From Candidatus Parcubacteria bacterium (GTDB lineage: Bacteria > Patescibacteriota > Minisyncoccia > UBA6257 > HR35), in assembly GCA_025999335.1 (NCBI GenBank), contig AP024681.1, forward strand, positions 3,414 through 67,413: a stretch of DNA of 64,000 nucleotides, written 5' to 3'. Below are positions 1 through 64,000 of this stretch, one piece after another; position 1 is the first letter of the stretch, and each line of letters begins with the position of its first letter. The notes beneath the pieces are model-generated. The model worked only from the letters and a program-made list of their open reading frames with translations, had not been told where the DNA came from and did not search any database. Both the position numbers and the translations under genes were made by a program.

Positions 1-1
1 T

Positions 2-769
2 CAAGCTATAAACATATTTGAAGAACTTCTTAAAGCGGTTAAAAATGAAGTGACAACAAAAGAACAAAGAGTAGCTGAATTTTTATTGTTGCTTATTTAC
101 GCAAATATAAAAGCTTTTATAAAATTATGTGAGTCAGATTTTCAATTTAAAGATGCGGTATCTATTTTACATTTCAGACCAATCTTAGAGTGCTGGGGGA
201 ACTGTTATTATATATTCAATTCTCAAGAAAAAGATATCCGTTTAAAATTATTCACCAATTACGAAATAATAAAACTCTATAAATTAATTAAAAAATATAA
301 TCTTCTAAACGAACCCAAATGGCAGGAAATCAAAATAAAATATGAAACATTACGACCATTTTATGAAGAATTAGATGAAAATCCTTACTATAATGATATT
401 AAAGAATATGTTTACAAAAAAGGAAAAAAATGGATAAATAAAAATTTTCAAGAAATTTTAAAAGACTCTGGTCTTCTTTTACAAAACTCTAATGAAGTCC
501 TTCGGGGTTTTGAGTCAATTTATTCTATTACTAGCGATTTAATTCATGGAAGCGCTTATAGTGCAAGATATTTTTTTGGAAATCAACAAACCCTGTTAAG
601 TAAATGTTCCTCATATGATTTTGGAATGGCTTATATTTTGATGGACTGTTTAAATTTAATATCGATTAAAAATATTTTTCGTATAAATGAAATGTTAAAA
701 GAAAAAATTAAAAATTTAAGACAAACTATTATCACTGCCGTGGAAAAGGAAAATAGGATTATAACATGA
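2..769 (+). CDS. hypothetical protein, 5'-partial (reading frame open to the window edge); sits immediately upstream of an hsdS remnant and hsdS
   Basis: ORF 50..769 has no in-frame stop back to nt 2; no recognisable catalytic motif; AT-rich Lys/Asn-rich composition. Confidence 0.4.
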   Translation, partial: QAINIFEELLKAVKNEVTTKEQRVAEFLLLLIYANIKAFIKLCESDFQFKDAVSILHFRPILECWGNCYYIFNSQEKDIRLKLFTNYEIIKLYKLIKKYNLLNEPKWQEIKIKYETLRPFYEELDENPYYNDIKEYVYKKGKKWINKNFQEILKDSGLLLQNSNEVLRGFESIYSITSDLIHGSAYSARYFFGNQQTLLSKCSSYDFGMAYILMDCLNLISIKNIFRINEMLKEKIKNLRQTIITAVEKENRIIT

Positions 770-849
770 ATTTTTCCATCATTAAAAAATCACAATTTGA
801 AGAAGCTTTGATGTCGGATGTTGAGTTTTATCAATTATTAGATTTGTGA
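766..849 (+). pseudogene. 28-codon remnant duplicating the 5' end of hsdS (MNFSIIKKSQ...)
   Basis: First 30 nt (atgaatttttccatcattaaaaaatcacaa) identical to the hsdS start at 1594, then ~70% identity for ~45 more nt; terminates after 27 aa; ATG overlaps the stop of the upstream ORF (ATGA). Confidence 0.4.
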
Positions 850-894
850 AAAAACAAAGATTTATTTAGGAAGTTATAAACAGATCAATTTAAT

Positions 895-1587
895 ATGCAA
901 AAATACAAAATTTTCACAAAAGATCCAATAAAATCTATCGAAAGTATTATTTTACACAATGTTGCTTCTCTGTTACCGACGGAGATTATACGTAGTAATC
1001 CTATTCCGTTAATTGTCTACAAGGGACTAGATTTGCTAAGAAAAAAAGGCGAAGAGGGTAAAGAGCTTTACGAGTTGTTTCACGGATGTATTTTGGCATG
1101 TTTTTTAAATGAAATTGAACCTGACTTTCAACACTATGTTTGTTATCCAGAAGATCAAAGTTATGATTTTTTAATTCTTAAATGCCATAAAAATCAAAAT
1201 ATAAGTATTAACATTTCACCTGACACAGAATTATATCAAGAAGCAGCTATATTTAAAGTAGAACTAACCGAATTAGTTCAATTAGAAGATTTAGAAAAAA
1301 TTATTAACAATAAATCAAAATATACAAAAAGAATCCTTTTGATAAGCATCGCTTTTAAGGGCGAGCTGAATTTCCGAGAAGTTTTTAATAGAGCCTCTAT
1401 GGCGAATAAAAATAATTTTGAAACTATTTGGTTAATAGGACAAATTAACCATCCGCAGGATGCAAGTAGACTATGTTACTTTGTGGCTGAATTAGTGAAG
1501 CATAAGAAGGTATTTCCTTTATTTGAATTATTAATTGATTGGGCGAAAATAAAAAGAGAAGCAGAAAGAACTTCCCCAATAAAATAA
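895..1587 (+). CDS. hypothetical protein (230 aa) lying between the hsdS remnant and hsdS
   Basis: Clean ORF, 6 nt upstream of hsdS; no recognisable domain. Confidence 0.4.
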   Translation: MQKYKIFTKDPIKSIESIILHNVASLLPTEIIRSNPIPLIVYKGLDLLRKKGEEGKELYELFHGCILACFLNEIEPDFQHYVCYPEDQSYDFLILKCHKNQNISINISPDTELYQEAAIFKVELTELVQLEDLEKIINNKSKYTKRILLISIAFKGELNFREVFNRASMANKNNFETIWLIGQINHPQDASRLCYFVAELVKHKKVFPLFELLIDWAKIKREAERTSPIK

Positions 1588-1593
1588 TACATT

Positions 1594-3022
1594 ATGAATT
1601 TTTCCATCATTAAAAAATCACAACTTGAAGGAGATTTAAGACTGGATGCGGAATATTATCAGCCGGAGTATTTGGAAGTTGAAAAGAGATTAAATTCTAT
1701 AACCACTAAAAGTATTGATGAAATATCAAAATCAGTGGTTAGTTTCGGGGCTTACTCCTTAACAAATTATATTGAATGGCAAGAAACAGGCATTCCTTAT
1801 TTGAATGTTGAAAATATACGAGACGGTGTAATAGATTTTGATAATGTGAAATATATTAGTAAAGAAGTTGATGAAATTTTGAAGAAATCAAGAGTGAAAG
1901 AGGGACAAGTAATTATTACCATGGCGGGAACAATTGGTGAGGCTGCGGTAGCACATAAAATTCCTCCAAGAGTTAATTCAAACCAAGCTACAGCAAAAAT
2001 AACTCTCAAAGAAGGTTTTTCGCCTTATTATCTTGCTGCTTTTTTAAATTCTTATTACGGGAGAAAACAAACTGAGCGAGAGATTGTAAGTAGCGTTCAA
2101 CCAAATATTTTTTTATGGCAAATTAAAAATTTTAAAGTACCTATAGTATCAATAGAAAAACAAAAAGAAATAGAGAACATTTATAAAAATGGGCTAGATG
2201 AGTTAGAAAGTTCAAAATCTCTCTACTCCCAAGCCGAAAATTTACTTTTGGAAGAATTAGGATTAAAAGATTTTAAACTCGAGGATGATTTATTTTATAT
2301 CGTCAATCTTTCTCAAATAAAATCTGTGCATCGCACCGACGCTGAATACTTCCAACCAAAATATGAAAAGTTGATTGAAAAGATTAAAAAAATCTCAAAA
2401 CCGTTACTTGAAGTTGTAGATAATATCCCGGCAAGATTTAATCCTCAATCTCAACAAGATAAAAATTTTAAGTATGTAGAACTGGAACATATTAATACTT
2501 CGATTGGAATAATCGATGAAGATATGGAAATTTTAGGTAAAGAAGCTCCGAGCAGAGCAAGAAGAATTTTAAAAGCCGGCGATGTTATAGTTTCAAGCGT
2601 TGAGGGTTCGTTAGAAAAAGTAGCTTTGGTTCATAAAGAACAAGAGGGATATCTTGCATCTAACGGTTTTTTTCCAATTTAGACCAAAAATTAAAGAATT
2701 TGAATATAAAGGATCTAGTAATGAACCTCCAATTATTGAAACATTTATTGATTTAAGAAACATAGTAGAAGTTTATCCAGAAGTTTTATTAGTCATTGCT
2801 AAAAGTATAGTTTTTCAAATGCAGTTGAAAAAGCATGCCGCAGGTACTATTTTAACCGCCATTCCTAAAGAAGCTTTAAATAAAATTTTAATTCCCATTT
2901 TACCGGGAGATAAACAAAATGACATTAGATATTTAGTTCAACAATCTCACGAAGCCCGTAAAAAAGCAAAAGAATTATTAGAAGAAGCAAAACAAAAAGT
3001 TGAAAAATTAATTGAAGAATAA
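1594..3022 (+). pseudogene. hsdS: Type I restriction-modification specificity subunit HsdS, interrupted by a +/-1 frameshift at a T7 homopolymer (2667-2673)
   Basis: Two TRD-like halves each beginning with the conserved motif (RLDAEYYQPEY ... RTDAEYFQPKYEKL). Central conserved spacer (PIVSIEKQKEIE). C-terminal conserved coiled-coil region (ILIPILPGDKQNDIRY...EEAKQKVEKLIEE) is in a second frame (ORF 2654..3022). Deleting one T from the T7 tract joins both frames into a ~475-aa HsdS. Confidence 0.6.
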
Positions 3023-3117
3023 TAAATTTTAAATTTTAATAACATTCTTGTTAAAAAATAACATTCCAACCTGTCTACCGTCAGGCAGGCATTCTTAAGA
3101 ATATTAGAATATTTATT

Positions 3118-3342
3118 ATGTTAATTAAAGTTAAAGTTTTTCCAAGTTCGAAAGAGGAAAAGATAGTTAAGAAGGCAGAAGATAGTTTTGAGGTTAAAGT
3201 AAAAGAAAGGGCTGAAAGAGGGTTGGCTAATATGGCGGTTATTAGGATTTTGGCTTCTTATTTTAAAATTCCGGTATCACAAGTCAGATTATTAAAAGGC
3301 GCGAAGTCAAAAAATAAAATTTTTGAAATAAAATTAAAGTAG
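3118..3342 (+). CDS. DUF167/YggU-family small protein
   Basis: 74 aa, pattern ...GLANMAVIRILASYFKIPVSQVRLLKGAKSKNKIFEI typical of the UPF0235 family. Confidence 0.5.
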   Translation: MLIKVKVFPSSKEEKIVKKAEDSFEVKVKERAERGLANMAVIRILASYFKIPVSQVRLLKGAKSKNKIFEIKLK

Positions 3343-3461
3343 TTTTAATTAAAGTCCTGTTTCTCTTTGCCAAAGTGAAATAAAAAATTAAAACCAACGA
3401 TTTACCTATAATTCAAGTGAAAGTAGAATAAAAAGTTCGTTAGTTTATAATAATAAAGATA

Positions 3462-4613
3462 ATGAAAAGATATTTTTTGACTTCGGAATCAGTTTGTCCA
3501 GGACATCCAGATAAAATTTCTGATCAGATTGCTGATGCTATTTTGGACGAAATTTTAAAACAAGATAAATATGCTCGTGTTGCTTGTGAAGTTTATACAA
3601 GTATTGGTTATATTATTGTTGGTGGAGAAATTACAACTAAAGCTTCGGTGAATATTAATCAATTAGTGAGGCAAGTAGTTAAAGAAATTGGCTATGATAA
3701 ATCTGAATATGGTTTTGATTATCATACTTTAGCTGTTCTTAATACTATTAGTGCTCAATCTCCAGACATTGCTCGAGGCGTGAGAAAAACAGGAAGTAAA
3801 AGACAAGGTGCGGGTGATCAAGGATCAGTAATAGGTTATGCTACTGATGAAACTCCGGAATTAATGCCTTTGCCGATTTTAACTGCCCATAAATTAATGA
3901 AAAGATTAGTTGAAGTAAGAGAAAAGAAAATTTTACCTTATTTAAGACCTGATGGTAAATGGCAAGTAACTTTTGAATATGAAGATGGTGTAGCAAAAAG
4001 ATTAGATAGTGTTATTATTGCTGCTCAACATGATCCTGATATTAGTTATAAAAAATTAAAGGAAGATATAATCAAAAAAGTCATTGTGCCTGTTTGCGGA
4101 AAATATCTTGATAAGAAAACAAAATTTTATATTAACAATACTGGTAGATTTGTAATTGGTGGTCCTGTAGCTGATACAGGTATGTCAGGAAGAAAAATTG
4201 TTGTTGATAGTTATGGTGTGGGAATTCCTGTTGGTGGTGGCAGTTTTTCTGGTAAAGATCCTACCAAAGTTGATAGATCTGGTGCTTATATGGCAAGGTA
4301 TATTGCTAAGAATATAGTTGCTTCTGGTTTAGCTAAAAAATGTTTAATTCGTATTTCTTATGTTATCGGTGGGGTGAAACCAACAGAAATTGGAATTGAT
4401 ACTTTTGGAACAGCAAAAGTTCCTGAAGAGAAAATATTAAAAATTATTCCTAAAGTTTTTAATTTAAATCCGGGAGGTATAATAGAACAACTAAATCTTC
4501 TAAGGCCTATTTATCAAAAAACTGCCTGCTTTGGACATTTTGGCAGAGAAGAACCAGAATTTACCTGGGAAAGAAAAGATAAAATAAAAGAAATTTTAAG
4601 TTATTTTAAATAA
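3462..4613 (+). CDS. metK: S-adenosylmethionine synthetase
   Basis: N-terminal [29 protein letters not shown] motif, length 383 aa. Confidence 0.9.
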
Positions 4614-4764
4614 AATATTGCTTAACTAATAATTTTTATCATTTTTTTCATTTTTTATTTTTTTATTTTTACAAAAACAATAGAAAAAATATATTTAAGC
4701 TTGTAATTACTAATTTATTTTTTAAAAATTAAAAATCTTAAATTTATTAATTTTAAGATCAAAG

Positions 4765-6237
4765 ATGAATATTTATGAGGATGTTTTAAGAAGGTTAAGG
4801 GAAACAAGGCGGATTTTTAAGGGTAAGGAGAAAAAGTTTGATGAACTTTTTGAGGTTTTAAAGGAGCCACAAAGAATTATTAAAGTTAATTTGCCGCTAA
4901 GAAGAGATGATGGAAAGTTAAAGATTTATGAAGGTTACCGAGTTCAGCATAATAATTTTTTAGGTCCTTATAAAGGTGGAATAAGATATTATCCTGAAGT
5001 TGATGAAGATGAAGTTAAAACTTTGGCTTTACTTATGAGTTTGAAATGTGCTTTGGTTGGTTTGCCTTTGGGTGGAGGAAAGGGTGGAATTAAGGTTGAT
5101 CCGAAAAAATTGTCTGAAAAAGAGTTGGAGAGACTTTCAAGGGAGTATGTAAGAAAAGTTTATGATTTTATTGAACCAGAAAAAGATGTGCCGGCTCCTG
5201 ATGTTAATACGAATGCTAAAATTATGGATTGGATGGTTGATGAGTATCTTGAATTAGCGAAAAAAGATAAACAGAGAAGAGATTTAAAAATTAATTATTT
5301 GAAGGCAGCATTTACAGGAAAGTCAGTTGAAAATGGAGGATCAAAAGGAAGGGAAGAGGCAACTGGAAGAGGTGGAGTTGTTATTTTAGAAGAGATTGTT
5401 AAAAAGTTAAAAATTAAAAAACCTTTGAGAGTTGCTGTTCAGGGATTTGGAAATGTTGGTTATCATTTTGCTAAAGTTTTGTATGAAAGTAATAAAGAAT
5501 TGTTTAAAATTGTTGCTTTGTCAGATAGTAAAGGAGGAATTTATTCTGAAGAAGGTTTTAATCCGGAGTTAGTGATGGAGTGTAAAAGGGAAAGGGGATT
5601 AATTGCTGGTTGTTATTGTGTTGGAAGTGTTTGTGATATTCGCGGCTCGGCTCGCTCGATGCGTCAGTTTGTTGTGTCTAAAGTTTCCCTCGACTCGCCC
5701 CCCGAAGCCACACAGCCCTCGGCTTGGCATTCGCCAATCGCCTCCGCCGGAACAAGTCTCGGGAAACGCCATAGAAATCTACCTAAATCTAAACCGCGAA
5801 TATTTTACGGGGATATTACTAATGAACAATTGCTTGAGTTTGATGTGGATGTTTTGGTATTAGCGGCAATTGAGGATGTTATTCATAAAGGCAATGCTAA
5901 AAAAGTTAAAGCAAAAATTATTATTGAGATGGCAAATAGACCAATTACTAGTGAAGCTGATGAAATTTTAAATAAGAAGGGTGTTTTGATTGTTCCGGAT
6001 ATTTTGGCAAATTCTGGTGGAGTTATTGTTTCTTATTTTGAGATGGTGCAGAACATAAAAAATCAGGTTTGGCCTGAAAAGAAAGTTTTTGATAATTTGA
6101 AAAAACATTTAATTGAAGCTTTTAATGAAGTTTGGCGAATGAAAAATAAATTTAAAAACCTTGATTTAAGAACACTTGCTTATGGAGTAGCAATAAAAAG
6201 AATTTTGAGTAAATTTGATATAATTAAATTAAGATGA
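4765..6237 (+). CDS. gdhA: Glutamate dehydrogenase (Glu/Leu/Phe/Val dehydrogenase family) carrying a 56-codon in-frame insertion
   Basis: KGGIRYYPEV...LPLGGGKGG active-site region, GFGNVG NAD(P) Rossmann motif, C-terminal PDILANSGGVIVSYFE. 490 aa versus ~420-450 typical because of the GC-rich insert at 5636-5803. Confidence 0.85.
   Translation: MNIYEDVLRRLRETRRIFKGKEKKFDELFEVLKEPQRIIKVNLPLRRDDGKLKIYEGYRVQHNNFLGPYKGGIRYYPEVDEDEVKTLALLMSLKCALVGLPLGGGKGGIKVDPKKLSEKELERLSREYVRKVYDFIEPEKDVPAPDVNTNAKIMDWMVDEYLELAKKDKQRRDLKINYLKAAFTGKSVENGGSKGREEATGRGGVVILEEIVKKLKIKKPLRVAVQGFGNVGYHFAKVLYESNKELFKIVALSDSKGGIYSEEGFNPELVMECKRERGLIAGCYCVGSVCDIRGSARSMRQFVVSKVSLDSPPEATQPSAWHSPIASAGTSLGKRHRNLPKSKPRIFYGDITNEQLLEFDVDVLVLAAIEDVIHKGNAKKVKAKIIIEMANRPITSEADEILNKKGVLIVPDILANSGGVIVSYFEMVQNIKNQVWPEKKVFDNLKKHLIEAFNEVWRMKNKFKNLDLRTLAYGVAIKRILSKFDIIKLR
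5636..5803. repeat. 168-nt GC-enriched palindromic element inserted in frame in gdh; perfect 10-bp terminal inverted repeats ATATTCGCGG / CCGCGAATAT
   Basis: Local GC content far above flanking gene. 168 nt = 56 codons. Encodes CVGSVCDIRGSARSMRQFVVSKVSLDSPPEATQPSAWHSPIASAGTSLGKRHRNLPKSKPRIF between GDH segments that are contiguous in other GDHs. Confidence 0.65.
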
Positions 6238-6473
6238 AAAAGAGAAAAAAAATACAATTCGAGATAATTTTACAGCCAGAATCTGAAGGAGGATTTACGG
6301 TAATTGTTCCTGAACTTCCAGGATGTGTCACTTACGGAGAAAATTTAGAAGAGGCTTTAATTATGGCCAAAGACGCTATTAAAGGTTATTTACATAGTTT
6401 GAAAAAACATAAAGAACCAATTTTGAAAAAAGCAAGACCCTTAATTACATCTTTAGAAATTGAGTATGCCTAA
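6234..6473 (+). CDS. hicB: HicB-family antitoxin (UPF0150 / HicB N-terminal domain)
   Basis: FEIILQPESEGGFTVIVPELPGCVTYGENLEEALIMAKDAIKGYL matches the HicB-like fold signature; ATGA overlap with the gdh stop. Confidence 0.7.
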   Translation: MKKRKKIQFEIILQPESEGGFTVIVPELPGCVTYGENLEEALIMAKDAIKGYLHSLKKHKEPILKKARPLITSLEIEYA

Positions 6474-6699
6474 ACTACCGAGTATAAAAAGTGATGTACT
6501 TTTGAATTTTTTTTATTTCCAAGGATTTATTTTAGATCATATAACTGGTAGTCATTATATTCTCTATCATCCAAAAATATTTAAGAGAGCAGTTATTCCT
6601 TATAATAAAAAAGATCTACCTAAAGGGACAGTTTTAGCGATACTTAGAGAATCTGGATTTTCGAGAAAAGATTTAATAGAGTTTTTAACAAAGAAATAA
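6460..6699 (+). CDS. hicA: HicA-family mRNA interferase toxin (YcfA-like)
   Basis: GFILDHITGSHYILYHPKIFKRAVIPYNKKDLPKGTVLAILRESGF: conserved G-S-H motif and layout of HicA; 14-nt overlap with hicB. Confidence 0.7.
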   Translation: MSMPKLPSIKSDVLLNFFYFQGFILDHITGSHYILYHPKIFKRAVIPYNKKDLPKGTVLAILRESGFSRKDLIEFLTKK

Positions 6700-6737
6700 A
6701 AATAGAGAAATTAAAATTATGCTAAAATTAAATCATA

Positions 6738-7748
6738 ATGAAAATAGGATTTTTTGAAGCCGAAGGTTGGGAAAAAGAAATTTTAAACAAGGAACTTCAA
6801 GGTTTAGATATTTATTTTAGCAATGAATGGTTGACAAAAGAAAATGTTGAAAACTTTAAAGATATTGAAATTTTATCTATTTTTGTTTGTTCGCAAATAG
6901 ATAAAGAAGTAATCAATTCCTTGCCTAATTTAAAATTTATTGCTACTCGTTCTACTGGCTTTGATCATATAGATGTTAATTATTGTAAAGAAAAGGGAAT
7001 TGTTGTAAGTAATGTGCCTGAATATGGGACAAAAACTGTAACTGAATGGACTTTTGGACTGATGATAAATTTAATGAGAAAAATTTACTATGCCATTGAT
7101 CAAATTAAAGAAACAGAAAGTTTTGATTTGGGTAATTTACGCGGAGAAGAACTTTTTGGAAAAACATTAGGCGTCATCGGAACCGGCAGAATTGGGAAAG
7201 AAATTATTAAGATAGCTAAAGCTTTCGGTATGAATATTATAGCCTTTGATGTTTATCCTGACGAAAAGTTTGCTCAAGAACAAAACATTCAATATGTTTC
7301 TTTAGAAAATCTATTACAAAATGCCGATATTATTACTATTCATGTAAATCTAAATTCGTCAACTTATCATTTAATTAATAAAGAAAATGTAAAAATTATA
7401 AAACGCGGTGCTTATTTAATTAATACTGCCCGCGGTGGAATTGTTGAAACTGAAGCTCTTGTTTATGCTTTAAAAGAGGGGATTTTAAAAGGAGCAGCTT
7501 TAGATGTATTAGAAGAAGAAACTGAAATTAAAGAGGAATTAGAACTTTTAGTGAAACCAGAACTTAAAACTGAGGAAATAAAAACTCTGTGGCAAAATCA
7601 TATTTTAATGAAAATGCCCAATGTTTTAATTACTCCTCATAATGCTTTTAACTCCAAAGAAGCAGTAAGTAGAATTTTAGCAACCACAATTGACAATATA
7701 AAAGCTTTTCTTTCAGGCAATCCAATTAATACCGTTAAATCAAATTAG
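6738..7748 (+). CDS. D-isomer-specific 2-hydroxyacid dehydrogenase family protein (NAD-binding)
   Basis: GKTLGVIGTGRIGKEI Rossmann motif, catalytic-domain layout, ...ITPHNAFNSKEA C-terminal region. Confidence 0.75.
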   Translation: MKIGFFEAEGWEKEILNKELQGLDIYFSNEWLTKENVENFKDIEILSIFVCSQIDKEVINSLPNLKFIATRSTGFDHIDVNYCKEKGIVVSNVPEYGTKTVTEWTFGLMINLMRKIYYAIDQIKETESFDLGNLRGEELFGKTLGVIGTGRIGKEIIKIAKAFGMNIIAFDVYPDEKFAQEQNIQYVSLENLLQNADIITIHVNLNSSTYHLINKENVKIIKRGAYLINTARGGIVETEALVYALKEGILKGAALDVLEEETEIKEELELLVKPELKTEEIKTLWQNHILMKMPNVLITPHNAFNSKEAVSRILATTIDNIKAFLSGNPINTVKSN

Positions 7749-7827
7749 TTCAAATAATATAATATATTTAAAAATTAAGGTTGGGGGATTATTTGTGTTA
7801 TATAATTTTTAAAATATTTTTACTCTT

Positions 7828-8613
7828 TTAAATAATTAAAAAAAATAAGAATAAAAGACCAAAAACAAGACGATAATAGCCAAAAATAAGAAAATTATTT
7901 TTATTAAGATAATTAATTAGCCAATTTATTGTTAAAAGAGCAAAAACAAATGAAGTTAAAAAAGCAATTGATAAATAAAAAATATTATTAAAATTAAAAA
8001 CCAAGTTTTCAATCCCAACTTTATATAAATCATAAAAGCCTGCAGAAATAATTGTCGGGACTGCCAATAAAAATGAATAAAGAACTGAATCTTTTCTTTG
8101 AAATCTTAAAAATAACATTCCTAAAATAACTGCTCCGGCTCGAGAAACTCCAGGAATAATTGCTAATGATTGAAATATACCAATAAGTAATGCATAAATA
8201 AAAGTTAAATTATCTAAACTATATTGAAGTTGGATTATTTTTTTATTTATCAACAATTCAAAAATTATAAAAATTAATCCTCCTAAAATTAAAGTTAAAA
8301 TTATTAAAAGTTGACTTTCAAAAAAAACATTTTTAATTAATTTATAAAAAATAAGAGAAATTATCGCTGTTGGAATAAAAGAAGCTAATAATTTTGGTAT
8401 TAAGTGTTTATTATCGAGAATGAATTTAAAATAATTAAAAATAACCGCCAAAATAGCTCCTGTTTGAATAAAAATTTCCAAGAATTTATGAAATTCTGTT
8501 TGAGGTATTTTAAGCAAATTAGACACTAAAATCAAATGCGCTGTTGAAGAAATGGGTAAAAATTCAGTTATTCCCTCAATTATTCCTAATAAAAAATATT
8601 TTAACAATTCCAT
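7828..8613 (-). CDS. uppP: Undecaprenyl-diphosphatase (BacA/UppP)
   Basis: N-terminal GIIEGITEFLPISSTAHLIL signature, multi-TM, ...PGVSRAGAVILGMLF second motif. Confidence 0.85.
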   Translation of the reverse strand: MELLKYFLLGIIEGITEFLPISSTAHLILVSNLLKIPQTEFHKFLEIFIQTGAILAVIFNYFKFILDNKHLIPKLLASFIPTAIISLIFYKLIKNVFFESQLLIILTLILGGLIFIIFELLINKKIIQLQYSLDNLTFIYALLIGIFQSLAIIPGVSRAGAVILGMLFLRFQRKDSVLYSFLLAVPTIISAGFYDLYKVGIENLVFNFNNIFYLSIAFLTSFVFALLTINWLINYLNKNNFLIFGYYRLVFGLLFLFFLII

Positions 8614-8657
8614 TTAAAATTATTATTTTTTTAATTAAATCTATTATAATTTAATTA

Positions 8658-11027
8658 ATGAAATATATAAAATTTTTTCAAGAATTATCAAAAGATGATG
8701 TTGGTTTAGTTGGTGGTAAAAATGCTAATTTAGGAGAAATGTATCAGAAATTGATTGGTTTAGGAGTAAGAGTTCCGAGTGGATTTGCGGTGACTGCTGA
8801 AGGTTACGATTATTTTATTCAATTTAATAATTTAGAAAATAAGATAAAAGAAATTCTACAAAATACTAATATTTATGATGTCTCTCAACTTCAAAAAGCA
8901 GGAGAAGAAATAAGAAATTTAATTAAACAGGGCGAGTTTCCAGAAGATTTGAAGAATGAAATTCTAAGTGCTTTTGAAGAGTTGAAAAAAGAATATAGCG
9001 AAAATTTACAAGTAGCCGTAAGAAGTAGCGCTACAGCTGAAGACCTGCCTGATGCTTCATTCGCGGGGCAGCAAGAAACATATTTAAATGTGACTGAAAA
9101 AGATTTATTAGAAAAAGTTAAGTTCTGTTTTGCTTCTTTGTTTACTGATCGAGCAATTTTTTATAGACAAGAAAAAGGATTTGATCATTTTAAAGTAAAA
9201 CTTTCTGTTGGTATTCAAAAAATGGTAAGATCTGACCTAGCAAGTTCGGGAGTGATGTTTACTATTGACGCTGATTCTGGTTTAGATAAAGTAATTGTTG
9301 TTAATGGAGTTTGGGGATTGGGAGAGCTTATTGTTCAAGGAAAAGTTATTCCGGATGAGTGGATTGTTTTTAAAGTTGGTTTAGAAAGAGGCTGTCGAAG
9401 TATTATTAGCAAAAGATTAGGTGAAAAAGTTAAAAAAATTGTTTATGGAGAAAATGGAGGAGTAGCAGAAGTTGAAACCGAACAAAAAGAAAAGGAAATT
9501 TTTTCTTTAAGCGATGATGAAGTGTTAGAACTGGCAAAAATGGGCTATATTATTGAAAAGCATTATAAAAGAGCAATGGATATTGAATGGGCAAAAGATG
9601 GCGTTGATGGTAAGCTTTATATTGTTCAAGCAAGACCAGAAACTGTCCATTCGGCTAAAAAGAAAAATGTTTGGGTTGAGTATAAATTAAAAGCGAGAGG
9701 AGAGATTTTAACAAAAGGTATAGCAATTGGTTCAAAAATTAGTTCAGGAAAAGTTAGAGTGATTAAAGATGTTTCAAAAATAAATGAATTTCAAGAAGGA
9801 GAAATTTTAGTTACAGAAATGACCGATCCAGACTGGGTGCCAATTATGAAAATTGCTAAAGGAATAATTACTGATAAAGGAGGAAGAACTTGCCATGCGG
9901 CTATAGTATCACGAGAACTTGGAATTCCTGCAATTGTTGGCACAGGAAATGCAACAGAAATTTTAAAAACCGGAGATGAAGTGACAATTGATTGCAGTGC
10001 TGGAATTACTGGTTATATTTATAAAGGAATTTTAGATTATGAAGTTATTGAACATAATTTAGAAGAGATTCCTGAAACTAAAATAAAAATTTATGTTAAT
10101 ATTGGACTTCCTGATGAAGCTTGGGAAAGATGGTATTTACCAGTTAAAGGTGTAGGACTTGCTCGTGAAGAATTTATTATTGCTGAAGAAATAAAAATTC
10201 ATCCTAATGCATTGATTGATTATCCAAATTTACCAGAGGACATTAAACAAAAAATAGATGAACTCGTAAAAGATTATGAAGATAAAAAACAATATTTTGT
10301 TGATAAATTAGCTGAAGGGATTGCTAAAATTTGTACTGCTTATTATCCTTATGAAGTAATAGTTAGATTTTCTGATTTTAAGACAAATGAATATGCAAAT
10401 TTAATCGGCGGTGAACTTTATGAGCCTAAAGAAGATAATCCGATGATTGGTTGGCGAGGAGCAAGCAGATATTATCATTCAAAATTTCAAGAAGCTTTTA
10501 AATTAGAAGTTTTAGCAATGAAAAAAGTAAGAGAAGAGATGGGGTTAGATAATTTAGTAATGATGGTGCCGTTTTGTCGAACTCCTGAAGAAGGAAGAAA
10601 AGTTATGGAAATTATTGAAAGTATAATGGGTAAAAGAGAGGAAAAAGGATATAAAGTTTATGTTATGGCAGAAATCCCTTCAAATATTTTGCAAGCCGAA
10701 GAATTTTTAGAGATTTTTGATGGAATGTCAATTGGTTCAAATGATTTAACACAACTCACTTTAGGAATTGATCGTGATAATGAAATTTTACAAGGATTAG
10801 CTGATGAAAGAAATGAATCAGTGAAAAAATTAATTTCTCAAGTAATTAAAATTTGTAAAGAAAAAAATAAATACATTGGTATTTGTGGTCAAGCTCCAAG
10901 TGATTTTCCAGAAATAGTTGAACTTTTAGTTAAAAAAGGAATTGAAAGTATAAGTGTTAATAGTGATGTGGTGATTAAAACAATTGAATTGGTTAAAAAG
11001 TTTGAGGATGAAAATAGAAAATATTAA
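8658..11027 (+). CDS. ppsA: Phosphoenolpyruvate synthase (pyruvate, water dikinase)
   Basis: N-terminal DVGLVGGKNANLGEM, SSATAEDLPDASFAGQQETYLNV, phospho-His domain GGRTCHAAIVSRELGIPAIVG, C-terminal PEP-utilising TIM-barrel. Confidence 0.85.
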   Translation: MKYIKFFQELSKDDVGLVGGKNANLGEMYQKLIGLGVRVPSGFAVTAEGYDYFIQFNNLENKIKEILQNTNIYDVSQLQKAGEEIRNLIKQGEFPEDLKNEILSAFEELKKEYSENLQVAVRSSATAEDLPDASFAGQQETYLNVTEKDLLEKVKFCFASLFTDRAIFYRQEKGFDHFKVKLSVGIQKMVRSDLASSGVMFTIDADSGLDKVIVVNGVWGLGELIVQGKVIPDEWIVFKVGLERGCRSIISKRLGEKVKKIVYGENGGVAEVETEQKEKEIFSLSDDEVLELAKMGYIIEKHYKRAMDIEWAKDGVDGKLYIVQARPETVHSAKKKNVWVEYKLKARGEILTKGIAIGSKISSGKVRVIKDVSKINEFQEGEILVTEMTDPDWVPIMKIAKGIITDKGGRTCHAAIVSRELGIPAIVGTGNATEILKTGDEVTIDCSAGITGYIYKGILDYEVIEHNLEEIPETKIKIYVNIGLPDEAWERWYLPVKGVGLAREEFIIAEEIKIHPNALIDYPNLPEDIKQKIDELVKDYEDKKQYFVDKLAEGIAKICTAYYPYEVIVRFSDFKTNEYANLIGGELYEPKEDNPMIGWRGASRYYHSKFQEAFKLEVLAMKKVREEMGLDNLVMMVPFCRTPEEGRKVMEIIESIMGKREEKGYKVYVMAEIPSNILQAEEFLEIFDGMSIGSNDLTQLTLGIDRDNEILQGLADERNESVKKLISQVIKICKEKNKYIGICGQAPSDFPEIVELLVKKGIESISVNSDVVIKTIELVKKFEDENRKY

Positions 11028-12195
11028 AGCGAATAAAATTCTTGATTCAAGAGGGGAGTGGACAGTTGAGGTTGAAATTGAAAGTGAAAACAAAGGAAAA
11101 GCTTCAATTCCTTCAGGAAAAAGTTTGGGATCTCATGAGGCAGTTTGTTTAGATTGTGATTTAATTGAAAAGAATTTACCAGAATTTTTAAAAGAAGTTA
11201 AGAATTTTGATTTTAAGTCTTCTCAAGAATTTGATAATTTTTTAATTGAAAGAGCAGGAAAGAATAAAGAAAAATTAGGAGGGAATTTTACTTTAGGATG
11301 TTCAATTGCATTTGCAAAAGTATTAGCTAAAAAAGAAGGATTAGAACTTTATGAATATTTGGAGAAAGAATATACGCAGACAACCGCAAACTATACGCAG
11401 GCAGCCGCAGAGAGTTATAATAATAGTCCGCGGGAGTTTGCGTTAAGTCTGCAGGAATCCGCGCCTACTCCAAAATTAATTATCAATATTATTGGTGGTG
11501 GGGTTCATTCTTTTAATAATTTAGATTTTCAGGAGTGTTGGCTAGTAAGCAAACAAAGTTTTTCCGAAAAATTGATTGCTGAAATTTTAAGCGTAATTAA
11601 TATTTTAGAAAATAAACTCTCAAAACCATTAGGAAGAAATGATGAGGGAGCGTTTTGTACAAATTTTAATGACAATTATGAACCTTTTATTTATTTAAAT
11701 CAATTTAAAGAAAATTTTGAGCTTGGCGCGGATATTGCTGCTAATCAAATTAAAAAAGACATAAATTGGCAAGAAATTTATCATCAATTAAAAAAATTAA
11801 ATGTTACTTATTTAGAAGATCCTTACAAAGAAGATGAATTTGAATATTTTGCGAACTTAAGAAAAGAAGGATTTAAAGTTATCGGGGACGATTTAACAAC
11901 AACTAATACAGAAAGATTAAAAACTGCTTTAGAAAAAAATTCTCTTGATGGAGTAATTGTTAAACCAAATCAAATTGGAACAATTAAAGAAACTTTTGAT
12001 TTTATAAAACTAGCAAAAGAAAATAATTTATTTACAATTTTTTCTCATCGCAGCGGAGAAACTAATGATAATTGGATTATTGATTTAGGAATTTCTTTCA
12101 ATGCTGATTATTTTAAAATTGGCGTGCCATTACAAGGCGAAAGAATTGCTAAATGGAACAGATTAAAAGAAATTTTTGATAAAAATGATAAGTAA
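11008..12195 (+). CDS. eno: Enolase (divergent), with a ~30-codon in-frame insert
   Basis: MKIENIKANKILDSRGEWTVEVEIE N-terminus, VKPNQIGTIKETFDFIKLA...SHRSGETNDNWIIDLGI C-terminal signature. Start chosen at the internal ATG 11008 (overlaps the ppsA stop by 20 nt) rather than the longer ORF start 10984. Confidence 0.8.
   Translation: MKIENIKANKILDSRGEWTVEVEIESENKGKASIPSGKSLGSHEAVCLDCDLIEKNLPEFLKEVKNFDFKSSQEFDNFLIERAGKNKEKLGGNFTLGCSIAFAKVLAKKEGLELYEYLEKEYTQTTANYTQAAAESYNNSPREFALSLQESAPTPKLIINIIGGGVHSFNNLDFQECWLVSKQSFSEKLIAEILSVINILENKLSKPLGRNDEGAFCTNFNDNYEPFIYLNQFKENFELGADIAANQIKKDINWQEIYHQLKKLNVTYLEDPYKEDEFEYFANLRKEGFKVIGDDLTTTNTERLKTALEKNSLDGVIVKPNQIGTIKETFDFIKLAKENNLFTIFSHRSGETNDNWIIDLGISFNADYFKIGVPLQGERIAKWNRLKEIFDKNDK
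11374..11463. repeat. ~90-nt GC-enriched element inserted in frame in eno; divergent member of the GCGAAC-type family
   Basis: Encodes TQTTANYTQAAAESYNNSPREFALSLQESA between the enolase LYEYL and PTPKLIINIIGGG segments. Shares the ANY..NN.REF peptide core and TATAATAG..CGCG nucleotide core with the pcm and rpe inserts. Internal ccgcgg palindrome and gcagac/gtctgc inverted repeat. Confidence 0.5.
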
Positions 12196-12379
12196 TTTCT
12201 TAATTTTATTAGGTGTTGTTTTAATAATTTTTGGTTTGATTTTAAAGTTTAATTTTAAACTACCTGGTGATATTTTAATTCAAAAAGAAAATTTTACCTT
12301 TTATTTTCCGATTGTAACTTCGATTGTTGTAAGCATTCTTTTAACTATAATAATCTCATTAATAAAAAAAATTAAATAA
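12176..12379 (+). CDS. DUF2905-family small membrane protein
   Basis: 67 aa, two TM segments, central LPGDILIQKENFTFYFPIVTSI motif. Confidence 0.5.
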   Translation: MIKMISNFLILLGVVLIIFGLILKFNFKLPGDILIQKENFTFYFPIVTSIVVSILLTIIISLIKKIK

Positions 12380-12496
12380 ACCGAACTTGACTGTTTAAAA
12401 TAAAATTTTATAAAAAGATAAATAAAAATAATAAGATATTTATTTTTAGGATAATTCTTTTTATGTTATAATATTAAAAATAAATTTAAAAAACAT

Positions 12497-12567
12497 CGCG
12501 GGGTGGTGGAGCAGGACCACGGAGGTCTCATAAGCCTCAGACGCAGGTGCAAATCCTGCCCCCGCAA
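12497..12567 (+). tRNA. tRNA-Met (anticodon CAT), initiator-like
   Basis: Cloverleaf folded by hand: acceptor CGCGGGG/CCCCGCA with a C1xA72 mismatch, U8, D-stem GTGG/CCAC, anticodon loop CTCATAA, G29-C41 and G30-C40, T-stem GCAGG/CCTGC, discriminator A; CCA not encoded. Confidence 0.8.
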
Positions 12568-12591
12568 CATTTTAGAGTAATAAATTCCGTA

Positions 12592-13173
12592 ATGCGCATT
12601 AGTATTTTTTTATTAACAACATTACTTTTGTTTTTTATTTTTGCGTTAATTCTATCGCTAATGGGTCAACCGTTAGCATACAAATCTCAAGGCAAATATC
12701 ATATAAAAATTTGGCATGGAGATATATATAGCGATCAAAACTCTCAACAATTAGTAGATTGGTATTCTTTTACTCATATTACCCATGGTGTATTTTTTTA
12801 TTTTTTGTTGTGGTTAATTAAAAAAATAATAAAATTTAAACAAAAATCACTATTATTACTGCTTTTAATAGCATTAATTTTAGAGATGGCTTGGGAAATT
12901 TTTGAAAATACCGATTTTGTTATAAACCGTTATCGTGAATCAACAATTTCTTTAGGCTATTACGGTGATAGTGTAATTAATTCTGTTTTTGATGTTTTGT
13001 TTATGGTTGTAGGATTTTTAATTGCTGCTTTTATGCCGGTATGGTTTACAATATTATTTATCATCGTATTAGAATTATTTCTACTTTATATGATACGCGA
13101 CAATTTGATTTTAAATTTGATTATGTTAATTTTCCCTAGTCAAGCCATTCTTCAATGGCAAATGCAAAAATAA
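12592..13173 (+). CDS. hypothetical polytopic membrane protein
   Basis: The ORF-track start at 12547 (GTG) would overlap the tRNA; first ATG at 12592 (MRISIFLLTTLLLFF...); multiple hydrophobic segments. Confidence 0.4.
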   Translation: MRISIFLLTTLLLFFIFALILSLMGQPLAYKSQGKYHIKIWHGDIYSDQNSQQLVDWYSFTHITHGVFFYFLLWLIKKIIKFKQKSLLLLLLIALILEMAWEIFENTDFVINRYRESTISLGYYGDSVINSVFDVLFMVVGFLIAAFMPVWFTILFIIVLELFLLYMIRDNLILNLIMLIFPSQAILQWQMQK

Positions 13174-13233
13174 TTTAATCGTCTTAAATGAATTAAATCA
13201 AATAAAACAAAAAATAAATTCACAAATTTATCT

Positions 13234-14250
13234 ATGTTAAAAGATATTTTGAAAAATATTTTAGATCAAGGAAAAAAGGATATATTAATGTGTCGGACTT
13301 TAGAAGAGTTAGAAAATATAAAAATTAAATATTTAAGCAGAAAAAGCGAATTGATGTCTCTTTCAAAAAATTTCTCTCAATTAAAACCAAATGAAAAAAA
13401 AGAAATAGGTAATTTATTTAATCTTGTAAAAAATACCTTAATAAAAACATACGAAGAGCAAAAACAGAGATTAGATAAAATATCAATCAATTTCGACCCC
13501 GAACATCCCGGTAAACAAATAAATATTGGCAGGGAACATTTGTTAACCAATAGTCTCGTAAAAATTAGAAACATTTTTATTAATTTAGGCTTTAATATCT
13601 ATGACTACCATCAAATAGTTAATGAAAAAGAAAATTTTGATTATTTAAACATACCTCGCAACCATCCTGCGCGAGACTTGTGGGATACCTTATGGATTGA
13701 AAATAAAAATAAAAAAAGTGATTACTTACTAAGAACCCATACGACTGCTTTTCAGCATTATATTCTCACAAAATATCGCCCTCCTTTAAGATTTGCAACC
13801 ATAGGCAAAGTTTTTAGATACGAAGCAACTGATAAAAGTCATGATTTTGAATTTTATCAAATTGATGCTTTATCTCTTAGCGAAACAACCAATCTTCAAA
13901 ATTTAAAATATACCATAGAAAAATTTTTTATTAATTTTTTTCATAAAGATATAAAAATTCGTTTTCGTCCATCATATTTTCCTTTTGTTGAACCTGGTCT
14001 AGAAGTAGATATCAACTGTATATTTTGTAATAATAAAAAATGCGCTACTTGTAAATTTAGTGGATGGATTGAGGTTGCCGGCGCCGGTATGATTCACCCA
14101 TCAGTATTAGCGCAAGCCAAAATAGATTATAAAAAATATCGAGGTTTTGCTTTCGGCATAGGGATTGACAGATTAATTATGCTAAAGCATAACATTAACG
14201 ATATACGTATATTACATTCAAGTGATTTAAGGTTCATTAATCAATTTTAA
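13234..14250 (+). CDS. pheS: Phenylalanine--tRNA ligase alpha subunit
   Basis: Class II motifs: FRPSYFPFVEPGLEVDI, GWIEVAGAGMIHPSVL, GFAFGIGIDRL. Confidence 0.9.
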   Translation: MLKDILKNILDQGKKDILMCRTLEELENIKIKYLSRKSELMSLSKNFSQLKPNEKKEIGNLFNLVKNTLIKTYEEQKQRLDKISINFDPEHPGKQINIGREHLLTNSLVKIRNIFINLGFNIYDYHQIVNEKENFDYLNIPRNHPARDLWDTLWIENKNKKSDYLLRTHTTAFQHYILTKYRPPLRFATIGKVFRYEATDKSHDFEFYQIDALSLSETTNLQNLKYTIEKFFINFFHKDIKIRFRPSYFPFVEPGLEVDINCIFCNNKKCATCKFSGWIEVAGAGMIHPSVLAQAKIDYKKYRGFAFGIGIDRLIMLKHNINDIRILHSSDLRFINQF

Positions 14251-14264
14251 ATTGTAAAATTATA

Positions 14265-16247
14265 ATGAAATTTAGAATTCACGACTTACAAAATTATTTA
14301 ACTAAAAAAATTAACGGTGAAAAGATAGCGCAAACATTAACTTTAAAAAGCTTTGAAACAACATACAAAAATAATGTTCTTGATATTGATATTTTACCTA
14401 ATCGTTTTAGCGATTGCGCTTCTTTTATTGGTCTTGCTAAAGAAATATCTGCTGTTTCCGATAATAATGTTGTTTTACCTAAAATTAATTTTCTAGAAAC
14501 AAAACAAAAAATAAATAAAAACATTAAAGTAATTAATCGTTTACAATCAAATATTGTTCCTTATTATTTCTATCGAATTATTTTAAATATTAATAATAAA
14601 AAATCTGAAACAAAACTAGCCGATCTTCTCAACTTTTATGGTTTTAATAACATCAATTATTTAGTAGATCTTAGTAATTTTGTAATGTTAGAATGTGGCG
14701 CGCCTTTGCATATTTTTGATTTAGATAAAATTGATGAATTTATTGAAGTAAGAACTGCTTATCAAGGTGAAAGATTTTTATCATTTGACGATAAAGAATA
14801 TATTCTTCAAGGAAATGAAATAGTTATCGCTGACGCAAAAGATATTTTAGCTTTAGCTGGTATTAAAGGTGGCAAAAAAGCAGCTGTAACTTTGCAAACA
14901 AAAAATATTTTCATTGAAGGAGCTGTTTTCAATCCGGCATCTATTTATTCAACCTCTAAGCAATTAAATATTAAAACCGAAGCAAGTTTTCGTTTTGAAA
15001 AAGGCATAGCGCCAACTTCTGTTATTTATTCTTTAGATAGATTAACAACTCTTATATATAACAATTTAGGTGGTGATATTTTAATAAATAAAAATGCACA
15101 AATAAAATTTAATGATAAAATTATAAATTTTAATTTTGAGGAAATTTATAATCTATCCGGATGCAAAATTGAATTTAATGAATTTCAAAATATTATAAAA
15201 AAATTAGGTATAACTATTAAACGTAATCACCGTAATAAAATATTTCAATTAATTATACCTAATGAAAGATTGGATATTAATAATTCATACGATATTGTTG
15301 AAGAAATAATTAGAATATATGGATTGGATAAAATTACGCCTAAATTTGAATGTTTCGAAAATAATATCTCGCCTAAACAAAATTTTGAATTTATAGATTT
15401 TCTAAGAAATTTCACTATAAAGAGTTCGTTTACAGAAAGTTTTAGCTATAATCTCATCTCAGAAAAAGATTTATCTATATTTAAATCATTACTTAACGGC
15501 AAACCGATAAAAATTTATAATCCTCTTAGCGAGAATTATTCTTTCTTTCAATTTTCGTTAATCCCCAATTTAGTTAAAGCCATTATTTCTAATCAAAAAA
15601 ATTTCACCGATATTAAATTATTTAATATAGAGAAAATTGCCTTTTGGCAAAATAACAAAATTATTGAAAAATATTCTTATGCAATTGCTATTGGTAAAAA
15701 AAATATTGATGATATATTTTTAGAATTAAAAGGATTCTTAAACTTGTTAATGAATGAACTAAAAATAGATTATTTATTAAGTATTCAAGATAATGAAAAT
15801 TTTTATTTTGCCATTATGCATAATAAAAAAAATATTGGAACTTTTGGTTTTTTAAATAAATATGTATTAAATCTCATTGATAGCGATATTAATATAGGCT
15901 TTGTTGAATTAGATTTAGATTTAATTTATGATTTAAGTAAAAAAGAGAAAATATTTAATCCCTTACCTCAATTTCCAAGTATCATTAGAGATTTATCATT
16001 TTTTATTAATAGAAAAATCAGCGTTCATCAAATAGAAAAAATATTATTATCACATAAAGTTGATTATTTAAAAAAGATAGAACTTAAAGATATTTACTTA
16101 CCATTAGATAATAAAGATACTAAATCAGTAACTTATCGATTTTATTTTCAAAGTGATGAAAGAACTTTAACCGATGAAGAAATAAATCAATGTTTAGTTA
16201 AAATTATAAATATCTTAAAAAATCAATTAAATATTGAAATACGTTAA
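14265..16247 (+). CDS. pheT: Phenylalanine--tRNA ligase beta subunit (short form)
   Basis: Immediately downstream of pheS; B3/4-type region and C-terminal FNPLPQFPSIIRDLSF / anticodon-binding-like end. Confidence 0.8.
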   Translation: MKFRIHDLQNYLTKKINGEKIAQTLTLKSFETTYKNNVLDIDILPNRFSDCASFIGLAKEISAVSDNNVVLPKINFLETKQKINKNIKVINRLQSNIVPYYFYRIILNINNKKSETKLADLLNFYGFNNINYLVDLSNFVMLECGAPLHIFDLDKIDEFIEVRTAYQGERFLSFDDKEYILQGNEIVIADAKDILALAGIKGGKKAAVTLQTKNIFIEGAVFNPASIYSTSKQLNIKTEASFRFEKGIAPTSVIYSLDRLTTLIYNNLGGDILINKNAQIKFNDKIINFNFEEIYNLSGCKIEFNEFQNIIKKLGITIKRNHRNKIFQLIIPNERLDINNSYDIVEEIIRIYGLDKITPKFECFENNISPKQNFEFIDFLRNFTIKSSFTESFSYNLISEKDLSIFKSLLNGKPIKIYNPLSENYSFFQFSLIPNLVKAIISNQKNFTDIKLFNIEKIAFWQNNKIIEKYSYAIAIGKKNIDDIFLELKGFLNLLMNELKIDYLLSIQDNENFYFAIMHNKKNIGTFGFLNKYVLNLIDSDINIGFVELDLDLIYDLSKKEKIFNPLPQFPSIIRDLSFFINRKISVHQIEKILLSHKVDYLKKIELKDIYLPLDNKDTKSVTYRFYFQSDERTLTDEEINQCLVKIINILKNQLNIEIR

Positions 16248-16253
16248 AATATA

Positions 16254-17939
16254 TTATTTTATTTCTATAATATCTTTAATTTTATTTTTTAACATAAATT
16301 TAATTTTTTCTAAACTCTCTTTATTATTAACTTGAATTTCAAAAGATAAATTAGCAATATTTTTTTTGACTTTAATTTTACTCTTAACTATATTGCATTT
16401 TTTGAGAGCAATAAAATTAGTTATGTCTTTTAAAAGACCAATTCTGTCGTTAGCAACAATTTCTAAAACAAAAGAGTAAGGCCTAGTAAAAGCTAAATTT
16501 TGTTTTTTAAGATAAGATTTTATCTTTTTTTGTGTTTCGTAAGATTTAACTATTTTTAACCAATCTAAAGATGGTTTTTTATTTTTACTAGTAAAAATTT
16601 CTACAATATCACCATTTTGCAATTTATAATCCAAAGAAACAAAATGACCATTAACTTTTGCTGCTGATAAATGATTACCTAAATCTGAATGTATCTTATA
16701 AGCAAAATCTATGGGCGTACTATCGTTATTTAACTCAATAATATCTCCCTTAGGAGTAAAAACATATATCTTTTCTTGTAAAAAATCTTTTATTTCATCG
16801 GTTAATTTTTTTCTTTGCAGTAATTCTACTAAACGTAATTCGTCTTCATTAGCGAAAATACTTCTATTTTTGGCATAATTAGATGTATCTTTGCTACTAG
16901 CATAAGCAAAATAAGCAGCTATTCCTTGTTCATTGTAAATATGCATTTCTTTTGTTTTTATCTGAAATTCAATAAATTTATTATAAGGACCAATAACAGT
17001 GGTATGAATACTACGATAACCGTTTGGTTTAGGTAAAGCTATATAATCATCAAATTCATTAGAAATAGGAGTGAATAAATTATGAATAATGCCTAAAGAT
17101 AAATAACATTCTTCAACCGTTGACACAATAATCCTAAAAGCAAGAATGTCATAAATTTTAGTTATATCAAAATCTTTACGTTTTAATTTTTTGTAAATAC
17201 TTGCTGGTGTTTTAATTCTATAATCTATTGAATGAATATTAATTTTCTTATTAACCAATTCTTTATACACTTTATCTTTAATCTCTTCTAAATATTGAAT
17301 TCCATTATCAACAATTTTTTTAATTTCTAATTCAATAAATTTATACATTGCTGGATTTAAAAACTTAAAAGCAAGATTGCTTAACTCATTAGCCCATTGA
17401 TTAATATTTAATCTTATCGCTAAAGGAGCATAAATATCTTCTGTCTCTAAAGCTATTCGTTTTTGTTTTTCTAAAGGAAGATATTGAAGGGTACGCATAT
17501 TATCTAATCGATCAGCAAGTTTAATAACTGCAACGCGGATATCTTTAGAAAGATAGATTATAAGTTTGCGTAAATTTTCAGCTTGAATAGCGTTTCTGTT
17601 ATTATACTTAAAAGAGCTTATTTTAGTTACGCCTTCAACTAAATAAGCAATTTCATCGCCAAATTCGCTTTTAATAAAATCTCTGTTAATTTTACCTTCT
17701 TCTAAAGAATCATGTAAAATTCCAGCAACTATACTTTGGCAATCCATTTGAATTTCAGCTAAATTAATAGCTGTTCTTAAACAATGATTCAAGTACGGCT
17801 CACCGCTTTTTCTTTTTATATTTTCATAAATAATATCGCCGTAATAATATCCTTTTTCTAATATATTTTTTTCTGAAGAATTTAATTCCTTTAAAGAATT
17901 AATTTTGTCTAAAAAAGAATTCCAGCCTATTTTCATCAT
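16254..17939 (-). CDS. rel: RelA/SpoT-family bifunctional (p)ppGpp synthetase/hydrolase (short, 561 aa)
   Basis: HD domain HCLRTAINLAEI...AGILHDSLEE, synthetase core RIKTPASIYKKL...ILAFRIIV, TGS-like YVFTPKGD, C-terminal ACT-like region. Confidence 0.85.
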   Translation of the reverse strand: MMKIGWNSFLDKINSLKELNSSEKNILEKGYYYGDIIYENIKRKSGEPYLNHCLRTAINLAEIQMDCQSIVAGILHDSLEEGKINRDFIKSEFGDEIAYLVEGVTKISSFKYNNRNAIQAENLRKLIIYLSKDIRVAVIKLADRLDNMRTLQYLPLEKQKRIALETEDIYAPLAIRLNINQWANELSNLAFKFLNPAMYKFIELEIKKIVDNGIQYLEEIKDKVYKELVNKKINIHSIDYRIKTPASIYKKLKRKDFDITKIYDILAFRIIVSTVEECYLSLGIIHNLFTPISNEFDDYIALPKPNGYRSIHTTVIGPYNKFIEFQIKTKEMHIYNEQGIAAYFAYASSKDTSNYAKNRSIFANEDELRLVELLQRKKLTDEIKDFLQEKIYVFTPKGDIIELNNDSTPIDFAYKIHSDLGNHLSAAKVNGHFVSLDYKLQNGDIVEIFTSKNKKPSLDWLKIVKSYETQKKIKSYLKKQNLAFTRPYSFVLEIVANDRIGLLKDITNFIALKKCNIVKSKIKVKKNIANLSFEIQVNNKESLEKIKFMLKNKIKDIIEIK

Positions 17940-17954
17940 CCAAAATTATTTAAC

Positions 17955-18752
17955 TTATTTATAATTACTCAAATATTTATTAAAAAACATAAGAATAAAA
18001 ATAATAGAAGAAAACAAAATAATCGAGGCGCTTACAGGAAAATTATATAAATAAGCCAACATATATCCTACAATAACGCTAACAACCGCAATAATAATAC
18101 TTTTACTAATTAAATCTTGTAACGATTTAGCTATAAAACTAGCTATTGTTGGTGGTAAAATTAAAAATGAAGTAATAAGCATTACTCCGCCTATTTTAAT
18201 ACCTAAAACTACTGATAAAGCTAAAAAAATATAAAAAACCAATTCATAAGTATAACTGTTAATATTAATCAAACGAGCTTCTGTAGGATCAAGTATTACT
18301 AGCAATATTTTTTTAAAATTAAAAATTATAAAAATTAATGTTAGTAAACAAAATATTAAAATAAAATAGAAATCAAAATTGCTCATAACCAAAGGATTGC
18401 CAATAATAAAATTAATCAATTCAGGTTGATAACCTTTTTGTGAAGACAAAATAATTAAACCAAAAGATAAGGAAATAACAAAAATTATACTCACTAAAGC
18501 ATCAGGATTAATTTTTGTATTTTTTTCTAAAAGGAAAATTAAAATAGCGAAAATAATACTTTCAAGAATAATGATAATAATATTATTTGACAAGCCCATT
18601 GTGAAACCAATAGCCAAACCTAAAACAGCAGCATGGGCTATGCCATCACTAAAAAAAGCCATTCTTTTAATTATTACAAATATTCCAAAAATAGCAAAAA
18701 CAACACTTAGCCATAAAGTAATTATTAATGCCTTTGCTAGAATTAATGCCAT
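17955..18752 (-). CDS. Metal (Zn/Mn-type) ABC transporter permease, ABC-3 family
   Basis: Polytopic membrane protein in operon with an ATPase and a TroA-like binding protein. Confidence 0.65.
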   Translation of the reverse strand: MALILAKALIITLWLSVVFAIFGIFVIIKRMAFFSDGIAHAAVLGLAIGFTMGLSNNIIIIILESIIFAILIFLLEKNTKINPDALVSIIFVISLSFGLIILSSQKGYQPELINFIIGNPLVMSNFDFYFILIFCLLTLIFIIFNFKKILLVILDPTEARLININSYTYELVFYIFLALSVVLGIKIGGVMLITSFLILPPTIASFIAKSLQDLISKSIIIAVVSVIVGYMLAYLYNFPVSASIILFSSIIFILMFFNKYLSNYK

Positions 18753-18769
18753 TGAATAAAATAATTATA

Positions 18770-19480
18770 TTATTTTTTATTATTAAAAGGATAAACAAAT
18801 AAATCTTTATTATACAATTTCTTTAAAACATCGCCTTTTAACTCTTTAGCAGGCAAATCGCATATCATACGATGATTTAAGCATAAAACATGAGAAGCAA
18901 AATTATCAATTAATGATAATTCATGGGTAACAATTAAAATGGTAATATTTTTCTCTTGATTCAGTTTTTTAAGAACAACATAAAATTCTTCCTGGCCTGA
19001 TATATCTGTTTCTGAAATGGGTTCATCAAGAATGAGTATTTTAGGATTATTTAATAATGATCTTGCAAATAAAACTCTTTCTAATTGACCGCCTGATAGT
19101 TGATTTAATTTTTTGTCATATAAGTGAGCAATACTAACATATTTATTAACATCATCGATTTTGTCATTAAAATTTTTATCATCAATAATACTAAGATATA
19201 AAAATTCTTTTACAGTTATCGGCAAAAAATTATCAACGGTATATACTTGAGGAACATAACCTATTGAACTTAACATTGATTTATGTTCACCATCTAAAAT
19301 TTTAATTTCACCTTGATAAGGCAATAAACCAATAATTGTTTTTAATAAAGTTGTCTTACCAGCGCCGTTTGGTCCTATAATAACCGTAATCGAACCTTCT
19401 TTAATTTTAAAATTAAGATTTTGAATAATAGGATTATTTACTAGTCTAACTGTTAAATTTTTTACTTCTAAAGCTATCAT
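18770..19480 (-). CDS. Metal ABC transporter ATP-binding protein
   Basis: Walker A GPNGAGKTT, signature LSGGQLERV, Walker B ILILDEP. Confidence 0.75.
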   Translation of the reverse strand: MIALEVKNLTVRLVNNPIIQNLNFKIKEGSITVIIGPNGAGKTTLLKTIIGLLPYQGEIKILDGEHKSMLSSIGYVPQVYTVDNFLPITVKEFLYLSIIDDKNFNDKIDDVNKYVSIAHLYDKKLNQLSGGQLERVLFARSLLNNPKILILDEPISETDISGQEEFYVVLKKLNQEKNITILIVTHELSLIDNFASHVLCLNHRMICDLPAKELKGDVLKKLYNKDLFVYPFNNKK

Positions 19481-19493
19481 AATAAATAATTTT

Positions 19494-20384
19494 TTATTCT
19501 AAAGCTTGTTTTAATATATTTATATTATATAAATAGGCATCGAAATAATCAACTTGACGAAAACCTTCTAGAGGATCTAACTCATAAACCTTTAAATTAA
19601 AATTATTAGCAAAAGATAAAATATCATTGTTAATGCTACCATAATCTTTAAAAATTACTTTTATTTTAAATTTATGAATAGCATTAATTAAATTTTGAAT
19701 ATTAGCAAGCGTAGATTCTTTATTCTCCTCTTGAAAAGTAGCAACAATTTCCAAATTTAAATCTTTAGCAAAATAGCGAAAAGATTGATGTTCAGTAATT
19801 ATTTTTCGCTGTTTAATATTTTTTAATTTATCATCAGCAATTTTTTTTATCTCAGCTATTTTTTGTAAAGCTTTATTTAAATTAGCAGTATAATAATCTT
19901 GATTATTTTTATCAATATTCACAACGTTTATATATATATTTTTAAGTATCGCCTCGGCATTAGTAAGTGATAACCAATAATGAGGATCATCTTTAATGAC
20001 AAAAGTTAATTGAGTATTCAAGGGTATAAAATTAACACTATTATTTGAAGGTATTTTCTTTATATTTTCAATCCAATGATCAATGGCTGTTCCTGAATAA
20101 AATATTATTTTAGCCTTTTGAATATTGCTAATGTCTTGAATGCTTAATTCGTAATTATGAGGTTCGTAGCCAGGAGGAACTAAAAGAATAGTTTTTAATT
20201 TATCACCAATAATTTCTTTACCCAAAGAATATAAAGGATAAATAGAAAAACCAACAATTATTGTTTCTGATTCATTGTTAAACGATGCGTTATATTGAGT
20301 AGCTAAATAGATTAAAAAAATTGACAAAAAAGCTAATAAAACAATGCTAACTAAATATAAATAACGTAAATTTTGAAAAAACAT
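19494..20384 (-). CDS. Metal ABC transporter substrate-binding protein (TroA/ZnuA-like)
   Basis: N-terminal TM/signal anchor, VPPGYEPHNYELSIQDI and FYSGTAIDHW motifs typical of cluster-9 SBPs. Confidence 0.6.
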   Translation of the reverse strand: MFFQNLRYLYLVSIVLLAFLSIFLIYLATQYNASFNNESETIIVGFSIYPLYSLGKEIIGDKLKTILLVPPGYEPHNYELSIQDISNIQKAKIIFYSGTAIDHWIENIKKIPSNNSVNFIPLNTQLTFVIKDDPHYWLSLTNAEAILKNIYINVVNIDKNNQDYYTANLNKALQKIAEIKKIADDKLKNIKQRKIITEHQSFRYFAKDLNLEIVATFQEENKESTLANIQNLINAIHKFKIKVIFKDYGSINNDILSFANNFNLKVYELDPLEGFRQVDYFDAYLYNINILKQALE

Positions 20385-20405
20385 AGTTAAGGATAAATTA
20401 AATAC

Positions 20406-21407
20406 TTACTTAAGATATTTTTCTATATTTTTTTTATGTTCAGCGTACGACTTAGAAAAAATAGCCTTGCCGTCTTTAGTAGTTAAATAAAAGAAATAAT
20501 CTGAAATTAAAGGTTGGTTAACAGCTTCAATGGCAATTAATCCCGGATTAGAAATTGGTTGAGGTGTTAAACCTGTTTTTTTGCGAGTATTAAAATCACT
20601 ATCCTTTAGCAAATCTTCTTTAGAAAGCGTTGCGGTGCAAAAAGTATATTGACATTTTTCGTAAACTATCGGCGCATCAGCTTCTAACTTATAATTATTC
20701 TTCAGTCTTTTTATCAAAATACCTGCTATAGGAGCAAAATCTTCTTTAATTTTTGCTTCTTTTTCAACAATCGACGCTAAAATCAATCTTTCATATAAAG
20801 AAAAATCGTTACCTTTTAATAATACAGGAAAAGCTTTTTTCATAAAATTATTTAAGATTGCGGTAATAATTTTTTTTTCATTATCAGATGGTAAAAATTC
20901 GTAGGAATCAGGCATTAAGAAACCTTCTAAAGTCGCCGTTGCTGGAAAATAGTCAGTAATTTTAGTTTGGCTAAAATCATTTAAAGTATATTTAGCAAAA
21001 TTAACTTTAAAATTGTTTTTACTAAATAAAGATTGAATTTCACGTAAAGTCATACCTTCAGTAATAGTAATTTTTATCCCCTTACCACCTTTTTCTAATA
21101 AATTAACAACATCAATCAAATTATAAGAACCATGAAACTCGTAAATACCAGCTCGAATAGTAGATTTTTTTAAAAAAATAACAAATCTGAAATAAAATGA
21201 CGATCTTATAATTCCATCTTTCTCTAATTGATGACCCAAGGTAACAACTTTAATATTATTAGGCACGATAACTGTTTTAATATCGCCAATAAAAACAGGA
21301 GCAAAAACAGAATAAATAAAATGAATAAATATAAATGATAAAATAAACAACAAAAAAATAATCGGATAAAGTCTAAAAATTTTATTAATTAAAGCTTCGG
21401 TAGCCAT
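20406..21407 (-). CDS. mltG: Endolytic murein transglycosylase MltG (YceG-like)
   Basis: N-terminal TM anchor followed by YceG-like domain (GIKITITEGMTLREI...). Confidence 0.6.
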   Translation of the reverse strand: MATEALINKIFRLYPIIFLLFILSFIFIHFIYSVFAPVFIGDIKTVIVPNNIKVVTLGHQLEKDGIIRSSFYFRFVIFLKKSTIRAGIYEFHGSYNLIDVVNLLEKGGKGIKITITEGMTLREIQSLFSKNNFKVNFAKYTLNDFSQTKITDYFPATATLEGFLMPDSYEFLPSDNEKKIITAILNNFMKKAFPVLLKGNDFSLYERLILASIVEKEAKIKEDFAPIAGILIKRLKNNYKLEADAPIVYEKCQYTFCTATLSKEDLLKDSDFNTRKKTGLTPQPISNPGLIAIEAVNQPLISDYFFYLTTKDGKAIFSKSYAEHKKNIEKYLK

Positions 21408-21513
21408 TATTTATTTATTTCGCATTATTATTAGGATATGATAAAATTATACATTATTTTTACTAAATATTGAATAAAACTTATTTTCTTTAATATATAT
21501 TTTTAATCACAAA

Positions 21514-23442
21514 ATGGATTATTTTAAATTATTTTCGGATTTTAAACCGACTGGAGATCAACCTGAAGCTATAAAAAAGCTGGTTTTTGGCTTAAATAAA
21601 AAATATAAATATCAAACTCTTCTTGGCGTTACAGGAAGCGGCAAAACTTACACAATGGCTTCTGTTATTGAAAAAAGTCAACGACCAGCCCTTATATTAT
21701 CACCAAATAAAATTTTGGCAGCTCAATTATATCAGGAATTTAAATCTTTCTTTAAAGAAAATTCTGTTCACTATTTTGTTAGTTATTATGATTATTATCG
21801 CCCCGAAGCTTATTTACCCGAATCTGATACTTATATATCTAAAGATGCTCGAATTAATGATATTTTAGACCAATTAAGACACGCAACTATTCAAAGTATC
21901 TTAAACAAAGAAAAATTTATCATTGTTTCTTCAATATCTTGTATTTATGGAATTGGCGATCCTGAAGAATATAAAAACATTTGTTTAGAAATTTACATAG
22001 GCAAAAAAATAACTCTTCAATCATTAATAGATTATTTGAATACTCTTCAATACCAAAAAACTAATTTTAATGAAATCAAAACTAGCTCTTATGCTATTCA
22101 GCAAGATAATAAAATAAAAAAAATATTTATTAGCAATCCAGATGGATCTTATATCTTAGAATTAATCCATAACAAGAATACAATTGAAAAAATTAATAAA
22201 TATATTATTAAGTTAAACAAACAAGACATAACAATTGACCAAATCATTGCTTCTAAAGCTTATAACCTTGAAAGAATTAAAATTTTTCCAGCAAAATTTT
22301 TTGTTACTCCTAAAGAAAAACTATCTTTGGCAATTTTGAACATCAAACAAGAATTAAAAGAACGATATTGGCAATTATTAGGCGAAGGTAGAATAGTTGA
22401 AGCTGAAAGATTAAAACAAAGAACTTTACTAGATTTAGAAATGTTAGAAAAAAATGGTTATTGTAATGGAATAGAAAATTATTCCCGGCATTTATCTTTT
22501 CGTCAACCAGGTGAACCTCCTTACACTCTTCTCAATTTTTTACCTGAAGAAACAATTATTTTTATAGACGAATCCCATTTATCAATACCTCAATTACGCG
22601 CTATGTCTATAGGCGATAGAAAAAGAAAAGAAACTTTAGTCGCCTATGGATGGAGACTGCCTTCAGCTATTGACAATAGACCTTTAACATTTAATGAATT
22701 TTTTAATCATAATTTTCAAATGATTTTTGTCTCAGCAACGCCTGGACCTTTTGAAACAAAAATATCGCAACAAATCGTTGAACAATTAATTAGACCAACT
22801 GGAATTGTTGATCCTGAAATTCAAATCAAGCCTACTCAAAATCAAATATTAGACTTATTAACAGAAATTCAAGAGAGAATTAAAAATAATCAGAGAATTT
22901 TAGTTTTAACCTTAACTAAACAATCAGCGGAAAATTTAACTGAATTCTTATTGAAAAATAATATTAAAGCCCATTATTTACATTCTGATATCAAAACATT
23001 AGAAAGAATAGAAATTATTAAAAATTTAAGAATGGGCAATATTGAAGTTTTAGTTGGTGTTAATTTATTAAGGGAAGGATTAGATTTACCCGAAGTATCT
23101 TTGGTTGCCATCTTAGATGCTGATCGAGAAGGATTTTTGCGAAACACCACAACTCTTATTCAAGCAATAGGTAGAAGCGCTCGTCATATAGCCGGCAAGG
23201 TTATTTTATATGCCGATAAAATTACTAAATCTATTGAAAAAGCTATCAAAGAAACAAATAGACGTCGCGATTATCAAATTAAATTTAATCTTAATAATAA
23301 TATCGTTCCCAAACAAATTATTAAAGATGTCAATGTTTTAAATGTAAATGTGTTTAACAATTACAAAAAAGAAGTCTTTGTTAAAGAAGAATTAGAAATT
23401 TTTATTAAAGAAGAATTATCTCAATTAAATGAAGAGGTTTAA
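21514..23442 (+). CDS. uvrB: Excinuclease ABC subunit B
   Basis: N-terminus FKLFSDFKPTGDQPEAIKKL, Walker A GVTGSGKT, helicase motifs, DADREGFLR. Confidence 0.9.
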   Translation: MDYFKLFSDFKPTGDQPEAIKKLVFGLNKKYKYQTLLGVTGSGKTYTMASVIEKSQRPALILSPNKILAAQLYQEFKSFFKENSVHYFVSYYDYYRPEAYLPESDTYISKDARINDILDQLRHATIQSILNKEKFIIVSSISCIYGIGDPEEYKNICLEIYIGKKITLQSLIDYLNTLQYQKTNFNEIKTSSYAIQQDNKIKKIFISNPDGSYILELIHNKNTIEKINKYIIKLNKQDITIDQIIASKAYNLERIKIFPAKFFVTPKEKLSLAILNIKQELKERYWQLLGEGRIVEAERLKQRTLLDLEMLEKNGYCNGIENYSRHLSFRQPGEPPYTLLNFLPEETIIFIDESHLSIPQLRAMSIGDRKRKETLVAYGWRLPSAIDNRPLTFNEFFNHNFQMIFVSATPGPFETKISQQIVEQLIRPTGIVDPEIQIKPTQNQILDLLTEIQERIKNNQRILVLTLTKQSAENLTEFLLKNNIKAHYLHSDIKTLERIEIIKNLRMGNIEVLVGVNLLREGLDLPEVSLVAILDADREGFLRNTTTLIQAIGRSARHIAGKVILYADKITKSIEKAIKETNRRRDYQIKFNLNNNIVPKQIIKDVNVLNVNVFNNYKKEVFVKEELEIFIKEELSQLNEEV

Positions 23443-23469
23443 ATTCACCTTCTTTGATATAATTAAAGT

Positions 23470-23994
23470 ATGGCTAAAAAAGGCGTTTTATTGAAAACTT
23501 ATTACAAAATTATTCTTTTATGCATAGTTTTTCTAATTATTTTTATTGGCTCGATCATTATTATTTATTTTTACTATCAAACAATCATAACCAAAACAGA
23601 TAAAATTTATAATTTAAAAGAACAAATTGAACAAGTTAAAATTAATATTAATCAAAAAAAAGAACTAAAAAAAATTAATGAGCATTTCGAAGCAACAGCT
23701 GGAAAATCATTAATGTCCATACTCAGTAATATTGATCTAAAAGAAAAACGAACTTATAATGAAATTAACGAACTGCTAATCAATTTTATTAATGCAAATA
23801 AATGGCAAGTTATTACTTATGATGTTAATCCCAATGCTAAAACAACAATGATATCCATAGTTATTCCTTCAGAAGAAGGCGCAAAACAGTTATGGCAATT
23901 TCTTAAAAGAGAATTAATAATCTTTTATTTGACTAATTTTAAAGTTATTAAACAAGATAATAATTATTTAGTTAATATTGTCTTTAAACTTTAA
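23470..23994 (+). CDS. hypothetical membrane-anchored protein (N-terminal TM, coiled coil)
   Basis: ORF with a single N-terminal TM helix; no assignable domain. Confidence 0.35.
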   Translation: MAKKGVLLKTYYKIILLCIVFLIIFIGSIIIIYFYYQTIITKTDKIYNLKEQIEQVKININQKKELKKINEHFEATAGKSLMSILSNIDLKEKRTYNEINELLINFINANKWQVITYDVNPNAKTTMISIVIPSEEGAKQLWQFLKRELIIFYLTNFKVIKQDNNYLVNIVFKL

Positions 23995-24000
23995 TTTACT

Positions 24001-24207
24001 ATGAAAAAAATTCGTCTTCTTATAGCTACTATTTATATCGTCTTGCTCTTAATCATAACTTTAACTGATAGTTTTTTCATAATTAAAAGCGTGATTAACG
24101 GCAGTAATAAATATTTTAAGAAAGTAGAATTGCAATCAATGCCCTCGCTTTCTAATGGAGAAATAAATCAAACGATAAATTTACTTAAATATTTTAATCA
24201 GCTATAA
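24001..24207 (+). CDS. hypothetical small membrane protein
   Basis: 68-aa ORF with an N-terminal hydrophobic helix, 6 nt after the preceding ORF. Confidence 0.3.
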   Translation: MKKIRLLIATIYIVLLLIITLTDSFFIIKSVINGSNKYFKKVELQSMPSLSNGEINQTINLLKYFNQL

Positions 24208-24257
24208 ATAATTTAAACGAAGTATGCTATAATAATATTAATATAATATTATATATT

Positions 24258-24330
24258 GCCCCCTTAGCTCAATTGGAAGAGCGGCTCCCTTCTAAGGAGT
24301 AGGTTGGAGGTTCGAATCCTCCAGGGGGCG
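24258..24330 (+). tRNA. tRNA-Arg (anticodon TCT)
   Basis: Acceptor GCCCCCT/AGGGGGC, D-stem GCTC/GAGC, anticodon loop CTTCTAA, T-arm GGAGG-TTCGAAT-CCTCC, discriminator G. Confidence 0.85.
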
Positions 24331-24423
24331 CTATATGTGTTTGTAATTTTCATAAATTATATTGATTAAGTATTCATTTATTTATAAATTTTATTTATTA
24401 GCAAACCAACTTTTAATTTTCTA

Positions 24424-25920
24424 ATGGAAGAATTAATCCCTAAAATAGGCTTAGAAATTCACCTTGAACTAGAGACAAAATCGAAACTTTTCTGCAATTG
24501 TCCCAATCCTATTTATGGTAATAAAGATATTACCGAGTTAACTCCCAATTCTTTTATTTGCTCAATTTGCGTTGGACAACCAGGTGTATTGCCTGTTGTC
24601 AATAAACAAGCAGTTGTTTATGCTTATTCTTTAGCTAAAGTACTGAAAATGACAATTAATAACAAAAGCATTTTTGCTCGCAAACACTACTTTTATCCTG
24701 ATTTACCTAAAGGCTATCAAATTTCTCAATATGAATTACCATTAGCTATCAATGGCGAAGTTATTTTATTCAACAATAATCTTCATAAAAAAATAAAAAT
24801 AAGAAGGTTGCACATTGAGGAAGATACGGCTAAAACTATCCATTATGATAAATACAGTCTTATAGATTTTAATCGTAGCGGCATACCTTTAATAGAAATT
24901 GTTACCGAGCCTGATTTCAATTCTGTCGATGAGGTTGTTTTATTTGCTGAAGATTTTGTTCTATTAATAAGACATCTTGGCATATCTTCAGCTGATTTAG
25001 AAAAAGGCCAAATACGTTTTGAAGCTAATATTTCTTTAGGCAAAGGTCAAGCTTTAGGTACAAAAGTTGAAATAAAAAATATAGGATCAATCCAATCATT
25101 AAAAGATGCCGTAATTTATGAAATTAATCGACAAAAAGAGCTTATTTCAAATAATAAAATAATTATTCAAGAAACGCGCGGTTTTGATGAAATAAAAAGA
25201 GTAACTTTCTCTCAAAGAATAAAAGAAGAAGCAGAAGATTATCGTTATTTTCCAGAACCAGATTTACCGCCTTTAGTTATTGACGAAGAAATCGTTAAAG
25301 AATCTTTATCTATCGAAACGCCCTGGGATAAAAAAATCAGATTTAACCAAGAATATGAATTAAATATTAATATTTGCGAAATACTCGTCAAAGATAAAAT
25401 TTTAAGTCATTTTTTTGAAGAAAGTTTTTCAGAGCTATATAAATTAACTAATAATAAAGAAAAAACAAAAGAGTTAATAACTAACTTTCTTGTTAACGAT
25501 ATCATAGGATTTATAGAAAAAAAATTTAAAACTGACAATAAAAATACAAGACAAATTGATTTAGAAAAATTTATTAAACCTCACGAATTTGCTCATTTAT
25601 TATTTAATTTTCTTCAAGGTAAAATATCTTCAAAGATTGTTAAAGAAGCTTTAGAAAAATCTATCGGTGGCGAATTGCAAATAGAAGAATTTATTAAAGC
25701 TAGGGAAAAAATAAGCGATATTGAAATCTTAAATACAGTTATTGATGATATTATTAAAGAAAATAATAAAACTGTCAATGAATATTTAAACGGCAACCAA
25801 AAGTCGTTTGAATTTTTGATTGGTCAAATTATGAAAAAAACTCAAGGAAGAGCTGATCCAATTTTAATAAGAAATATTTTAAAAGATAAACTTAATGACA
25901 TAGAAAAAGTGAAAAAATAA
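24424..25920 (+). CDS. gatB: Aspartyl/glutamyl-tRNA amidotransferase subunit B
   Basis: MEELIPKIGLEIHLELETKSKLFCNCP N-terminus, central GatB catalytic region, C-terminal YqeY-like domain. Confidence 0.9.
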   Translation: MEELIPKIGLEIHLELETKSKLFCNCPNPIYGNKDITELTPNSFICSICVGQPGVLPVVNKQAVVYAYSLAKVLKMTINNKSIFARKHYFYPDLPKGYQISQYELPLAINGEVILFNNNLHKKIKIRRLHIEEDTAKTIHYDKYSLIDFNRSGIPLIEIVTEPDFNSVDEVVLFAEDFVLLIRHLGISSADLEKGQIRFEANISLGKGQALGTKVEIKNIGSIQSLKDAVIYEINRQKELISNNKIIIQETRGFDEIKRVTFSQRIKEEAEDYRYFPEPDLPPLVIDEEIVKESLSIETPWDKKIRFNQEYELNINICEILVKDKILSHFFEESFSELYKLTNNKEKTKELITNFLVNDIIGFIEKKFKTDNKNTRQIDLEKFIKPHEFAHLLFNFLQGKISSKIVKEALEKSIGGELQIEEFIKAREKISDIEILNTVIDDIIKENNKTVNEYLNGNQKSFEFLIGQIMKKTQGRADPILIRNILKDKLNDIEKVKK

Positions 25921-25941
25921 TAAGTTTTTTAGTTTATAGCG

Positions 25942-26727
25942 ATGGAGCAACAAGATATTAAAAGTATTATTTTAAATATTTATGCCGGCGTTGGCGGTAA
26001 GGATGCTGAAGATTGGGTAGGAATGTTAAAAAGAATGTACGAAAAATTTTTTCAAAGAGTAAAATTTAAATATTTTCTTGTCGATGAAAGCAAAAATGAA
26101 TTTAATGGTTACAAATATGTAAGCTTACAAGTAATTGACAATAATGCTTACAATCTTTTGAAAGATGAAAAAGGTGTTCACCGATTAGTGCGCATTTCTC
26201 CTTTCTCAGCAAAAAAATTGCGTCACACAAGTTTCGCTTATGTTGAAGTTCTACCTCTAATAGAAAAACCGAAATTCGTACTTAATAATAATGACATCGT
26301 TGTTCAAACATATCGAGCTGGTGGTAAAGGCGGACAAAATGTCAATAAAGTAGAAACAGCAGTGCGTCTTATATACAAACCCCTTAATTTAGTAGTTTCT
26401 TGTCAGAATGAAAGATCTCAATTTAAAAATAAAGAATTAGCGTTAAAAATACTCTATTCTAAAATTGTTGATATTTTAAATGAAAAACATAAAAATAAAA
26501 TTGACGAGCTAAAAGGCGCAAAAATAGAAATTGGCTGGGGTAATCAAACAAGATCTTATATTTTAGATCCTTACAAATTAGTCAAAGATTTAAAACATAA
26601 TAAAGAAACGAATAAAGTTAATGATGTTTTAGATGGTTATCTAGAATTAATCAATCCAACCATTGAGACATTTATTAATCAATTTAAAACTAAACAACAA
26701 AATTATTCGACGCACTACATTGGATAG
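25942..26727 (+). CDS. prfB: Peptide chain release factor 2 homolog lacking N-terminal domain 1
   Basis: SPF stop-codon recognition tripeptide ([16 protein letters not shown]), GGQ motif ([19 protein letters not shown]); starts at the equivalent of E. coli RF2 residue ~115 ([13 protein letters not shown]...); no upstream frameshift ORF. Confidence 0.7.
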
Positions 26728-26760
26728 GTCGTTATGAATAAAATATGTTACAATAATTAA

Positions 26761-27447
26761 ATGATAATTTTTAAAAATATTTCTAAAATTTATGGAGAAA
26801 ATACTGTTGCTTTAGATAATATTAGCTTTGAAATTAAAAGCGGAGAATTTGTTTTAATTATAGGCAAATCAGGAGCGGGGAAAACAACGGTCTTAAAAAT
26901 TTTAAGAAGAGAAGAAGAGCCTACAAAAGGTAATGTTTTTTATAAAAATAGAAATTTGCTAGAAATTCCCCATAGACGCCTTGGAGAAATTAGAAGAAAA
27001 ATAGCTATTATTCATCAAGATTTTAAACTACTTGAAAAGCGAACTGTTCTTGAAAACATAGCTTTACCCTTAGAGATTGCTAGTAAAATGTCGTTTAAGG
27101 ATATTAAAAATGAAGTAATTAAAATAGCTGAAAGACTTAGACTAAAAAGAAAATTAAATCAAATTGTCAAAACTTTATCAGGTGGCGAAAAACAAAAAGT
27201 TTGTTTAGCAAGATCTTTAATTATGAAACCTGAAGTTCTTTTAGCCGATGAACCAACGGGTAATTTAGATATTTTAGGAACTTTTGAAATTTTAGAAATT
27301 TTAAAAAATTTAAATAATGATGGTATTACAATTGTTTTAGCAACACATAATAAAGATATAGTCGAAACTTTAAAAACCAGAGTCTTAACCTTTAATAATG
27401 GTCGTTTAATAAAAGATGAAAATCCAGGCACTTTCAGTTTATTATAA
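26761..27447 (+). CDS. ftsE: Cell-division ABC ATPase FtsE
   Basis: Walker A GKSGAGKTT, signature LSGGEKQKV, Walker B LLADEP; followed by ftsX. Confidence 0.7.
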   Translation: MIIFKNISKIYGENTVALDNISFEIKSGEFVLIIGKSGAGKTTVLKILRREEEPTKGNVFYKNRNLLEIPHRRLGEIRRKIAIIHQDFKLLEKRTVLENIALPLEIASKMSFKDIKNEVIKIAERLRLKRKLNQIVKTLSGGEKQKVCLARSLIMKPEVLLADEPTGNLDILGTFEILEILKNLNNDGITIVLATHNKDIVETLKTRVLTFNNGRLIKDENPGTFSLL

Positions 27448-27457
27448 TCAGTAAGCA

Positions 27458-28366
27458 ATGATTCATTACTTAATCAAAACAACTAAAGCTGCTTATAATA
27501 TTTTTCGCCATGAAAAAATCATAACTATTGTTAATATAGGTATTACTATAGTTATTGCTTTTTTTCTTTGGTCATCAATATTAAGTTTTGAGTTTTTAAA
27601 TAAAACTATAGTTTTTTTAGAAGATAAATTAAATTTTTCCATTTATTTCAATAAAAATACGCCTCCTGAAGAAATCAATAAAATTCAAAGAATTTTAGAA
27701 AATTATAATGGAGTTACGGAAGTTACTTTAGTGACTCGCGAGATGGCGATAGAAAAATTCAAAAATCAAATAGCTGGAGAACCTATAATTTTAAAAGCTT
27801 TGCAAGAAGTAAATATTAATCCTTTAAATGATTACTTAATTGTTAAAGCTGATAATCCGGAAGTTTATGGACGCATTGCTGATTATTTACAATCAAGTCC
27901 TAATAAAAATTTTATTGAAAGCATTAATTATGCTGAAAATAGAAAAATAATAGATAAGATTGTCAATGTTTCTAAAAAATTTCAATTGATGTCAGTAACC
28001 ATAATTTCAATCATCGCTTTTCTGTCCTTATTAATTATTTTTAATACAACTCTTGTATCAATATATTCTCAAAAAGACTATATTGAAATTTTACGTCTTA
28101 TAGGAGCAGGGAATTGGTTTATTCGGCTACCTTTCTTAATAAATTCTTTTTTTGTTGTTTTAACTGGATATGTAATATTTTTTATATTATTTTGGATATT
28201 TTTATCACAAACATATTCATTTTGGTTACAATTAATGCCTAATTTTAATCCTAAAGCATTTATATGGAATAACATTGTATATTTAAATTTAAGCATTTTT
28301 TCAATTATTTTAATTATGAATTGGATCGGCAATTTTTTAGCTATAAGAAAATATCTTAAAATTTAA
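27458..28366 (+). CDS. ftsX: Cell-division permease-like protein FtsX
   Basis: N-terminal TM, extracellular domain, C-terminal three TM segments with FtsX topology; operonic with ftsE. Confidence 0.7.
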   Translation: MIHYLIKTTKAAYNIFRHEKIITIVNIGITIVIAFFLWSSILSFEFLNKTIVFLEDKLNFSIYFNKNTPPEEINKIQRILENYNGVTEVTLVTREMAIEKFKNQIAGEPIILKALQEVNINPLNDYLIVKADNPEVYGRIADYLQSSPNKNFIESINYAENRKIIDKIVNVSKKFQLMSVTIISIIAFLSLLIIFNTTLVSIYSQKDYIEILRLIGAGNWFIRLPFLINSFFVVLTGYVIFFILFWIFLSQTYSFWLQLMPNFNPKAFIWNNIVYLNLSIFSIILIMNWIGNFLAIRKYLKI

Positions 28367-28382
28367 AAAAATCTAAATTAAA

Positions 28383-30110
28383 ATGATAAACATAATAAAA
28401 TCAAACAAATTTACTTTCTCTTCTCTTTCTTTTGTAATTTTATTAATTATTTTCTTTATTCCCTCAACAAGCAATTCTCAACAATCTCAATATCAAGGTA
28501 AAATAGGTTCTTATCCTATTGTTATTGAAGCTTTTAATCTTTTAGATGATAATCAAACCATAAAAGGAAGATATAGGTATCAGAATAAAGATGTGTGGTT
28601 AATCTTAAAAGGAAAGATTGACTTAAAAAATAATTCTGTGTCTATAGATGAATACGATGAAAATAATGTTAAGACTGGAATATTTACGGGAGAATATGAT
28701 AAGAAATCAAACTCTATAAAACTAACAAGTTGGTCTAATCCTAAGAAAAAAACATCATTAAAAGTATATTTACCTTCTATAAATCTTATAAAAATTAGCA
28801 AACAAGAAAAAATATCAGGAGTAACAAATTTTCTTAAAACTGAAAAAATTTATACTATACCTAATGGTTATAAGTTAGTTGAGATAAAAATTTTAACAAG
28901 TTCAAAAAGATATGCATTATTATTAAAAACTCCAGAAGGAAAATATACAGTTGTCTTAGACGGCAAAGAAAGTAAGAAGTATGATGGTTTATATGGTTTC
29001 ACTTTCTCTCCTGATGGTCAACATTTTGCTTATATTGTCGGAGAAGATTGTATGTATTATAATGAATGCTCAAAATATTTTGTAGTCTTAGATGAAAAAG
29101 AAGGGAAAAAATATGATTATATTGATAAAAATAACCTCACTTTCTCTCCCAATGGTCAACATTTTGCTTATATCGCTAGAAAAGAAGGCAAAAGTTTTGT
29201 AATTTTAGACGGAAAAAGAAAAAAAAGTTATGATGATATTAATAACTTAACTTTCTCTCCTGATGGTCAACATTTTGCTTATATAGCTAGGGAAAAAGGT
29301 AAATATGCTGTGGTTTTAAACGGAAAAGAAAGCGAAAAATATGATATTGCTTATAATCTTATTTTCTCTCCTGATGGTCAACATTTTGCTTATGTCGCTA
29401 GAAAAGAAGGCAAAAGTTTTGTAATTTTAGACGGAAAAAGAAAAAAAAGTTATGATGATATTAATAACTTAACTTTCTCTCCTGATAGTCAACATTTTGC
29501 TTATGTCGCTGGAATCGGCAAAGATTGTGTATATATCCTTAACCTTTATGAATATCAATGTTTAAAATATTTTGTAGTTCTAGATGGTAAAGAAGGTGAA
29601 AAATATGATGGTATTTATAATTTTATCTTTTCCCCCAATGGTCAACATATTGCTTATATAGCTGGAGAAAATTGCAACATATATCTTAGACCTGAATACT
29701 GTTCTAAATATTTTATTGTCTTAGATAACAAAAAAAGCAGCAAAAAATATGAGTATGGTGACATAGATGAATCTAGTCTCAAATTTTCTCCTAACAGTCA
29801 ACATTTCGCTTATATAGCTAGAGAAAAACGTAAATATGCTGTGGTTTTAAACGGAAAAGAAAACGAAAAATATGATAGTGCTTATAATCTTATTTTCTCT
29901 CCTGATAGTCAACATTTTGCTTATATAGCTGGAAAAGATTGTATGTATTATAATGATAATGAATGTTCAAAATATTTTATAGTTTTAGATAACAAAGAAA
30001 GTGAGGAATATGATAAAATATATCAGTTTAATTTTCTTGAAAATAATAAAAACTTAATTTACTTTGTTTTAAAGAATAATGAGATTTGGAGAATTGTTGA
30101 AGAGTTGTGA
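28383..30110 (+). CDS. Secreted PD40-like (TolB C-terminal type) beta-propeller repeat protein, paralog 1
   Basis: Signal peptide; ~13 tandem ~40-aa repeats of the form KYD..Y...FSPDGQHFAYIA..GK..VVLDGKE. Confidence 0.6.
   Translation: MINIIKSNKFTFSSLSFVILLIIFFIPSTSNSQQSQYQGKIGSYPIVIEAFNLLDDNQTIKGRYRYQNKDVWLILKGKIDLKNNSVSIDEYDENNVKTGIFTGEYDKKSNSIKLTSWSNPKKKTSLKVYLPSINLIKISKQEKISGVTNFLKTEKIYTIPNGYKLVEIKILTSSKRYALLLKTPEGKYTVVLDGKESKKYDGLYGFTFSPDGQHFAYIVGEDCMYYNECSKYFVVLDEKEGKKYDYIDKNNLTFSPNGQHFAYIARKEGKSFVILDGKRKKSYDDINNLTFSPDGQHFAYIAREKGKYAVVLNGKESEKYDIAYNLIFSPDGQHFAYVARKEGKSFVILDGKRKKSYDDINNLTFSPDSQHFAYVAGIGKDCVYILNLYEYQCLKYFVVLDGKEGEKYDGIYNFIFSPNGQHIAYIAGENCNIYLRPEYCSKYFIVLDNKKSSKKYEYGDIDESSLKFSPNSQHFAYIAREKRKYAVVLNGKENEKYDSAYNLIFSPDSQHFAYIAGKDCMYYNDNECSKYFIVLDNKESEEYDKIYQFNFLENNKNLIYFVLKNNEIWRIVEEL
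28486..29050. repeat. ~565-bp near-identical direct repeat (copy 1) shared with 30233-30797: 5' modules of the two PD40 paralogs
   Basis: Nucleotide strings identical over long stretches when the two gene starts are compared by eye; the same 73-aa antisense ORFs appear at 28580..28801 and 30337..30558. Confidence 0.8.
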
Positions 30111-30142
30111 TTTTTTTCATATATTTTTTATAATAATAAAAA

Positions 30143-32426
30143 ATGACATCAAGAAATTATACTCTTAGCTTGTTTACTCTCCTTCTTGTTATTATTGTTT
30201 CTATTTTCTTTTCTTTTCCGCAAAATACTTACTCTCAACAATCTCAATATCAAGGTAAAATAGGTTCTTATCCTATTGTTATTGAAGCTTTTAATCTTTT
30301 AGATGATAATCAAACCATAGAAGGAAGATATAGGTATCAGAATAAAGATGTGTGGTTAATCTTAAAAGGAAAGATTGACTTAAAAAATAATTCTGTGTCT
30401 ATAGATGAATACGATGAAAATAATGTTAAGACTGGAATATTTACGGGAGAATATGATAAGAAATCAAACTCTATAAAACTAACAAGTTGGTCTAATCCTA
30501 AGAAAAAAACATCATTAAAAGTATATTTACCTTCTATAAATCTTATAAAAATTAGCAAACAAGAAAAAATATCAGGAGTAACAAATTTTCTTAAAACTGA
30601 AAAAATTTATACTATACCTAATGGTTATAATTTAGTTGAGATAAAAATTTTAACAAGTTCAAAAAGATATGCATTATTATTAAAAACTCCAGAAGGAAAA
30701 TATACAGTTGTCTTAGACGGCAAAGAAAGTAAGAAGTATGATGGTTTATATGGTTTCACTTTCTCTCCTGATGGTCAACATTTTGCTTATATTGTCGGAG
30801 AAAATTGTAAAAAACAATATTCATATGATGAATGCTCAAAATATTTTGTAGTTTTAGATGAAAAAGAAGGGGAAAAATATGATGGTATTTATAATTTTAT
30901 CTTTTCCCCTAACAGTCAACATTTTGCTTATTTAGCTAAAGAAGATTGTAAAAAACAATATTCATATGATGAATGCTCAAAATATTTTGTAGTTTTAGAT
31001 AATAAAGAGGGAGAAAAATATAATTCTATTAGTAACCTCACTTTCTCTCCCAATAGTCAACATTTTATTTATAGCGCCATAAAAGAAGGAAAAAAAATTG
31101 TAATTCTCGATGGTAAAGAAGGAGAAAAATATGATTTTATTATTGACCCTATTTTTTCTCCTAATGGAGAACATCTCGCTTATATAGCCGGAAAAGATGA
31201 AAAATATTTTATTGTACTCGATGGAAAAGAAGGTAAAAAGTATGAATACGTTTCTAACTTTGGTTTCTCTCCTAATAGCCAACATCTTTTTTATATAGTT
31301 GGAGAACATTGTTTTATGAATCGTAAAGATTGCCCAGTTTCTTTTGTGGTCTTAGACAAAAAAGAAGGTAAGAAGTATGATAATATCTATAATATTATTT
31401 TCTCTCCTGATAGTCAACATTTTGCTTATATAGCTAGTAAAAAAGGAAAAGAAACTGTGGTTCTCGATGGGAAAGAAGGCAAAAAGTATGACGAAGTTCA
31501 CTTTTATACTTTCACTTTCTCTTCTAACAATCAAAATTTTGTTTATAGAGCTAAAAAAGAAGAAAAATACATTGTGGTTTTTAATGAAAAAGAAGGCAAG
31601 GAATATGAACAAGTTTATGATTTAATTTTATCTCCAGATTATAAACATTTTGCTTATATAGCCGGAGAAGATTGCAAAGAAACAGATCAATGTTCAAAAT
31701 ATTTCGTAGTGTTAGACGGAAAAGAAGAAAAAAGATATAATTATGTTTATAATTTAATTTTATCTCCAGATTATAAACATTTTGCTTATGCTATCAAGGA
31801 AAAAGAAGGATATTTCGTTATCTTAGATGGGGAAAAAAAGTAATAAGTATGATTATGTCTATAAGCTCACTTTCTCTCCTGATAGTCAACATTTTGCTTA
31901 TATAGCTAAAAAAGAAGGCAAAGATATTGTAGTTTTAGATGGTAAAGAAAGTAAAAAATATGACAATGTTTATGATTTTATATTTTCTCCTGATGGTCAA
32001 CATTTTGCTTATATAGCTAGTAAAGAAGGGAAAAATGTTGTAGTTTTAGATGGGGAAGAAGGAGAGCAATATGATAGTATTTATGATTTTGCATTCTCTC
32101 CTGATAGTAGACGTTTTATTTATAGAGCTCAGAAAGAAGAAAAAGAAATTGTAGTTATAAATAAAAAAGAAGGCAAAAAATATGATTATATTAACGAAGG
32201 TAGCTTCACTTTCTCTCCTGATGGTCAACATTTTGCTTATATAGCTGGAAAAGATTGTATATATTATAATGATAATGAATGTTCAAAATATTTTATAGTT
32301 TTAGATAACAAAGAAAGTGAGGAATATGATAAAATATATCAGTTTAATTTTCTTGAAAATAATAAAATCTTAATTTACTTTGCTTTAAAGAATAATGAGA
32401 TTTGGAGAATTGTTGAAGAGTTGTGA
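30143..32426 (+). pseudogene. Secreted PD40-like beta-propeller repeat protein, paralog 2, split by a frameshift at an A7 tract (31833-31839) into ORFs 30143..31843 and 31827..32426
   Basis: Signal peptide and N-terminal ~220 aa nearly identical to paralog 1; last ~60 aa nearly identical to the paralog 1 C-terminus (DC.YYNDNECSKYFIVLDNKESEEYDKIYQFNFLENNK.LIYF.LKNNEIWRIVEEL); removing one A from the A7 run restores the repeat unit ...VILDGEKKSNKYDYVYKLTFSPD. Confidence 0.55.
30233..30797. repeat. ~565-bp near-identical direct repeat (copy 2)
   Basis: See copy 1; a second shorter repeat pair (~170 bp) joins 29930-30110 with 32250-32430. Confidence 0.8.
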
Positions 32427-32513
32427 TTTTTTTATATATTTTTGTATAATATTATATTAATATTAAAATTTATTATTAGTTTTAAAAATTAATTAATATA
32501 AACATATAAAAAA

Positions 32514-33083
32514 ATGAAAAACACGAAAACAGTTATTGAGACAACTTTAGTACTAATTAAACCTGATGGCGTTATTAGAAAATTAGTTGGTGAAATTATT
32601 AGTAGATTTGAACGAGCTAATTTAGATATTGTCGGATTAGGAATAGTCCAACCTACATATCAATTAATAGATAGGCACTATCCCAAAGATAAAAAATGGA
32701 TAGAAAATTTAGGAAATAATCTTATAAAAACAGCTGAAGAATTAAAATTAAAAATAGATTTACAAAAAGATTACGGTGTTAAAGATATCTATAGCTTAGG
32801 ATTACAAATAAGAAAATGGTTAATTGATTTTATGACTTCTGGACCAATAGTTAAAATCGCCTTAAGAGGTCCGCAGGCAGTAAGCGTTGTTAGAAAATTA
32901 GTTGGCAAAACAGTTCCATTTATGGCTGAACCAGGAACAATCCGCGGTGATTTTTCTATTGACTCACCTATATTAGCTAATTTAGAAAAAAGACCTATTA
33001 AAAATTTAGTTCATGCATCTGGTAATATTGACGAAGCAAAAAAAGAATTAAGATTGTGGTTTAAAAATAAAGAACTTTTATAA
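32514..33083 (+). CDS. ndk: Nucleoside diphosphate kinase (with ~30-aa internal extension)
   Basis: LVLIKPDGV...GEIISRFE, MTSGPIV, EPGTIRGDF, catalytic His in NLVHASGN. Confidence 0.75.
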   Translation: MKNTKTVIETTLVLIKPDGVIRKLVGEIISRFERANLDIVGLGIVQPTYQLIDRHYPKDKKWIENLGNNLIKTAEELKLKIDLQKDYGVKDIYSLGLQIRKWLIDFMTSGPIVKIALRGPQAVSVVRKLVGKTVPFMAEPGTIRGDFSIDSPILANLEKRPIKNLVHASGNIDEAKKELRLWFKNKELL

Positions 33084-33191
33084 AAATTTTTGATATAATA
33101 TAAATAATATTAAAATTAATCAATAAATGTTATAATCTAAATTTGCAAGTCGTTAATAATTTGATGAACCAAAAAAACATAATCAAAAATA

Positions 33192-33398
33192 ATGGTAGTT
33201 CCAACGAAAAAATTATCAAAGAGTAAATATAAGAAAAGAAGATTTCAAAAAGCTAATTTAAAACCACTTGCCTTACAAAAGTGTAGCAATTGTCAAGCTT
33301 TGATTTTAAGTCATCGTATTTGCCCTGATTGTGGTTTTTATAAAGGCAAATTTGTTATCTCCTTAAAGAAAAATAAAAAAAAGACAAAAGAAAATTAA
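33192..33398 (+). CDS. rpmF: 50S ribosomal protein L32
   Basis: MVVPTKKLSKSKYKKRRF N-terminus and C..C...C..C zinc-ribbon-like end, 68 aa. Confidence 0.8.
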   Translation: MVVPTKKLSKSKYKKRRFQKANLKPLALQKCSNCQALILSHRICPDCGFYKGKFVISLKKNKKKTKEN

Positions 33399-33453
33399 TG
33401 CAGACATTAAAGATTAAATAATTCAATAATTCAATTATCTATTTTAAAAATAA

Positions 33454-33897
33454 ATGAGCACTCGACATTTATGTAGAATTATAGTATTACAGTCATTATA
33501 CGAATGGAGTTTTTGGGGACAACCAGCTGAAAAGTGGAAAGAAATATTTTATAAAAATCTAAAAGAATTTGGCAATGATATAGATGAAGTAGATTTTGCT
33601 GAAAAATTAATAAAAGGTGTTGTTGAAAATATTAATTTCTTAGATGAAATTATAAAACGAAACACTAAACACTGGCCCTATGAACAAATACCCTTATTAG
33701 AAAAAAACATTTTAAGAATAGCTATATATGAAATTTATTTTCAAAATCATAACGAAGTTCCTTTAAAAGTAAGCATCAACGAAGCAATTATTTTAGCTAA
33801 AAGTTTTATTAGCGATATATCGGCTAAATTTATTAATGGCGTTTTAGGTTCTGTTTACGAAGAATATGTCAATAGCAAAGAATCTATTAAAAGTTAA
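33454..33897 (+). CDS. nusB: Transcription antitermination factor NusB
   Basis: RHLCRIIVLQSLYEWSF... all-helical ~145 aa; gene order rpmF-nusB-rnc. Confidence 0.7.
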   Translation: MSTRHLCRIIVLQSLYEWSFWGQPAEKWKEIFYKNLKEFGNDIDEVDFAEKLIKGVVENINFLDEIIKRNTKHWPYEQIPLLEKNILRIAIYEIYFQNHNEVPLKVSINEAIILAKSFISDISAKFINGVLGSVYEEYVNSKESIKS

Positions 33898-34564
33898 AAT
33901 AATAGAAAAAAGTTTGGGCATTCAAATTAAAAATGAAAATATATGGCTTGAAGCGATAACTCATAAATCATGGCTCTTTTTTCATCCAAAAATTAAAATT
34001 CCCAATAACGAAAGATTAGAATTTTTAGGCGATGCTTTATTGCAAACAATAACTTCGCTATTTTTATATAATAATTTTACCGACTTAGATGAAGGAGATT
34101 TAACACTTATAAGAAGTAAGTTAGTTAATAGACAACGCCTTGGTGAAATTGCTGAAAAATTAGGAATTGATAAATTTATGTTGGTAAGCAATAACTTAGA
34201 TAAAAAAGGAAAAAAAACAATTCTAGGTAATACTCTTGAAGCCATAATCGGGGCTTTATTTTTAGATCAGGGCTGGGAAGCAACCAAAAAATTTGTTGAA
34301 GAGAAAATTCTTAACAAAGCACAAGAAATTGTTGATAAACACTCTTACAAAGATCCTAAATCATTCTTGCAAGAAATTACCCAAGCAAAATTTGGAAAAT
34401 TACCTATATATCGTCTTAAAGATATTTCTGGACCCGCGCATAAGCGTAAATTTAAAACAGAAGTGTATTTAGATGATCAACTAATAGGCGAGGGAGAAGG
34501 TGATTCAAAACAAGCTTCGGAATTTAAAGCAGCTTTAAATAGTATTAAAAAAATTAAACTATAA
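33866..34564 (+). CDS. rnc: Ribonuclease III
   Basis: Signature ERLEFLGDALLQ, catalytic NTLEAIIGALFLD, C-terminal dsRBD. Confidence 0.9.
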   Translation: MSIAKNLLKVKIIEKSLGIQIKNENIWLEAITHKSWLFFHPKIKIPNNERLEFLGDALLQTITSLFLYNNFTDLDEGDLTLIRSKLVNRQRLGEIAEKLGIDKFMLVSNNLDKKGKKTILGNTLEAIIGALFLDQGWEATKKFVEEKILNKAQEIVDKHSYKDPKSFLQEITQAKFGKLPIYRLKDISGPAHKRKFKTEVYLDDQLIGEGEGDSKQASEFKAALNSIKKIKL

Positions 34565-34567
34565 ATC

Positions 34568-34587
34568 AACAATTTTATTGTTTTTTT
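34568..34587. terminator. weak bidirectional hairpin plus T-run between convergent rnc and cca
   Basis: aacaa-tttta-ttgtt stem-loop followed by ttttttt. Confidence 0.3.
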
Positions 34588-34591
34588 ATTT

Positions 34592-36067
34592 TTATTTTAC
34601 CCAATATTTTTTCTTTAAATTTTCTTCAGCTTGTTCTTCGATTGCTTCTATTTTTTCTTCGCCTTTTTCAGCCAATGATTTTAAAGTAGTATCATCGAGG
34701 TCTTTTAATTCTTTAGCTCGCTGATATAAAAATTCGAAATTATTATTTTGAGGATTATCAATAACTTCTTCTAATAAAATTTTTAAAATCCAACCTATTT
34801 TAGGTCCTTGAGGAATGCCCAAATTCAATAAATCTTGTCCTTTAAGCTTCAAAAGAGTGGGCTTAATAGGTTCTAATTTAACTTTTTCAACAAGAAATTT
34901 TAAATAACGTAAACGATAGGGAACAGCTTTAGGCACGCCAGAACCTATGCGATCAGCTTCTCTTAATTTAAAAAGATCATCTAAATTTTCATCGCCAACT
35001 CTCCGAATAAAACGCCTAACTGCCGCTGGTGTTACTTTATCAATTTCTAAATAAAACATATGATGACGAACTAAGTGGCTAACTTTTTTTATAAGATTTT
35101 TATCATAACGAAATCTTTCCATTAGTTTTTTAGTTATTTTAGCGCCAACAATCTCATGATTATAAAAAGTACACTCAGGACCTTCGCCTTGCTTTGTCAT
35201 TGGCTTGCCGATATCATGAAATAAAGCTGCTAATCTTAAATGCAAGGGCCATTTTTTTTGCACCGCATATTCGCATGATTTTAAATTATGTGTATAAACA
35301 TCGTAAATATGATGTTTGTTTTGACTAACCTTATAACCTTGATATAACTCAGGCAATATTTCTATCAGTAAATTTGTCTCTCGAAGTAATTCTATGCCTT
35401 TAATAGCCTGATTACTCATAATTATCTTATTAAACTCATCGCGAATTCTTTCATAAGCTATATACTGGATAAAATTAGCACATTTACTGATTGCTTCTAA
35501 GGTTTGCTTGTCAATAGTAAAATCTAATTCACAACTAAAACGAATAGCTCTAATAAGACGCAAAGCATCTTCTCTAAATCTCTCTTCTGGATCGCCAACT
35601 GTTTTAATAATTTTAGATTGTAAGTCCTGTAAACCATTAAAATGATCAATTAATTCTAAGTCATTATTCAAAGCTAAAGCATTAATAGTAAAATCGCGTC
35701 TCTTTAAATCGTCTTTCAAGGTGGAAACAAATTTAACAATATCAGGCCTTCTAAAATCAGAATATTTTTCTTCCATTCTAAAAGTAGTAACCTCAATTAC
35801 TTTTAACGAATCATCCTCACTATCAGTTTTAATGCCAACAGTTCCAAATCTATTTTCATAAAAAGCCTGCTCGGGAAAAATTCTTAAAATATCTTGAGGC
35901 AAAGCATTAGTAGTAATATCCCAATCCTTAGGTATTTTATTTAAAAGAAGATCTCTCACGCAACCACCAACAAGATAAGCTTCATAACCATTATCTATTA
36001 TTTTTTTGAGTATTGATAAAACGATAGAGGGGATTTTATTTTTATTAACTCTTAATATTTTAGACAT
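34592..36067 (-). CDS. cca: CCA-adding tRNA nucleotidyltransferase with C-terminal HD domain
   Basis: Pol-beta head GGCVRDLLL...DWDI, HD motif LFHDIGKP. Confidence 0.85.
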   Translation of the reverse strand: MSKILRVNKNKIPSIVLSILKKIIDNGYEAYLVGGCVRDLLLNKIPKDWDITTNALPQDILRIFPEQAFYENRFGTVGIKTDSEDDSLKVIEVTTFRMEEKYSDFRRPDIVKFVSTLKDDLKRRDFTINALALNNDLELIDHFNGLQDLQSKIIKTVGDPEERFREDALRLIRAIRFSCELDFTIDKQTLEAISKCANFIQYIAYERIRDEFNKIIMSNQAIKGIELLRETNLLIEILPELYQGYKVSQNKHHIYDVYTHNLKSCEYAVQKKWPLHLRLAALFHDIGKPMTKQGEGPECTFYNHEIVGAKITKKLMERFRYDKNLIKKVSHLVRHHMFYLEIDKVTPAAVRRFIRRVGDENLDDLFKLREADRIGSGVPKAVPYRLRYLKFLVEKVKLEPIKPTLLKLKGQDLLNLGIPQGPKIGWILKILLEEVIDNPQNNNFEFLYQRAKELKDLDDTTLKSLAEKGEEKIEAIEEQAEENLKKKYWVK

Positions 36068-36078
36068 TATATTTAAGG

Positions 36079-36149
36079 AGCGGGATACGGGAATTGAACC
36101 CGCATCTTCGCCTTGGGAAGGCGATGTATTACCGTTATACTAATCCCGC
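36079..36149 (-). tRNA. tRNA-Gly (anticodon CCC)
   Basis: Reverse complement folds: acceptor GCGGGAT/ATCCCGC, D-stem GTAT/ATAC, anticodon loop TTCCCAA, T-arm GCGGG-TTCAATT-CCCGT, discriminator U. Confidence 0.8.
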
Positions 36150-36330
36150 TTTGTTAATTTTCTTACTAACTAAACAAAATATATTATATCATACCATAAA
36201 TTAATCTATAAAATTTTTAAAAAGTAATTAAAATAAAACAAAATTAATTGATAATTTAAATAACTTTATTTTAGATAATCTAATTTATATAGTTTATATA
36301 GTATAATTAAAATAATTATAGTAAAAAAAT

Positions 36331-37491
36331 ATGCCCACACCACGCTCTCTTTATCCATTTGAATTTCCAAAGCAAAAAAGGGATAAATTGATTGAAGAAT
36401 TAAAAGAATATCGCGGCTTAAAAACAAAATTAACTTTTTCATTTCCTTTAAATAGAACAAGAAAAGAAATCTTAAAAATGATTGCTGAAGGAAAAATAAA
36501 AGAGGAAATTATAATTAAACTTTTACAAAGTTCAGATTTTATAGAAAAAAAGATCGGATTATTTTTATTAAAACAACCCCATTCTTTTTCTAATAAAGGT
36601 TACCCAAAAATAATTTCAATTTTAGAAAAAATGAAAGACGATGAAGATATGTATGTTAGAGCAGCGGTTGCCGAAGCCCTTGGTAATTTAGGCAAAAAAG
36701 GTTTGTCAATCTTAAAAAAAATGAAAAATGACGAAGAGTGGTATGTCCGGATTGCAGTTTCTAAGGCTCTAGGTAATTTCAAGAAAAAAAAATTACCGTT
36801 TTTAGAAAGAATAATACAAGATAAAGATTTAGATATCCCTGCAGAGCTTGGCGAAATGTTTAATGATTTAATTAAAAAATTTTTATTAATTTTTAAAAAA
36901 GAAAAAGGATACAAATGGCTTTTAGCTTCTCAAAAACCCCTATTTGCTACTGTTTTTACAAGAGAACTAGCAGAAAGAATTTTAAAGATCCAAAAAATAG
37001 TTGAAAAATTAAAGAAAGAATTTAAAGATGAATTTATTGGTATTATTGTATTTGGAAGTACTCATAAAGGCTATTTTATGCCAGGAAGTGATTTGGATTG
37101 GGCAATTATTACTCAAAATCCAAAATGTGCTGAAGAATTTAAAAAAATATCTAAAAGTGAAAATCTTGATTTATGCTATGAACATAAAATTATTGTTAAC
37201 AAAGAATATCAATTAGATAATTTTTCTATTTTTTTAGCTGTAGTTTTATTTCAAGGTCTTTTTTGGGGCGATTATGAAAAACTTAAAAAAATCCAAAGTA
37301 ATTTTTTAAAAAACATTGATGAGAAAAAGTGGGATAAGATTAGAAGAAGAATTATGGAGAACGAAACAAAACTATCAAAAGCAGCAGAAAGACTTAATTT
37401 AAAAAAAGATGAAATAGAAAGAATAGAATTAGCTAGCTCTATTTTACGAGTTCCGCCTTCTTATAAAGAAGCTTTAGAATTGTTTAAATAA
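36331..37491 (+). CDS. HEAT-repeat protein fused to a minimal nucleotidyltransferase (pol-beta-like) domain
   Basis: Two PBS-lyase-type HEAT repeats (MYVRAAVAEALGNLGKKG / WYVRIAVSKALGNF) followed by an NTase motif GIIVFGSTHKGYFMPGSDLDWAII. Confidence 0.45.
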   Translation: MPTPRSLYPFEFPKQKRDKLIEELKEYRGLKTKLTFSFPLNRTRKEILKMIAEGKIKEEIIIKLLQSSDFIEKKIGLFLLKQPHSFSNKGYPKIISILEKMKDDEDMYVRAAVAEALGNLGKKGLSILKKMKNDEEWYVRIAVSKALGNFKKKKLPFLERIIQDKDLDIPAELGEMFNDLIKKFLLIFKKEKGYKWLLASQKPLFATVFTRELAERILKIQKIVEKLKKEFKDEFIGIIVFGSTHKGYFMPGSDLDWAIITQNPKCAEEFKKISKSENLDLCYEHKIIVNKEYQLDNFSIFLAVVLFQGLFWGDYEKLKKIQSNFLKNIDEKKWDKIRRRIMENETKLSKAAERLNLKKDEIERIELASSILRVPPSYKEALELFK

Positions 37492-37573
37492 TTTATTTAT
37501 TTTTAATAAATGGTTTAGCAAAGAAATAAACATAAACACTTGGTATATTAAATGGTATATTAAAATATAGTTT

Positions 37574-37608
37574 TTAAGTTCGCAAAAGAATTATTTTGCG
37601 AACTTAAA
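37574..37608. terminator. near-perfect 35-nt palindrome ttaagttcgcaaaagaat|tattttgcgaacttaa (likely terminator/operator)
   Basis: 17/18 positions self-complementary; sits 80 nt after the preceding + strand gene and ~190 nt before murC; contains the GTTCGC/GCGAAC motif. Confidence 0.4.
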
Positions 37609-37799
37609 ATAAATTAATTTATAAATTTAATCAACTAATCTTAATAACAAAATTTATGGCTTTAATTTTTTCAATTTAATTTTATTCATCGTCGCCCTTC
37701 TCTCTGTTTAAACAATTATTTCGTTTATATTATTTATGTATAACTTTTAAGAAAATATTTATTTTATTTTGATAAAATATTATTAAAACTAAAATAACA

Positions 37800-39245
37800 A
37801 TGATTGACATTTTTTCAATAAAAAAAGCTTATTTAGTTGGTATTAAAGGTGTAGGAATGACAGCTCTGGCGTCAATTTTGAAAAATTTAAAAATAGAAGT
37901 TGTTGGTTCAGACACAAACGAAAAATTTTTTACTGATGATGTTTTAAAAAAACATAAAATCAAATATTATGAAAATTTTAATAAAAATAATTTAATAAAA
38001 GAAATGCCTATCGATGTTGTTATTAGTTCCCTTGCCTATTTACCCCAAATGCATTATTTTCCTAAAACAACAAAGATTAATCAACAAAATATAAATCTAA
38101 AATCGCCGATACCCGAAATTAATTTAGCGACTAAATTAAATATTCCTATACTTACTTACCCACAAGCTTTAGCTAATATATTTAACCAATCTTTTGGTAT
38201 AGCTATTTGCGGATCTCACGGCAAAAGCTCAACAACAGCTATTTTAGGTCATATATTTAAAAAAGCAGGCCTAGCCCCCAATGTCGTTGTTGGCTCAGAA
38301 GTTATTGATTGGCAAAGCAACTCTTTAACAGATAAAAACTTAAAAAATAAAATAGCTTTTCTTCAAAAAAATAAACATAAAATTTCTGATCTTGATTTTA
38401 TAAGAAAAAACATAAAAAGACTTCCTTTATTTATTATTGAAGCAGACGAATACAAAGAATCTTTTCTTAATTATCATCCTAAAATTATTATTATTACCAA
38501 TATTGACTATGACCATCCTGACTACTTTAAAAATGCGGAAAAGTATAAATTAGCTTTTAAAAAATTTATAAAAAACGCAACACCACCGCATATAACCATT
38601 ACTCATCGTAACAAAAAAAAATTTATCAAAAATGATAAAATTAAAAATTTTCCCTTCCCTATTCCTGGTAAACATTTTCAAAAAAACTTACAACTTATTT
38701 ATGCTTTGATAAAAATTATTAAAATACCAATAAAAAATTTTATTAATAGCATAAAAAGTTATAGAGGCATAAAAAGACGATTTGAGATTGTAAAAAATTT
38801 TACTTATAAAAATAAAAAAATTATTTTTATTGATGACTATGCTCATCATCCAACTGAAGTATTAAGTTTTTATAAAAGTTTAACTGAAAAATATCCAGAT
38901 TATTTCAAGTATTTTGTTTTTCAACCACATACCTATTCACGTACTCATTATTTATTTGCATCTTTTAAAAAAACGTTTATAACAATTAAAAAAGATAGTT
39001 CAACAAAAGTAATATTATTTAAAACATTTCCCTCAGCAAGAGAACATAAAAATATATTGCAAATAAAAAAATTAGTCACAATTAATGATTTAGCCAAAAT
39101 AACGAATATTGATTATTTTGAATCATATTTACTATTAGCAAAATTTATCAAAAACGATATCTTAAAAAATAACCATAAAAAAATAATAATCAGCACTATA
39201 GGCGCTGGCAATATATATAATTTATTTAATAAAATTAAATTTTAA
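37800..39245 (+). CDS. murC: UDP-N-acetylmuramate--L-alanine ligase-like Mur ligase
   Basis: N-terminal VGIKGVGMTALASIL...VVGSD, ICGSHGKSSTTAILGHIF nucleotide-binding motif, EADEYKESFL...NIDYDHPDYF. Confidence 0.7.
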   Translation: MIDIFSIKKAYLVGIKGVGMTALASILKNLKIEVVGSDTNEKFFTDDVLKKHKIKYYENFNKNNLIKEMPIDVVISSLAYLPQMHYFPKTTKINQQNINLKSPIPEINLATKLNIPILTYPQALANIFNQSFGIAICGSHGKSSTTAILGHIFKKAGLAPNVVVGSEVIDWQSNSLTDKNLKNKIAFLQKNKHKISDLDFIRKNIKRLPLFIIEADEYKESFLNYHPKIIIITNIDYDHPDYFKNAEKYKLAFKKFIKNATPPHITITHRNKKKFIKNDKIKNFPFPIPGKHFQKNLQLIYALIKIIKIPIKNFINSIKSYRGIKRRFEIVKNFTYKNKKIIFIDDYAHHPTEVLSFYKSLTEKYPDYFKYFVFQPHTYSRTHYLFASFKKTFITIKKDSSTKVILFKTFPSAREHKNILQIKKLVTINDLAKITNIDYFESYLLLAKFIKNDILKNNHKKIIISTIGAGNIYNLFNKIKF

Positions 39246-39309
39246 TAAATTAGTCAAAATTTATGTTATAATAAATTTAATAAACCAATAATAAAATAAT
39301 ATTAATAAA

Positions 39310-39699
39310 ATGGACTTTGGCAAAGGAGAAAATCAATTTATTCAAAGATTAAATAACTTACAAAGAGATAACAAAGAACCGTCTCCAACTAAAGAACAGA
39401 TTAACATAGATAAAAATAATTTACGTGAAAAAATAAATCATACTCTAGAAAAAATCAAAGAAGAACTAGGGATAATGCCCGAAATATCAAGAGAAGCTAA
39501 ATTTCATCAAGATCAAAAACAAATTATTGAACAATATAAAGATGTTCTAGCTGAAGCTATCAATGCATCTTTAAACGAAGATTTATTAAAAGGTTTCCAA
39601 ATGATTAAAAATATGAAAAATCCTTTTTTATTAGATGCTTTCCATGCTATGATGGCTGATCATTTTTATAAATTATTAGATAGACAAAATGAACAGTAG
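39310..39699 (+). CDS. hypothetical soluble coiled-coil protein, overlaps the downstream ATPase gene by 11 nt
   Basis: 129-aa ORF, no identifiable domain. Confidence 0.35.
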   Translation: MDFGKGENQFIQRLNNLQRDNKEPSPTKEQINIDKNNLREKINHTLEKIKEELGIMPEISREAKFHQDQKQIIEQYKDVLAEAINASLNEDLLKGFQMIKNMKNPFLLDAFHAMMADHFYKLLDRQNEQ

Positions 39700-42151
39700 C
39701 TATTTTTATATTATATTATCTATTGCTACTATCATTAGCTTTATTCTTATTATATTTACTGTCTTACATTTAAAAAAATATCGTCAAAAAGTACAATTAA
39801 AATTAGCTTTTAGTTATGTCTTACTCCTTATAGAATTACCTAAAAGCATAATTTTAGCACAACAACAAAGCAGCAACCCTGACCCACGATTAAGAATAAT
39901 TGAAGAAATTACTACTTTTGAAAATTTTTTATCTCATTTTAGTAAAATTAAAAATCCCATTGTTTTTGAAATTGCAACTCCTCACTATGGAGAAGAAATT
40001 TTTTTCTATGCGGCGATGCATAGAAAAGATGTTGATTATTTTAATAAAGTTTTAAAAGGAGCTTACCCCGGAGCTGAAACAAAAATTATTGAAACTGACT
40101 ACAATATTTTTAATCCTAATGGAGTTAGTTTGCTATCTATCGTAACTCAAAAAAATCATCATTTTTTACCAATTAGAACATATAAAAGTATTGCTCTTGG
40201 AAATATTGATCCCTTTGACGCTTTCCTTTCGGCTTTTTCAAAATTAGACAAAGAAGGCGAAGGTTTAGCTTATCAACTTATCATAAAACCGGCACCTCAA
40301 AAAATTCATAAAAAAATTTTTCAAGTTATTAAAAAGTTAAGAGAAGGAGAAAATTTAGAAGAAGCCTTAAAAATTCATTTCTTTTATAACATAATTTCTC
40401 TTTTCCAAAATATATTTAAAGAATTTTTCGTTAGCGAGAAAAAAAAGGAAGAGGAAAAACAAGAAAAAACAAAACCAAAACCAGCTGAAGAAACTGCTAT
40501 AAAACAACTAGAAGAAAAAAATGCTAAAAGTTTATTTCATGTCAATGTTCGATTAGTATGTTCTACCTACAATCACCAAACAGCAAATAATATCTTAACG
40601 GCTTTAGAAGGACCGTTTAATCAATTTGTCAATCCTGGATTCAATGAGTTTCTTATTCAACGTAAGCACAAAAACAAACTTTTAAAAAGTATTTATGATT
40701 TTTCTTTTAGAATCTTTCAAAAAAAAGAAACGATGCTTTTAAATACTGAAGAGATTGCTTCTATTTTTCACTTCCCTATTTCTTATACTAAAAATCCGTT
40801 AATACATTGGCTATTACTAAGATCAGCGCCACCTCCTATTAATTTACCAACAGAAGGAGTCATTTTAGGCGTAAACAACTATCAAGGGAATGAATCATTG
40901 ATTAGAATTACTAAAAATGACCGACGAAGACATATCTATGTTATCGGTCAAACAGGTACTGGTAAAACAACTTTGCTCAAAAATATTATTGAACAGGATA
41001 TTAGTAACGGCGATGGTGTTTGTTTTTTAGATCCTCACGGTGATGTAGCTGAAGAAATTTTAGGCTTAATTCCTCCTGATAAAGCTGAAAATGTGATTTA
41101 TTTTAATCCTGGCGACACTCGTAAACCTTTAGGGTTAAATATTCTTGAATATAATCCTCAAAATCCTGAAGATAAAACTTTTATTATTAATACCTTAATT
41201 GAAATTATTGATAAGTTATATAATTTACAAGTTACTGGAGGTCCGATGTTCGAACAATATTTAAGAAATGCTTTATTATTAATAATGGATAATCCAGAAT
41301 GGGGACATACTTTATTAGATGTCTCTCGAGTTTTTGTTGACGATGATTTTCGTGATAGATTACTCAATGAATGTAAAAACTATCCAGTAATAGAATTTTG
41401 GCGCAAACAAGCAGAGAGAATTACTTCAGGAGATTTCTCGTTAGAAAATATGACAACTTGGATAACCTCTAAACTTAATCCTTTCATAACCAATGACTTT
41501 GTTAGACCAATAATCGCTCAATCTAAATCATCTCTTAATTTTAGAGAAATTATGGATAATCAAAAAATTTTAATAGTTAATCTAGCTAAAGGAAAATTAG
41601 GTGAAACAAGTGCTTATTTATTAGGAATGGTGCTAGTTACTAAAATATTATTAGCTGCTTTGTCAAGAATCGACACGCCTGAACAACAACGAAAAGATTT
41701 CTATCTTTTTATCGACGAGTTTCAAAATTTTGCTTTTAAAAGTGTTAGTACAATTTTATCCGAAGCACGTAAATATAGACTTTCATTAACTTTAGCCCAT
41801 CAGTTTATTAAACAAGTGCCTGAAGAAATTATTGCGGCAGTTATAGGTAATGTAGGTACTATTATTTCTTTTCGTATAGGTGTTGAAGATGCTGAACTTT
41901 TAGAAAGACAATTCTCGCCTGTATTTAGTAAAGCTGATCTTGTGAATATACCTAATTATAATGCTTATATTAAATATCTTATTAACGGAGTTGTTACCAG
42001 TGCTTTTAATATTCAAACCTTAAAACCAAAACCTGAAAACAAAAAATTAAGCGCAATGATAATGGAGATGTCTATGTTAAAATATGGTAAACCCCGCGAA
42101 CTTATTGAAGAAGAAATAGCTAAAAAGTATCAAAACGATTTTGACTTTTAA
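39689..42151 (+). CDS. TraG/TraD/VirD4-family (type IV coupling-protein-like) membrane ATPase
   Basis: N-terminal TM helices, Walker A HIYVIGQTGTGKTT followed by FLDPHGD, Walker B LFIDEFQNF, 820 aa. Confidence 0.6.
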   Translation: MNSSYFYIILSIATIISFILIIFTVLHLKKYRQKVQLKLAFSYVLLLIELPKSIILAQQQSSNPDPRLRIIEEITTFENFLSHFSKIKNPIVFEIATPHYGEEIFFYAAMHRKDVDYFNKVLKGAYPGAETKIIETDYNIFNPNGVSLLSIVTQKNHHFLPIRTYKSIALGNIDPFDAFLSAFSKLDKEGEGLAYQLIIKPAPQKIHKKIFQVIKKLREGENLEEALKIHFFYNIISLFQNIFKEFFVSEKKKEEEKQEKTKPKPAEETAIKQLEEKNAKSLFHVNVRLVCSTYNHQTANNILTALEGPFNQFVNPGFNEFLIQRKHKNKLLKSIYDFSFRIFQKKETMLLNTEEIASIFHFPISYTKNPLIHWLLLRSAPPPINLPTEGVILGVNNYQGNESLIRITKNDRRRHIYVIGQTGTGKTTLLKNIIEQDISNGDGVCFLDPHGDVAEEILGLIPPDKAENVIYFNPGDTRKPLGLNILEYNPQNPEDKTFIINTLIEIIDKLYNLQVTGGPMFEQYLRNALLLIMDNPEWGHTLLDVSRVFVDDDFRDRLLNECKNYPVIEFWRKQAERITSGDFSLENMTTWITSKLNPFITNDFVRPIIAQSKSSLNFREIMDNQKILIVNLAKGKLGETSAYLLGMVLVTKILLAALSRIDTPEQQRKDFYLFIDEFQNFAFKSVSTILSEARKYRLSLTLAHQFIKQVPEEIIAAVIGNVGTIISFRIGVEDAELLERQFSPVFSKADLVNIPNYNAYIKYLINGVVTSAFNIQTLKPKPENKKLSAMIMEMSMLKYGKPRELIEEEIAKKYQNDFDF

Positions 42152-42270
42152 CAACTAAAATTATTAATATATAAATACAACAAAATGCTAAAACCATCGC
42201 TAAATTTATCAAAAGAAGAAGTTATTTCTAGTAAAACTATTAATAAAGAAAAAGAAATAACTTAAAAAAT

Positions 42271-43269
42271 ATGTCAATCTCTGATATTTTAATTATTTTA
42301 GGATTTGTTAGTGTTTTTTATTTTCTTTTTTATCTTAAAAGAACCCTTGATAAACTTCAAGAACCGTCTGAGGGTAAATTTTTAGACTTACAAAATAAAC
42401 TTTATGAGAGTTTCAATCTTCTAAAACAAGAAGTTTTTCATCACTTTCAAAACTTTAATCAAACAACTCTAGAAAAACAAGAAAAGATCGTCTCGTCAAC
42501 TTCAAAAATTGAAGAAATAGTTAGAAATTTAGAATCGACAACTACTGAAATGAGATCTTTAAAAGAAATTTTTGTTGGACCAAAAACAAGAGGTTATTTA
42601 GGCGAAACAATGTTAAAAGAAATAATCAAAACTTTACCAAGTTCTTACTATGAAGAACAATACCAACTTGGTTATGATCGCGTTGATTATGTCTTAAAAT
42701 TAAATGGTGTTTTAATACCTATAGATGCTAAATTTCCTGTGCAAAATTTTAAAGATATCTTTGCAACTGAAGAAAAAAATAAACAAACCTTAAAAAGAGA
42801 TTTAATAAAAAATCTAAAAAATAAAATTGAAGATGTTTCTAGAAAATATATTTTGCCATCTAAAGGGACAATAGAATTTGCTTTAATCTATTTAGCCAAT
42901 GAAGCAATTTATTATGAACTTTTATCTGATAAAGATTTCGATGAAGTTTGGGAATTTGCTCGAGAAAAATCTGTTTTTTTAACTTCGCCTAAAAACTTTG
43001 AACTTATCTGTTCTTCCCTGCTCTTAGTTATTCGTAAACAAGAATTTAGTCAAAATATCCACCAAATTTTAGCTAATCTTCATCAATTAGAAAAAGATTT
43101 ACTAGAAATGAGCGAATTTTTTGGAAAAGCTTATAATCAATTAAGAAATAGTTTTGCTAATTTTCAAGAATTTGAAAAAATTTTAAATAGATTTATTCTA
43201 AATTTCAGAAGTTTAATAAAAAATGAAGAAAAATTAGAAGAAAAAATCAAAGAAAAATCGTTAATTTAA
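42271..43269 (+). CDS. rmuC: DNA recombination protein RmuC
   Basis: N-terminal TM, coiled coil, then GETMLKEI...DRVDYVLKLNGVLIPIDAKFP and ...FALIYLANEA...FLTSPKN, matching the RmuC core. Confidence 0.7.
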   Translation: MSISDILIILGFVSVFYFLFYLKRTLDKLQEPSEGKFLDLQNKLYESFNLLKQEVFHHFQNFNQTTLEKQEKIVSSTSKIEEIVRNLESTTTEMRSLKEIFVGPKTRGYLGETMLKEIIKTLPSSYYEEQYQLGYDRVDYVLKLNGVLIPIDAKFPVQNFKDIFATEEKNKQTLKRDLIKNLKNKIEDVSRKYILPSKGTIEFALIYLANEAIYYELLSDKDFDEVWEFAREKSVFLTSPKNFELICSSLLLVIRKQEFSQNIHQILANLHQLEKDLLEMSEFFGKAYNQLRNSFANFQEFEKILNRFILNFRSLIKNEEKLEEKIKEKSLI

Positions 43270-43604
43270 AATGAATTACTATAAAATTTTTATCAAAAAC
43301 TTATTATAAACCATAAAATTATTTAAACGATAATGCTAAATAATAGCGATGTTCATTATCGTGAAGTTAAATTTTGGTTTGATAAAAAATTGATTACATC
43401 TTTATTAAAAGAAAAAATTAAACCTTTAAAATATTTTAATGATAAAATATTATTATATGGTCTCTCTATTAATAAAATTAAAAGAGGTCGTTAATTTTAA
43501 TATAACAATCGCGGATTTAGACACATATAGCTAAATAAAAATCAAAAATAAACAATACGCGTGAATCTGTGTAAGAAATCAGTGCCAATCCGCATTTAAA
43601 AAAA

Positions 43605-44618
43605 ATGAGAATCGCCATCAATGGTTTTGGAAGAATAGGAAGAATATTTTTTAGAATTGCCTTTGGTCAACCTAATATTGATATCGTCGCTATTAATGAT
43701 TTATCTGATACTCAAAATTTAGCTTATTTATTAAAATATGACACTGTTTACGGTCGTTACCATAAAAATGTTGAAGTAAGAAATGATAAACTCATTGTTG
43801 ATGGTAAAGAAATTTTAGTTTTTAAAGAAACTGATCCTACAAAATTGCCTTGGAAAGATTTAAATATTGATGTTATTGTTGAATCAACTGGGGTTTTTAC
43901 TGAATTTGAAAAAGCTAAAGCCCATCTAAACGCTGGAGCTAAAAGAGTTGTTATCACCGCACCAGCAAAAGATGATCTTACTCCTCATTTTACTCCCGGA
44001 CTTGAAGATTTAGGTAAAATTTATTCTTTAGGTGAACAAGGTTTAATTACTTCAAATGCTTCTTGCACAACTAATTCTGTTAATCCAGTAATCGCTATTT
44101 TAAACGAAACTCTTGGAATTAAAAAAGCAATTTTGACAACCATTCATGCCTACACTAATACTCAATCAATAGTTGATAGCGTTGTTAAAGGTCATGATTT
44201 CCGTCGTGGTCGCGCTGGCGCCCAAAATATTATTCCTTCAACAACTGGCGCGGCTGAAGCAACGGCAAAGGTAATTCCAGAAATAAAAGGAAAGTTTGAT
44301 GGTATTTCAATTAGAGTACCGGTAGTCACTGTTTCTCTTTCAGATATTACTTTAATTACTCAGAAACCTACAACAGTTGAAGAAGTAAATAATATTTTTA
44401 GAAATGCAGTCACTAATGAAAAATGGCAAGGCGTCATAAAGATTGTAGAAGATCAAATTGTTTCTTCAGATATTATTGGCGAACCTTACGGAGCAGTTAT
44501 TGATTTAACCCTAACTAAAGTTGTTGACGGTGATTTAGTCAAAGTTTTTTCTTGGTATGATAATGAATGGGGTTATTGTGCGATGCTTCTAAAACATATA
44601 GAAAAACTATCTTCTTAA
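43605..44618 (+). CDS. gap: Glyceraldehyde-3-phosphate dehydrogenase, type I
   Basis: MRIAINGFGRIGR, SNASCTTNS active site, WYDNEWGY C-terminus. Confidence 0.9.
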   Translation: MRIAINGFGRIGRIFFRIAFGQPNIDIVAINDLSDTQNLAYLLKYDTVYGRYHKNVEVRNDKLIVDGKEILVFKETDPTKLPWKDLNIDVIVESTGVFTEFEKAKAHLNAGAKRVVITAPAKDDLTPHFTPGLEDLGKIYSLGEQGLITSNASCTTNSVNPVIAILNETLGIKKAILTTIHAYTNTQSIVDSVVKGHDFRRGRAGAQNIIPSTTGAAEATAKVIPEIKGKFDGISIRVPVVTVSLSDITLITQKPTTVEEVNNIFRNAVTNEKWQGVIKIVEDQIVSSDIIGEPYGAVIDLTLTKVVDGDLVKVFSWYDNEWGYCAMLLKHIEKLSS

Positions 44619-45381
44619 ACTTATTTAGCAAAATAAAATGTTTCTACTATTTGGAATAAAATTCTATCTTTAAATTCTATAAATTCTTCAAATGATTTTT
44701 TATTCTTTTTCTCTAAACCTACTAGATCCAAGCTGATATTAAAAATTAATACATAGTTTTTCTCAAAATTAGCTATAACATTAAAACCAAGAAAAGAATA
44801 ATAACCAACATCTACCATTGTAAATAAATAAATATCATCTTCAATCTTTATCACTCTTACCTCCCCAAGGAAAGATTATTTCATCAGAATATTTATCTAT
44901 AAAACTAAAGGTTTCTTTGCCAAAATAAATTTTTTCAGAAAGTCCCTACCAAACAAATTTTTTAAGATTACTTACAACTTTAATTATAGCTAACAATTGA
45001 TTTTTAGTTCTTATTCCCACCTTAAAACATCTTTAAGATTGTCTTTCGCCTATTTGATAATATTTACAATCTTGTAATTATTTTATATTTAACAATAAAG
45101 ATAAATTATTATTTACTGATGAAGTATAAAAAAATCAATAACCAAAGTTTTTTGTTTAGTCTTAGTAATACAAGAATAGCCTTTTTTACATTCTCAACAT
45201 ATATTGCCTATCTTTAACAAATTTTCAAGACAATAAAGGAAATTAGAATTCAAATTAAAATTTTTATCAAAATTATTTAATCTCAATACTGAATTTTTCG
45301 TTTAATTTTAATTATTAATACAACAAATAGCTAAATCACCTAAATTAAATATTTACTATTTTTATCGTACAAAGTTGATAT

Positions 45382-45840
45382 TTATTTAGTTACGCAAATT
45401 GTGCTTTTTAATTCACCATTAGCACAAATTGTTGTTTGCATTGAAGAAGATGAATATGTTAAAGTATATCTCGTTTGTGTAGCGTTAGCATCTGTTTCTG
45501 AAGGATCGACAGGTATTTTAGGAAGAAAATTTGGTGTCAAACAATCAAGATTTATTGTTGAAGTTGAAGTTTCGGTAGCATTACGAATAATAGTAACAGT
45601 TACAACTGGCAAGCTAGTAGAATAATTAACGCTTGATGGACAATTCCAAGTTTGTTTATCGATGATAAGCTGAGATATAGCGCTAGCTATAGATTGAACA
45701 TCATTTGTTCTTTGAGTGTCACGCGTTTTCGCTAATTGACGACCTGGATTAATAGCTACAATTAACGCTCCAGCTAAAATAGCTATAATACCTATAACCA
45801 ATAGAATTTCTATAAGCGTAAAACCTGATTTTTTTTGCAT
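45382..45840 (-). CDS. Type IV pilin (prepilin-type N-terminal cleavage/methylation domain)
   Basis: MQKKSGFTLIEILLVIGIIAILA class III signal sequence, 152 aa. Confidence 0.75.
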   Translation of the reverse strand: MQKKSGFTLIEILLVIGIIAILAGALIVAINPGRQLAKTRDTQRTNDVQSIASAISQLIIDKQTWNCPSSVNYSTSLPVVTVTIIRNATETSTSTINLDCLTPNFLPKIPVDPSETDANATQTRYTLTYSSSSMQTTICANGELKSTICVTK

Positions 45841-45945
45841 TTTATAATGGTTAATAGCAAAATTACGACTTATTTATTATAACTATATTATATTTTAATT
45901 ATATCAAAAAATTTAAAAAATAACAATAAGCAATGTGGAATATTT

Positions 45946-47442
45946 TTATTCCCTTTCCCATTTTAAAATCTGATAAAAATCAGTTGATAACGGAAAATAT
46001 GGCGGTGGAGCGTATAATAAATTATTATCATAAATAATATCGCGTAAATTATATCCTGAAATAGTATTTCCTTGGCTATCACTCCAGGTAAATCCATACC
46101 TTAAACGAGTTGACAAAGTACCAAACAAAGTTATTTTATTTCTTAAATATTCGCTTCCACAGGATGATGAATAGTATTGCCTTCCTATTCTACCATTTTT
46201 AGCTATTAAAGCTGCGTCAATTCTTAAAGTGTTTGTGCTTTTTAACCCAACATAGATATTTTTTTGCGCTAATAAACCAATAACATCTCTATTGTCATAA
46301 TAAGTATATAGCAAGTTATCGTTAATAATAATATTGGTCATCGAATTTGGATCTTCAGGAAATCTTGCTGAACCTATAACTAATCGTTTATTTTGAATTT
46401 TACCTCTTATCCATAAATTATCTTCAATAAAAATAACACTGTTTGTTGGGTAATTAAATGTGCCTAAAAATTGTCTGTTAGCAATACTCCAAGTGCTTTG
46501 ATTATAGCGCGTATTAACACTTGAACAAGCAGGATTAAAAACAACAGAATCGCACATTTGACAACCAGAAGGAGGATTTGTTAATGAATTTACTCTATAT
46601 AAATCGAAATTATTTTCTTTTAAAACAATTTCATAACCAAAGTAATTATTTCCTGAAAAACCTCTATAAAAACCATTTTGTTGGGCTAATGTTTTTAAAT
46701 CAGCTAAATTAGCGCTAATGCCATTAAAATTAACTCCTGGAACTCCAACTAATCTCCCAGCTTTAAAAACATCATCTCTTTGAGGAATATTTTGAGGATC
46801 AGGATTGCTGCCAGGACAAGGATCTTGCGGAGAAAGATGAGTATGCACAGCCCATTCATAACAACCAGTATGATCCGGATCGTCATAAGTAATTAAAGAA
46901 CTTTTTATCGTGTTAAAAGCTATACCGTCAAATCTAATACCTCTATTTGAATGAATTTCTCCATAAACAATAGTACCGCTACCAAATCTAATATTATCAT
47001 CAACTAAAACTGAATATTTAGTAAACGAAGGTTTGCCCAATGTCATTTTTAAGGTTTTTTGATTTTGAAAAATAGATTTTAATTTTGCGGTTGTTTTTAA
47101 ATTAACTATATTAATTCCCTGTTGCGGAGTTTGTATTTCAAGAATATAACTACCAATTTCTTCACCTAAACGATTATAAAATTTATATGAATAAGGACCA
47201 GATGTGGCTGTGCCATTAGTAAAATCATTGCTATAATGATTTAAATACCATCTTGCTTGCTCTAAACCACTTTCAGCAATATTAAAAATCTTTATATTGT
47301 CTCTATCACGATAGGTTGAATTAACATAAACAGTTAAAAAACCAGACAAAGCACTAAACGAAGCTACACCTATTAAAATATAAAACAAAACATAAATTAT
47401 TATTTGACCTTTTTTATTTTTAAATTTATCCTTAAAAGACAT
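45946..47442 (-). CDS. PilX-like / pilus-associated membrane-anchored protein
   Basis: N-terminal KKGQIIIYVLFYILIGVASFSALSG anchor resembling the PilX_N type; located between pilin-like genes. Confidence 0.4.
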   Translation of the reverse strand: MSFKDKFKNKKGQIIIYVLFYILIGVASFSALSGFLTVYVNSTYRDRDNIKIFNIAESGLEQARWYLNHYSNDFTNGTATSGPYSYKFYNRLGEEIGSYILEIQTPQQGINIVNLKTTAKLKSIFQNQKTLKMTLGKPSFTKYSVLVDDNIRFGSGTIVYGEIHSNRGIRFDGIAFNTIKSSLITYDDPDHTGCYEWAVHTHLSPQDPCPGSNPDPQNIPQRDDVFKAGRLVGVPGVNFNGISANLADLKTLAQQNGFYRGFSGNNYFGYEIVLKENNFDLYRVNSLTNPPSGCQMCDSVVFNPACSSVNTRYNQSTWSIANRQFLGTFNYPTNSVIFIEDNLWIRGKIQNKRLVIGSARFPEDPNSMTNIIINDNLLYTYYDNRDVIGLLAQKNIYVGLKSTNTLRIDAALIAKNGRIGRQYYSSSCGSEYLRNKITLFGTLSTRLRYGFTWSDSQGNTISGYNLRDIIYDNNLLYAPPPYFPLSTDFYQILKWERE

Positions 47443-47451
47443 AATTAATTT

Positions 47452-48033
47452 TTAAGGAGTGGTGATTAAATTACGTGGCGCAATAATAACAGAATTTTCT
47501 GTAATGTTTGCATTTTTATTTTCTTTAATATAAATAGTGAATTTTATTAATCTTATCGACGTTATCTTGTTGGTTGATTGCAAATTAGAATCATAATATT
47601 GAAATAATGGCTCTGTGCCCGATGCTAATTGATCAACTAAAACATTTCTTATCTCGCTACTGGTTGGATATATGTATAATCCACTACCCGTGGCTATTGG
47701 TTTAATAATACCTTTTTGTAAACTGCTACTTGCTTTAAAATATCTTACTCGTTCAATTAAACTATCATTATCTATATTAGTATAAAAAGCCAATTCATTA
47801 GATGTTGCTATATCTAAAGGATAAGAACCATTGCTTGATTGAATAGCAGACTTTAATTCTTTGTCAATACTTTGCAATAAAAGATTTACTTGATTATCTA
47901 AAGACAGACTTTGCGAAAAGTAAACATTAAAATTTGAAAAATTGAAAATAATCAAGGCGAGATTAAAGATAATAAATGCTAATAAGGTTATCACTAAAAC
48001 TGTTTCAATTAAAGTAAAACCTTGCTTATTCAT
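47452..48033 (-). CDS. Prepilin-type (pseudopilin/minor pilin) protein
   Basis: MNKQGFTLIETVLVITLLAFII N-terminus. Confidence 0.6.
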   Translation of the reverse strand: MNKQGFTLIETVLVITLLAFIIFNLALIIFNFSNFNVYFSQSLSLDNQVNLLLQSIDKELKSAIQSSNGSYPLDIATSNELAFYTNIDNDSLIERVRYFKASSSLQKGIIKPIATGSGLYIYPTSSEIRNVLVDQLASGTEPLFQYYDSNLQSTNKITSIRLIKFTIYIKENKNANITENSVIIAPRNLITTP

Positions 48034-48042
48034 TACTCATTA

Positions 48043-49770
48043 TTAAGGATAAAGAATGACATTAATAATTTTATAATTCGAATCTACATCAATGTTTTGA
48101 TTATATATTTGATAACCGCTTTTTTCTACCTGTAAATTATAAGTACCATTTGCTAAATTTTGGAATAAAGCATAACCATCTAAAAGGCATAAAGAATCAA
48201 AATAAATTTTTATTTCGTTAACCAAAGGTGCAACATTAGGATCAGTAGTTTGTAAAAAAATTTTATATCTAAAGTATCTTTGAGAATTAAAGGTATTAGG
48301 CATAACAAACATACTATCGTAAAAATAACTATTTTCAGAACCATCAGGACCAATAAAATTCCAAGTAGCATTATCATTATTAGCAGCTATTTGATATTTA
48401 ATTACTGTTCCTGGTGGCATTGTTCCATCCCACATAAAAATATGATAATTAACAGATGTTGTGCCAAAATCAATTGTATTAGAAATTAACCATTCTGTTG
48501 CTGTTGAATAACCGTTACCTAAATTCTTTAAAGTAATTTTACCGCTAGCATTAATATCAATACCACTGCTAATCGCACTAAAATTATTTAACCAATTGTT
48601 ATTGAAAATATAATCGCCACCCGTAAAATTAATCATTGTTATGCTATTCTGCGTTAAAGTAACGGTTGCCTTATTAAGAGGATTTTGATTTTGATCAACA
48701 ACTTTAATTATCAAATTATTAGGTAAATTATCAGCAAGACCACTTTTAAAAACATAATTCCCTCCAGGATTAATTGCTATTTTATTCAACCAATCAAAAT
48801 TAGCGCCTCTTATAATATAATTAGAAGTTCCTAAATCGAATTTGTAACTATCCCATTCTAAATTTAAATTTTTATAACCAAAATTATCAGTAGTAGTTAC
48901 AATATCTGTCTTAATAACATCGGGATTTCTAGCAATTAATTTATCGCCTCTAAGACGGAATGGTAAATTAGCACTGCTAGTGCCACATAATTTATCAGAA
49001 AAATAAAAATTAGTGTTACTTAATCTATCAATTTGCAAAGTCAATTCTGTTAATTGATTAGAAGCAACGGTCTGATGTGGCAAAATAGGATTAGTAATAT
49101 CATTAGGAGAATAAGTTTGATCAACAGAATATCCATCTTTAGTAGTTGTCACGGCATAGGCATTTAAACCTGGAGGTACGTCAACTAAAGGAAGCACACC
49201 ATCAACGCTTGATTTATCATTAACCACAAAAGGCGAAGAAGAAATAAAAGTAACCTTAATATCAGCATTAGCAACAGGCATACCGTAAGCATCTATAACT
49301 TTAACAAATAAAGATCCGTTATTAGTTGATACTTCTAAAGCTTTGGGAGCAATAATTGTCGTTAAACTTTGTTTATTAAATTTGTAAAAACAATTTAGAC
49401 ATTCGCCTTCTATTTCTATTAATTTATAATCAGCCGGCGCAGAATCGCGCGGCGTCGAAGTAACAGTGCCATCACGCGGATCATCAATATTGCGCACGAA
49501 AAATTTAAGCCTAAAATTTACATTATTAACAGAAACTATTTTTTCTGCCGGTAAATTGCCAGGCGGAAAACCTCCTTGAATACCAATATTTTCATAATTC
49601 ATAACCTTTATTCTTTCTATTTCGTTTTGCATAATTCTATACAATTGCGATATTAACTTACTATTCAAAAAAGATTTATTTAAATTAATAAGCGTACCAA
49701 AAATTAAACCGCTTACAATTCCTAAAAGAATCACTGCTAATAAAATTTCAATAAGAGCGAAACCTTTCAT
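48043..49770 (-). CDS. Large (576 aa) prepilin-type N-terminal domain protein (minor pilin/tip-adhesin candidate)
   Basis: Start reassigned to the internal MKGFALIEILLAVILLG (ATG at 49768-49770, ATGA overlap with the pilC stop) instead of the ORF-track start 49836; rest predicted beta-rich. Confidence 0.55.
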   Translation of the reverse strand: MKGFALIEILLAVILLGIVSGLIFGTLINLNKSFLNSKLISQLYRIMQNEIERIKVMNYENIGIQGGFPPGNLPAEKIVSVNNVNFRLKFFVRNIDDPRDGTVTSTPRDSAPADYKLIEIEGECLNCFYKFNKQSLTTIIAPKALEVSTNNGSLFVKVIDAYGMPVANADIKVTFISSSPFVVNDKSSVDGVLPLVDVPPGLNAYAVTTTKDGYSVDQTYSPNDITNPILPHQTVASNQLTELTLQIDRLSNTNFYFSDKLCGTSSANLPFRLRGDKLIARNPDVIKTDIVTTTDNFGYKNLNLEWDSYKFDLGTSNYIIRGANFDWLNKIAINPGGNYVFKSGLADNLPNNLIIKVVDQNQNPLNKATVTLTQNSITMINFTGGDYIFNNNWLNNFSAISSGIDINASGKITLKNLGNGYSTATEWLISNTIDFGTTSVNYHIFMWDGTMPPGTVIKYQIAANNDNATWNFIGPDGSENSYFYDSMFVMPNTFNSQRYFRYKIFLQTTDPNVAPLVNEIKIYFDSLCLLDGYALFQNLANGTYNLQVEKSGYQIYNQNIDVDSNYKIINVILYP

Positions 49771-49771
49771 C

Positions 49772-50857
49772 TTACTGCGAAATTTTATCTGATATTTCAT
49801 AAATAGGTGTAATAATAGCAATAGCCATAAAACCAACTATAGCAGCAATTGTGAATAAAATAATAGGTTCTAACATATGCAACAATCTATCTATTTCAAT
49901 CTCTATTTCTTGTTCATAATTTTGTGTTAAATAATTTAAAGTATTTGATAAATTGCCTGTTTTTTCCCCAATATTTATCATCTTAATAAAATTATAAGGA
50001 AATAAGGATGTGTTTGTATTTAAAAATTCTTCCAAAGGATGTCCTTGAGCTATAAATTCGCTTGCTCGGAGAATACTTTTTTTGAAAACTTCATTGCTTA
50101 AAGTCTCGCTTGTTAATTGTAAAGCTTCAACAATAGGCATACCACTATTTAAAAGAAGTCCAAAAGTTCTACATAAAGAAGCTAAGTTAAATTTTTTTAC
50201 TATTTTTCCTAAAATTGGCAAATGCAAGATAAAAATATGGAAACCATAACGAATTTTATAAAATTTTTTTACTAAAAATATCATCAAAATAACCATTGCT
50301 ATCATAGCAATTAGCAAATATAAACCGTAATTCAAAATAAAAGTACTTACTTGAAAAAAAATTCTTGTCATTAAAGGCAATTCAATATTTAAACTTTCAA
50401 ACATTGGCAATAAACGAGGAAAAAGAAAATAAATAATAATAATGATAATAACAAACATTATGCCTATGATAAAAGCAGGATAAATCATAGCATTAATGAT
50501 CTTGCTTTTTAACCTATCTGCTTTTTCTAATTCTATAGCCAATTTATCGCAATTTTCTACTAACTTTCCGCTTACTTCACCAATTCTTATTAATGATATA
50601 AAAAAATTGCCTAATTGTTTTGAAAATTTAGCAAGAGAATTATATAAAAACTGTCCCTTGTCAACATCACTGATAATATTATTAATAAGAAATTTTAAAG
50701 ATTTAGATTCTGAACTTTCTTTTAAAATAACTAACGACTCTGATAAACTAATACCACTTTTTAATAACAAAGCTAAATTACGAGAGAAAAATATTCTATC
50801 CTTATTTTTAATTCTAAAAAAAAATGGTTTTTTAATAGAGTTTAAATCTTTATTCAT
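49772..50857 (-). CDS. pilC: Type IV pilus assembly platform protein PilC (GspF family)
   Basis: Two T2SF-type domains, three TM segments, 361 aa, directly downstream of pilB. Confidence 0.8.
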   Translation of the reverse strand: MNKDLNSIKKPFFFRIKNKDRIFFSRNLALLLKSGISLSESLVILKESSESKSLKFLINNIISDVDKGQFLYNSLAKFSKQLGNFFISLIRIGEVSGKLVENCDKLAIELEKADRLKSKIINAMIYPAFIIGIMFVIIIIIIYFLFPRLLPMFESLNIELPLMTRIFFQVSTFILNYGLYLLIAMIAMVILMIFLVKKFYKIRYGFHIFILHLPILGKIVKKFNLASLCRTFGLLLNSGMPIVEALQLTSETLSNEVFKKSILRASEFIAQGHPLEEFLNTNTSLFPYNFIKMINIGEKTGNLSNTLNYLTQNYEQEIEIEIDRLLHMLEPIILFTIAAIVGFMAIAIITPIYEISDKISQ

Positions 50858-52121
50858 GACTAACCCTTAATACTTCTTCTATGGTTGTAATACCATCAAT
50901 AACTTTAAAAATACCATCTTCAATCATTGTGCTCATACCTGCTTTGATAGCTTCTTGTTTTAAAATATCAGAACTTACTTTTTGAAGAATTAAATTTTTG
51001 ATTGTTTCATTGATAACTAATGTTTCATAAATTCCTGTTCTACCAATATAGCCAGTTTTATTACATACTTCGCAACCTTTTCCATAAAAAACACTGGAAA
51101 CTTTTAAAAATTTCGCTTTACTTCGAGTTGGCAATAAATCAATTAAGGACTGAATTTCAACATCTTTTAAGGAACGTTCTTGCTTGCATTTATCGCATAT
51201 TTTTCTTACCAATCTTTGTCCTATAATAATATTCACAGTTGAAGTAATTAAGTATGGTTCTATACCTAATTCTATTAATCTAATAACAGCGCTTGGTGCA
51301 TCGTTAGTGTGTAGTGTCGAAAGTAATAAATGCCCAGTAAGAGCTGCATTAACGCTAATTTCTGCAGTTTCTTGATCACGAATTTCGCCTACCATAATAA
51401 TATCTGGATCTTGACGTAAAATAGTGCGCAAACCTTTGCTAAAAGTTAGATTTGTTTGTAAATTAACTTGAGTTTGGGTTATACCTTCAATAGCGTATTC
51501 AATAGGATCTTCAATGGTTATAATATGCACTCCTTCGGTATTTAAAACATTTAAAATTGTATAAAGCATTGTTGTTTTGCCTGAACCAGTTGGACCAGTA
51601 GCTAAAATCATACCATAAGGCTTTTTAATAGCTCTTTTAATTTTAGTTAAATCTTTAGATGATAAACCTAATTTATCTAAAGAGAATAAAGCACCGGGAC
51701 TAACTAATAATCTTAAAATAGCATTTTCTCCATAATAGGTAGGCATAATTGATATTCTAACGTCAAAAAACTTTTTATCTTCATAATAAAATCTAAATCT
51801 TCCATCTTGAGCAGCAAAATGTTCGTCTATCCGCAAATTAGAGATAATTTTTAAACGAGATATAACTTCATCTTGTAAAGGTTTTGCTATTTCAAAAATA
51901 TTATGGGTTATACCATCAATTCGAAATCTTACCAACAAACAACTTTCTTTAGGTTGAAAATGAATATCCGAAGCTCTTAATTGGTAAGCATAAATAATAA
52001 TATTATTAACAATATCAACAATCGATGCTTTTTCTAAAGGTTTTTTAATTTCTTCTTCTATAATATTTTTTAAATTATTTTTAGCTTCACTCATTGAATA
52101 TTTCTGTAGACAAACGATCAA
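50850..52121 (-). CDS. pilB: Type IV pilus assembly ATPase PilB (GspE family)
   Basis: Walker A GPTGSGKTT, Asp box, His box, C-terminal CDKC...CEVC tetracysteine. Confidence 0.85.
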   Translation of the reverse strand: MIVCLQKYSMSEAKNNLKNIIEEEIKKPLEKASIVDIVNNIIIYAYQLRASDIHFQPKESCLLVRFRIDGITHNIFEIAKPLQDEVISRLKIISNLRIDEHFAAQDGRFRFYYEDKKFFDVRISIMPTYYGENAILRLLVSPGALFSLDKLGLSSKDLTKIKRAIKKPYGMILATGPTGSGKTTMLYTILNVLNTEGVHIITIEDPIEYAIEGITQTQVNLQTNLTFSKGLRTILRQDPDIIMVGEIRDQETAEISVNAALTGHLLLSTLHTNDAPSAVIRLIELGIEPYLITSTVNIIIGQRLVRKICDKCKQERSLKDVEIQSLIDLLPTRSKAKFLKVSSVFYGKGCEVCNKTGYIGRTGIYETLVINETIKNLILQKVSSDILKQEAIKAGMSTMIEDGIFKVIDGITTIEEVLRVSHE

Positions 52122-52911
52122 AAATTAATTGCGGATTATGATAAAAAGATTTAAGATTCTCTCTAATAACTTGAAAAATATCATCAAATTCCGTTGGTAA
52201 TTTTTTATGACGATAAGGATTAGCCAACGATAAAATTTGTTGATTAATATAAGGATGCCATTTATTCAACTCTTTTAATTTTGCTGCTATATTTTTAATA
52301 ATATTATAAGTATCAATAACTATAGTTGCTCGTTGCTCTCTTATTTTGATTGCTTCTTCTAATTTTTCATCTAAAAACAAATCGCATTTTTTTAAAATTG
52401 GTTCAAAAATACTGCCCGCTATATTTTCGTATTGTTCATAAACTAATCCTAAAGTAACATAATAGGCTTGCTCGATTGAATCTATCAAAGCAGAATTAGA
52501 TTCCATTATTTCAGGTTGATTATCCAAATATTGACGATAAATATTAAGAGCAACATAAGCTTTTTCACGAATATTCAACTCTTTCTCAATATTAAAATTC
52601 ATCATTAAACGTGCTAATTCTTGAGGAATAATAACTGCTGGCAATTCACGAATGCCCAATTCTTTTGCAGCTAAATATCGATGCTGACCATCAACAATAG
52701 TATAATTCCCCTCGCTCTCTTCAACAACAATTACCGGAACAATAAAACCAATTCTTTCAATCGATGAAGATAAATGTTTAATATGATGCAAACTCGGTTT
52801 TCTTTGGAAAGATATTACTTGCAATCGATCAATAGGAATAATAGCAAATTCTAACTTATTCCCTAAATAAGGATCCTTAAAAATCATTTGAATATGTTTT
52901 TTTCTGATCAT
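52087..52911 (-). CDS. ParB/Srx-like nuclease-domain protein
   Basis: ParB N-terminal domain pattern VPVIVVEE...YTIVDGQHRYLAAKELGIRELPAVII; overlaps the pilB start by 35 nt. Confidence 0.55.
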   Translation of the reverse strand: MIRKKHIQMIFKDPYLGNKLEFAIIPIDRLQVISFQRKPSLHHIKHLSSSIERIGFIVPVIVVEESEGNYTIVDGQHRYLAAKELGIRELPAVIIPQELARLMMNFNIEKELNIREKAYVALNIYRQYLDNQPEIMESNSALIDSIEQAYYVTLGLVYEQYENIAGSIFEPILKKCDLFLDEKLEEAIKIREQRATIVIDTYNIIKNIAAKLKELNKWHPYINQQILSLANPYRHKKLPTEFDDIFQVIRENLKSFYHNPQLIFDRLSTEIFNE

Positions 52912-52917
52912 TAGAAG

Positions 52918-53004
52918 CGGAGGGGGTGGGATTCGAACCCACGAGTCCGTTATTCACGGACGCAGTTTAGCAAACTGCTGCCTTAACCACTAGGCTACCC
53001 CTCC
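52918..53004 (-). tRNA. tRNA-Ser (anticodon GCT)
   Basis: Reverse complement: acceptor GGAGGGG/CCCCTCC, anticodon loop TTGCTAA, long variable arm GTCCG-TGAATAA-CGGAC, T-arm GTGGG-TTCGAAT-CCCAC, discriminator G. Confidence 0.85.
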
Positions 53005-53074
53005 ATTTTCCCTAATCTTACTTAAATTATATCTTAAAATAAAATTTATTGCTCAAATTCATTTTTACATTTAA

Positions 53075-53437
53075 TCATAACATATCGCGAAAGTAAGGTA
53101 AAAAAATAATCAACCCAACAACTAACGCCATTAATGAAATTAAAAGAACAATCGCTGCTAAAAAATCTTTTAAATCTCTAACAACCTCGTTATAATTAGG
53201 GTGTATAAAATCAAGCAATCTCTCGAAAAAAGTATTTAATAATTCAAAACTTAAAACCAATAAAGCCATTATTAATAAAATTATTTTTTCTATTTTCGTT
53301 GTCGGTAGATAAAACATTAAAATTATTAAAAGAATAAAAAATAATAACATAAATTGAAAACTATTCTCTTCTCTGATGATTCTTTTAAAACCATGAAAAG
53401 CGTGTTTAAAACTTTTAATTATTTTACGGATGTTCAT
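53075..53437 (-). CDS. dgkA: Diacylglycerol kinase / undecaprenol kinase (DgkA family)
   Basis: 120 aa, three TM segments, ELLNTFFERLLDF motif. Confidence 0.7.
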   Translation of the reverse strand: MNIRKIIKSFKHAFHGFKRIIREENSFQFMLLFFILLIILMFYLPTTKIEKIILLIMALLVLSFELLNTFFERLLDFIHPNYNEVVRDLKDFLAAIVLLISLMALVVGLIIFLPYFRDML

Positions 53438-55121
53438 AGCCTAATTTTTCTTTTTCTTTTAATTGCTGAAGATGATTGCTTTTTAGATTATTAAAAAATT
53501 CTTTAGAAAGATTATTTTCGTTTCTTAAAAGCATACCCAAATAATCAGCGCCTAAAAAATATGGCATCAATACATAATCGCAATTAGCTTTGTATAAATC
53601 AAAAGCATCTTTTATTCGATGAGTAGTAGCTATAAAAATTCCTTCTTTATTTTCTTTTTTATATTTTTCATTAATCATCATATTGATTGAATAATCAGGC
53701 ACAGTTGAAATAACCAGGTTAACCTTACGCCAATCAAATAAATTTAAAAATTCTATTTCGCTTGCATCACCAAAAACAACATTTATTCTTTGTTGTTGCA
53801 ATTGCTTAACTTTCGAATCATCAAAATCAATTACTAAGACTTTATACCCTTTCTCTAAAAGATATTGCAATAAACTAAAACCAGTTCTATCGCAACCTAT
53901 TAAAACAACATCATAATTCTCGACTTCGCTTTCTGTTTCTGGTTTAGGTTTACGTTCTAAAAAGAAAAAGAATTTTCTAAATAATAAATATAATTTATCA
54001 GCGTAGACAAATGAATAGCTTGATACTAAAATGGTAATAATACCTATTAAAGCCATTAAAGACATTATTTCATCAGATAACTGGTTAAAGGTTTGGCCAA
54101 TTTTTATAAGAATAAAAGAAAATTCACTAATTTGAGCTGAAGTTAAACCAAGTAAAAAACTAGTTCGCAAAGAATAACCTAAAGGCACTAAAAATAATAT
54201 CATTATTAATGGATTACCTATTAAAACAAATAAAGATAATAAAATAGCTTGCCAAACAATTTCATTCGGAATGTTATTAATAAAGACATTTGTGCCTATA
54301 AAGATAAAAAACAAAATTAAGAAAAAATCTCTAACAGGTTTTAATTTAGATGCAATTTCTACGCTTGATGTTAAAGACGATAAACTAATACCTGCTATTA
54401 AAGCCCCTGCTTCTAATCCAAATTTTAAATATTTAAATAAAGCGCCAATACCTAAACTAAATGCTAAAGAAAATAAAAATAAGAATTCTTGCGATGAATT
54501 TAAAAACCCTTCAATTTTAGGAAAAATTTTTAAAGATGCTAAAGGCACTAATAAAAGCGCTAATAAACCAAGAAAAATATTGCTACTTTTTTGTTGATAA
54601 TCAATGATATTGGGAGCATAAATAAAAGGCAAGATAAAAATAATTAAAATAGTTATTAAGTCTTGAACTAACAAAAAACCTATAGATAATTTGCCATAAG
54701 TTTTATTTAAATCACCCTTATCGTTGATTAATTTCAACATAATAATCGTACTACTAAAAGATAAAGCTAAAGAAATATAAAAGGATTCAATATTGTTAAA
54801 ACCGATTGCTTTTAATAAAACAAACCCAATAGCTACGGTTAAAATTTCTTGCAAAATACCTATAACTAACGCTGCCTTGCCTATTTCTCTTAAATTTTTT
54901 AATTTTAATTCTAATCCTACAATAAATAACAAAAAAGCAATACCAAGATCGGCAAAAACATCAATTACTTCAAGTTTTATATTAGAACTAATAAAAAAAT
55001 TACTCAAAACAACACCAGCAATAATATAAGCAATAATTAATGGCTGATTTAAAATCTTTAAAATAAAAGTTATAAAAAATGAAGTGATAAAAATAATAGC
55101 TAAATGAATAAAATCTATCAT
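53424..55121 (-). CDS. Kef-type (CPA2) cation:proton antiporter with C-terminal TrkA-N/RCK domain
   Basis: ~11 TM Na_H_exchanger-like N-terminus plus Rossmann VVLIGCDRTGFSLLQYLLEKGYKVLVIDFD. Confidence 0.7.
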   Translation of the reverse strand: MIDFIHLAIIFITSFFITFILKILNQPLIIAYIIAGVVLSNFFISSNIKLEVIDVFADLGIAFLLFIVGLELKLKNLREIGKAALVIGILQEILTVAIGFVLLKAIGFNNIESFYISLALSFSSTIIMLKLINDKGDLNKTYGKLSIGFLLVQDLITILIIFILPFIYAPNIIDYQQKSSNIFLGLLALLLVPLASLKIFPKIEGFLNSSQEFLFLFSLAFSLGIGALFKYLKFGLEAGALIAGISLSSLTSSVEIASKLKPVRDFFLILFFIFIGTNVFINNIPNEIVWQAILLSLFVLIGNPLIMILFLVPLGYSLRTSFLLGLTSAQISEFSFILIKIGQTFNQLSDEIMSLMALIGIITILVSSYSFVYADKLYLLFRKFFFFLERKPKPETESEVENYDVVLIGCDRTGFSLLQYLLEKGYKVLVIDFDDSKVKQLQQQRINVVFGDASEIEFLNLFDWRKVNLVISTVPDYSINMMINEKYKKENKEGIFIATTHRIKDAFDLYKANCDYVLMPYFLGADYLGMLLRNENNLSKEFFNNLKSNHLQQLKEKEKLGYEHP

Positions 55122-55133
55122 TGTTTTATTTAC

Positions 55134-55853
55134 TTAATCGCCTACCAAAGGCACAAAACTAAACCCAAAATAAAATTCTTTATTTATTTTATCACCTGAT
55201 TTTTTAATTTTATATATGCCATTATCAGCAGGAATAACTAAAACACCATTATCGTTAAGTTGATCAAGCAATGATTGGGGAATCTTTTTAGCTGCAGCGC
55301 TAATTAAAATTCTATCAAAAGGCGCTTTTTCTGGTAATCCTTTAGAACCATCGCCTAAAAAAATCTCAACTATGCCCTTCTTTAAAAAATTATATTTTTC
55401 GATATTCCTTTTGCCGAACTCAAAAACTTCAGGAGCTATTTCAATTGCATAGACTTTTCCAGACGCGAACTCTTGCGAACCATCTCGCGAACTTGTGCGA
55501 ACTTTATCATCTTCTATTCGTGTAGGTTCGCGATTGCTATTATAGTTCGTATTTGTTCGTGTTATCTCCGCCAACAAACAAGTAGTCCAACCCGAACCAA
55601 AACCAACATCTAAAATTTTTTGTTCTTGTTTCGGCTCTAAAAGTTCCAACATAAAAGCAACCGTGTAAGGCTGGGAAATGGTTTGTTCCCTTCCAATTGG
55701 CAAAGGATAATCATTATAAGCCTCATTTAAAAATTCTTGAGGCACAAAATCTTTACGGTCAATTCTTAAGAAAGCTTTAATAATTTCCGGAGTTTTTAAT
55801 ACTTTTCTTTCTTTTAAAGATTCAACTAATTCTTTATTACTTTGATAAAACAT
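55134..55853 (-). CDS. pcm: Protein-L-isoaspartate O-methyltransferase, with 33-34-codon in-frame insert
   Basis: ISQPYTVAFMLELL, SAM-binding ILDVGFGSGWTTCLLAEI ... GKVYAIEI, C-terminal FDRILISAAA...IPAD. Confidence 0.8.
   Translation of the reverse strand: MFYQSNKELVESLKERKVLKTPEIIKAFLRIDRKDFVPQEFLNEAYNDYPLPIGREQTISQPYTVAFMLELLEPKQEQKILDVGFGSGWTTCLLAEITRTNTNYNSNREPTRIEDDKVRTSSRDGSQEFASGKVYAIEIAPEVFEFGKRNIEKYNFLKKGIVEIFLGDGSKGLPEKAPFDRILISAAAKKIPQSLLDQLNDNGVLVIPADNGIYKIKKSGDKINKEFYFGFSFVPLVGD
55463..55561. repeat. ~99-nt GCGAAC-rich palindromic element inserted in frame in pcm
   Basis: + strand cgcgaactcttgcgaaccatctcgcgaacttgtgcgaac...ggttcgcg...gttcgtatttgttcgtgt; gene-sense termini ACACGAAC...GTTCGCGT (imperfect inverted repeat); encodes TRTNTNYNSNREPTRIEDDKVRTSSRDGSQEFAS absent from Pcm orthologs. 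Confidence 0.65.
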
Positions 55854-56107
55854 TAATTAATATTAATTAATTATAAACATTAATTAATTATAAACAATTA
55901 AATCTTATGTCATCAAAATCCCTAAACTCTAACCTTTAATATTATATTATTTGATTATTTGTTTTAATTTTAAATTTGCCCAAATTTTCACGATCGTAAA
56001 TTTTTGGATACAATATTTTTGAGGGAATAATATTTTTTAATATTTTTTTAGATACAATAATTTTAAATAATTTTTAATGATCGTAATACTTAAATTTGAA
56101 CTCTTAA

Positions 56108-56884
56108 TTATTTATAATTTTTTATAATTTCTATAAAACCTAAATAAGTTTTGAAGGGATCTTCTGTATTGTAAATAGCGCTTGCCATAATAATAAAATC
56201 AGGTTCATAAGTTAAAATTTGTCTTAAATTTTGCTGATTTATACCACCATCAATCATCAATTTTTGATTTTTTTTAAGTTTTTTTTTAATAAAAGCAAGA
56301 CGATTATAAGTATCTTCTAAAAAACTCTGGCCGGCTCTTCCTGGATTAACTCCTAAAATTAATACGCCATTAACAAAATCTAAATATTTTTTAATAAAGT
56401 CAAAAGTAATTTTAGGTGACCAACCTATAAATATCTCTTTTTTTGTTTTTTTAGCTAATTTTAAAAGACCATCGGGATTAGAACTTGCCTCTAAATGCAA
56501 AATTAATCTTTTAACATTTTCTTTCGCCCACTTTAGAATTTCTTGAGGTTTTAAAGGAATCATTAGATGAATGTCAAATACTATGCGCGAACTACTACGA
56601 ACACTATTATTAATCGCGAACTTATGCGAACTCCCATCCGAACCATTGCCAACATCATTATCATCTGTTGGCATCAGTTCGCGGTTATTACCATAATTCG
56701 CATCAATTCGTGTCAATTCTAATCTATCCAAATCATTATAATTCCTCCAGGTTTCATAACCAGTAAAACTTTTTTCGGCTACATCTAAATGAAAATTTTG
56801 GGTTGAATCTTTCAAAATATTAACTTTCTCCTTAATTTCTTCAAAACTCTGAGCATTAATTGCCGGAATAATTTTTGTTTTCAT
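56108..56884 (-). CDS. rpe: Ribulose-phosphate 3-epimerase-like (divergent), with ~43-codon in-frame insert
   Basis: DIHLMIPLKP, ILGVNPGRAGQSF, MIDGGIN motifs of the ribulose-phosphate-binding barrel; adjacent to rpiB. Confidence 0.6.
   Translation of the reverse strand: MKTKIIPAINAQSFEEIKEKVNILKDSTQNFHLDVAEKSFTGYETWRNYNDLDRLELTRIDANYGNNRELMPTDDNDVGNGSDGSSHKFAINNSVRSSSRIVFDIHLMIPLKPQEILKWAKENVKRLILHLEASSNPDGLLKLAKKTKKEIFIGWSPKITFDFIKKYLDFVNGVLILGVNPGRAGQSFLEDTYNRLAFIKKKLKKNQKLMIDGGINQQNLRQILTYEPDFIIMASAIYNTEDPFKTYLGFIEIIKNYK
56586..56713. repeat. ~128-nt GCGAAC-rich palindromic element inserted in frame in rpe; homologous to the pcm insert
   Basis: Gene-sense ACACGAATTGATGCGAATTATGGTAATAACCGCGAAC...GTTCGCGC aligns at ~70% identity with the pcm element; encodes TRIDANYGNNRELMPTDDNDVGNGSDGSSHKFAINNSVRSSSR (compare TRTNTNYNSNREPT...SRDGSQEFA). 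Confidence 0.65.
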
Positions 56885-57317
56885 AATCTACTATTTTTTG
56901 AATTCTTCTTTTATATCTGGATAGGTTTTTAAATTTAGTTTTTAAAAATAGTAAAGTTAATTTTAATGCCATAACTTTATTAATAAAATCAGCCGGCAAG
57001 CATAAAACATTTATATCATCATCCTCTCGTGCTTTTCTAATAATTGCTTGACTAATGCCTAAACCAGCTCTAACGCCTTTAATTTTATTAGCAGCAACAC
57101 ATACTCCAATACCAGAACCGCAAATTAAAATTCCCCTACTACCCTTATGTTCGTTAACTTTAATACCGACTAAAAAAGAGATATCCGGATAATCATCGTT
57201 AATATCATATTGATAATTACCAACGTCTATTACTTTATATTTTTTTTTAATTAGTTTATCTTTGAGATATTTTTTTAAAGCAAAACCACGATGATCGCTG
57301 CCTATAAAAATTATCAT
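56856..57317 (-). CDS. rpiB: Ribose-5-phosphate isomerase B
   Basis: MIIFIGSDHRGFALK N-terminus, GILICGSGIGVCVAANK. Confidence 0.8.
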   Translation of the reverse strand: MIIFIGSDHRGFALKKYLKDKLIKKKYKVIDVGNYQYDINDDYPDISFLVGIKVNEHKGSRGILICGSGIGVCVAANKIKGVRAGLGISQAIIRKAREDDDINVLCLPADFINKVMALKLTLLFLKTKFKNLSRYKRRIQKIVDYENKNYSGN

Positions 57318-57697
57318 TATTTATTTAAAATTTTATCGCTTAAAAGTTCCAATAATATTTTCAAATTCATCGTTGTTTCTTCTTCGCTAGTACTATTAAT
57401 AAATTTATACCATTGTTCTAAAATTGCATTATCTTGAATATCATAAACAGCTTGATTTAATTCTAATTTAGTTTTAAAATCCGGAGCTTCTTTAGCTAAA
57501 AGAACTTTCTTAACAAATAAATTTAAAAATTCTGCAGCTTTAAAATTTAAAGGTTTTTTAACTTGAAAAGTTGCTTTTGTAGTAATATCCTGGGCAATAG
57601 AATCAATTTTTGCTTCTAATATTTTATTTTGATAAATCAAAAAAGCATTAAAAATTATTAATATAATTATTATTATAATATATACAGCTTTATTCAT
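57317..57697 (-). CDS. hypothetical membrane-anchored protein
   Basis: 126 aa, N-terminal TM; start overlaps the upstream ORF. Confidence 0.35.
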   Translation of the reverse strand: MNKAVYIIIIIILIIFNAFLIYQNKILEAKIDSIAQDITTKATFQVKKPLNFKAAEFLNLFVKKVLLAKEAPDFKTKLELNQAVYDIQDNAILEQWYKFINSTSEEETTMNLKILLELLSDKILNK

Positions 57698-59474
57698 TAA
57701 ATTTATTTTTAAGCTTTAGTTTTATTTTAACATAAAAATTTTTAAATATAATTACAATCAAAATAATTATAATGACTAACTTCCAATCAAGAGCATATAA
57801 AAACCAATAATATGACTTTAATTCAATATTTATGTGAATACCTTCGCCTTCCCGTGCTTCAATAATATTACTTTTATAAGGATAATACCCATCAGCTTCA
57901 ACTGTTAAATAATATTTACCTTCAGGAACTAAAAATGAATAATTACCTGATTGATCAGTAAATTGAGGATTGGTTTGCAAAAATTTTTTAGCATCCCATA
58001 TTTCAAAACTTTGTTTCTGATAATTAAAAGAATATAAAGTAACTTTAGCGTTAGCAATACGCGCTTCCCTGCCGAAAATTCTTTCAAAAACATAACCTTC
58101 AGGGTCAATAACTGTAATCAAGCGTAATTCTTTAACTCCCAAATCTATTGTTTTGTATTCAACAACTGTTATAATCTCAAATTTCCCGTAAATTTTTGAA
58201 GGCAACTGGACTTTTGCTGTGTAAATACCATCATTATCGTCATCAAAATATTGAAATTCATAAACTTTAAAACCATACTCCACATTTTTAGCAAAAATAA
58301 CATTAATAAAACGTTGCCACCAAGACGTCGCTGAACCTCGATACAATAAATAACCTTTCAAACTTTTTACTTCAGATGACGGTTTGTAAACTAATAAAAG
58401 CTCTTGCTTATTTAAAACATTAATTGCCGGTAAAATTTCATTATTTTCATCTACTATTAAAAACGGCTTTATATCAAACATATCTTTATGAGTTTTAACA
58501 AAAACCAGATCTGAAGGAATTTTATCTTTATAGTCTAGAGAAAGTTTAGCAAGAGGTAAATTAACATTAAGAACTTCCCTTAAAGTCGGAATATGAATTT
58601 TGGCAATTTTTAATTTTTCTAAATTTAACAAATTATATAATCCTACATTCTGAAAAATCTTATTCACTTGCGGTAATTTTAAAGCTAATAATCTTATATT
58701 TTCCGGTAAATATATTTTTGTAAAATCAACCATTGGCTGATTATAAATAGTATAAGTAAGCTTTAAAGGTATAAATCTTATTACATTCCAACGTAAATCT
58801 ATGCTTGTTTTTAAGGCTTCTATTTCTTGTTCTCTAAAATAAGGAATTGATCTTTTAATTTTTTTAGTTATTTGTCTAGTAACCTCTTGAACTCGTTTAG
58901 TTTGTTGGCTAACAAAATTGTTTAAGTTAGCAAACAAATCTTCTATATTTTTCTTTAAAATTTCAAGAGTTGAAGAATTAATGTAAAGCACCGCCGAAGA
59001 GTTAAAATTATAATCACGACTATAAGAACCCATCACTCTGCTACCTTCAGATGTTGCCGTTGCTTTACGCCACAAAGTTTTAACTTTACAATCGGAGCAA
59101 TCAAAATTAATTTTACTATCATCTCTAACAACGATAGCATAACCTGAAAATTCTCCAGTAAAAGGATTAATTTTAACATTAGAAAAATCAATCCAACCAA
59201 TATTTTCACCCCACGCATAACCAGCTAAATTACCATCGCCATCATTAGTAACTCCAGCTGTTAAAGGCGATAAATTAATCCATCCATAGTTCATACTCCA
59301 AGCATAACCTGTTAATTTATTATCAAAAACTTGAACATTGCCATAAGTAGGCGCAAAATTAACCCATCCTAATGTTTCGCCCCAAGCATATTTATAATTT
59401 GTATCAATGCTAGCAGCAATTATAAAAAAAGCTGGTGTTATAAAAAATAGAATGATAAGAATCTTTTTTGCCAT
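57690..59474 (-). CDS. Secreted/surface protein with N-terminal Trp-rich tandem repeats, CarboxypepD_reg-like beta-sandwich and C-terminal TM anchor
   Basis: Signal peptide; repeats AWGETLGWVNFAP / GYAWSMNYGWINLSP / GYAWGENIGWIDFSN; ...GKYYLTVEADGYYPYKSNIIEA...; hydrophobic C-terminus. Confidence 0.45.
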   Translation of the reverse strand: MAKKILIILFFITPAFFIIAASIDTNYKYAWGETLGWVNFAPTYGNVQVFDNKLTGYAWSMNYGWINLSPLTAGVTNDGDGNLAGYAWGENIGWIDFSNVKINPFTGEFSGYAIVVRDDSKINFDCSDCKVKTLWRKATATSEGSRVMGSYSRDYNFNSSAVLYINSSTLEILKKNIEDLFANLNNFVSQQTKRVQEVTRQITKKIKRSIPYFREQEIEALKTSIDLRWNVIRFIPLKLTYTIYNQPMVDFTKIYLPENIRLLALKLPQVNKIFQNVGLYNLLNLEKLKIAKIHIPTLREVLNVNLPLAKLSLDYKDKIPSDLVFVKTHKDMFDIKPFLIVDENNEILPAINVLNKQELLLVYKPSSEVKSLKGYLLYRGSATSWWQRFINVIFAKNVEYGFKVYEFQYFDDDNDGIYTAKVQLPSKIYGKFEIITVVEYKTIDLGVKELRLITVIDPEGYVFERIFGREARIANAKVTLYSFNYQKQSFEIWDAKKFLQTNPQFTDQSGNYSFLVPEGKYYLTVEADGYYPYKSNIIEAREGEGIHINIELKSYYWFLYALDWKLVIIIILIVIIFKNFYVKIKLKLKNKFNE

Positions 59475-62400
59475 TATTCATTAGTCGTTATCGCTGGTTG
59501 ATTCTCTGATTGATTATTATTAATAGAACTATTAGATTCAGCATTAGAACTATTAGACGAATTATTACTAGAATTATCTTGAAAAGTATTATTGTTTATG
59601 TTAGAACTCTCTGAAGATTGATTATTAAGATTGCTTGAAGCACTATTATTGCTTGCCGGTAGGTTATTTGTTTCTTGATCAGAATTAACAGAAGATTCAG
59701 ATGTTACTGATGAAGACGAGGAAGACGAGGATGAAGAAGAGGATGGCGATGAAGAAGAGGTTGAAGTATTAGAAGTTGACGAAGACGAAGATGTTGTTGT
59801 TGATGATGGCAAATCTGATGTTGAAGAGCTGCTTGTTTGTTGAGTTTGATTATTATTAGAATTACTCACATTTCCATTATTATTACCAGAATTCCCAGAA
59901 TTATAATTATTATTGCTACTATTAAAATTATTAAGAGTTGACATATCTGAAGCATTAGAACAATTACCTTTAATCTTTTTAAGCTCGCCAGCAGCTATGT
60001 ATACGCAATAAGATTCACCAGTAATCTGATCTTTCATTTCTAAAAATTCTGTTTTTATTTTTGGTGAGATTATATAACTTGCCGATAATTGCTGAACTAT
60101 TATTTCTTTTACTGTCAATAAATTCTTTTCAATTGTTAAACCTAATGATCGTAAAGCATCAACAACATAGTATTGAATGTTTAAGAAGAAATCTTTCACT
60201 AATTGATAAAGATAAATAGGTAAACTTTCATACTTAATTCCTTCTGGGGTCCCATCTTTAAATCTTACCAATTCTGGAAATTGAGTTGCTACTTCTTCAG
60301 CAATAAACCCAACTTGTTTACCCGGCAAATTAAATGGTAAATCATTTTTAAATTCAAACTCTTTAGGAGTTAATGATAAAAATTTATCTTTATCAAAAAG
60401 TAAAGCTTGAATATTCGTTTTATAACGTAAAGATGAGGGCGTGCAAATAATTTTTCCTGAAGCATCTGCTGATAAAGAACAGTTAACGGCGTTTGTTTGT
60501 AAAATATCTCCTTGAACTGTTAACTTTGCCAAAGGCGTCGTTGTTCCAATAGCAACAGAATTTTCTGTCATTCTCATTATTTCTTCGCCTCGTTGATTTT
60601 TCAAAATTAAAGCTTGTGGCGAAATTGATGTTTCAGTTTCCACAAATCTAAATTCATTAGCAAAAACTAAGTCACCAACAGTTGTTGTTCCTGCGTAAAG
60701 ATTTGCCCATCTTCTTCCAGACGCTCCTAAACTATAAAGATTATCAGCTTCCGGTAAAATACTCCAAGCAGTTGTTGTTCCTGACACATGTAATTTTGTC
60801 GCCGGCGTCGTTGTTCCGATAGCAACAGAACTCGTTGTTATTCTCATTATTTCATTTGTATTGCTCTTAAAAATAATACTACCTTGTTTTGAAGCTGTGC
60901 TTGTACTACTCGTCCCTGCTGTTATAATAACACTACCAGCTTGATCACCACCACTATTGCCAGCAGTAATATTAATATTACCAACAGCACTTGAAAAACC
61001 GGTATCAGATGTCCTAATGGTAACGCTACCAATAGATACGGAAGAACCTGTAGCAGCTATTATAATATTTCCAGAAGTAAGACCTGGACCAGAACTAATA
61101 AGCACATCTCCTCCCTTTGAAAAGTTCGTACCACCCATACCACCAAGAATGTTAACTGAACCTCCTTTGGCTATGGTTGTAGTACTTCTGTCAACATTAC
61201 CTCCTCTAATATTAATATCACCACCTCTAGCACTACCTGAAGAAGTTGCTCCTAAAATAGTTAAATCTGCTCCTGCGGTATTAGAAGTATAAGAAGGAAG
61301 AATATTAATAGTTACATTTTTTTGAGGGCTAAAGAAAAGGTTACTATCTAAACTACTAAGCGTTACTGTAGCAAAAGTAGAAGTATTTAAAACAGTAAGA
61401 TTACCAGTTATTAAAGCATTACCTTGAACAGCAAAATTTACAATCGGACTCGTTGTTCCGATACCGACGTTGCCGCTTGAAACAGCTGAACCTGTAGCAG
61501 TATTAATTCCAGTTGCAAAAATAAGATTACCGATATTTAAGAAATTAGAAGTTGTTGTTGCCGGAGTGCCTGCTTGATAACCTATTAAGATATTTCGAGA
61601 ACCAACAGTTGGAGCAAAAACTGAATCATAGCCTGACTGATAACCAATAATAATATTTCCTGTGCCTGTGGTTAATTGATAGCCTGAAAAAGCTCCGAGT
61701 AAAGTATTATAACGATCAGCGGAGGTGTCTAAATTAAAACCAGATTGATAACCTACAGCAACGCCATAATTCATTCCTTTTGCTTGATAACCTACAGCAG
61801 CGCCACTACCAAATCCTTGAGCGCCATACCCCACTCCAACGCCATAACCAAAGCCCCATGAATCATATCCTATAGCAACACCAGAAACAATGGCTGAAGC
61901 ATTATATCCTACAGCAACACCGGAAATATAACCTTGAGCATTATATCCAATAGCAGTACCTGAACTATAACCTGCGGCACTATATCCTACAGCAACACCG
62001 GAATTGTAACCTCGAGCATTATATCCAATAGCAGTACCTGAACTATACCCCAAAGAACTATAGCCTATAGCTACCCCTGAAGACGCTGAATTAGCCCCAA
62101 TACCAACGCTTACCCCATAATCAGTGCTATAACTATTTGCGCCAATAGCTAGACCATAATTATATGAGCGAACTAAAAGCGAATTCAAAATATCTACAAA
62201 ATCAAAACTTCCCCAACCTGTATTAAGATAAACAATTTTAGCACCTTTAAAAGTTGTAAGTTTATTTATTATAGATGTAGCCCCAACTTGTTTAATAATT
62301 ATTTCACTGCTACTTGTAGGTGCTGAAACATTATAAATAACAAATGAATCGCCTTGACGAGCTGTTGCTGTTGCTAAATATACAGTTACCGATGAAGTAG

Positions 62401-63298
62401 CAACATTAAAATACTGATACATCTTATCAACCCCTGGAGTTAAAGTAATATTAGATGTTAAAGTTGCAAAATTAACATCCACGCTTAAACTATTTTTTAA
62501 ATATAAATCTCTAAAAATAACAGATGAAGAAGTATTGATATCTTGAGGTAAAGATAAAATGATATTATTACTTGAAGTATTAACATTAATCTGGTTAGCG
62601 CTGCCTAACAAATTAATTGTGCCGGTTAAATTATTTAAAGATAAAACTCCCGAATTTTCGATAACAGGCGTAGCAGTGCCAAAAATATTAATACCACTGC
62701 CGGGTATTAGTAAAGAAGACAAGTTCTTGTATTCTAAACCCGTAGCTCCAGAATTGACTGTTAATAATTGATTAGCATTACCTAAAGAACTTAAACCAGT
62801 ACCACCTGATAAAATTGATAAAGGACTATCTAAAGTTAAAAAAGAAATAGAAGTCGTTGCTAAAATTGAATTGCCATTAACTTGAAAATTAACTGCCGAA
62901 CTTGTTACACCAACACCTAATTTATCTAAAAAAAACTTACTACCTGCAAAAAATTGAGTACTTGTTGAAACTAAACCTCTGCTAGTTAAAGAAGCATCTG
63001 GTAAATAAAATATATGCTGAGAACCTGTTGAAATAATTTGAAAATCATTGCCTGTAGAAGTTACATTAAAAGATTGGGTTGAAGTGATTAAATTATTTAA
63101 AGAAACAATCGGCGGCGTAACTGTGCAATTGGTTGTTGTTGGCGCACATAAAGGATCTAATGTTTCCCCAGGCAAATAAGGACTTACAGGCGGAGCAGCA
63201 TTAACATTTAAAGCAATTAAAAAATTTAAAAATAATAGAAAAAACAATAAAAAAAGCTTACAAAAATTAATTTGTGTTAATAATTTCATTTCTAACAA
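59474..63298 (-). CDS. Giant (1274 aa) surface protein: signal peptide, long beta-rich region with Gly/Tyr-rich octad repeats, tail-fibre-type intramolecular chaperone (peptidase S74-like) domain, Ser/Asn-rich low-complexity tail
   Basis: Repeats ...GVAIGYSSLGYSSGTAIGYNARGYNSGVAVGYSAAGY...; chaperone-domain hallmark PSSLRYKTNIQAL...GFIAEEVATQFPELV...GIKYESLPIYLYQLVKD; ~230-aa S/N/T-rich C-terminus. Confidence 0.55.
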   Translation of the reverse strand: MLEMKLLTQINFCKLFLLFFLLFLNFLIALNVNAAPPVSPYLPGETLDPLCAPTTTNCTVTPPIVSLNNLITSTQSFNVTSTGNDFQIISTGSQHIFYLPDASLTSRGLVSTSTQFFAGSKFFLDKLGVGVTSSAVNFQVNGNSILATTSISFLTLDSPLSILSGGTGLSSLGNANQLLTVNSGATGLEYKNLSSLLIPGSGINIFGTATPVIENSGVLSLNNLTGTINLLGSANQINVNTSSNNIILSLPQDINTSSSVIFRDLYLKNSLSVDVNFATLTSNITLTPGVDKMYQYFNVATSSVTVYLATATARQGDSFVIYNVSAPTSSSEIIIKQVGATSIINKLTTFKGAKIVYLNTGWGSFDFVDILNSLLVRSYNYGLAIGANSYSTDYGVSVGIGANSASSGVAIGYSSLGYSSGTAIGYNARGYNSGVAVGYSAAGYSSGTAIGYNAQGYISGVAVGYNASAIVSGVAIGYDSWGFGYGVGVGYGAQGFGSGAAVGYQAKGMNYGVAVGYQSGFNLDTSADRYNTLLGAFSGYQLTTGTGNIIIGYQSGYDSVFAPTVGSRNILIGYQAGTPATTTSNFLNIGNLIFATGINTATGSAVSSGNVGIGTTSPIVNFAVQGNALITGNLTVLNTSTFATVTLSSLDSNLFFSPQKNVTINILPSYTSNTAGADLTILGATSSGSARGGDINIRGGNVDRSTTTIAKGGSVNILGGMGGTNFSKGGDVLISSGPGLTSGNIIIAATGSSVSIGSVTIRTSDTGFSSAVGNINITAGNSGGDQAGSVIITAGTSSTSTASKQGSIIFKSNTNEIMRITTSSVAIGTTTPATKLHVSGTTTAWSILPEADNLYSLGASGRRWANLYAGTTTVGDLVFANEFRFVETETSISPQALILKNQRGEEIMRMTENSVAIGTTTPLAKLTVQGDILQTNAVNCSLSADASGKIICTPSSLRYKTNIQALLFDKDKFLSLTPKEFEFKNDLPFNLPGKQVGFIAEEVATQFPELVRFKDGTPEGIKYESLPIYLYQLVKDFFLNIQYYVVDALRSLGLTIEKNLLTVKEIIVQQLSASYIISPKIKTEFLEMKDQITGESYCVYIAAGELKKIKGNCSNASDMSTLNNFNSSNNNYNSGNSGNNNGNVSNSNNNQTQQTSSSSTSDLPSSTTTSSSSSTSNTSTSSSSPSSSSSSSSSSSSVTSESSVNSDQETNNLPASNNSASSNLNNQSSESSNINNNTFQDNSSNNSSNSSNAESNSSINNNQSENQPAITTNE

Positions 63299-63367
63299 AA
63301 ATATTGTTTAAATAAAACATATCTCTTTTACTTATTATTTAAATTATATCAATAAAATATATAAAAA

Positions 63368-64000
63368 TTAAAAATTTTTTGTTAATTCTTCGGGTGCATC
63401 AGGTTCAATGTTATAATAATTTATCAAAAACTCTGCAATTTTTTTAAAAGTCGGCGCTGCTGTTCCAAAAGCTAATAAACCTTTATCTGGTTTATCCAAA
63501 CGAACTAATACAATATACAACGGATTGCTTGCTGGTAAAAAACCGATAAAATTAGTAATAACTTGATCACTATACCCTGACATACCATTTATGCTCATTT
63601 TAGAGTAAGGTAATAAAGCGGATCCAGTTTTGCCAGCAACATTATAACCACTAATACGCGCTTTTTTAGCTTGATTTTTTATTACACCTTCTAAAATTGG
63701 CATTATTGTATTTAAAGTTTTATCATCAAGGATATTATTAGAAATAATTTGCGGCTCGTTTTTGATAACAGAGCTATTAGGCAAAATAATTTTATTCACA
63801 AAATTAAGCTTCACTAAAGAACCTCTGTTAGCAAAAACATTAAAACTTTGAATTAAATTTAAAGGCGACAAACTAATCCCCTGTCCAAAGCTAGCTGTAC
63901 CAAAATTAGCATTCCTACCCGGATTGGATAAATTATTAAAATTAGGTTTCTCTAAAATAGGAAAATCAACTTCGGCAATTTGATTTAAACGAAATAGATT
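63368..64000 (-). CDS. Penicillin-binding protein transpeptidase domain, C-terminal part (gene continues beyond the window end)
   Basis: KTGS motif (AGKTGSALL) and typical upstream FGTASFGQGISLSPLNLIQ; reading frame open to nt 64000 (the ORF-track start at 63871 is a TTG inside the frame). Confidence 0.7.
   Translation of the reverse strand, partial: NLFRLNQIAEVDFPILEKPNFNNLSNPGRNANFGTASFGQGISLSPLNLIQSFNVFANRGSLVKLNFVNKIILPNSSVIKNEPQIISNNILDDKTLNTIMPILEGVIKNQAKKARISGYNVAGKTGSALLPYSKMSINGMSGYSDQVITNFIGFLPASNPLYIVLVRLDKPDKGLLAFGTAAPTFKKIAEFLINYYNIEPDAPEELTKNF

Follow-up and report, generated by a model that had tools for sequence, protein, structure and literature searches.

The 64-kb stretch of DNA that was analysed (the window) belongs to an AT-rich bacterium of the candidate phyla radiation, which carries Parcubacteria and Pacebacteria labels and has a genome of about 0.7 Mb. 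Its gdh gene encodes a protein with the Pfam domains ELFV_dehydrog_N and ELFV_dehydrog. This protein (BCX15117.1, encoded on a 680-kb contig) matches glutamate dehydrogenases (GDHs) in the PDB with an E value of 1e-111, and the alignment is split at query residues 281/351. The initial annotation had described a GC-rich block of 168 nt in this gene, which is bounded by perfect 10-bp inverted repeats and leaves the GDH frame open. Both the span and the repeats were confirmed, and the reading frame indeed stays open across the whole block. The features of the locus are listed below.

4765 to 6237, plus strand: gdh host gene, a 490-residue open reading frame for GDH, interrupted between D291 and D350
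5636 to 5803, no strand assigned: the 168-nt block as first flagged, with a 10-bp inverted repeat at both ends and a GC content of 0.548
5638 to 5811, plus strand: the 174-nt segment (codons 292–349, IRGSARSMRQ...KPRIFYG) that replaces an ancestral 15-nt loop (SRLGK), delimited by alignment with the empty allele L002
5636 to 5645, no strand assigned: left terminal repeat ATATTCGCGG, of which only TTCGCGG (5639–5645) and the adjoining CTCGGCTC are common to other loci
5794 to 5803, no strand assigned: right terminal repeat CCGCGAATAT, the exact reverse complement of ATATTCGCGG
5636 to 5682, no strand assigned: left outer arm, with the family-level end TTCGCGGCTCGGCTC (5639–5653) and a decayed small hairpin (5662–5674)
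5683 to 5767, minus strand: inner 85-nt module, with stem P1, a tandem GA/GA internal loop, stem P2 and two apical hairpins
5699 to 5752, no strand assigned: conserved 54-nt core, 100% identical in the membrane-protein copies of L010 and L022 and 53/54 in L027
5768 to 5803, no strand assigned: right outer arm, with AT-ward decay (GC 0.36) and divergence at the neutral rate

The composition of the block is radically different from that of its host, as had been claimed. The GC content is 0.548 for the block, 0.647 for 5683–5767 and 0.685 for 5699–5752, versus 0.275 for the window and 0.28–0.33 for the rest of gdh, and the element is the highest GC island in the window. A 10-bp inverted repeat alone is within chance (three GC-containing pairs 50–500 nt apart in the window versus 1.3 expected), and the repeat is accepted as real because it coincides with the GC boundary and the indel boundary and is conserved in L001, a Logan assembly with a 91%-identical insert in gdh. 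The terminal repeats match over 10/10 bp in the window, and over 9/10 bp plus a TCG extension in L001, where the right repeat reads CCGCGAATAG after TCGA, so that it matches a longer stretch of the left arm. At the ends of other copies only TTCGCGG(Y)TCGGCTC recurs, and the locus-specific outer ATA/TAT is self-complementary, so it could equally be a direct repeat. The identical insert was also found in the independent assembly L009 (GCA_041640215.1, 99.8% identical). The insert is thus carried by three independent assemblies and is no assembly artefact.

In a sister genome (L002–L007) the gdh allele is empty, reads TGTGAT, TCAAGATTAGGTAAG, GATATT across the site, and encodes SRLGK. The SRLGK loop is also present in outgroup GDHs, and the window, L009 and L001 carry 174 nt (58 codons) in place of these 15 nt, which is a net gain of 159 nt. 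Given the empty allele in the sister genome, the gdh block is an insertion. The initial annotation was right that an insert is present in the protein, but its edges were about nine residues off: CYCVGSVCD is conserved host sequence in the GDHs of the candidate-phyla group and lies outside the insert, and the true difference is 5638–5811. The possibility that the segment is simply a lineage-specific loop, which had been named as a refutation, fails on the alignment of GDH orthologues, where a five-residue loop occupies the site and no homologous long loop was found. No clean target-site duplication can be defined at gdh, where the empty allele shows a 15-nt replacement and not a simple insertion. 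ATATT occurs at 5636–5640 and 5800–5804, GATATT occurs at 5635–5640 and 5812–5817, and ATAT is self-complementary. As target-site readings, ATATT, GATATT and a 159-nt core element were all rejected, and none of them reproduces the empty allele in frame. TTGTGAT precedes the element in gdh and in the L010 gene, and does not do so in L012. L008 also carries an insert at this GDH loop, which has been hit more than once. The distribution of the gdh insert (window and L001) is at odds with the gene tree, in which L001 and L002 are closest (94%).

Comparison between loci points to a repeated unit of 85 nt, the module nested in the arms, and not to a 168-nt unit. A second full 168-nt copy bounded by such terminal repeats, for which a search had been proposed, was not found. 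Between the window and L001, the outer arms diverge by 13.6% and fourfold sites by 13.2%, whereas the module differs at 4/85 positions. In the outer arms, drift has proceeded at the neutral rate. The small hairpin of the left arm (5662–5674), which has decayed in the window, is intact in L001 as CGCCA-GTT-TGGCG. The minus (G-rich) strand of the module, which is antisense to gdh, folds strongly, with -45.8 kcal/mol and a z-score of -4.75, versus a z-score of -2.26 for the plus strand. In the covariation analysis 98.7% of cells were paired, and 8 pairs had changed on both sides, versus at most 1 in slid controls. The U.G pairs are valid on the G-rich strand only. The P1 closing stems are unrelated in sequence between copies, yet pair in all of them. 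The fold of the module is maintained through compensatory changes.

The module was found at four further places in related genomes, which are an Ogt-Sua5 gene (in both orientations), a membrane-protein gene, a small gene and an intergenic remnant, and its covariance model scored 89–107 bits at five loci. The Ogt-Sua5 gene carries it in L012, L018, L002 and L003, and in inverted form in L001 (726–808); the membrane-protein gene carries it in L010, L022, L027 and L028. L011 has half a copy, and L001 has a further copy at 11956–12041. The copy number is 1 in the 64-kb window and 3 in 12 kb of L001, and the covariance-model search of 221 kb gave no additional or diverged copies. Contig L001 terminates within a related GC-rich block. 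All in-gene copies (GDH, Ogt-Sua5, membrane-protein and small-ORF genes) are open and stop-free in the host frame, and the module DNA is read in differing frames in different genes. A TTCGCG core had been noted as shared with GCGAAC-type inserts, and this link holds, since the copies in L008, L011, the third L001 locus and L003 lie in physical association with TTCGCGG-type ends and GTTCGC arrays. The idea of a second family of in-frame palindromic inserts stands in so far as the element is distinct from the GCGAAC type and has in-frame copies elsewhere, but its family unit is the 85-nt module and not the 168 nt. Inserts in this window lie in the genes for GDH and enolase, in a PCMT-like gene and in a ribulose-phosphate-epimerase-like gene.

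Searches in large collections returned few relatives. A search of 5.8 billion proteins with the six-frame translations of the 168 nt gave only two GDHs and a weak match (P0121). Exact look-ups of the window's GDH and of P0122 had no result. When the in-frame peptide was searched with phmmer against 1.84 billion representatives, three matches were obtained, and the best one (P0129) was rejected as a relative, being an ORF that spans a 53-nt satellite with no DNA-level relation. Among 185,579 species genomes, the 20-mer scan found only two true matches, and 3/5 genome, 6/8 metagenome and 3/3 viral 20-mer matches were rejected as coincidental, in GC-rich DNA whose flanks are unrelated.

The conserved fold raises the possibility that the module is a functional structured nucleic acid, such as an antisense small RNA, a structure that acts in cis, or a motif that is catalytic or recognised by a protein, for which the location in genes would be secondary. 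Consistent with this, the core matches at 53–54/54 positions in a genome with a GDH of only 67% identity, far above the hosts. The low divergence of the module relative to its arms, the strand-specific fold with its U.G pairs, the conserved tandem GA/GA loop and the covariation point in the same direction, and the G-rich strand is antisense to the host gene in 5/6 independent insertions. However, this orientation bias is not significant (p ~0.1), one copy is inverted, the copies lie in unrelated genes with no neighbour in common, and recent transfer or gene conversion equally predicts high conservation. In the promoter/terminator scan of the element, no promoter-like or terminator-like site was seen beside the module on the minus strand, and an internal terminator had no support. 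Nothing relevant was obtained from Rfam 15 for the window at gathering thresholds, where the matches were tRNAs away from the element and noise, for the element at permissive settings (E up to 10, both strands) or for two related loci. ARAGORN found no tRNA or tmRNA in the element, and a tRNA-derived element was rejected on the blank ARAGORN and Rfam results. A functional nucleic acid is considered unlikely.

A mature GDH without the insert could arise if the insert were excised from the RNA with religation, or skipped by ribosomal bypassing in a byp-like manner. In bacteria of this group, mRNA splicing beyond group I/II introns is not known, which counts against removal. A long closing helix still forms on the mRNA-sense strand and joins both junctions, and in one yeast lineage inserts derived from GC clusters are bypassed (PMC8811140). 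However, neither an open frame nor the absence of stops is needed for removal or skipping, yet the length of the gdh insert is divisible by 3 in both lineages and every copy within a gene is open. Signatures of an intron, a ribozyme or an intein are absent, and Rfam was blank. An intron was rejected as Rfam 15 gave no group I/II match. An intein was rejected on terminal residues and length, because the peptide runs IRGS...IFYG and then D, has 58 residues versus at least about 130, and is without a Cys/Ser/Thr start and His-Asn. Removal or skipping at expression is very unlikely.

The insert might instead be an exapted protein segment, that is, a lineage-specific GDH loop selected for its peptide. 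It has been kept in two lineages about 8–10% apart in nucleotide sequence, and the same loop has received inserts more than once, as in L008. The coding sequence does not behave accordingly. The substitutions between the window and L001 are distributed 8/4/3 over the codon positions, with no third-position excess. Two compensating 1-nt indels separate the two sequences, whose peptides differ in frame in their middle part (PSAWHSPIA in the window versus PRLGIRQSP in L001). Both indels are subtype variants known from other loci, and they may reflect gene conversion instead of selection for frame in gdh. The peptide is without amino-acid constraint. In addition, the frame in which this DNA is read differs in other genes, and the closest sister lacks the insert and retains the ancestral loop. 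The AlphaFold model of the GDH has a pLDDT of 86 overall and below 50 for residues 293–345, so the insert peptide is predicted to be a disordered loop, and translation probably adds it to the protein as a floppy loop. If it is translated through, the expected peptides are SVCDIRGSAR, PRIFYGDITNEQ and IFYGDITNEQLLEFDVDVLVLAAIEDVIHK. Selection for the peptide is highly improbable on these data. The idea of an assembly chimera or a one-off captured GC-rich fragment draws on the strongly foreign composition and on the L001 contig end in a related GC-rich block, but it has next to no credibility, because a chimera is refuted by identical junctions in three independent assemblies, one of them a 680-kb contig, the module recurs at four other loci, and the 20-mer matches in GC-rich genomes have unrelated flanks.

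The likely explanation is that the gdh block is a non-autonomous, GC-rich palindromic selfish element of the kind of the Rickettsia palindromic elements (RPEs) and yeast mitochondrial GC clusters, which is tolerated because it is translated through. The element is a nested composite, with the 85-nt module inside longer arms ending in TTCGCGG...CCGCGAA, and the G-rich strand of the module folds into a branched hairpin of P1, tandem G.A loop, P2 and two apical hairpins. It would spread at the DNA level through a putative trans-acting enzyme, or through recombination or gene conversion between copies, and the folded single strand may be the form recognised during spread. The element may prefer permissive loops and palindromic inserts that are already present, or persist only there. 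The gdh copy lies in a surface loop within the NAD-binding domain, and it would be transcribed and translated into a disordered stretch of 58 residues with which the enzyme still works. The frame would be kept in gdh because copies in essential genes persist only if they are in frame and free of stops.

Several observations count against the selfish-element reading. The copy number is low, the 20-mer scan gave only the two true matches, and a clean target-site duplication cannot be defined. Within the sequence covered, no enzyme that could mobilise the element, such as a transposase, was identified. A conserved interior with non-homologous ends is also the reverse of a classical terminal-repeat transposon. 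A bolder proposal, which we regard as a long shot, is that the 54-nt core, whose closing helix contains the tandem G.A, is a new catalytic or enzyme-recognised motif (an RNA that cleaves and ligates itself, or an end of single-stranded DNA). Such a motif would power a cassette-like system that enters the same housekeeping-gene loops of candidate-phyla-radiation bacteria again and again and swaps content there, moving between lineages whose GDHs are 67% identical.

In-frame selfish DNA has so far been an oddity of Rickettsia and fungal mitochondria, and would now be seen in a candidate-phyla-radiation bacterium; a literature search with incomplete coverage turned up no previous description of in-frame palindromic inserts for this bacterial group. 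The convergence suggests that small palindromic parasites hidden in proteins may be favoured time and again where extreme genome reduction and AT bias come together. For annotation, such inserts lengthen proteins, yield spurious 'novel' loops and may break assemblies, as at the L001 contig end. The small, sharply conserved strand-specific structure and the natural filled and empty alleles also provide a handle for experiments on the movement of such elements and on the tolerance of enzymes to disordered insertions of 50–60 residues.

Among known systems, palindromes derived from IS200/IS605 and REP/RAYT elements have subterminal hairpins that are recognised on one strand, lack terminal repeats and duplications, insert next to a fixed tetra- or pentanucleotide and depend on a cognate HUH transposase; of these traits, a strand-specific hairpin is seen in the gdh module. 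The double-hairpin elements of Allomyces and other fungal mitochondria are mobile pairs of adjacent GC-rich hairpins at intergenic, rRNA and protein-coding sites; compared with the gdh element they are organellar, shorter and without the long closing helix. Bacterial in-gene MITEs (Coxiella QMITE, ERIC, Correia, BOX; PMC10969869, PMC5896051) are likewise small, non-autonomous elements with terminal inverted repeats that form in-frame ORF fusions. The 168 nt of the gdh element likewise hold no transposase gene and no independent ORF beyond the read-through frames. However, MITEs conserve the ends, where the transposase binds, and are variable in between, whereas the gdh family does the opposite, and neither a target duplication nor, in the 64-kb window, the 12 kb of L001 and the 221 kb, a parent insertion sequence with the same ends was found for the gdh element.

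Yeast mitochondrial GC clusters are GC-rich palindromic hairpins in a very AT-rich genome, and show presence/absence polymorphism of in-frame insertions in a protein gene (var1; PMC8811140), which resembles the filled and empty gdh alleles. They also merge and shuffle into composites and act as hotspots of recombination and gene conversion, and the byp elements of Magnusiomyces mitochondria derive from them (PMC8811140). In contrast to the gdh element, they are organellar and mostly 30–50 nt (PMC8811140), their AG/TAG terminal repeats are read as target duplications, whereas the gdh ends are TTCGCGG/CCGCGAA in a bacterial host, and some are bypassed by the ribosome, whereas the gdh insert keeps the frame open.

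As outlined in PMC10969869 after Ogata et al. 2000, RPEs are palindromic repeats of about 100–150 nt, without coding capacity of their own, which lie in frame in unrelated housekeeping genes and are read through. The gdh element differs in being strongly GC-rich relative to its host and nested in other repeats, its family conserves the interior while the closing stems are interchangeable, and its copy number is apparently far below the 44 RPE copies given there for R. conorii. It occurs in another phylum and is set beside RPE by description, as an analogue and not a member. By that description, the two have in common palindromic in-frame inserts in unrelated ORFs, a peptide placed where the fold tolerates it, and a reduced, AT-rich host.

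The GC-rich element lies within the gene for glutamate dehydrogenase (GDH). It begins with ATATTCGCGG at 5636-5645 and ends with the exact reverse complement at 5794-5803, spanning 168 nt, and the 490-aa ORF (4765..6237) stays open across it. The ORF product is glutamate dehydrogenase: it has both Pfam domains and matches PDB GDHs with an E value of 1e-111. Coordinates and open frame agree with the initial annotation of a 168-nt block with perfect 10-bp terminal inverted repeats inserted in frame, and the feature is real and well delimited. With a GC content of 54.8% (65-68% at its centre) against 27.5% for the window, the element is the top GC island in the 64 kb. The 10-bp inverted repeat alone is unremarkable; GC-containing 10-mers with a complement 50-500 nt away occur 3 times in the window versus 1.3 times in Markov shuffles. 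What lends it credibility is that its position matches both the shift in composition and the indel boundary relative to orthologues. A hicB-like and hicA-like toxin-antitoxin pair (6234-6699) begins at the gdh stop codon and overlaps it; sister genomes are without this pair and carry a csoR-like gene in the same place.

The GDHs nearest to that of the window (BCX15117.1, encoded on a 680-kb contig) belong to candidate-phyla-radiation bacteria, which carry the labels Pacebacteria, Parcubacteria or Minisyncoccia.

GDH proteins compared at the insertion site
P0001, 490 aa, locus L009 (GCA_041640215.1, 99.8% identity to the window across 11.3 kb): identical insert
P0002, 486 aa, locus L001 (Logan SRR21619497): insert 91% identical
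P0003, 433 aa, loci L002-L007 (13 contigs, one of 344 kb): empty site

In the empty allele the sequence is TGTGAT, TCAAGATTAGGTAAG, GATATT, which encodes D-SRLGK-D. Between the same anchors the window holds 174 nt (5638-5811), so that 58 codons stand in place of 5 and the net gain is 159 nt, not 168. In the alignment of GDH orthologues by which the claim of an insertion was to be judged, outgroup GDHs carry SRLGK or IRLGR at the site, and the short loop is therefore ancestral. An assembly chimera is rejected by the same insert in the independent GCA_041640215.1 assembly and the 91%-identical one in Logan SRR21619497. The element is an insertion, not an artefact. GCYCVGSVCD, which had been counted as part of the insert, is conserved host sequence. 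It forms a Cys-rich beta-hairpin (three cysteines; window 5611-5637, residues 283-291) in GDHs of the host's bacterial group and is missing from Thermotoga GDH; the insert lands directly after it.

On T. maritima GDH the insert site maps between residues 268 and 276, in a loop after the helix following the second Rossmann strand. In an AlphaFold2 model (60 homologues) the overall pLDDT was 86.4, and the sole low-confidence segment was residues 293-345 (<50), with confident strands on either side. The predicted structure fits a tolerated disordered surface loop, if the insert is translated.

Regarding the further TIR-bounded copies for which a search had been proposed, no second 168-nt copy was found in the window, but the inner 85-nt module recurs at other loci. 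A six-frame peptide search found the membrane protein P0121, whose gene includes a 54-nt stretch (the core) that matches window 5699-5752 at every position but is translated in a different frame; this copy is closed by an entirely different perfect stem, GTGCCGCGCGGTTCAT/ATGAACCGCGCCGGCAC. When 185,579 species genomes and JGI metagenomes were scanned for GGCTTGGCATTCGCCAATCG, the few true matches all came from related AT-rich genomes, and the remaining matches are chance ones in GC-rich DNA. The full copy list was obtained by BLAST and a covariance model.

Copies of the module
gdh: window, L009, L001
Ogt-Sua5 fusion gene: L012, L018, L002, L003
Ogt-Sua5 fusion gene, inverted, third closing-stem type: L001
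start of a small gene 0.5 kb downstream of gdh: L001
membrane protein gene P0121: L010, L022, L027, L028
intergenic half copy: L011, a Pacebacteria genome

Ahead of the third L001 copy stands TTCGCGGTTCGGCTCCGCTCGG, the left arm known from gdh, and after the copy come AAGTTTATTA and a second GC-rich palindrome, an arrangement identical to that of L012. The gdh block is thus a nested composite.

Parts of the gdh block
5636-5682, left arm
5683-5767, module
5768-5803, right arm

The second palindrome (CGAGCGGGTTCAG...ACTGACCCGCGAGCG; L012 1846-1955, L001 12055-12131) follows the module in two unrelated genes after the same AAGTTTATTA-type spacer of ~15 nt, and this constancy of spacer and order indicates that the two travel together. 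The L001 contig ends inside this palindrome. TTGTGAT stands directly ahead of the GC-rich element in gdh (window 5629-5637) and in the membrane-protein gene (L010 310-318), where it belongs to an extended palindrome, GATTGTG...CACAATTC. It may reflect target preference, microhomology or chance.

Folding, which the initial annotation had named as a check, gave a strong structure for the module's G-rich strand, which is antisense to gdh (-45.8 kcal/mol, z -4.75, 0/200 shuffles), versus only -26.7 kcal/mol (z -2.26) for the sense strand. The structure, checked on seven copies, consists of P1, a 2x2 GA/GA internal loop, P2 and two apical hairpins, with pairing in 98.7% of cells. Eight pairs changed on both sides, versus at most one with partners slid, and no shuffle matched the observed covariation; as the structure was drawn from the same seven sequences, and homology of the closing stems between copies is improbable, what is shown is a closing helix in every copy, not slow compensatory evolution. 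Several pairs are U.G, possible only on the G-rich strand, and one apical hairpin alternates between UUGGC/GCCAA and UCGGC/GCCGA. Neither strand of the element matched Rfam families, tRNA or tmRNA, and no promoter or terminator signal for a separate antisense gene was found.

Between the window and L001, the gdh flanks diverge by 13.2% at fourfold sites and the outer arms by 13.6% (11/81), mostly through A/T-ward changes in the window copy; the outer-arm divergence is neutral. The module shows only 4/85 differences and two 1-nt indels. Insert substitutions at codon positions 1/2/3 number 8/4/3, and the middle of the peptide is frame-shifted (PSAWHSPIA versus PRLGIRQSP), with the frame regained 23 nt on. 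These results indicate no amino-acid selection on the peptide, yet the reading frame is kept. The two indel states equal two subtypes at other loci (window as L010, L001 as L012), so that gene conversion between copies is an alternative to in situ selection. In gdh sequence L001 and L002 are each other's nearest (94%), but of the two only L001 carries the insert, which implies polymorphism with recombination, re-insertion, or loss through replacement of the allele. The L027 core is 53/54 identical and the GDH of that genome only 67% identical to P0003, a pattern that fits recent horizontal spread or strong constraint. The L027/L029 contig (JAVYLF010000003.1, GCA_038741235.1) is labelled Candidatus Aenigmatarchaeota; its gene order (gdh, csoR-like, DUF7128, DUF411) is that of the bacterial loci, and its GDH is bacterial-type. 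The contig probably comes from a candidate-phyla-radiation bacterium and was mis-binned.

Sister genomes differ at four loci in what is inserted at a given site of a given gene.

Alternative contents at shared sites
gdh loop: composite element, GTTCGCG array (L008 1990-2130), or empty
Ogt-Sua5: module inverted (L001 640-960) or forward (L012 1740-1960)
membrane protein: module (L010 300-410), or TTCGCGGCTCGGCTC with a CCGAAT array (L003 16085-16260)
small-gene start: composite (L001 11916-12131) or GCGAAC array (L002 11765-11830)

It is more likely that resident palindromic inserts draw further insertions and exchange, as yeast mitochondrial GC clusters do (PMC8811140), than that the insert-bearing loops are themselves insertion hotspots. 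The different inserts at the same sites support the proposed link to GCGAAC-type elements to the extent of shared TTCGCG(G) ends and of a physical association with copies.

Other in-frame inserts in the window
55455-55560, in ORF 55134..55853, minus strand
56580-56720, in ORF 56108..56884, minus strand
11373-11478, in an enolase-like gene, ORF 10984..12195, plus strand

The two minus-strand genes are protein-isoaspartate methyltransferase-like and ribulose-phosphate 3-epimerase-like; their inserts hold about four GCGAAC repeats at ~11-nt spacing, then inverted GTTCGY repeats, and encode peptides such as ITRTNTNYNSNREPTRIEDDKVRTSSRDGSQEFASG. The enolase-like insert is a third type with ACGCAG/CTGCG-type inverted motifs (YTQTTANYTQAAAESYNNSPREFALSLQESA). 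Together with gdh, at least four enzymes are thus interrupted in frame in 64 kb. Long coding tandem repeats of 111-nt units (and multiples) occupy ~3.5 kb at 28900-32450, and eight 39-nt tandem units lie in a minus-strand gene at 61742-62081. Cumulative GC skew reaches its maximum (~18) at ~37000-38000 and then declines, which could mark a replication terminus or no more than a gene-orientation switch. As gdh is on the G-rich side of this peak, the leading-strand template would be the strand of the module that can fold.

An intein, an intron or ribozyme, and an exapted peptide are rejected or unlikely. The evidence best supports a non-autonomous palindromic selfish element, which would persist in gdh by being in frame, stop-free and in a permissive loop. 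A description of it was not found in Rfam 15 or in the literature searched; its importance would rise sharply if the conserved core turned out to have catalytic activity or to be what a new mobilisation system acts on. The element belongs to a known kind. It is alike in mode of action to Rickettsia palindromic elements (PMC10969869) and yeast mitochondrial GC clusters, but is a member of neither by sequence or host. With MITEs it shares terminal repeats and a small size without a transposase gene. In contrast to classical MITEs, its interior is conserved and its ends vary, which suggests that it may move by folded-single-strand recognition or by recombination.

Follow-up and report, generated by a model that had tools for sequence, protein, structure and literature searches.

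An in-frame hairpin insert in the enolase gene of a Parcubacteria bacterium and its relation to nuclease-associated arrays of phased heptamers

Introduction

The described elements that come closest in design to the insert analyzed here are the Rickettsia palindromic elements (RPE), reportedly described by Ogata and co-workers in 2000. RPE are mentioned in PMC1779305 and in a review of miniature inverted-repeat elements (MITEs; PMC10969869). The design that they share with the repeats described below is that of multi-copy palindromic sequences of ~100-150 nt, inserted in frame in housekeeping genes of a genome that is small and rich in AT, found also between genes and lacking a transposase of their own. 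They add translated peptides to the protein surface, in the present case presumably. In contrast to RPE, the arms of the repeats described below are phased arrays of 6-7-nt cores with non-conserved spacers, not one long consensus; moreover, the core type changes between copies, and the full-length relatives hold a PD-(D/E)XK open reading frame (ORF) in the loop. As the enolase insert is hosted by a member of the CPR, Candidatus Parcubacteria bacterium KatS3mg097, and not by one of the Rickettsiales, it is very unlikely that it belongs to the RPE.

Several other systems share single features with these repeats. The ends of the transposons Tn7, Mu, Ac/Ds and En/Spm carry several short protein-binding motifs, which are helically phased and inverted on the two ends. 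The subterminal arrays of these transposons resemble the present arrays in the short motifs of each end, in their inverted orientation and in their helical phase; no transposase accompanies the present arrays, however, and here the motif arrays themselves appear to be translated. The intervening sequences of rRNA are excised and the "byps" of yeast mitochondria are bypassed by the ribosome, and neither is under a reading-frame constraint. Intervening sequences and GC clusters, which are mobile, are also GC-rich, stem-forming inserts in AT-rich genomes, some of them with a small ORF in the loop, whereas the array elements strictly keep the frame.

Bacterial MITEs inserted in coding regions are represented by the QMITEs of Coxiella (PMC5896051; reviewed in PMC10969869). 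Such MITEs are likewise short, non-autonomous hairpin elements with inverted repeats that sometimes add in-frame peptides, but the presumed parent of the present elements encodes a small PD-(D/E)XK nuclease, not a DDE/IS-type transposase, and the arms are internally repetitive. Inverted arms are present; an identity with MITEs was rejected, since the full-length relatives encode no transposase, and no target duplication was visible at the enolase junctions. Finally, inteins with homing endonucleases resemble the elements in that a selfish nuclease gene resides in frame in essential genes and would be expressed through the transcription and translation of the host, and in that the relatives include empty sites side by side with mini forms that have no ORF, a pattern reminiscent of a homing cycle.

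An in-frame insert between the two enolase domains

The DNA analyzed in this study, hereafter called the window, is a 64-kb stretch of the KatS3mg097 genome with a GC content of 27.5%. According to the list of open reading frames, the enolase gene that hosts the insert is located at 11008..12195 on the + strand and encodes, with the ATG at 11008 as its start, a protein of 395 aa. Its product is 100% identical to the NCBI protein P0001, and the catalytic motifs SHRSGETND, GDDLTTTN and KPNQIGT are unbroken. On the basis of the comparison with an empty site, the GC content, the protein alignment and low pLDDT values, we placed an in-frame insert of 96 nt at 11371..11466 (+ strand), the GC content of which is 0.51, compared to 0.27 in the remaining enolase gene. 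A preliminary description of this DNA had pointed to extra in-frame codons of elevated GC content next to the LYEYL segment, and these are indeed present. The product of the insert, YTQTTANYTQAAAESYNNSPREFALSLQESAP, is preceded by ...LELYEYLEKEY and followed by PKLIINIIGGG. It lies exactly between the Pfam domains Enolase_N (residues 3-118) and Enolase_C (residues 158-389). In the AlphaFold model of the enolase (pTM 0.85) a confident domain can be observed on each side of the insert region, residues 121-150, the pLDDT of which is 48-55. An example of a predicted tryptic peptide spanning the insert is EYTQTTANYTQAAAESYNNSPR.

The closest ortholog, P0002 of locus L014, is 86% identical and syntenic, and it lacks the insert: where the window enolase has 31 insert residues, the ortholog has the 8-residue linker QQNKELKQ. 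At both loci a PEP synthase gene is found a few genes upstream of enolase and a short ORF, which in L014 encodes a Pfam DUF2905 protein, directly downstream. The enolase insert is a genuine insertion that is absent from the closest ortholog, and the earlier view of this segment as a copy of an in-frame insert family was right in substance, the segment being a dispersed repeat that is foreign to the native enolase. No direct repeat indicative of a target-site duplication was visible at the enolase junctions when the filled site was compared with the empty site of L014; no sharp edge of the insert can be defined against L014, and the original linker is unrecognizable.

The occupancy of this position is patchy. 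Among 120 close enolase homologs from Patescibacteria the protein length ranges from 367 to 659 aa, and three insertion hot-spots, the fillings of which differ greatly in length and sequence, can be observed in the alignment: site 1, after EYLxxEY, which is the site occupied in the window enolase; site 2, after QEYWLVS; and site 3, after YLKEFK. The arrays in these hot-spots differ in length and core even among close relatives. Site 1 varies freely in length and sequence, from 0 to 100 residues; P0004 and P0005, for example, are 88% identical and yet carry unlike repeat or core types at this site. In a neighbor-joining (NJ) tree of the enolases, built from the shared alignment columns, the filled P0001 and the empty P0002 form a sister pair, as do the filled P0003 and the empty P0006.

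The insert is a hairpin of phased heptamers

The enolase insert folds into one long imperfect hairpin, the outermost pair of which joins positions 11375 and 11463. As RNA, the + strand is predicted to fold with -38.6 kcal/mol (z -4.3; 31 pairs) and the - strand with -48.7 kcal/mol (z -6.6; 35 pairs), and neither value was reached by any of 200 shuffled sequences. A sliding fold scan along the entire window placed the enolase insert, inserts in the genes pcm and rpe (see below) and the four tRNAs among its strongest outliers. In the search of the window against Rfam only four tRNAs exceeded the gathering thresholds, and no structured RNA or intron matched the enolase insert. A tRNA or other Rfam RNA was rejected as the source of the enolase GC island, as such RNAs explain other GC islands only.

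The 5' arm of the insert (11375..11412, + strand) contains four heptamer cores, CGCAGAC (11375-81), CGCAAAC (11385-91), CGCAGGC (11396-402) and CGCAGAG (11406-12), at a spacing of 10/11/10 nt, and it translates as two 7-residue repeats, TQTTANY and TQAAAES. It is followed by an AT-rich loop of 13-14 nt, as deduced from the folds (AGTTATAATAATAG; 11413..11426, + strand), and by the 3' arm (11427..11463, + strand), which contains four complementary cores, TCCGCGG (11427-33), GTTTGCG (11436-42), GTCTGCA (11447-53) and ATCCGCG (11457-63), at a spacing of 9/11/10 nt and encodes SPREFALSLQESA. The pairing is confined to the cores and the 3-5-nt spacers are unpaired, which makes the stem a series of short GC helices with internal loops between them. 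This anatomy is that of the array family, which we define by at least three copies of a 6-7-nt core per arm at 10-14 nt phasing and a reverse-complementary 3' arm.

In most of the inserts the antisense strand folds more stably than the sense strand. This was considered as a sign of an antisense RNA, a reading that was dropped, purine-rich coding strands being the simpler explanation.

Relation to the pcm and rpe inserts

Two further in-frame arrays, both of the GCGAAC/GTTCGC subfamily, are present on the - strand of the window. That of pcm (ORF 55134..55853) is located at 55460..55565 and forms a hairpin with z -6.4 on the + strand; that of rpe (ORF 56108..56884) is located at 56585..56722 and forms a hairpin with z ~-4 on both strands. 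The pcm product is 100% identical to KatS3mg097_057 of a Candidatus Parcubacteria bacterium MAG, which identifies the source of the window. The PCMT Pfam match of pcm is broken into two stretches, and the pcm orthologs of 206-210 aa, the length of most of them, lack the insert found in the window; the orthologs have a hot-spot of their own after LLAEI(V/T), which holds diverse arrays. In the rpe insert the host frame is the sole open frame. The pcm and rpe inserts had been described as alike, and they are homologous, with a Smith-Waterman score of 44 compared to 15.5 +/- 2.3 in shuffles, none of which (0/1000) reached the observed score. Their alignment covers ~100 nt, contains three gaps and numerous mismatches, and thus indicates that the copies in the window are not recent. 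The same type matches GTTCGC arrays in the TruB and enolase genes of L011 (z 11-20).

The preliminary description had further proposed that the enolase insert shares a DNA core and a peptide core with the pcm and rpe inserts, and had suggested pairwise alignment of the three as a check. The alignments gave no statistical support for this relation, an outcome that the description itself had named as refuting it: the Smith-Waterman scores of the enolase insert against those of pcm and rpe, on either strand, are 12-20, compared to shuffle means of 13-15, and were reached by 29-819 of 1000 shuffles. The proposed DNA pattern, TATAATAGYNNNCGCG, is not enriched; with up to 2 mismatches it has 5 matches compared to 1.9 expected, a number equalled in 6 of 100 shuffles, and the sole exact word that the enolase insert shares with either of the other two is the 10-mer TAATAATAGT, in rpe. 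As for the peptide, "ANY..NN.RE" is contiguous in the 5' arm of pcm and rpe, whereas in enolase ANY (5' arm) is split from NNSPREF (loop and 3' arm), and the peptide core is thus not collinear. The resemblance of the "ANY...EFA" type results from the translation of the complementary cores GCRAAY and RTTYGC.

A scan of the window with degenerate cores detected three clusters of at least five cores (enolase on the + strand, pcm and rpe on the - strand), compared to 0.18 in shuffles. The detection of chains of exact 6-mers missed the enolase and rpe arrays, owing to the degeneracy of their cores. The enolase cores are CGCAGAC/CGCAAAC and those of pcm and rpe are GCGAAC; both subfamilies have inverted arrays of at least four heptamers at 10-12 nt phasing. 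Moreover, an intergenic hairpin of L012 (11745-11850) mixes CGCAGAC/CGCAAAC cores with GTTCGCG cores and thus links both subfamilies. It is supportable to assign the enolase insert and the pcm and rpe inserts to the same superfamily, and to different subfamilies. Of the proposal that one family occupies three genes on both strands, the three in-frame arrays have been retained, but the enolase insert falls outside the pcm/rpe subfamily. The hairpin, the phased heptamers and the link to a nuclease had been absent from that proposal.

Relatives of the enolase insert in other genomes

The significant relatives of the enolase insert were found in other genomes. Its 5' arm is identical in 35 of 38 nt, spacers included, to part of an insert that lies in TruB of a different MAG (L011; z 17.6), and it is also similar to the site-1 insert in the L010 enolase (z 10.7). 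Both arms match an element in an NADH-dehydrogenase-like gene of KatS3mg094 (L012), with z 6.3 for the 5' arm and z 7.6 for the 3' arm. In each of these comparisons, none of 1000 shuffles reached the observed score. Additionally, a TAATAGT junction is common to the loop of the enolase insert and the 3' arm of L012. The L012 element consists, all in the host frame, of a CGCAGAC array (TCADYTQTNADNIKTQTDANYTQADAG), an ORF for a nuclease of the GxxExxY family and a GTCTGCG array, the product of which is SQQESASSQKV...SLQKSASSLQKSES. A search for the exact enolase module in the JGI metagenomes gave 0 matches.

Of 157 core intervals, 71% measure 10-12 nt. Intervals of 10 and 11 nt alternate in one subfamily (21 nt, 7 codons) and intervals of 11 and 13 nt in the other (24 nt, 8 codons), and this alternation results in heptad-like peptides. 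Arrays that consist of a solo arm or are located between genes also exist, and solo arms and arms split by host sequence can be observed in L002 and L011.

Full-length elements carry a GxxExxY nuclease gene

GxxExxY (PF13366/TIGR04256) is a PD-(D/E)XK nuclease of ~125 aa, encoded by an ORF of ~375 nt in the full-length relatives of the insert, which encode only this nuclease. PF13366 is listed as "function unknown" (PMC3424549). The structural model of the nuclease has a pLDDT of 95, with Cas4 SSO0001 as the best match (TMq 0.57); the predicted fold is that of a generic PD-(D/E)XK/Cas4-like nuclease. According to tblastn, the 64-kb window contains no GxxExxY, either between the arms of the enolase insert or elsewhere, which leaves a miniature or a relic as the only options for this copy. 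No transposase candidate was seen beside the arrays.

A PF13366 domain is present inside the ORF of 14 enolase homologs. In P0081 and P0087 it is inserted in frame at site 1, the site that is filled in the window, between CCGGAT/ATCCGG arms; in the other 12 it is found at site 3. At the DNA level, site 1 of the L015 enolase is composed of a CCGGAT array, the nuclease ORF and an ATCCGG array. A hairpin with the same CCGGAT/ATCCGG cores but no ORF occupies site 3 of this gene, and a further such hairpin lies in the neighboring PEP synthase gene. At site 3 of L016 and L017, again at the DNA level, CACGAAT/ATTCGTG arms surround a nuclease of a different clade. Different nuclease clades are accompanied by different cores: CCGGAT with P0087, CACGAAT with P0085 and P0100, and CGCAGAC with L012.

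Embedded copies of the nuclease came to light when a free-standing GxxExxY protein served as the query of an exhaustive HMMER search; a word-index homolog search with the nuclease domain had returned free-standing proteins only. The domain is embedded in GatB (at several positions), RecO, RecG, AsnB, LepA, FolD, a hydrolase, glycosyltransferases, an O-antigen ligase and others, and the peptides that flank it are of the same kind as the array peptides. Between genes, the free-standing GxxExxY genes of L018 and L019 are bracketed by inverted heptamer triplets. All the GxxExxY genes analyzed at the DNA level (L012, L015, L016, L017, L018, L019, L032, L094, L107, L120 and L139) have heptamer arrays, or single cores at the minimum, within ~200 nt. 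Arrays or cores lie on both flanks of most of these genes, and exact cores on just one flank of L107 and L139. Of 120 array loci in a metagenome scan for CGCAGAC triplets, 5 had a GxxExxY ORF within ~100 nt; the generic CGCAGAC pattern is too permissive and includes many high-GC tandem repeats in one orientation, which are probably unrelated.

The Pfam analysis of P0087 and of 20 other fusions of host protein and nuclease identified only PDDEXK_3 and the host domains, and no Hint domain; the same method detects a true intein in the PEP synthase of L014. In contrast to inteins, the inserts contain no Hint or splicing domain, they are located in variable loops and linkers instead of conserved active sites, and inverted DNA repeat arrays, which inteins lack, flank the element. 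Owing to the lack of a Hint domain the insert must remain in the host protein, and an identity with inteins was rejected.

Reading frame and translation

In 27 intragenic array segments, comprising 1097 codons, no stop codon occurs in the host frame, compared to 35-174 in the other five frames, a test that is partly biased because the segments were picked inside ORFs. All 27 segments have a length of 3n. Moreover, all 13 enolase genes obtained by tblastn, independently of gene calling, are single intact ORFs, and the D...ExK catalytic motif is retained in the embedded nucleases. The stop-free host frame, the intact ORFs and the retained motif point to translation through the insert, not to splicing or bypass. 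We infer that the enolase insert is translated as part of the enolase.

Origin of the enolase insert

Taken as a whole, these observations suggest that the enolase insert probably derives from a nuclease-associated selfish element that resides in frame in its host genes, and that it is a miniature without the ORF, translated and tolerated in a permissive interdomain linker. The element would comprise a 5' array of heptamer cores, phased at about one helical turn, followed by a loop and by an inverted 3' array of the same cores; the loop of full-length copies would house the ~375-nt GxxExxY gene. It may settle between genes, as a free-standing nuclease ORF, or inside genes, where survival would be limited to copies that have the orientation of the host gene, a length of 3n and no stop codon, and that occupy a permissive surface loop or interdomain linker. 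Such copies would be translated with the host protein, the arms yielding hydrophilic low-complexity linkers (TQTxANY... and ...SxEFA or SLQESA), and an embedded nuclease would be expressed as a domain insertion, with no need of a promoter of its own. After fixation the nuclease ORF would be lost, leaving a hairpin like that in the window enolase. The arrays may then gain or lose double units of 21 or 24 nt, which preserve the frame, be eroded until a solo arm is left, or be deleted, and such expansion, erosion and deletion would account for the patchy presence between sister lineages. Judged from sequence comparisons, the element is presumably mobile, its movement may be driven by the nuclease, for which the arrays would be putative binding or cleavage sites, and the miniature is likely to have arisen by loss of the ORF.

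Several observations count against this reading. With no GxxExxY in the window, no autonomous partner is evident for the host genome, and the enolase insert has neither a visible target-site duplication nor a sharp boundary. The arrays could be old and evolve in place by slippage and concerted evolution, with a passenger-like nuclease; a considerable age is suggested by the non-recent appearance of the window copies and by the lack of a metagenome match to the exact module. Furthermore, the solo and host-split arms of L002 and L011 are at odds with a simple miniature of the cut-and-paste kind.

The main rival explanation takes the heptamer arrays as the real unit, either as binding sites for a host protein or as REP/RAYT-like repeats mobilized by another enzyme, and the GxxExxY ORF as a frequent passenger of the loop; the nuclease would then have had no part in the origin of the enolase insert. 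It would agree with the many arrays that have no nuclease ORF, with solo arms and intergenic arrays directly after stop codons, with the lack of a nuclease gene in the window, and with the 115 of 120 metagenomic CGCAGAC arrays that have no GxxExxY nearby, on contigs that are short; it is also known that ORFs lodge in rRNA intervening sequences. We nevertheless consider it unlikely, as all the GxxExxY genes analyzed at the DNA level lie within ~200 nt of arrays or cores, nuclease clades go with different cores, and no candidate transposase accompanies the arrays. A function acquired by the insert, be it a ribosome-pausing mRNA hairpin between the enolase domains or a selected flexible or helical linker, with its repeat origin being incidental, seems improbable. 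Its position exactly at the domain boundary, the strong hairpin and the clear purifying selection on the rest of the enolase gene would fit such a role, but the insert is missing from the closest ortholog and from numerous others, site 1 is free to vary in length and sequence, from 0 to 100 residues, and the same repeats are found at unrelated positions in unrelated genes. Selection on mRNA structure, in particular, is at odds with the antisense strand folding better than the sense strand in the enolase insert and in most of its relatives.

Two further explanations concern the RNA and the local sequence, and we regard both as highly improbable, the second slightly more so. The insert might be removed after transcription, like an intron or by RNase III processing, or be skipped by the ribosome like a yeast mitochondrial "byp", and so be missing from the protein. 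A long stem in a GC-poor genome does recall, by analogy, rRNA intervening sequences and mitochondrial GC clusters; however, removal or bypass would not impose the constraint seen in all 27 segments, which are of 3n length and stop-free in the host frame only, no Rfam family matches at the insert in the window, and we know of no means by which an mRNA cut by RNase III would be religated. Alternatively, a low-complexity enolase linker could have grown in place by replication slippage and template switching, for which the slippage-prone tandem repeats of 21-24-nt double units, the fuzzy boundaries and the lack of a target-site duplication could be cited. This is contradicted by the similarity across genes and genomes, that is, by the 35 of 38 nt shared with the TruB insert of L011 and the match of both L012 arms in the NADH-dehydrogenase-like gene.

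More tentatively, and with somewhat more doubt than confidence, we propose that the miniature belongs to an apparently undescribed class of selfish elements, in which a PF13366 nuclease is bracketed by inverted and phased heptamer arrays and which colonizes permissive loops of housekeeping genes in frame, is expressed as a domain insertion of the host protein and decays to translated hairpins that remodel linkers; on this same joint reading the full-length element would in effect be an "intein without splicing". In the literature on GxxExxY, PF13366 and in-frame palindromic elements in Patescibacteria/CPR this arrangement was not found, the coverage being incomplete and an earlier description possible.

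If this proposal is correct, the streamlined genomes of the CPR tolerate, and may be shaped by, translated selfish repeats inside essential enzymes. Much of the variation in protein length in the CPR, such as that of the enolases from 367 to 659 aa, would then be explained, as would odd low-complexity inserts (TQTNADY..., ...SSQEFA and ...SLQKSA) in proteins of the CPR and other bacteria. GxxExxY would become a candidate mobility enzyme, with its own flanking heptamer arrays as the predicted targets, which would give a biological role to the large nuclease family PF13366. The hot-spots could also serve as a natural catalogue of the positions at which conserved enzymes permit insertions. It is important to mention that annotation calls for caution, since such inserts depress the scores of models and give rise to apparent "fusions"; P0087, for example, an enolase, scores 200 bits compared to a cut-off of 300 bits.

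Strand asymmetry and placement of the heptamer arrays

In most of the in-frame heptamer arrays (phased 6-7-nt cores, inverted between two arms), the antisense strand relative to the host gene is more stably folded than the sense strand, with values of -48.7 versus -38.6 kcal/mol, respectively, for the enolase insert. The comparison took in the enolase and pcm inserts (window 11371-11466 and 55460-55565) and related loci from other genomes (L005, L009, L010 and L011). In these arrays, A.C mismatches of the purine-rich sense strand correspond to G.U pairs on the opposite strand.

Heptamer arrays were also observed between genes, at L005 14729-14790, 15338-15385 and 11752-11851, and at 11745-11850 of another foreign locus, L012. 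The intergenic arrays of one orientation begin directly at stop codons, and the complete hairpins are situated a short distance upstream of start codons. At enolase site 2, an insertion hot-spot after QEYWLVS, several homologs carry one-orientation CGCGGAT arrays with the peptide ...TADLRGLTRIDKTRIN..., as in L015 (10997-11150) and L016. In the latter, a CACGAAT/ATTCG hairpin directly adjoins the CGCGGAT arrays, and different core types therefore nest or juxtapose.

A perfect 14-bp hairpin, TTAAGTTCGCAAAA / TTTTGCGAACTTAA, is found in an intergenic region at window 37575-37607; a single GTTCGC/GCGAAC core pair forms its basis. The spacer that contains it, which follows an ORF ending at 37491, is very AT-rich and is also an outlier in the fold scan. 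This hairpin may represent a terminator, or else a minimal relative of the heptamer arrays with a single core.

Other inserts in coding sequences

The glutamate dehydrogenase ORF (window 4765..6237, + strand) contains an in-frame insert of about 175 nt at 5640-5815, which splits the Pfam domain ELFV_dehydrog and is distinct from the heptamer-array inserts. Its GC content locally reaches 0.68 (80-nt window), it is bordered by a 9-bp inverted repeat (ATATTCGCG...CGCGAATAT), and it showed neither an Rfam match nor heptamer periodicity. The insert is 84% identical over 115 nt to L014 2557-2671, a stretch within a TRAM/tRNA-U5 methyltransferase gene in a related genome, with which it shares the reading frame (RGSARSMRQF...SPEATQ.SAWHSP.ASAGT). 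It looks like a further family of in-frame mobile inserts.

A PEP synthase/PPDK-like gene (window 8658..11027, 789 aa) is located a few genes upstream of enolase. It lacks the true intein (Intein_splicing + LAGLIDADG_3) present in the 1199-aa copy of L014 (4385-7984); the L015 copy instead has a CCGGAT hairpin array at 8093-8282.

Tandem repeats and similar segments

Two adjoining large ORFs on the + strand (window 28383..30110 and 30143..31843; region 28383..32450) are rich in 111-nt (37-aa) tandem repeats, in more than 20 copies of 60-90% identity, with the recurring unit '...VVLDGKEGKKYD...'. Two long pairs are nearly identical: 28425-28724 and 30182-30481 (92%), and 29894-30138 and 32210-32454 (95%). 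At least eight 39-nt (13-aa) tandem repeats at 61742-62081, inside a 1274-aa ORF on the - strand (59474..63298), are unrelated to the heptamer arrays. Finally, a 68-nt segment opens two neighbouring ORFs (MNFSIIKKSQ...) at 766-833 and 1594-1661 with 82% identity, a resemblance suggesting that these are modules, duplicated or shufflable, from a putative restriction-modification specificity-type gene.

Follow-up and report, generated by a model that had tools for sequence, protein, structure and literature searches.

Concerted evolution by gene conversion is known for bacterial paralogues such as the tuf duplicates of Salmonella and tandem surface-protein paralogues: near-identical tracts, silent sites included, alternate with divergent sequence, and the repeats allow deletion by unequal crossover. 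In cassette-based antigenic variation, known from Neisseria pilE/pilS, Borrelia vlsE, Anaplasma msp2 and the Mycoplasma MgPa repeats, recombination acts on variable segments enclosed by conserved flanks. As for the proteins concerned here, PD40 or WD40-like members (TolB, the propellers of S9 peptidases) carry a FSPDG..xAY motif on 4-stranded blades, and known PD40 propellers have six to eight of these. Parcubacteria and other CPR bacteria are uncultivated, have reduced genomes and are believed to grow attached to other cells.

We analysed a 64-kb stretch of DNA, called the window below, from the hot-spring MAG KatS3mg097 of a Candidatus Parcubacteria bacterium (genome 0.68 Mb); the contig is a PacBio HiFi/metaFlye assembly with a read N50 of 10.5 kb. 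We consider it likely that two of its genes are old tandem paralogues whose ends were recently homogenised by homologous recombination (gene conversion). The pair shares both traits of concerted evolution given above, but here only the termini are homogenised, and the repeat array in the middle has remained divergent. The host also differs, being an uncultivated parcubacterium with a 0.68-Mb genome: our literature search found no such case described for the group, and nothing relevant on gene conversion in Patescibacteria or on the MAG and run accessions. Conserved flanks around variable segments and the recombination-driven character are likewise shared with the cassette loci. In contrast to these, the 64-kb window shows no expression site with silent cassettes: each copy is a full gene with a signal peptide of its own, and the exchanged part is the conserved flank rather than the variable core.

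The two genes are adjacent on the same strand and flanked by ftsX and ndk, in agreement with the original prediction of neighbouring paralogues. Their parts are the following.

28383..30110, forward strand: gene 1, an ORF of 575 aa, the upstream partner in the tandem pair
30143..32426, forward strand: gene 2, with the architecture of gene 1 but 13 units, broken into two ORFs in the assembly
28383..28475, forward strand: signal-peptide codons of gene 1, MINIIKSNKFTFSSLSFVILLIIFFIPSTSNS, not common to gene 2
30143..30232, forward strand: signal-peptide codons of gene 2, MTSRNYTLSLFTLLLVIIVSIFFSFPQNTYS
28476..29052, forward strand: 5' shared block, copy 1 (from the mature N-terminus through N-domain, linker and unit 0 to codon 18 of unit 1)
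30233..30809, forward strand: 5' shared block, copy 2, pairing with 28476..29052
29053..29893, forward strand: divergent core of gene 1, holding units A1-A8 in part
30810..32209, forward strand: divergent core of gene 2, holding units B1-B13 in part
29894..30135, forward strand: 3' shared block, copy 1 (last full unit, C-terminal cap, stop codon and about 18-25 nt downstream)
32210..32451, forward strand: 3' shared block, copy 2, pairing with 29894..30135

Gene 1 thus reads as a signal peptide, an N-domain forming an 8-strand beta-barrel, a linker, a degenerate unit 0, eight PD40-like units and a C-terminal cap. Each gene has its own start codon and its own predicted Sec signal peptide, and the secreted nature claimed earlier is supported; in the AF2 model of gene 1, a helix at residues 12-24 falls in the signal-peptide region. 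Scans of the locus found no terminator, and shuffled sequence gave promoter-like matches at least as often.

The two-gene arrangement is real, given the HiFi/metaFlye contig and the ends of Logan contigs at the expected branch positions. In both DRR290133 and SRR27730017, Logan contigs end at 28505 and begin at 32404; these are exactly the graph-branch positions predicted from the block edges 28476 and 32433 for k=31, the value with which Logan contigs are built.

Over 577 nt the 5' blocks differ at three positions only (28563, 28874 and 29046; 99.5% identity), all three nonsynonymous, and their longest exact run is 310 nt. The roughly 565 bp of near-identical 5' sequence predicted at first is therefore there, but without the signal peptide it was said to include: its first position is exactly that of codon 32, where the mature protein is predicted to begin, and the signal-peptide codons before it are 63% identical between the genes (shuffles 52 +/- 3%). 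The 3' blocks, put at some 170 bp, also exist and actually measure about 224-242 bp. They are 97.5% identical over 242 nt when one indel is allowed; between 29894-30117 and 32210-32433 there are four mismatches, the coding part being 98.2% identical over 217 nt, and all four coding differences are again nonsynonymous. Not one synonymous difference is found in about 800 nt of block. Since identity outside the blocks is 49-63%, against 52 +/- 3% for shuffled sequence, the blocks are far beyond chance and sharply bounded: near-identical tracts, silent sites included, set within diverged paralogues.

Everything else about the pair looks old. With signal-peptide codons only 63% and 5' flanks only 51% identical, the duplication itself must be old. 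The cores, expected to carry different numbers and variants of a repeat, do so: there are eight full PD40-like units in gene 1 and 13 in gene 2, of 37-52 aa each, and both genes add a degenerate first unit and a C-terminal cap. Across genes, core units are 50-81% identical in nucleotides and none exceeds 81%, which argues against a recent duplication of the whole. Within gene 1, by contrast, a duplication with a period of 222 nt is recent: 29173-29264 repeats exactly as 29395-29486 (92 nt), and unit A2 has 95% identity to A4. The gene 2 core has an exact internal repeat of its own (30804-30859 and 30945-31000).

We propose that tandem paralogues for secreted proteins, duplicated long ago, would recently have had their ends overwritten, copy onto copy, by non-reciprocal homologous recombination, in converted tracts of about 0.58 kb and 0.24 kb. 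As the sequence pattern shows, the inner tract ends lie in the first and last repeat units (29052 and 29894), where the similarity of the two genes falls off, and the outer ones at the boundary of signal peptide and mature protein (28476) and about 25 nt beyond the stop codon. The cores are not converted as wholes because their unit numbers and orders differ; they may instead evolve by duplication and loss of units, together with small exchanges that start from the FSPDGQHFAYIA motif, whose nucleotide sequence is conserved. The same direct repeats would also permit an unequal crossover in which 1757 bp are lost and one chimeric gene is left.

Exactly this last structure occurs in MAG JBEQAS010000004.1, which equals the window minus 1757 bp and has one chimeric gene of 761 aa, with the signal peptide of gene 1 and the alleles and core of gene 2. 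The MAG is a SPAdes-type short-read bin, and the single gene may be an assembly collapse rather than a deletion. In the gene 2 core, the two independent assemblies differ by one SNP and one indel in about 2.2 kb.

A second trace comes from locus L004 of sample SRR27869038, at the following site.

28673..28740, forward strand: mosaic patch site, where a stretch of the N-domain is replaced in L004

The patch has 20 substitutions in 68 nt, with about ten amino-acid changes; the substitutions hit all four bases and are not adenine-specific. Directly upstream of it, 6.1 kb of sequence are the same as in the window. Between 28476 and 28783, genes 1 and 2 match at 307 of 308 positions, while gene 1 and L004, a single k=31 short-read contig that is possibly mosaic, differ at 23 of 308. 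By virtue of this patch, gene 1 is closer to its own paralogue than to the L004 sequence; the contig could be a graph mosaic of that strain's two paralogues and not a clean orthologue.

Altogether, related public data show the locus to be recombinationally active, the words 'recent' and 'ongoing' being based on contigs from other samples, three or four in number. The sharply bounded tracts, the lack of synonymous differences, the diverged signal peptides, cores and flanks, the L004 patch and the chimeric gene all point to gene conversion between the pair, as first suggested. Homogenisation is limited to the adjacent pair, for P0034 (KatS3mg097_656), the third member of the family in this genome, shows only 47% identity. 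The pattern may not be general: the related cluster L012 has no identical blocks and near-identical tandem blocks occur in none of the loci L012-L021, though short-read assemblies would rarely recover such blocks.

The process is textbook concerted evolution, well known: the pair is a new example only and opens no new question. Its value lies in being a clean, long-read-resolved case of a gene pair of this kind being actively reshaped by homologous recombination in a genome of 0.68 Mb, as secreted and surface proteins of CPR bacteria are their likely interface with hosts and phages. If the JBEQAS contig is a collapse, short-read MAGs may misreport such loci as one chimeric gene.

A recent segmental duplication of one gene, after which the core and signal peptide of one copy were replaced from another strain's diverged allele by way of the conserved termini, would leave a similar pair. 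The family does keep its termini across populations while its cores vary (L017, L018 and L020 have common N-domains and C-caps with different cores), and the L004 patch is an instance of foreign-looking sequence getting into the locus. We nevertheless regard this history as unlikely: it requires two additional events or more, as the core and the signal peptide with its 122-nt spacer must each have been replaced separately, and the units of gene 1 are not close to any gene 2 unit, nor is a donor known. Only an outgroup would distinguish its outcome from that of conversion.

Conversion of the termini also has to be weighed against readings in which the blocks serve variation, and here the state of gene 2 matters.

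30143..31843 (566 aa) and 31827..32426 (199 aa, +1 frame), forward strand: the two ORFs of gene 2, the break lying within GATGGGGAAAAAAAGT
31829..31839, forward strand: frameshift site GGGGAAAAAAA, G4A7, with the extra G at 31829-31832

Predicted gene sizes of about 570-760 aa thus hold for gene 1, while gene 2 is not a single ORF in the assembly; removing one G gives a product of 760 aa with unbroken repeat periodicity. JBEQAS010000004.1 has G3A7 at this site and an intact 761-aa product. No other indel separates the two sequences over about 19 kb, which speaks for a high consensus quality. GenBank numbering would imply three CDS between FtsX (BCX15139) and NDK (BCX15143).

Whether the tract holds G4, as in the window, or G3, as in the MAG, switches the frame, yet the tract is short, G3/G4 being too short for efficient slippage. 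Phase variation is unsupported, the homopolymer density of the genes equalling the window mean of 3.2 per kb. Programmed frameshifting also seems unlikely: although an A AAA AAG heptamer has the right phase for slipping by -1, the ORF that follows is in the +1 frame, and for a +1 slip on the A-run no stimulatory feature is apparent. The simplest reading of the extra G is a common inactivating mutation or an error left in the consensus, rather than a switch.

It seems doubtful to us that the pair is a recombination-based variation module of a CPR episymbiont, in which identical 'handles' would allow blade arrays to be swapped, fused or deleted and the frameshift would act as on/off control. In this reading the 'handles' would comprise the N-domain with its beta-barrel and the two blades, first and last, that close the ring. 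If it were true, a host- or phage-facing surface propeller would be varied, and the system would have produced the JBEQAS chimera, the G3/G4 difference and the mosaic patch in the N-domain.

A dedicated system, with the blocks as 'handles' for programmed cassette exchange or antigenic variation and the G/A tract as an on/off switch, is in our judgement very unlikely. It would account for variable repeat cores flanked by blocks, for G4 (off) in one assembly and G3 (on) in another, for the single chimeric gene of one MAG and for a mosaic patch made mostly of amino-acid changes. Against it, tblastn and blastn searches, which covered the 64-kb window, found no further block copies or silent cassettes, both genes are complete expression units, and the gene 2 core is nearly unchanged between assemblies. 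Homopolymers are not enriched and G3/G4 slips poorly, as said; no reverse transcriptase or template repeat is seen, and the neighbours are housekeeping genes (ftsEX, ndk). No sign of a dedicated variation system is found here, and one expressed gene with promoterless partial donors, the arrangement of cassette-type antigenic variation, does not occur within the 64-kb window. The cassette-like diversification of the original prediction accordingly loses its ground: the identical blocks homogenise the termini, and core swapping is not seen. The target of a diversity-generating retroelement was rejected in view of the single pair of blocks in the window, the L004 changes at all four bases and the housekeeping neighbours.

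That two strain alleles were stitched in tandem, or paralogues homogenised by polishing, is extremely improbable even for a metagenome assembly whose near-identical MAG has one gene only. The 122-nt spacer with the second signal peptide (30111-30232) is unique and fits nowhere but after a C-block and before an N-block. In two read sets contigs break at 28505 and 32404, as expected for k=31, which shows both kinds of junction to be present. At about 10 kb, HiFi reads are long enough to cover the whole 4-kb locus, and consensus quality is high.

What the shared ends enclose is a PD40-like beta-propeller, as first predicted. All three ORFs examined score above the PF07676 gathering cut-off of 20.9 bits (70.3 for gene 1, 38.7 and 50.1 for the others), and the repeat motif is FSPDG..xAY. 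AF2 models gene 1 with pLDDT 85.8 and pTM 0.75, as about ten blades or groups of three to four strands from residue 152, which may correspond to the 4-stranded blades of known propellers. Foldseek returns propellers only, with probability 1.0 and TM-scores of at most 0.45; the best, at about 0.4, is the 9-bladed eIF3b. A propeller of about 10 blades is predicted for gene 1 and one of about 15 for gene 2; some blades carry a loop with two cysteines. Judging from this architecture, the product probably serves an episymbiotic bacterium of reduced genome as a binding protein outside the cell.

A homologue search with gene 1 gave 1612 matches, all repeat-only and at best 38% identical, with no close relative and no self match; look-ups of the exact products (gene 1, the 199-aa ORF and P0034) gave no entry. 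TolB was rejected on its score (TIGR02800, 28.7 bits against a cut-off of 343), its different N-domain and the ftsEX/ndk neighbourhood, as was TmcD (136 bits against 440). Word-index search found no relatives of the N-domain, an exhaustive search only 21, and a scan of genome contigs with a single N-domain as query gave no match. The locus defines an unannotated N-terminal domain, a small 8-stranded beta-barrel that differs from the TolB N-domain and is fused to two different repeat arrays. Besides this domain and the higher blade number, the proteins differ from known PD40 propellers in their short units (37 aa), some of which bear a two-cysteine loop insert.

Two tandem paralogues, which encode a secreted PD40-like propeller in an uncultivated Parcubacteria, have probably undergone concerted evolution at their termini. 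The pair is covered by three ORFs:

28383-30110: gene 1, 575 aa
30143-31843: gene 2, first part, 566 aa
31827-32426: gene 2, second part, 199 aa

Aligned without gaps at a shift of 1757 nt, the 5′ block 28476-29052 equals 30233-30809 save at positions 28563, 28874 and 29046. When the shift is 2316 nt, the 3′ block 29894-30117 equals 32210-32433 save at four sites; its likeness extends ~18 nt further with one indel, beyond the stop codon.

Nucleotide identity between gene 1 and gene 2 along the locus
60 nt upstream: 51%
Signal-peptide codons: 63% (shuffled: 52 ± 3%)
5′ block: 99.5%
Cores: ~49% (global alignment)
3′ block, coding part: 98.2%
Next 60 nt after the 3′ block: 51%

Near-identical ends and divergent cores, the central observation of the original prediction, are borne out, but three of its details need correction: the signal peptide, placed there within the shared 5′ sequence, is only 63% identical; the shared 3′ sequence is longer than the ~170 bp proposed; and gene 2, described as one gene, is split here by a frameshift into the 566-aa and 199-aa ORFs. 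All seven within-block differences between the genes are nonsynonymous, a pattern compatible with neutral change in an AT-rich gene, the number being too small for further inference.

Unit by unit, nucleotide identity is mostly 55-80%, and no core unit of gene 1 exceeds 81% with any unit of gene 2. High between-gene values occur only for A8/B13 (96%, within the 3′ block) and A1/B1 (87%, partly within the 5′ block), where A and B denote repeat units of gene 1 and gene 2, respectively. These low identities imply that cores, signal peptides and flanks are old; only the termini appear young, with razor-sharp edges. The simplest explanation is conversion between the neighbouring direct repeats, in tracts of 0.2-0.6 kb, and the gene conversion originally proposed is well supported by such young, sharp-edged termini in old paralogues. 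A recent whole-gene duplication cannot yield them together with old cores, signal peptides and flanks, and purifying selection cannot keep silent sites identical.

Each tract has one edge within the first or last repeat unit. At these tract-edge units the FSPDGQHFAYIA motif gives exact matches of 28-41 nt among many units, a microhomology where exchanges could start or stop. Internal exact repeats, of 92 nt with a 222-nt period in the gene 1 core (units A2 and A4 are 95% identical) and of 56 nt in gene 2, are visible marks of recent intragenic events in both genes. Homogenisation is limited to the adjacent pair, since P0034 (KatS3mg097_656), a third family member encoded by this genome, shares only 47% identity. 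Cassette-like diversification, also suggested originally, is not supported: a search for silent cassettes in the 64-kb window returned no additional copy of either block, of the N-domain or of the repeats, and a single SNP separates the gene 2 core of the window from that of the metagenome-assembled genome (MAG) GCA_041640215.1, so that rapid core shuffling is not indicated. No retroelement signature was found, and none of the related loci examined has near-identical tandem blocks.

PD40 (PF07676) was matched above threshold by all three ORFs; in NCBIfam, models of other families with PD40 repeats were hit only below threshold (TmcD scores 136, with a cut-off of 440; TolB 29, with a cut-off of 343). 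Both genes start their repeats with a degenerate first unit (unit 0) and finish with a C-terminal cap; between the two lie eight full units in gene 1 and, after frame correction, thirteen in gene 2. Twelve units are short (37-39 aa) and without cysteine; the nine long ones (44-52 aa) have exactly two cysteines each in an inserted loop, and such paired-cysteine loops would fit an extracellular, disulfide-bonded protein. AF2 models gene 1 confidently (pLDDT 85.8, pTM 0.75): an N-terminal helix, which is the signal peptide, is followed by an N-domain rich in beta strands and then by about ten sets of 3-4 strands. Foldseek against the PDB returned beta-propellers only, with low TM-scores (top ~0.4, nine-bladed eIF3b), which would fit a predicted propeller with an unusual blade number.

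The first ~105 residues past the signal peptide (N-domain; 28476-28790 and 30233-30547) have no sequence match in Pfam, NCBIfam or PDB, and only 21 relatives among 1.84 billion representative proteins. Modelled alone with AF2, they form an 8-strand up-and-down barrel weakly resembling avidins, the haemophore HphA, GID4 and lipocalins (E about 0.1, TM 0.44-0.55). The N-domain is joined to PD40-like repeats in the related protein P0122 and in locus L012 (9893-11221), and to a different repeat, YVQINxKxYGPYD, in proteins P0121 and P0124 and loci L017-L020. L012 lies in a related MAG (JBEQAR010000005.1, 8485-14399) and is a cluster of three or four propeller-family genes; one is cut by an in-frame TAA at 11219-11221 into 442 and 287 aa, and in another the signal-peptide ORF (8485-8631) is out of frame with its repeat body at 8882-9787. 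These disruptions could be errors or real decay, contig coverage being only ~3x.

The two ORFs 30143-31843 and 31827-32426 are one gene broken by a frameshift. Positions 31826-31841 read GATGGGGAAAAAAAGT, and deleting one G brings back the gene 2 repeat periodicity (...VILDGKKSNKYDYVYKLTFSPD...); this G4, against G3 in GCA_041640215.1, is the sole indel in ~19 kb common to both. The break is taken to be either a simple mutation or an error left in the consensus. Tracts of at least 7 A/T or at least 4 G/C occur at 3.2 per kb in the genes, the same as in the whole window, and so give no hint of phase variation. Programmed frameshifting was rejected: an A AAA AAG heptamer has the phasing needed for a -1 slip, yet the ORF that follows is in the +1 frame.

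The flanking FtsX and NDK match exactly BCX15139.1 (KatS3mg097_031) and BCX15143.1, both on a 680,436-bp contig of a Candidatus Parcubacteria MAG, and this accession numbering implies three CDS between them, so that the GenBank record probably also has gene 2 split. The KatS3mg097 MAG is a metaFlye assembly from PacBio HiFi reads with a read N50 of 10.5 kb (PMC9671151). The neighbours are housekeeping genes (gatB, a release factor gene, ftsE and ftsX upstream; ndk, rpmF, nusB, rnc and cca downstream), and G+C content is ~26% across the window, the propeller-gene region being compositionally like the remainder. The release factor ORF (25942-26727, PCRF and RF-1 domains) starts 22 nt past the gatB end and has only 261 aa, apparently without the usual ~100-aa N-terminal domain; the gene call is identical in an independent MAG. 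No terminator was found at the propeller locus, and promoter-like matches are no commoner than in shuffles. One match, TTGTGA-N18-TATAAT, of a type not enriched over shuffles, lies across the stop codon in both 3′ block copies (30105-30134 and 32421-32450), ending 8 nt before the gene 2 ATG and 64 nt before ndk, respectively.

In DRR290133 and SRR27730017, Logan contigs (presumably from a k=31 graph) with an identical FtsX stop at 28505 and those with NDK begin at 32404. This is exactly as expected at k=31 if two different upstream sequences converge at 28476 and two different downstream ones diverge at 32434. The DRR290133 contigs are 100% identical to the window and probably represent the same data set; SRR27730017 is ~0.4% diverged and independent. 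Breaks in two runs, together with 10-kb HiFi reads, make an assembly artefact unlikely.

GCA_041640215.1 (JBEQAS010000004.1) has one 761-aa gene between ftsX and ndk, with 3 substitutions relative to the window over 9.3 kb upstream and 10 over 9.9 kb downstream. This gene joins the signal peptide of gene 1 to the core of gene 2, with gene 2 alleles at 3/3 discriminating sites and with G3: it is the window minus 1757 bp, the exact product of an unequal crossover between 5′ blocks. A sister record, deposited in the same submission, belongs to a SemiBin bin and is a NODE contig of SPAdes style. GCA_041640215.1 is therefore probably a short-read assembly, and its single gene is no less likely to be a collapse across the 577-nt repeat than a genuine deletion. 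The propeller pair is a fresh example of an already known process, valuable mainly as a clean case resolved by long reads and as a warning on short-read MAGs at such loci.

There are population-level hints of additional recombination. A contig from SRR27869038 (L004) matches the window perfectly for 6.1 kb upstream and on across the signal peptide of gene 1, followed by 3 scattered substitutions and a 68-nt patch (28673-28740) in which 20 substitutions alter ~10 amino acids. Point mutation as its source is ruled out by the perfectly identical adjoining flank; the patch would have to have been imported by recombination or to represent one paralogue before conversion. Between 28476 and 28783, gene 1 of the window differs from its paralogue at 1 site and from L004, one k=31 contig that could itself mix both paralogues of that strain, at 23. 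Even if mosaic, L004 reveals an N-block variant that the window lacks, in a population with identical flanks. A contig from SRR27730028 (L006) stops at 28672, directly before the patch, which suggests that this sample holds both N-block variants.

Elsewhere in the window, the 0.4%-diverged strain of SRR27730017 has a 25-nt intergenic deletion (L008; window 36268-36292) upstream of a HEAT-repeat/nucleotidyltransferase gene. Six of the ten downstream substitutions relative to GCA_041640215.1 cluster in 80 nt (39974-40054) inside a DUF87/TrwB-like ATPase gene, all T in the MAG; the cluster may be a patch left by recombination or a local error in the assembly.

What the first reader, a model, noticed from the sequence alone, without database searches (positions are those of the whole stretch)
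55463..56713. Homologous GC-rich palindromic elements inserted in frame into pcm and rpe (and, more divergently, eno)
Two neighbouring housekeeping genes each carry a short segment of sharply higher GC than their AT-rich hosts, packed with GCGAAC units on one arm and GTTCGC on the other. The pcm element (55463-55561, 33-34 codons) and rpe element (56586-56713, ~43 codons) align with each other at ~70% nucleotide identity in gene orientation (ACACGAA...AACTATAAT/ATTATGGTAAT...CGCGAAC...GTTCGCG). They translate to related peptides (TRTNTNYNSNREPT...SRDGSQEFAS versus TRIDANYGNNRELMPT...GSDGSSHKFA) sitting exactly where Pcm and Rpe orthologs are contiguous. Both are in frame and fall in surface-loop positions. 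This is the hallmark of Rickettsia-palindromic-element-like selfish repeats that survive by inserting in frame into proteins. I am not aware of such elements described for a genome of this type. A third, more divergent copy is in eno. A different element with perfect TIRs is in gdh.
Basis: partly seen in the sequence, partly recalled or inferred. Interest (0 to 1): 0.8.

Follow-up and report, generated by a model that had tools for sequence, protein, structure and literature searches.

The report
Palindromic selfish inserts inside Parcubacteria genes
Three housekeeping genes of this small-genome Parcubacteria bacterium carry 96-129-base CpG-rich hairpin repeats inserted in frame (modelled as a floppy surface loop in Pcm), and in related genomes the same hairpin arms flank a small 'GxxExxY' nuclease gene also embedded in frame in essential proteins, which points to a nuclease-linked selfish element I could not find described.

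Summary
The segments are 43% GC against 26-32% in the host genes, have 5-6 times the window's CpG density, and are homologous to each other (68-77% identity). Each folds into a long imperfect hairpin built from ~10-nt CGCGAAC/GTTCGCG units. eno (11371-11466) carries a third insert of the same design with CGCAG/CTGCG units.

Close relatives show filled and empty sites for pcm, rpe and ppsA. An arm-specific DNA pattern finds 42 further unit clusters in about ten Paceibacteria/Patescibacteria assemblies. With the two window copies that makes 44 clusters, of which 27 lie in long host frames, all read in one frame. The hosts are unrelated enzymes.

This behaves like the Rickettsia palindromic elements, in a different phylum and with different sequences.

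The new point is a nuclease link. In three relatives the same arms flank an in-frame GxxExxY (PF13366/TIGR04256) PD-(D/E)XK nuclease. Fourteen of 15 GxxExxY genes examined are flanked by inverted unit arrays. Many Parcubacteria proteins (RecG, GatB, LepA and others) carry this nuclease internally.

I read the window inserts as ORF-less derivatives of nuclease-bearing hairpin elements. Mobility by the nuclease is inferred, not shown. No nuclease gene lies in this window.

The parts
55134..55853 (-). pcm, host gene (protein-L-isoaspartate O-methyltransferase, 239 aa)
   Evidence: Pfam PCMT, E 1e-50, match split in two. Orthologues are mostly 209 aa.
55461..55562 (-). pcm insert: 102-nt in-frame palindromic element of CGAAC/GTTCG type. 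Peptide TRTNTNYNSNREPTRIEDDKVRTSSRDGSQEFAS.
   Evidence: Absent from the closest orthologue L092, which has 4 codons there. Hairpin -28 kcal/mol on the mRNA strand and -40 on the + strand. pLDDT below 50 in the AF2 model. GC 0.43, CpG 10.8 per 100 nt.
56108..56884 (-). rpe, host gene (ribulose-phosphate 3-epimerase, 258 aa)
   Evidence: Pfam Ribul_P_3_epim, E 1.5e-27; the reported best stretch covers only residues 91-238 (profile positions 48-198), downstream of the insert.
56585..56713 (-). rpe insert: 129-nt in-frame palindromic element of the same family. Peptide TRIDANYGNNRELMPTDDNDVGNGSDGSSHKFAINNSVRSSSR.
   Evidence: Site is empty in syntenic L003; L005 and L006 have other inserts in the same loop. 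Hairpin -44 kcal/mol, z -4.05. Homologous to the pcm insert and to the arms of nuclease-bearing elements.
10984..12195 (+). eno, host gene (enolase, 403 aa)
   Evidence: Pfam Enolase_N ends at residue 126 and Enolase_C starts at 166.
11371..11466 (+). eno insert: 96-nt in-frame palindromic element of CGCAG/CTGCG type. Peptide YTQTTANYTQAAAESYNNSPREFALSLQESAP.
   Evidence: GC 0.51 against 0.27. Hairpin -35 kcal/mol. Third strongest fold in the window scan, after two tRNAs and the pcm element. The L023 orthologue has a 100-aa CGAAC-type element at the same site. Units resemble the L003 inserts.
37576..37605 (.). Intergenic perfect hairpin AAGTTCGCAAAAG..TTTTGCGAACTT built from one GTTCGC/GCGAAC unit pair. 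Possibly a minimal copy of the family, in the opposite arm order.
   Evidence: Assignment to the family rests only on the shared 12-nt unit.

Best explanation
The pcm and rpe segments, and the eno segment from a sister sub-family, are copies of a dispersed selfish palindromic repeat of Parcubacteria (Paceibacteria). They sit in frame in coding sequence and are most likely translated as hydrophilic, disordered surface loops.

Each element is a long imperfect hairpin. Its two arms are arrays of ~10-11-nt units with a CpG core: CGCGAAC on the 5' arm and GTTCGCG on the 3' arm, the two halves of the palindrome GTTCGCGAAC. Other sub-families use CGCAGA/TCTGCG or CGCGGAT/ATCCGCG.

My reading is that these short elements are ORF-less (MITE-like) derivatives of full-length elements in which the same arms flank a ~125-aa GxxExxY PD-(D/E)XK nuclease (Pfam PDDEXK_3, TIGR04256). 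The arms are open in only one frame, the frame of the nuclease. A full element that lands in a gene can therefore be read through (host - arm - nuclease - arm - host), and the short derivatives inherit that coding-competent frame.

Spread is probably nuclease-driven: a break is made, then a copy is made by recombination or gene conversion between elements. Growth or shrinkage by slippage of 21-nt (7-codon) modules comes on top of that. Selection then keeps only in-frame copies in tolerant loops.

Shown: repeat homology, hairpins, filled and empty sites, multi-copy spread, single reading frame, loop placement for Pcm, and physical association of the arms with the nuclease.

Inferred: that the nuclease mobilises the elements, the mechanism of movement, and that the inserts are translated.
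For: Homology and hairpins.

Insert absent from most orthologues, with variable inserts at the same loop.

Filled and empty sites in syntenic relatives (pcm window vs L092; rpe window vs L003; ppsA L053 vs window).

Multi-copy spread. The pattern GTTCGCANNAGTTCGCGN{3,20}GTTCG hit 35 AT-rich loci, almost all titled Paceibacteria/Patescibacteria; a few carry Ignavibacteria, WOR-3 or unclassified 'bacterium' titles, and one (L027, titled Gammaproteobacteria) was dropped. About 45 single hits in GC-rich genomes look like chance. Counting the two window copies there are 44 unit clusters, 27 of them in open frames of at least 200 codons, and all 27 are read in the same frame (RTNANYSEP.../...VRISSRESSQEFA). 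Hosts by Pfam are transketolase, P-type ATPase, TruB, ROK, PEP synthase, MnmA, Fpg, Mur ligase, an epimerase and PGA_cap; IleRS and enolase hosts were recognised by sequence only. Copies in unrelated genes of one MAG are 76-91% identical over 65-143 nt.

Concerted pattern. The pcm and rpe inserts of one genome share a unit type (window CGAAC, L003 CGCAGAC, L005 CGCGGAT) rather than matching their positional orthologues.

Loop placement.

Against: No GxxExxY gene lies in this 64-kb window (tblastn). The rest of the 680-kb genome could not be searched, and the genome is not in the genome collection.

The window copies are only 68-77% alike, so they are old, and nothing shows current activity.

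No target-site duplication or conserved target motif was seen at three filled/empty pairs, so the insertion chemistry is unknown.

The association of nuclease and arms fits equally well a nuclease gene that homes into pre-existing hairpin repeats.

Many clusters are one-armed tandem arrays, so slippage contributes independently of any nuclease.

Translation of the inserts is inferred only from frame and stop-codon statistics.

The structural neighbours of the nuclease are generic and say nothing about its substrate.
Confidence: 0.6

Rival explanations
1. The hairpin repeats are an independent MITE/REP-like family moved by some other enzyme (an IS transposase or a RAYT-type Y1 transposase) or by recombination alone. 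The GxxExxY nuclease is a secondary invader, a homing-endonuclease-like gene whose target is the repeat itself, so it ends up in the loop of some copies.
For: The nuclease always sits at the centre of the palindrome. In Ferruginibacter (L108) complete small hairpins flank the gene on both sides. ORF-less copies far outnumber nuclease-bearing ones. No nuclease gene lies in the window.
Against: No transposase candidate was seen in the window ORFs that were annotated or next to the elements in the loci. The arms are open in exactly the nuclease frame, even for free-standing genes (L101 reads PRIDTNRHEW, the same reading as the window rpe TRIDANY). That is expected if arms and nuclease evolved together.
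Confidence: 0.25
2. The segments are not mobile. Each grew in place by replication slippage and hairpin-templated expansion from a short seed in a tolerant loop, and their similarity reflects convergent constraints (CpG-rich units, hydrophilic codons).
For: Many clusters are one-armed tandem arrays with 21- or 48-nt periods (L085, L021, L006 pcm). The same loops are occupied repeatedly.
Against: Copies in unrelated genes share 65-143-nt stretches at 76-91% identity, including non-unit spacers. Sub-family type follows the genome and not the site. Copies also lie between genes. Clean filled/empty pairs occur between close orthologues.
Confidence: 0.07
3. The segments are intervening sequences removed at the RNA level (RNase III-type excision as in 23S rRNA IVS, or splicing), so they never reach the protein.
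For: The hairpin architecture resembles rRNA intervening sequences, whose stems flank small ORFs (Coxiella IVS, PMC4990558, seen). Patescibacteria are rich in introns (PMC13011429, listed).
Against: All 27 intragenic clusters are stop-free and in one frame with the host, which is unnecessary if they were removed. Excision without ligation would destroy the mRNA. No Rfam intron family or other RNA family matches. Lengths are multiples of three.
Confidence: 0.05
4. The segments are lineage-specific functional loops of Pcm, Rpe and Eno kept by selection on the protein.
For: Inserts recur at the same loop in many Parcubacteria Pcm orthologues.
Against: Sequences and lengths at that loop differ completely between close relatives, and most orthologues lack any insert. 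The conserved feature is DNA complementarity of the arms, not the peptide. The region is predicted disordered. The same DNA occurs in unrelated genes.
Confidence: 0.03

Closest known systems
Rickettsia palindromic elements (RPE; Ogata et al. 2000, as summarised in PMC10969869)
   Same: Palindromic repeats of about 100-150 nt in an AT-rich reduced genome. They are inserted many times in frame into unrelated housekeeping genes, encode a conserved peptide, and are thought to lie where they are compatible with the protein's three-dimensional structure. Copies also occur between genes.
   Different: A different phylum (Patescibacteria/Parcubacteria, not Alphaproteobacteria) and unrelated sequence as far as I can tell (not tested against RPE consensus sequences). 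The arms are modular arrays of ~10-nt CpG-core units that expand in 21-nt steps. Several sub-families keep arm complementarity with different units. As far as I know, no autonomous partner is known for RPEs, whereas here the same arms flank a PD-(D/E)XK nuclease.
Prokaryotic MITEs that create in-frame fusions (ERIC, BOX, Coxiella QMITE1, Anabaena MITEs; PMC10969869)
   Same: Short non-coding derivatives with inverted-repeat structure, multi-copy, occasionally read through as part of host ORFs.
   Different: No target-site duplication seen. There is no short TIR plus unrelated interior: the whole element is a hairpin. The candidate autonomous partner encodes a nuclease and not a DDE or Y1 transposase. 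Most sampled copies (27 of 44) are intragenic.
Homing endonuclease genes and inteins
   Same: Full-length relatives place a nuclease ORF in frame inside conserved essential genes (RecG, GatB, LepA, transketolase, P-type ATPase), repeatedly at the same site, as inteins do. PD-(D/E)XK homing endonucleases exist (I-Ssp6803I, from my own knowledge).
   Different: No Hint or splicing domain (Pfam shows only PDDEXK_3 plus host domains), so the insert would stay in the mature protein. Repeat-array hairpin arms have no counterpart in inteins. ORF-less miniature copies are abundant.
23S rRNA intervening sequences (e.g. Coxiella burnetii IVS, PMC4990558)
   Same: A selfish element made of a stem of inverted repeats enclosing a small ORF, inserted in an essential gene.
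   Different: An IVS sits in rRNA and is cut out of the RNA. Its ORF is the S23p four-helix-bundle protein. The elements here lie in protein-coding genes and appear to be translated.
REP/BIME elements with RAYT transposases; GC clusters and double-hairpin elements of AT-rich mitochondrial genomes (own knowledge, not checked here)
   Same: Short GC-rich palindromes dispersed in a genome. Mitochondrial GC clusters also occur in frame in an AT-rich background (yeast var1).
   Different: REPs are 20-40 nt, extragenic and linked to a Y1 transposase. The mitochondrial elements are in eukaryotic organelles and have no associated nuclease gene of this family.

Membership tests
Rickettsia palindromic elements (RPE) | Imperfect palindrome of about 100-150 nt able to form a stable hairpin | tested here: met
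   Inserts of 102, 129 and 96 nt; MFE -28 to -46 kcal/mol; z -2.8 to -6.0.
Rickettsia palindromic elements (RPE) | Repeated in-frame insertion into unrelated protein-coding genes, with orthologues that lack the insert | tested here: met
   pcm, rpe and eno in the window. Across the window and related assemblies, 27 intragenic clusters in at least 12 kinds of host. Filled and empty sites found.
Rickettsia palindromic elements (RPE) | Insert lies at the protein surface or in a loop | tested here: met
   Pcm AF2 model: insert pLDDT below 50 between H89-98 and E133-138, rest above 90. Not modelled for Rpe or Eno.
Rickettsia palindromic elements (RPE) | Sequence homology to RPE-1 to RPE-10 of Rickettsia | not tested
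   No RPE consensus was available in the tools. No Rfam family matched. The host is a Parcubacteria MAG. I file this as 'works like RPE', not as a member.
MITE (strict sense) | Target-site duplication flanking the element | tested here: not met
   No direct repeat at the junctions of three filled/empty pairs: pcm, rpe, ppsA.
MITE (strict sense) | Terminal inverted repeats shared with an autonomous element that encodes a transposase | tested here: inconclusive
   Arms are shared with longer elements, but these encode a PD-(D/E)XK nuclease, not a recognised transposase.
REP / RAYT system | 20-40-nt extragenic palindromes associated with a Y1 (IS200/IS605-like) transposase | tested here: not met
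   Elements are 96-300 nt and mostly intragenic (27 of 44). No such transposase appeared among the roughly 20 window ORFs that were annotated. The whole genome was not available.
Intein / homing endonuclease gene | In-frame insertion of a nuclease-coding segment in a conserved host gene | tested here: met
   Met for relatives only: L021, L055, L071 and 16 database proteins. The window copies have no ORF.
Intein / homing endonuclease gene | Hint-type protein-splicing domain (intein) or a self-splicing intron around the nuclease | tested here: not met
   Pfam finds only PDDEXK_3 plus host domains. No Rfam intron matched in the window.
GxxExxY / PDDEXK_3 nuclease family (TIGR04256, PF13366) | Match above the curated cut-off, with the GxxExxY and D...ExK residues | tested here: met
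23S rRNA intervening sequence | Located in rRNA and excised from the transcript | tested here: not met
   All three window copies are in protein-coding genes. The window has no rRNA. Excision is not testable with these tools.

The most novel reading that the evidence does not exclude
GxxExxY (PDDEXK_3) nucleases together with their unit-array hairpin arms form a widespread, so far undescribed class of selfish element. In Parcubacteria it colonises conserved sites of essential genes in frame, like an intein that does not splice, and it leaves behind ORF-less palindromic inserts such as those in pcm, rpe and eno. If so, a protein family of unknown function with about 10,000 representative clusters gets a role, and protein-coding palindromes of the RPE type get a candidate engine.
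Probability: 0.45. Interest if true: 0.88.

Novelty: new variant of a known kind. Interest (0 to 1): 0.78.

Why it matters
Protein-coding palindromic repeats have been treated as a peculiarity of Rickettsia, and as far as I know how they move is still unknown. Finding the same behaviour in the candidate phyla radiation shows that it recurs in reduced AT-rich genomes.

Here the repeats also come with a concrete candidate engine: a small PD-(D/E)XK nuclease of unknown function whose gene sits between the same arms. That makes the mobility question testable by asking whether the nuclease cuts the arms or the empty sites.

It suggests a function for a very large uncharacterised family (9927 representative clusters at E<=1e-3).

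It also bears on annotation. These inserts lengthen and split domain matches in Parcubacteria proteins, and NCBI and JGI name 313-672-aa host enzymes 'GxxExxY protein'. They are a source of new disordered loops and whole inserted domains in essential enzymes of organisms with minimal genomes.

Tried and rejected
A profile of the insert peptides searched against the 5.8-billion-protein collection gave nothing at E<=1e-3. The query was too short and low in information, and one capped search was lost.

The word-indexed search with the embedded nuclease returned only 37 free-standing ~125-aa proteins and missed the embedded ones. The exhaustive phmmer search was needed to see them.

RNA duplex energies between the flanks of nuclease genes were too noisy: 2 of 13 loci were not significant. 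I replaced them with local alignment of the upstream flank against the reverse-complemented downstream flank.

Counting the codon phase of single units was uninformative, because units 10-12 nt apart cycle through all three phases. An element-level frame test was used instead.

I looked for target-site duplications or a common target motif at three filled/empty pairs and found none.

I looked for a resolvase-like fold that might explain a hairpin preference. There was only a non-significant sequence hit to T7 endonuclease I (E 0.14). The fold searches gave generic PD-(D/E)XK neighbours: Cas4, Dna2, lambda exonuclease and restriction enzymes.

Rfam gave only four tRNAs.

The source genome (KatS3mg097) is not in the genome collection, so copy number in this genome could not be counted.

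Literature searches for palindromic elements in Parcubacteria/CPR/Patescibacteria, and for GxxExxY or PDDEXK_3 mobility, found nothing relevant. The library lacks most subscription journals.
Full report
**Source and setting.** The window is 27.5% GC. Its Pcm protein is identical to a protein of 'MAG: Candidatus Parcubacteria bacterium KatS3mg097', whose longest contig is 680,436 bp. The finding lies in a minus-strand run of rpiB - rpe - pcm - Na+/H+ exchanger, and the same order is kept in relatives L003, L005 and L006.

- The Pcm ORF (55134-55853, minus strand) is 239 aa, whereas most of its best homologues are about 209 aa.
- In a 27-sequence alignment the extra 34 residues (98-131, window 55461-55562) fall between the motif-I helix (...WTTCLLAEI) and the next strand (GKVYAIEI).
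- The Rpe ORF (56108-56884, minus strand) has 43 extra residues (58-100, 56585-56713) compared with the syntenic L003 gene.
- Both inserts are 43% GC in genes that are otherwise 32% and 26% GC. They hold 8.5-10.8 CpG per 100 nt against 1.78 for the window.
- GCGAAC occurs 13 times in the window against about 3.4 expected, and 7 of these are in the two inserts.
- The two inserts align with each other (75% mean column identity by MAFFT; 68-77% by blastn). A profile of the pair finds nothing else strong in the window.
- Each folds as a long imperfect hairpin (z -2.8 to -6.0). After two tRNAs, the pcm and eno elements are the most over-stable 120-nt stretches of the window once GC is allowed for.

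**The third copy, in eno.** eno (10984-12195) has a 32-residue segment (11371-11466). It is 51% GC and forms a hairpin of -35 kcal/mol, between the Enolase_N and Enolase_C matches. Its units are CGCAG/CTGCG rather than CGAAC/GTTCG, and its similarity to the other two is not significant by sequence (E 0.13). It has the same design but belongs to another sub-family. The gdh insert is different again: only its ends are inverted repeats.

**Anatomy.** I compared ten inserts from the window and four relatives. Nine are hairpins, with MFE from -27 to -74 kcal/mol. The tenth, the 54-nt L006 pcm insert, is a one-armed tandem array that barely folds (-7.9 kcal/mol).
- The arms are arrays of ~10-11-nt units with a CpG core. 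CGCGAAC/GTTCGCG (the two halves of the palindrome GTTCGCGAAC) occur in the window pcm and rpe and in part of L006. ACGCAGAC/GTCTGCGT occur in L003 and the window eno. CGCGGAT/ATCCGCG occur in L005 and L006.
- Across sub-families the unit sequence changes but the two arms stay complementary. That is covariation at the level of whole units.
- In every case the 5' arm is read as T/R-x-[DN]-A-[DN]-Y-type peptides and the 3' arm as S-x-R-x-S-A or [KE]-F-A types.
- Arms grow in 21-nt (7-codon) or 48-nt steps, as in ETSINAD x2, RTDANNT x3 and the 16-aa repeats of L021.

**Evidence that the elements move or are copied.**
1. *Filled and empty sites.* The closest Pcm orthologue (L092) has four codons where the window has 34. 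L003 rpe is empty at the window's site but carries an insert at another site, while L005 and L006 carry other inserts in the same loop. The window's own ppsA is empty where the L053 orthologue has a 68-aa element.
2. *Many copies.* An exact pattern taken from the 3' arm matched 84 stretches in the GTDB representative genomes. Thirty-five are AT-rich loci, almost all titled Paceibacteria/Patescibacteria. One MAG (CALHAT) contributed 13 contigs. The rest are single hits in GC-rich genomes, about the number expected by chance.
3. *Location.* In 34 of these loci and the window I counted 44 clusters of at least four units. Twenty-seven lie in open frames of at least 200 codons, and 17 lie in short or no frames and are presumably intergenic. 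Hosts are unrelated: transketolase, P-type ATPase, TruB, a ROK kinase, PEP synthase, MnmA, Fpg, a Mur ligase, an epimerase and PGA_cap by Pfam, plus IleRS and enolase recognised by sequence.
4. *Similarity between copies.* Copies in different genes of one MAG are 76-91% identical over 65-143 nt.
5. *Genome-specific type.* Within a genome the pcm and rpe inserts share a unit type, although the same loops in sister genomes hold other types. The eno site holds a 32-aa CGCAG element here and a 100-aa CGAAC element in L023. Either the same tolerant loops are hit again and again, or resident copies are overwritten by gene conversion. Both require sequence to pass between dispersed copies.

**Reading frame and protein context.** All 27 intragenic clusters are read in the same element frame. 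Long elements have only that frame open. Short ones have two or three open frames on the coding strand yet still use it (about 1e-3 by chance for those alone). The other open frame (FALVREKVRK...) is seen only in short spurious ORFs. The AlphaFold model of Pcm (mean pLDDT 87) gives pLDDT below 50 for residues 103-109 and 113-129, which lie between helix 89-98 and strand 133-138, and above 90 for most of the rest. This supports a disordered surface loop. Rpe and Eno were not modelled.

**The nuclease link.**
- In L021 (transketolase) and in L055 and L071 (P-type ATPase) the host frame runs through a CGAAC arm, then a ~125-aa domain, then a GTTCG arm, and back into the host.
- The domain is PDDEXK_3 (PF13366, E about 1e-30) and matches TIGR04256 'GxxExxY protein' at 115-117 bits against a cut-off of 35.
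- With the nuclease removed, these arms align with the window's pcm and rpe elements. The motif GTTCGCA..AGTTCGCG.GA.AGTTCGCA...GTTCGCG is shared by all five sequences.
- The three MAGs with several ORF-less copies each show a nuclease-bearing copy in the small regions sampled, although those regions were chosen by the arm pattern and not by the nuclease.
- I then asked whether free-standing GxxExxY genes have such arms. I examined ten metagenome homologues (GC 32-70%), a Chloracidobacterium-type chromosome and a Ferruginibacter contig. In 14 of 15 loci overall, the upstream flank matches the reverse complement of the downstream flank in arrays of ~10-nt units (CACGAAT, CACAGAT, AAGATT/GGATT, CGCAGAT), with z 5-14 against shuffles. 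In L101 the arm is open in the nuclease frame and reads PRIDTNRHEW, the same reading as TRIDANY in the window's rpe.
- An exhaustive phmmer search found 9927 representative clusters at E<=1e-3. Among the best 150, 49 are at least 300 aa. The 16 I read are RecG (six, all at one site between DEQHRFG and SMTATPIPRT), GatB, LepA, asparagine synthase, glycosyltransferases and an ATPase. Each has the nuclease inside, with arm-type peptides (...TRTDAD... and ...PRESA...) on both sides. Those with names come from Paceibacterota, Liptonbacteria, Sungbacteria and 'Patescibacteria group'.

**How it most likely works.** The short window elements are most simply read as miniature, ORF-less derivatives of hairpin-armed elements that carry a GxxExxY nuclease.

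The need to read through the arm into the nuclease when the element sits in a gene explains two things. It explains why the arms have one open frame encoding hydrophilic linkers, and why the derivatives can persist in frame in loops.

The nuclease presumably makes a break that is repaired by copying an element, as in homing or gene conversion. That would also explain the genome-specific homogenisation of unit types and the repeated use of the same sites. Slippage then lengthens or shortens the arms.

These last steps are inference. I saw no target-site duplication or target motif. No nuclease gene lies in this window, and the window copies are old (68-77% alike).

The main rival is that the nuclease is a secondary invader of an independently mobile hairpin repeat, and I cannot exclude it. 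In-place growth, RNA-level removal and functional host loops are each contradicted by the data above.

**Comparison with what is known.** The behaviour is that of Rickettsia palindromic elements: ~150-bp palindromes integrated in frame in many unrelated genes (summary in PMC10969869). I do not file these as RPE members. The host phylum differs and homology to RPE sequences was not tested.

They fail the strict MITE test (no TSD, no transposase) and the REP/RAYT test (size and location). The full-length relatives resemble inteins or homing endonuclease genes in site choice but have no splicing domain. They resemble rRNA intervening sequences (PMC4990558) in being a stem around a small ORF, but they sit in coding sequence.

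I found no paper on palindromic inserts in CPR bacteria or on GxxExxY mobility, within a library that omits most subscription journals.

**Verdict.** Novelty: a new variant of a known kind, meaning RPE-like protein-coding palindromes in a new phylum, with modular arms and a candidate nuclease partner. Interest 0.78.

Noticed in passing
window 5638-5802 (gdh, 4765-6237 +): A 165-nt in-frame insert at 56% GC in glutamate dehydrogenase, bounded by a perfect 10-nt inverted repeat (ATATTCGCGG at 5636, CCGCGAATAT at 5794). The ends resemble the CCGCGAA[C/T] arm unit but in the opposite order. The interior is not palindromic (z -0.9) and matched nothing meaningful in the loci held (only 15-20-nt blastn hits, E 0.02-0.25).
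   Followed up: partly
window 37576-37605: A perfect intergenic hairpin AAGTTCGCAAAAG-loop-TTTTGCGAACTT downstream of ORF 36331-37491. It uses the same GTTCGCAAAAG unit as the intragenic elements but with the arms in the reverse order. It may be a minimal copy or a terminator-like derivative.
   Followed up: partly
window 38046-38111 (Mur ligase gene 37800-39245 +): A 22-residue AT-rich extra segment (QMHYFPKTTKINQQNINLKSPI) sits exactly where the L066 orthologue has a 33-aa GTTCG-type element. It may be a decayed relic of an old insertion.
   Followed up: partly
window 8658-11027 (ppsA): The window's PEP synthase is empty (KLKARG-EILTKG) at the linker where the L053 orthologue carries a 68-aa element. 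This is a clean filled/empty pair with the window as the empty allele.
   Followed up: yes
L021 6464-6844 (-), L055 755-1132, L071 2332-2709; proteins P0160-P0305: Whole GxxExxY nuclease domains embedded in frame in transketolase, P-type ATPase, RecG (six cluster representatives, same site), GatB, LepA, AsnB and glycosyltransferases of Parcubacteria. NCBI and JGI name several of these 313-672-aa host proteins simply 'GxxExxY protein'.
   Followed up: yes
L108 (Ferruginibacter contig) 450-1200: Here the GxxExxY gene is flanked by complete small hairpins (ATCTGCGGG..CCCGCAGAT type), one upstream and two downstream. Arms and ORF-less hairpins therefore occur in tandem around the gene in Bacteroidota too.
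   Followed up: partly
L064 (KatS3mg096, MnmA gene): An element in MnmA holds a nested tandem peptide repeat (SGNHPGNL x3) between TQT.AD-type and S.R.SA-type arms. The loops of these elements can themselves expand.
   Followed up: no
window 28383-32426: Two or three adjacent paralogous genes (575, 566 and 199 aa) full of 111-nt tandem repeats (up to 22 copies of a 67-nt core). Weak Pfam matches to PD40/WD40-like beta-propeller repeats. Segments 28425-28724/30182-30481 and 29894-30138/32210-32454 are 92-95% identical.
   Followed up: partly
window 59474-63298 (-), repeats at 61742-62081: A 1274-aa ORF with a Peptidase_S74 (endosialidase chaperone) domain and eight 39-nt tandem repeats. It resembles a tail-fibre or surface-fibre protein and sits next to two CarboxypepD_reg-domain proteins.
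   Followed up: no
window 39689-42151 and 48043-52121: A TrwB/TraG-like coupling ATPase (820 aa), and a type IV pilus / T2SS-like cluster (T2SSE, T2SSF, and a pilin-like N_methyl protein with a CarboxypepD_reg domain).
   Followed up: no
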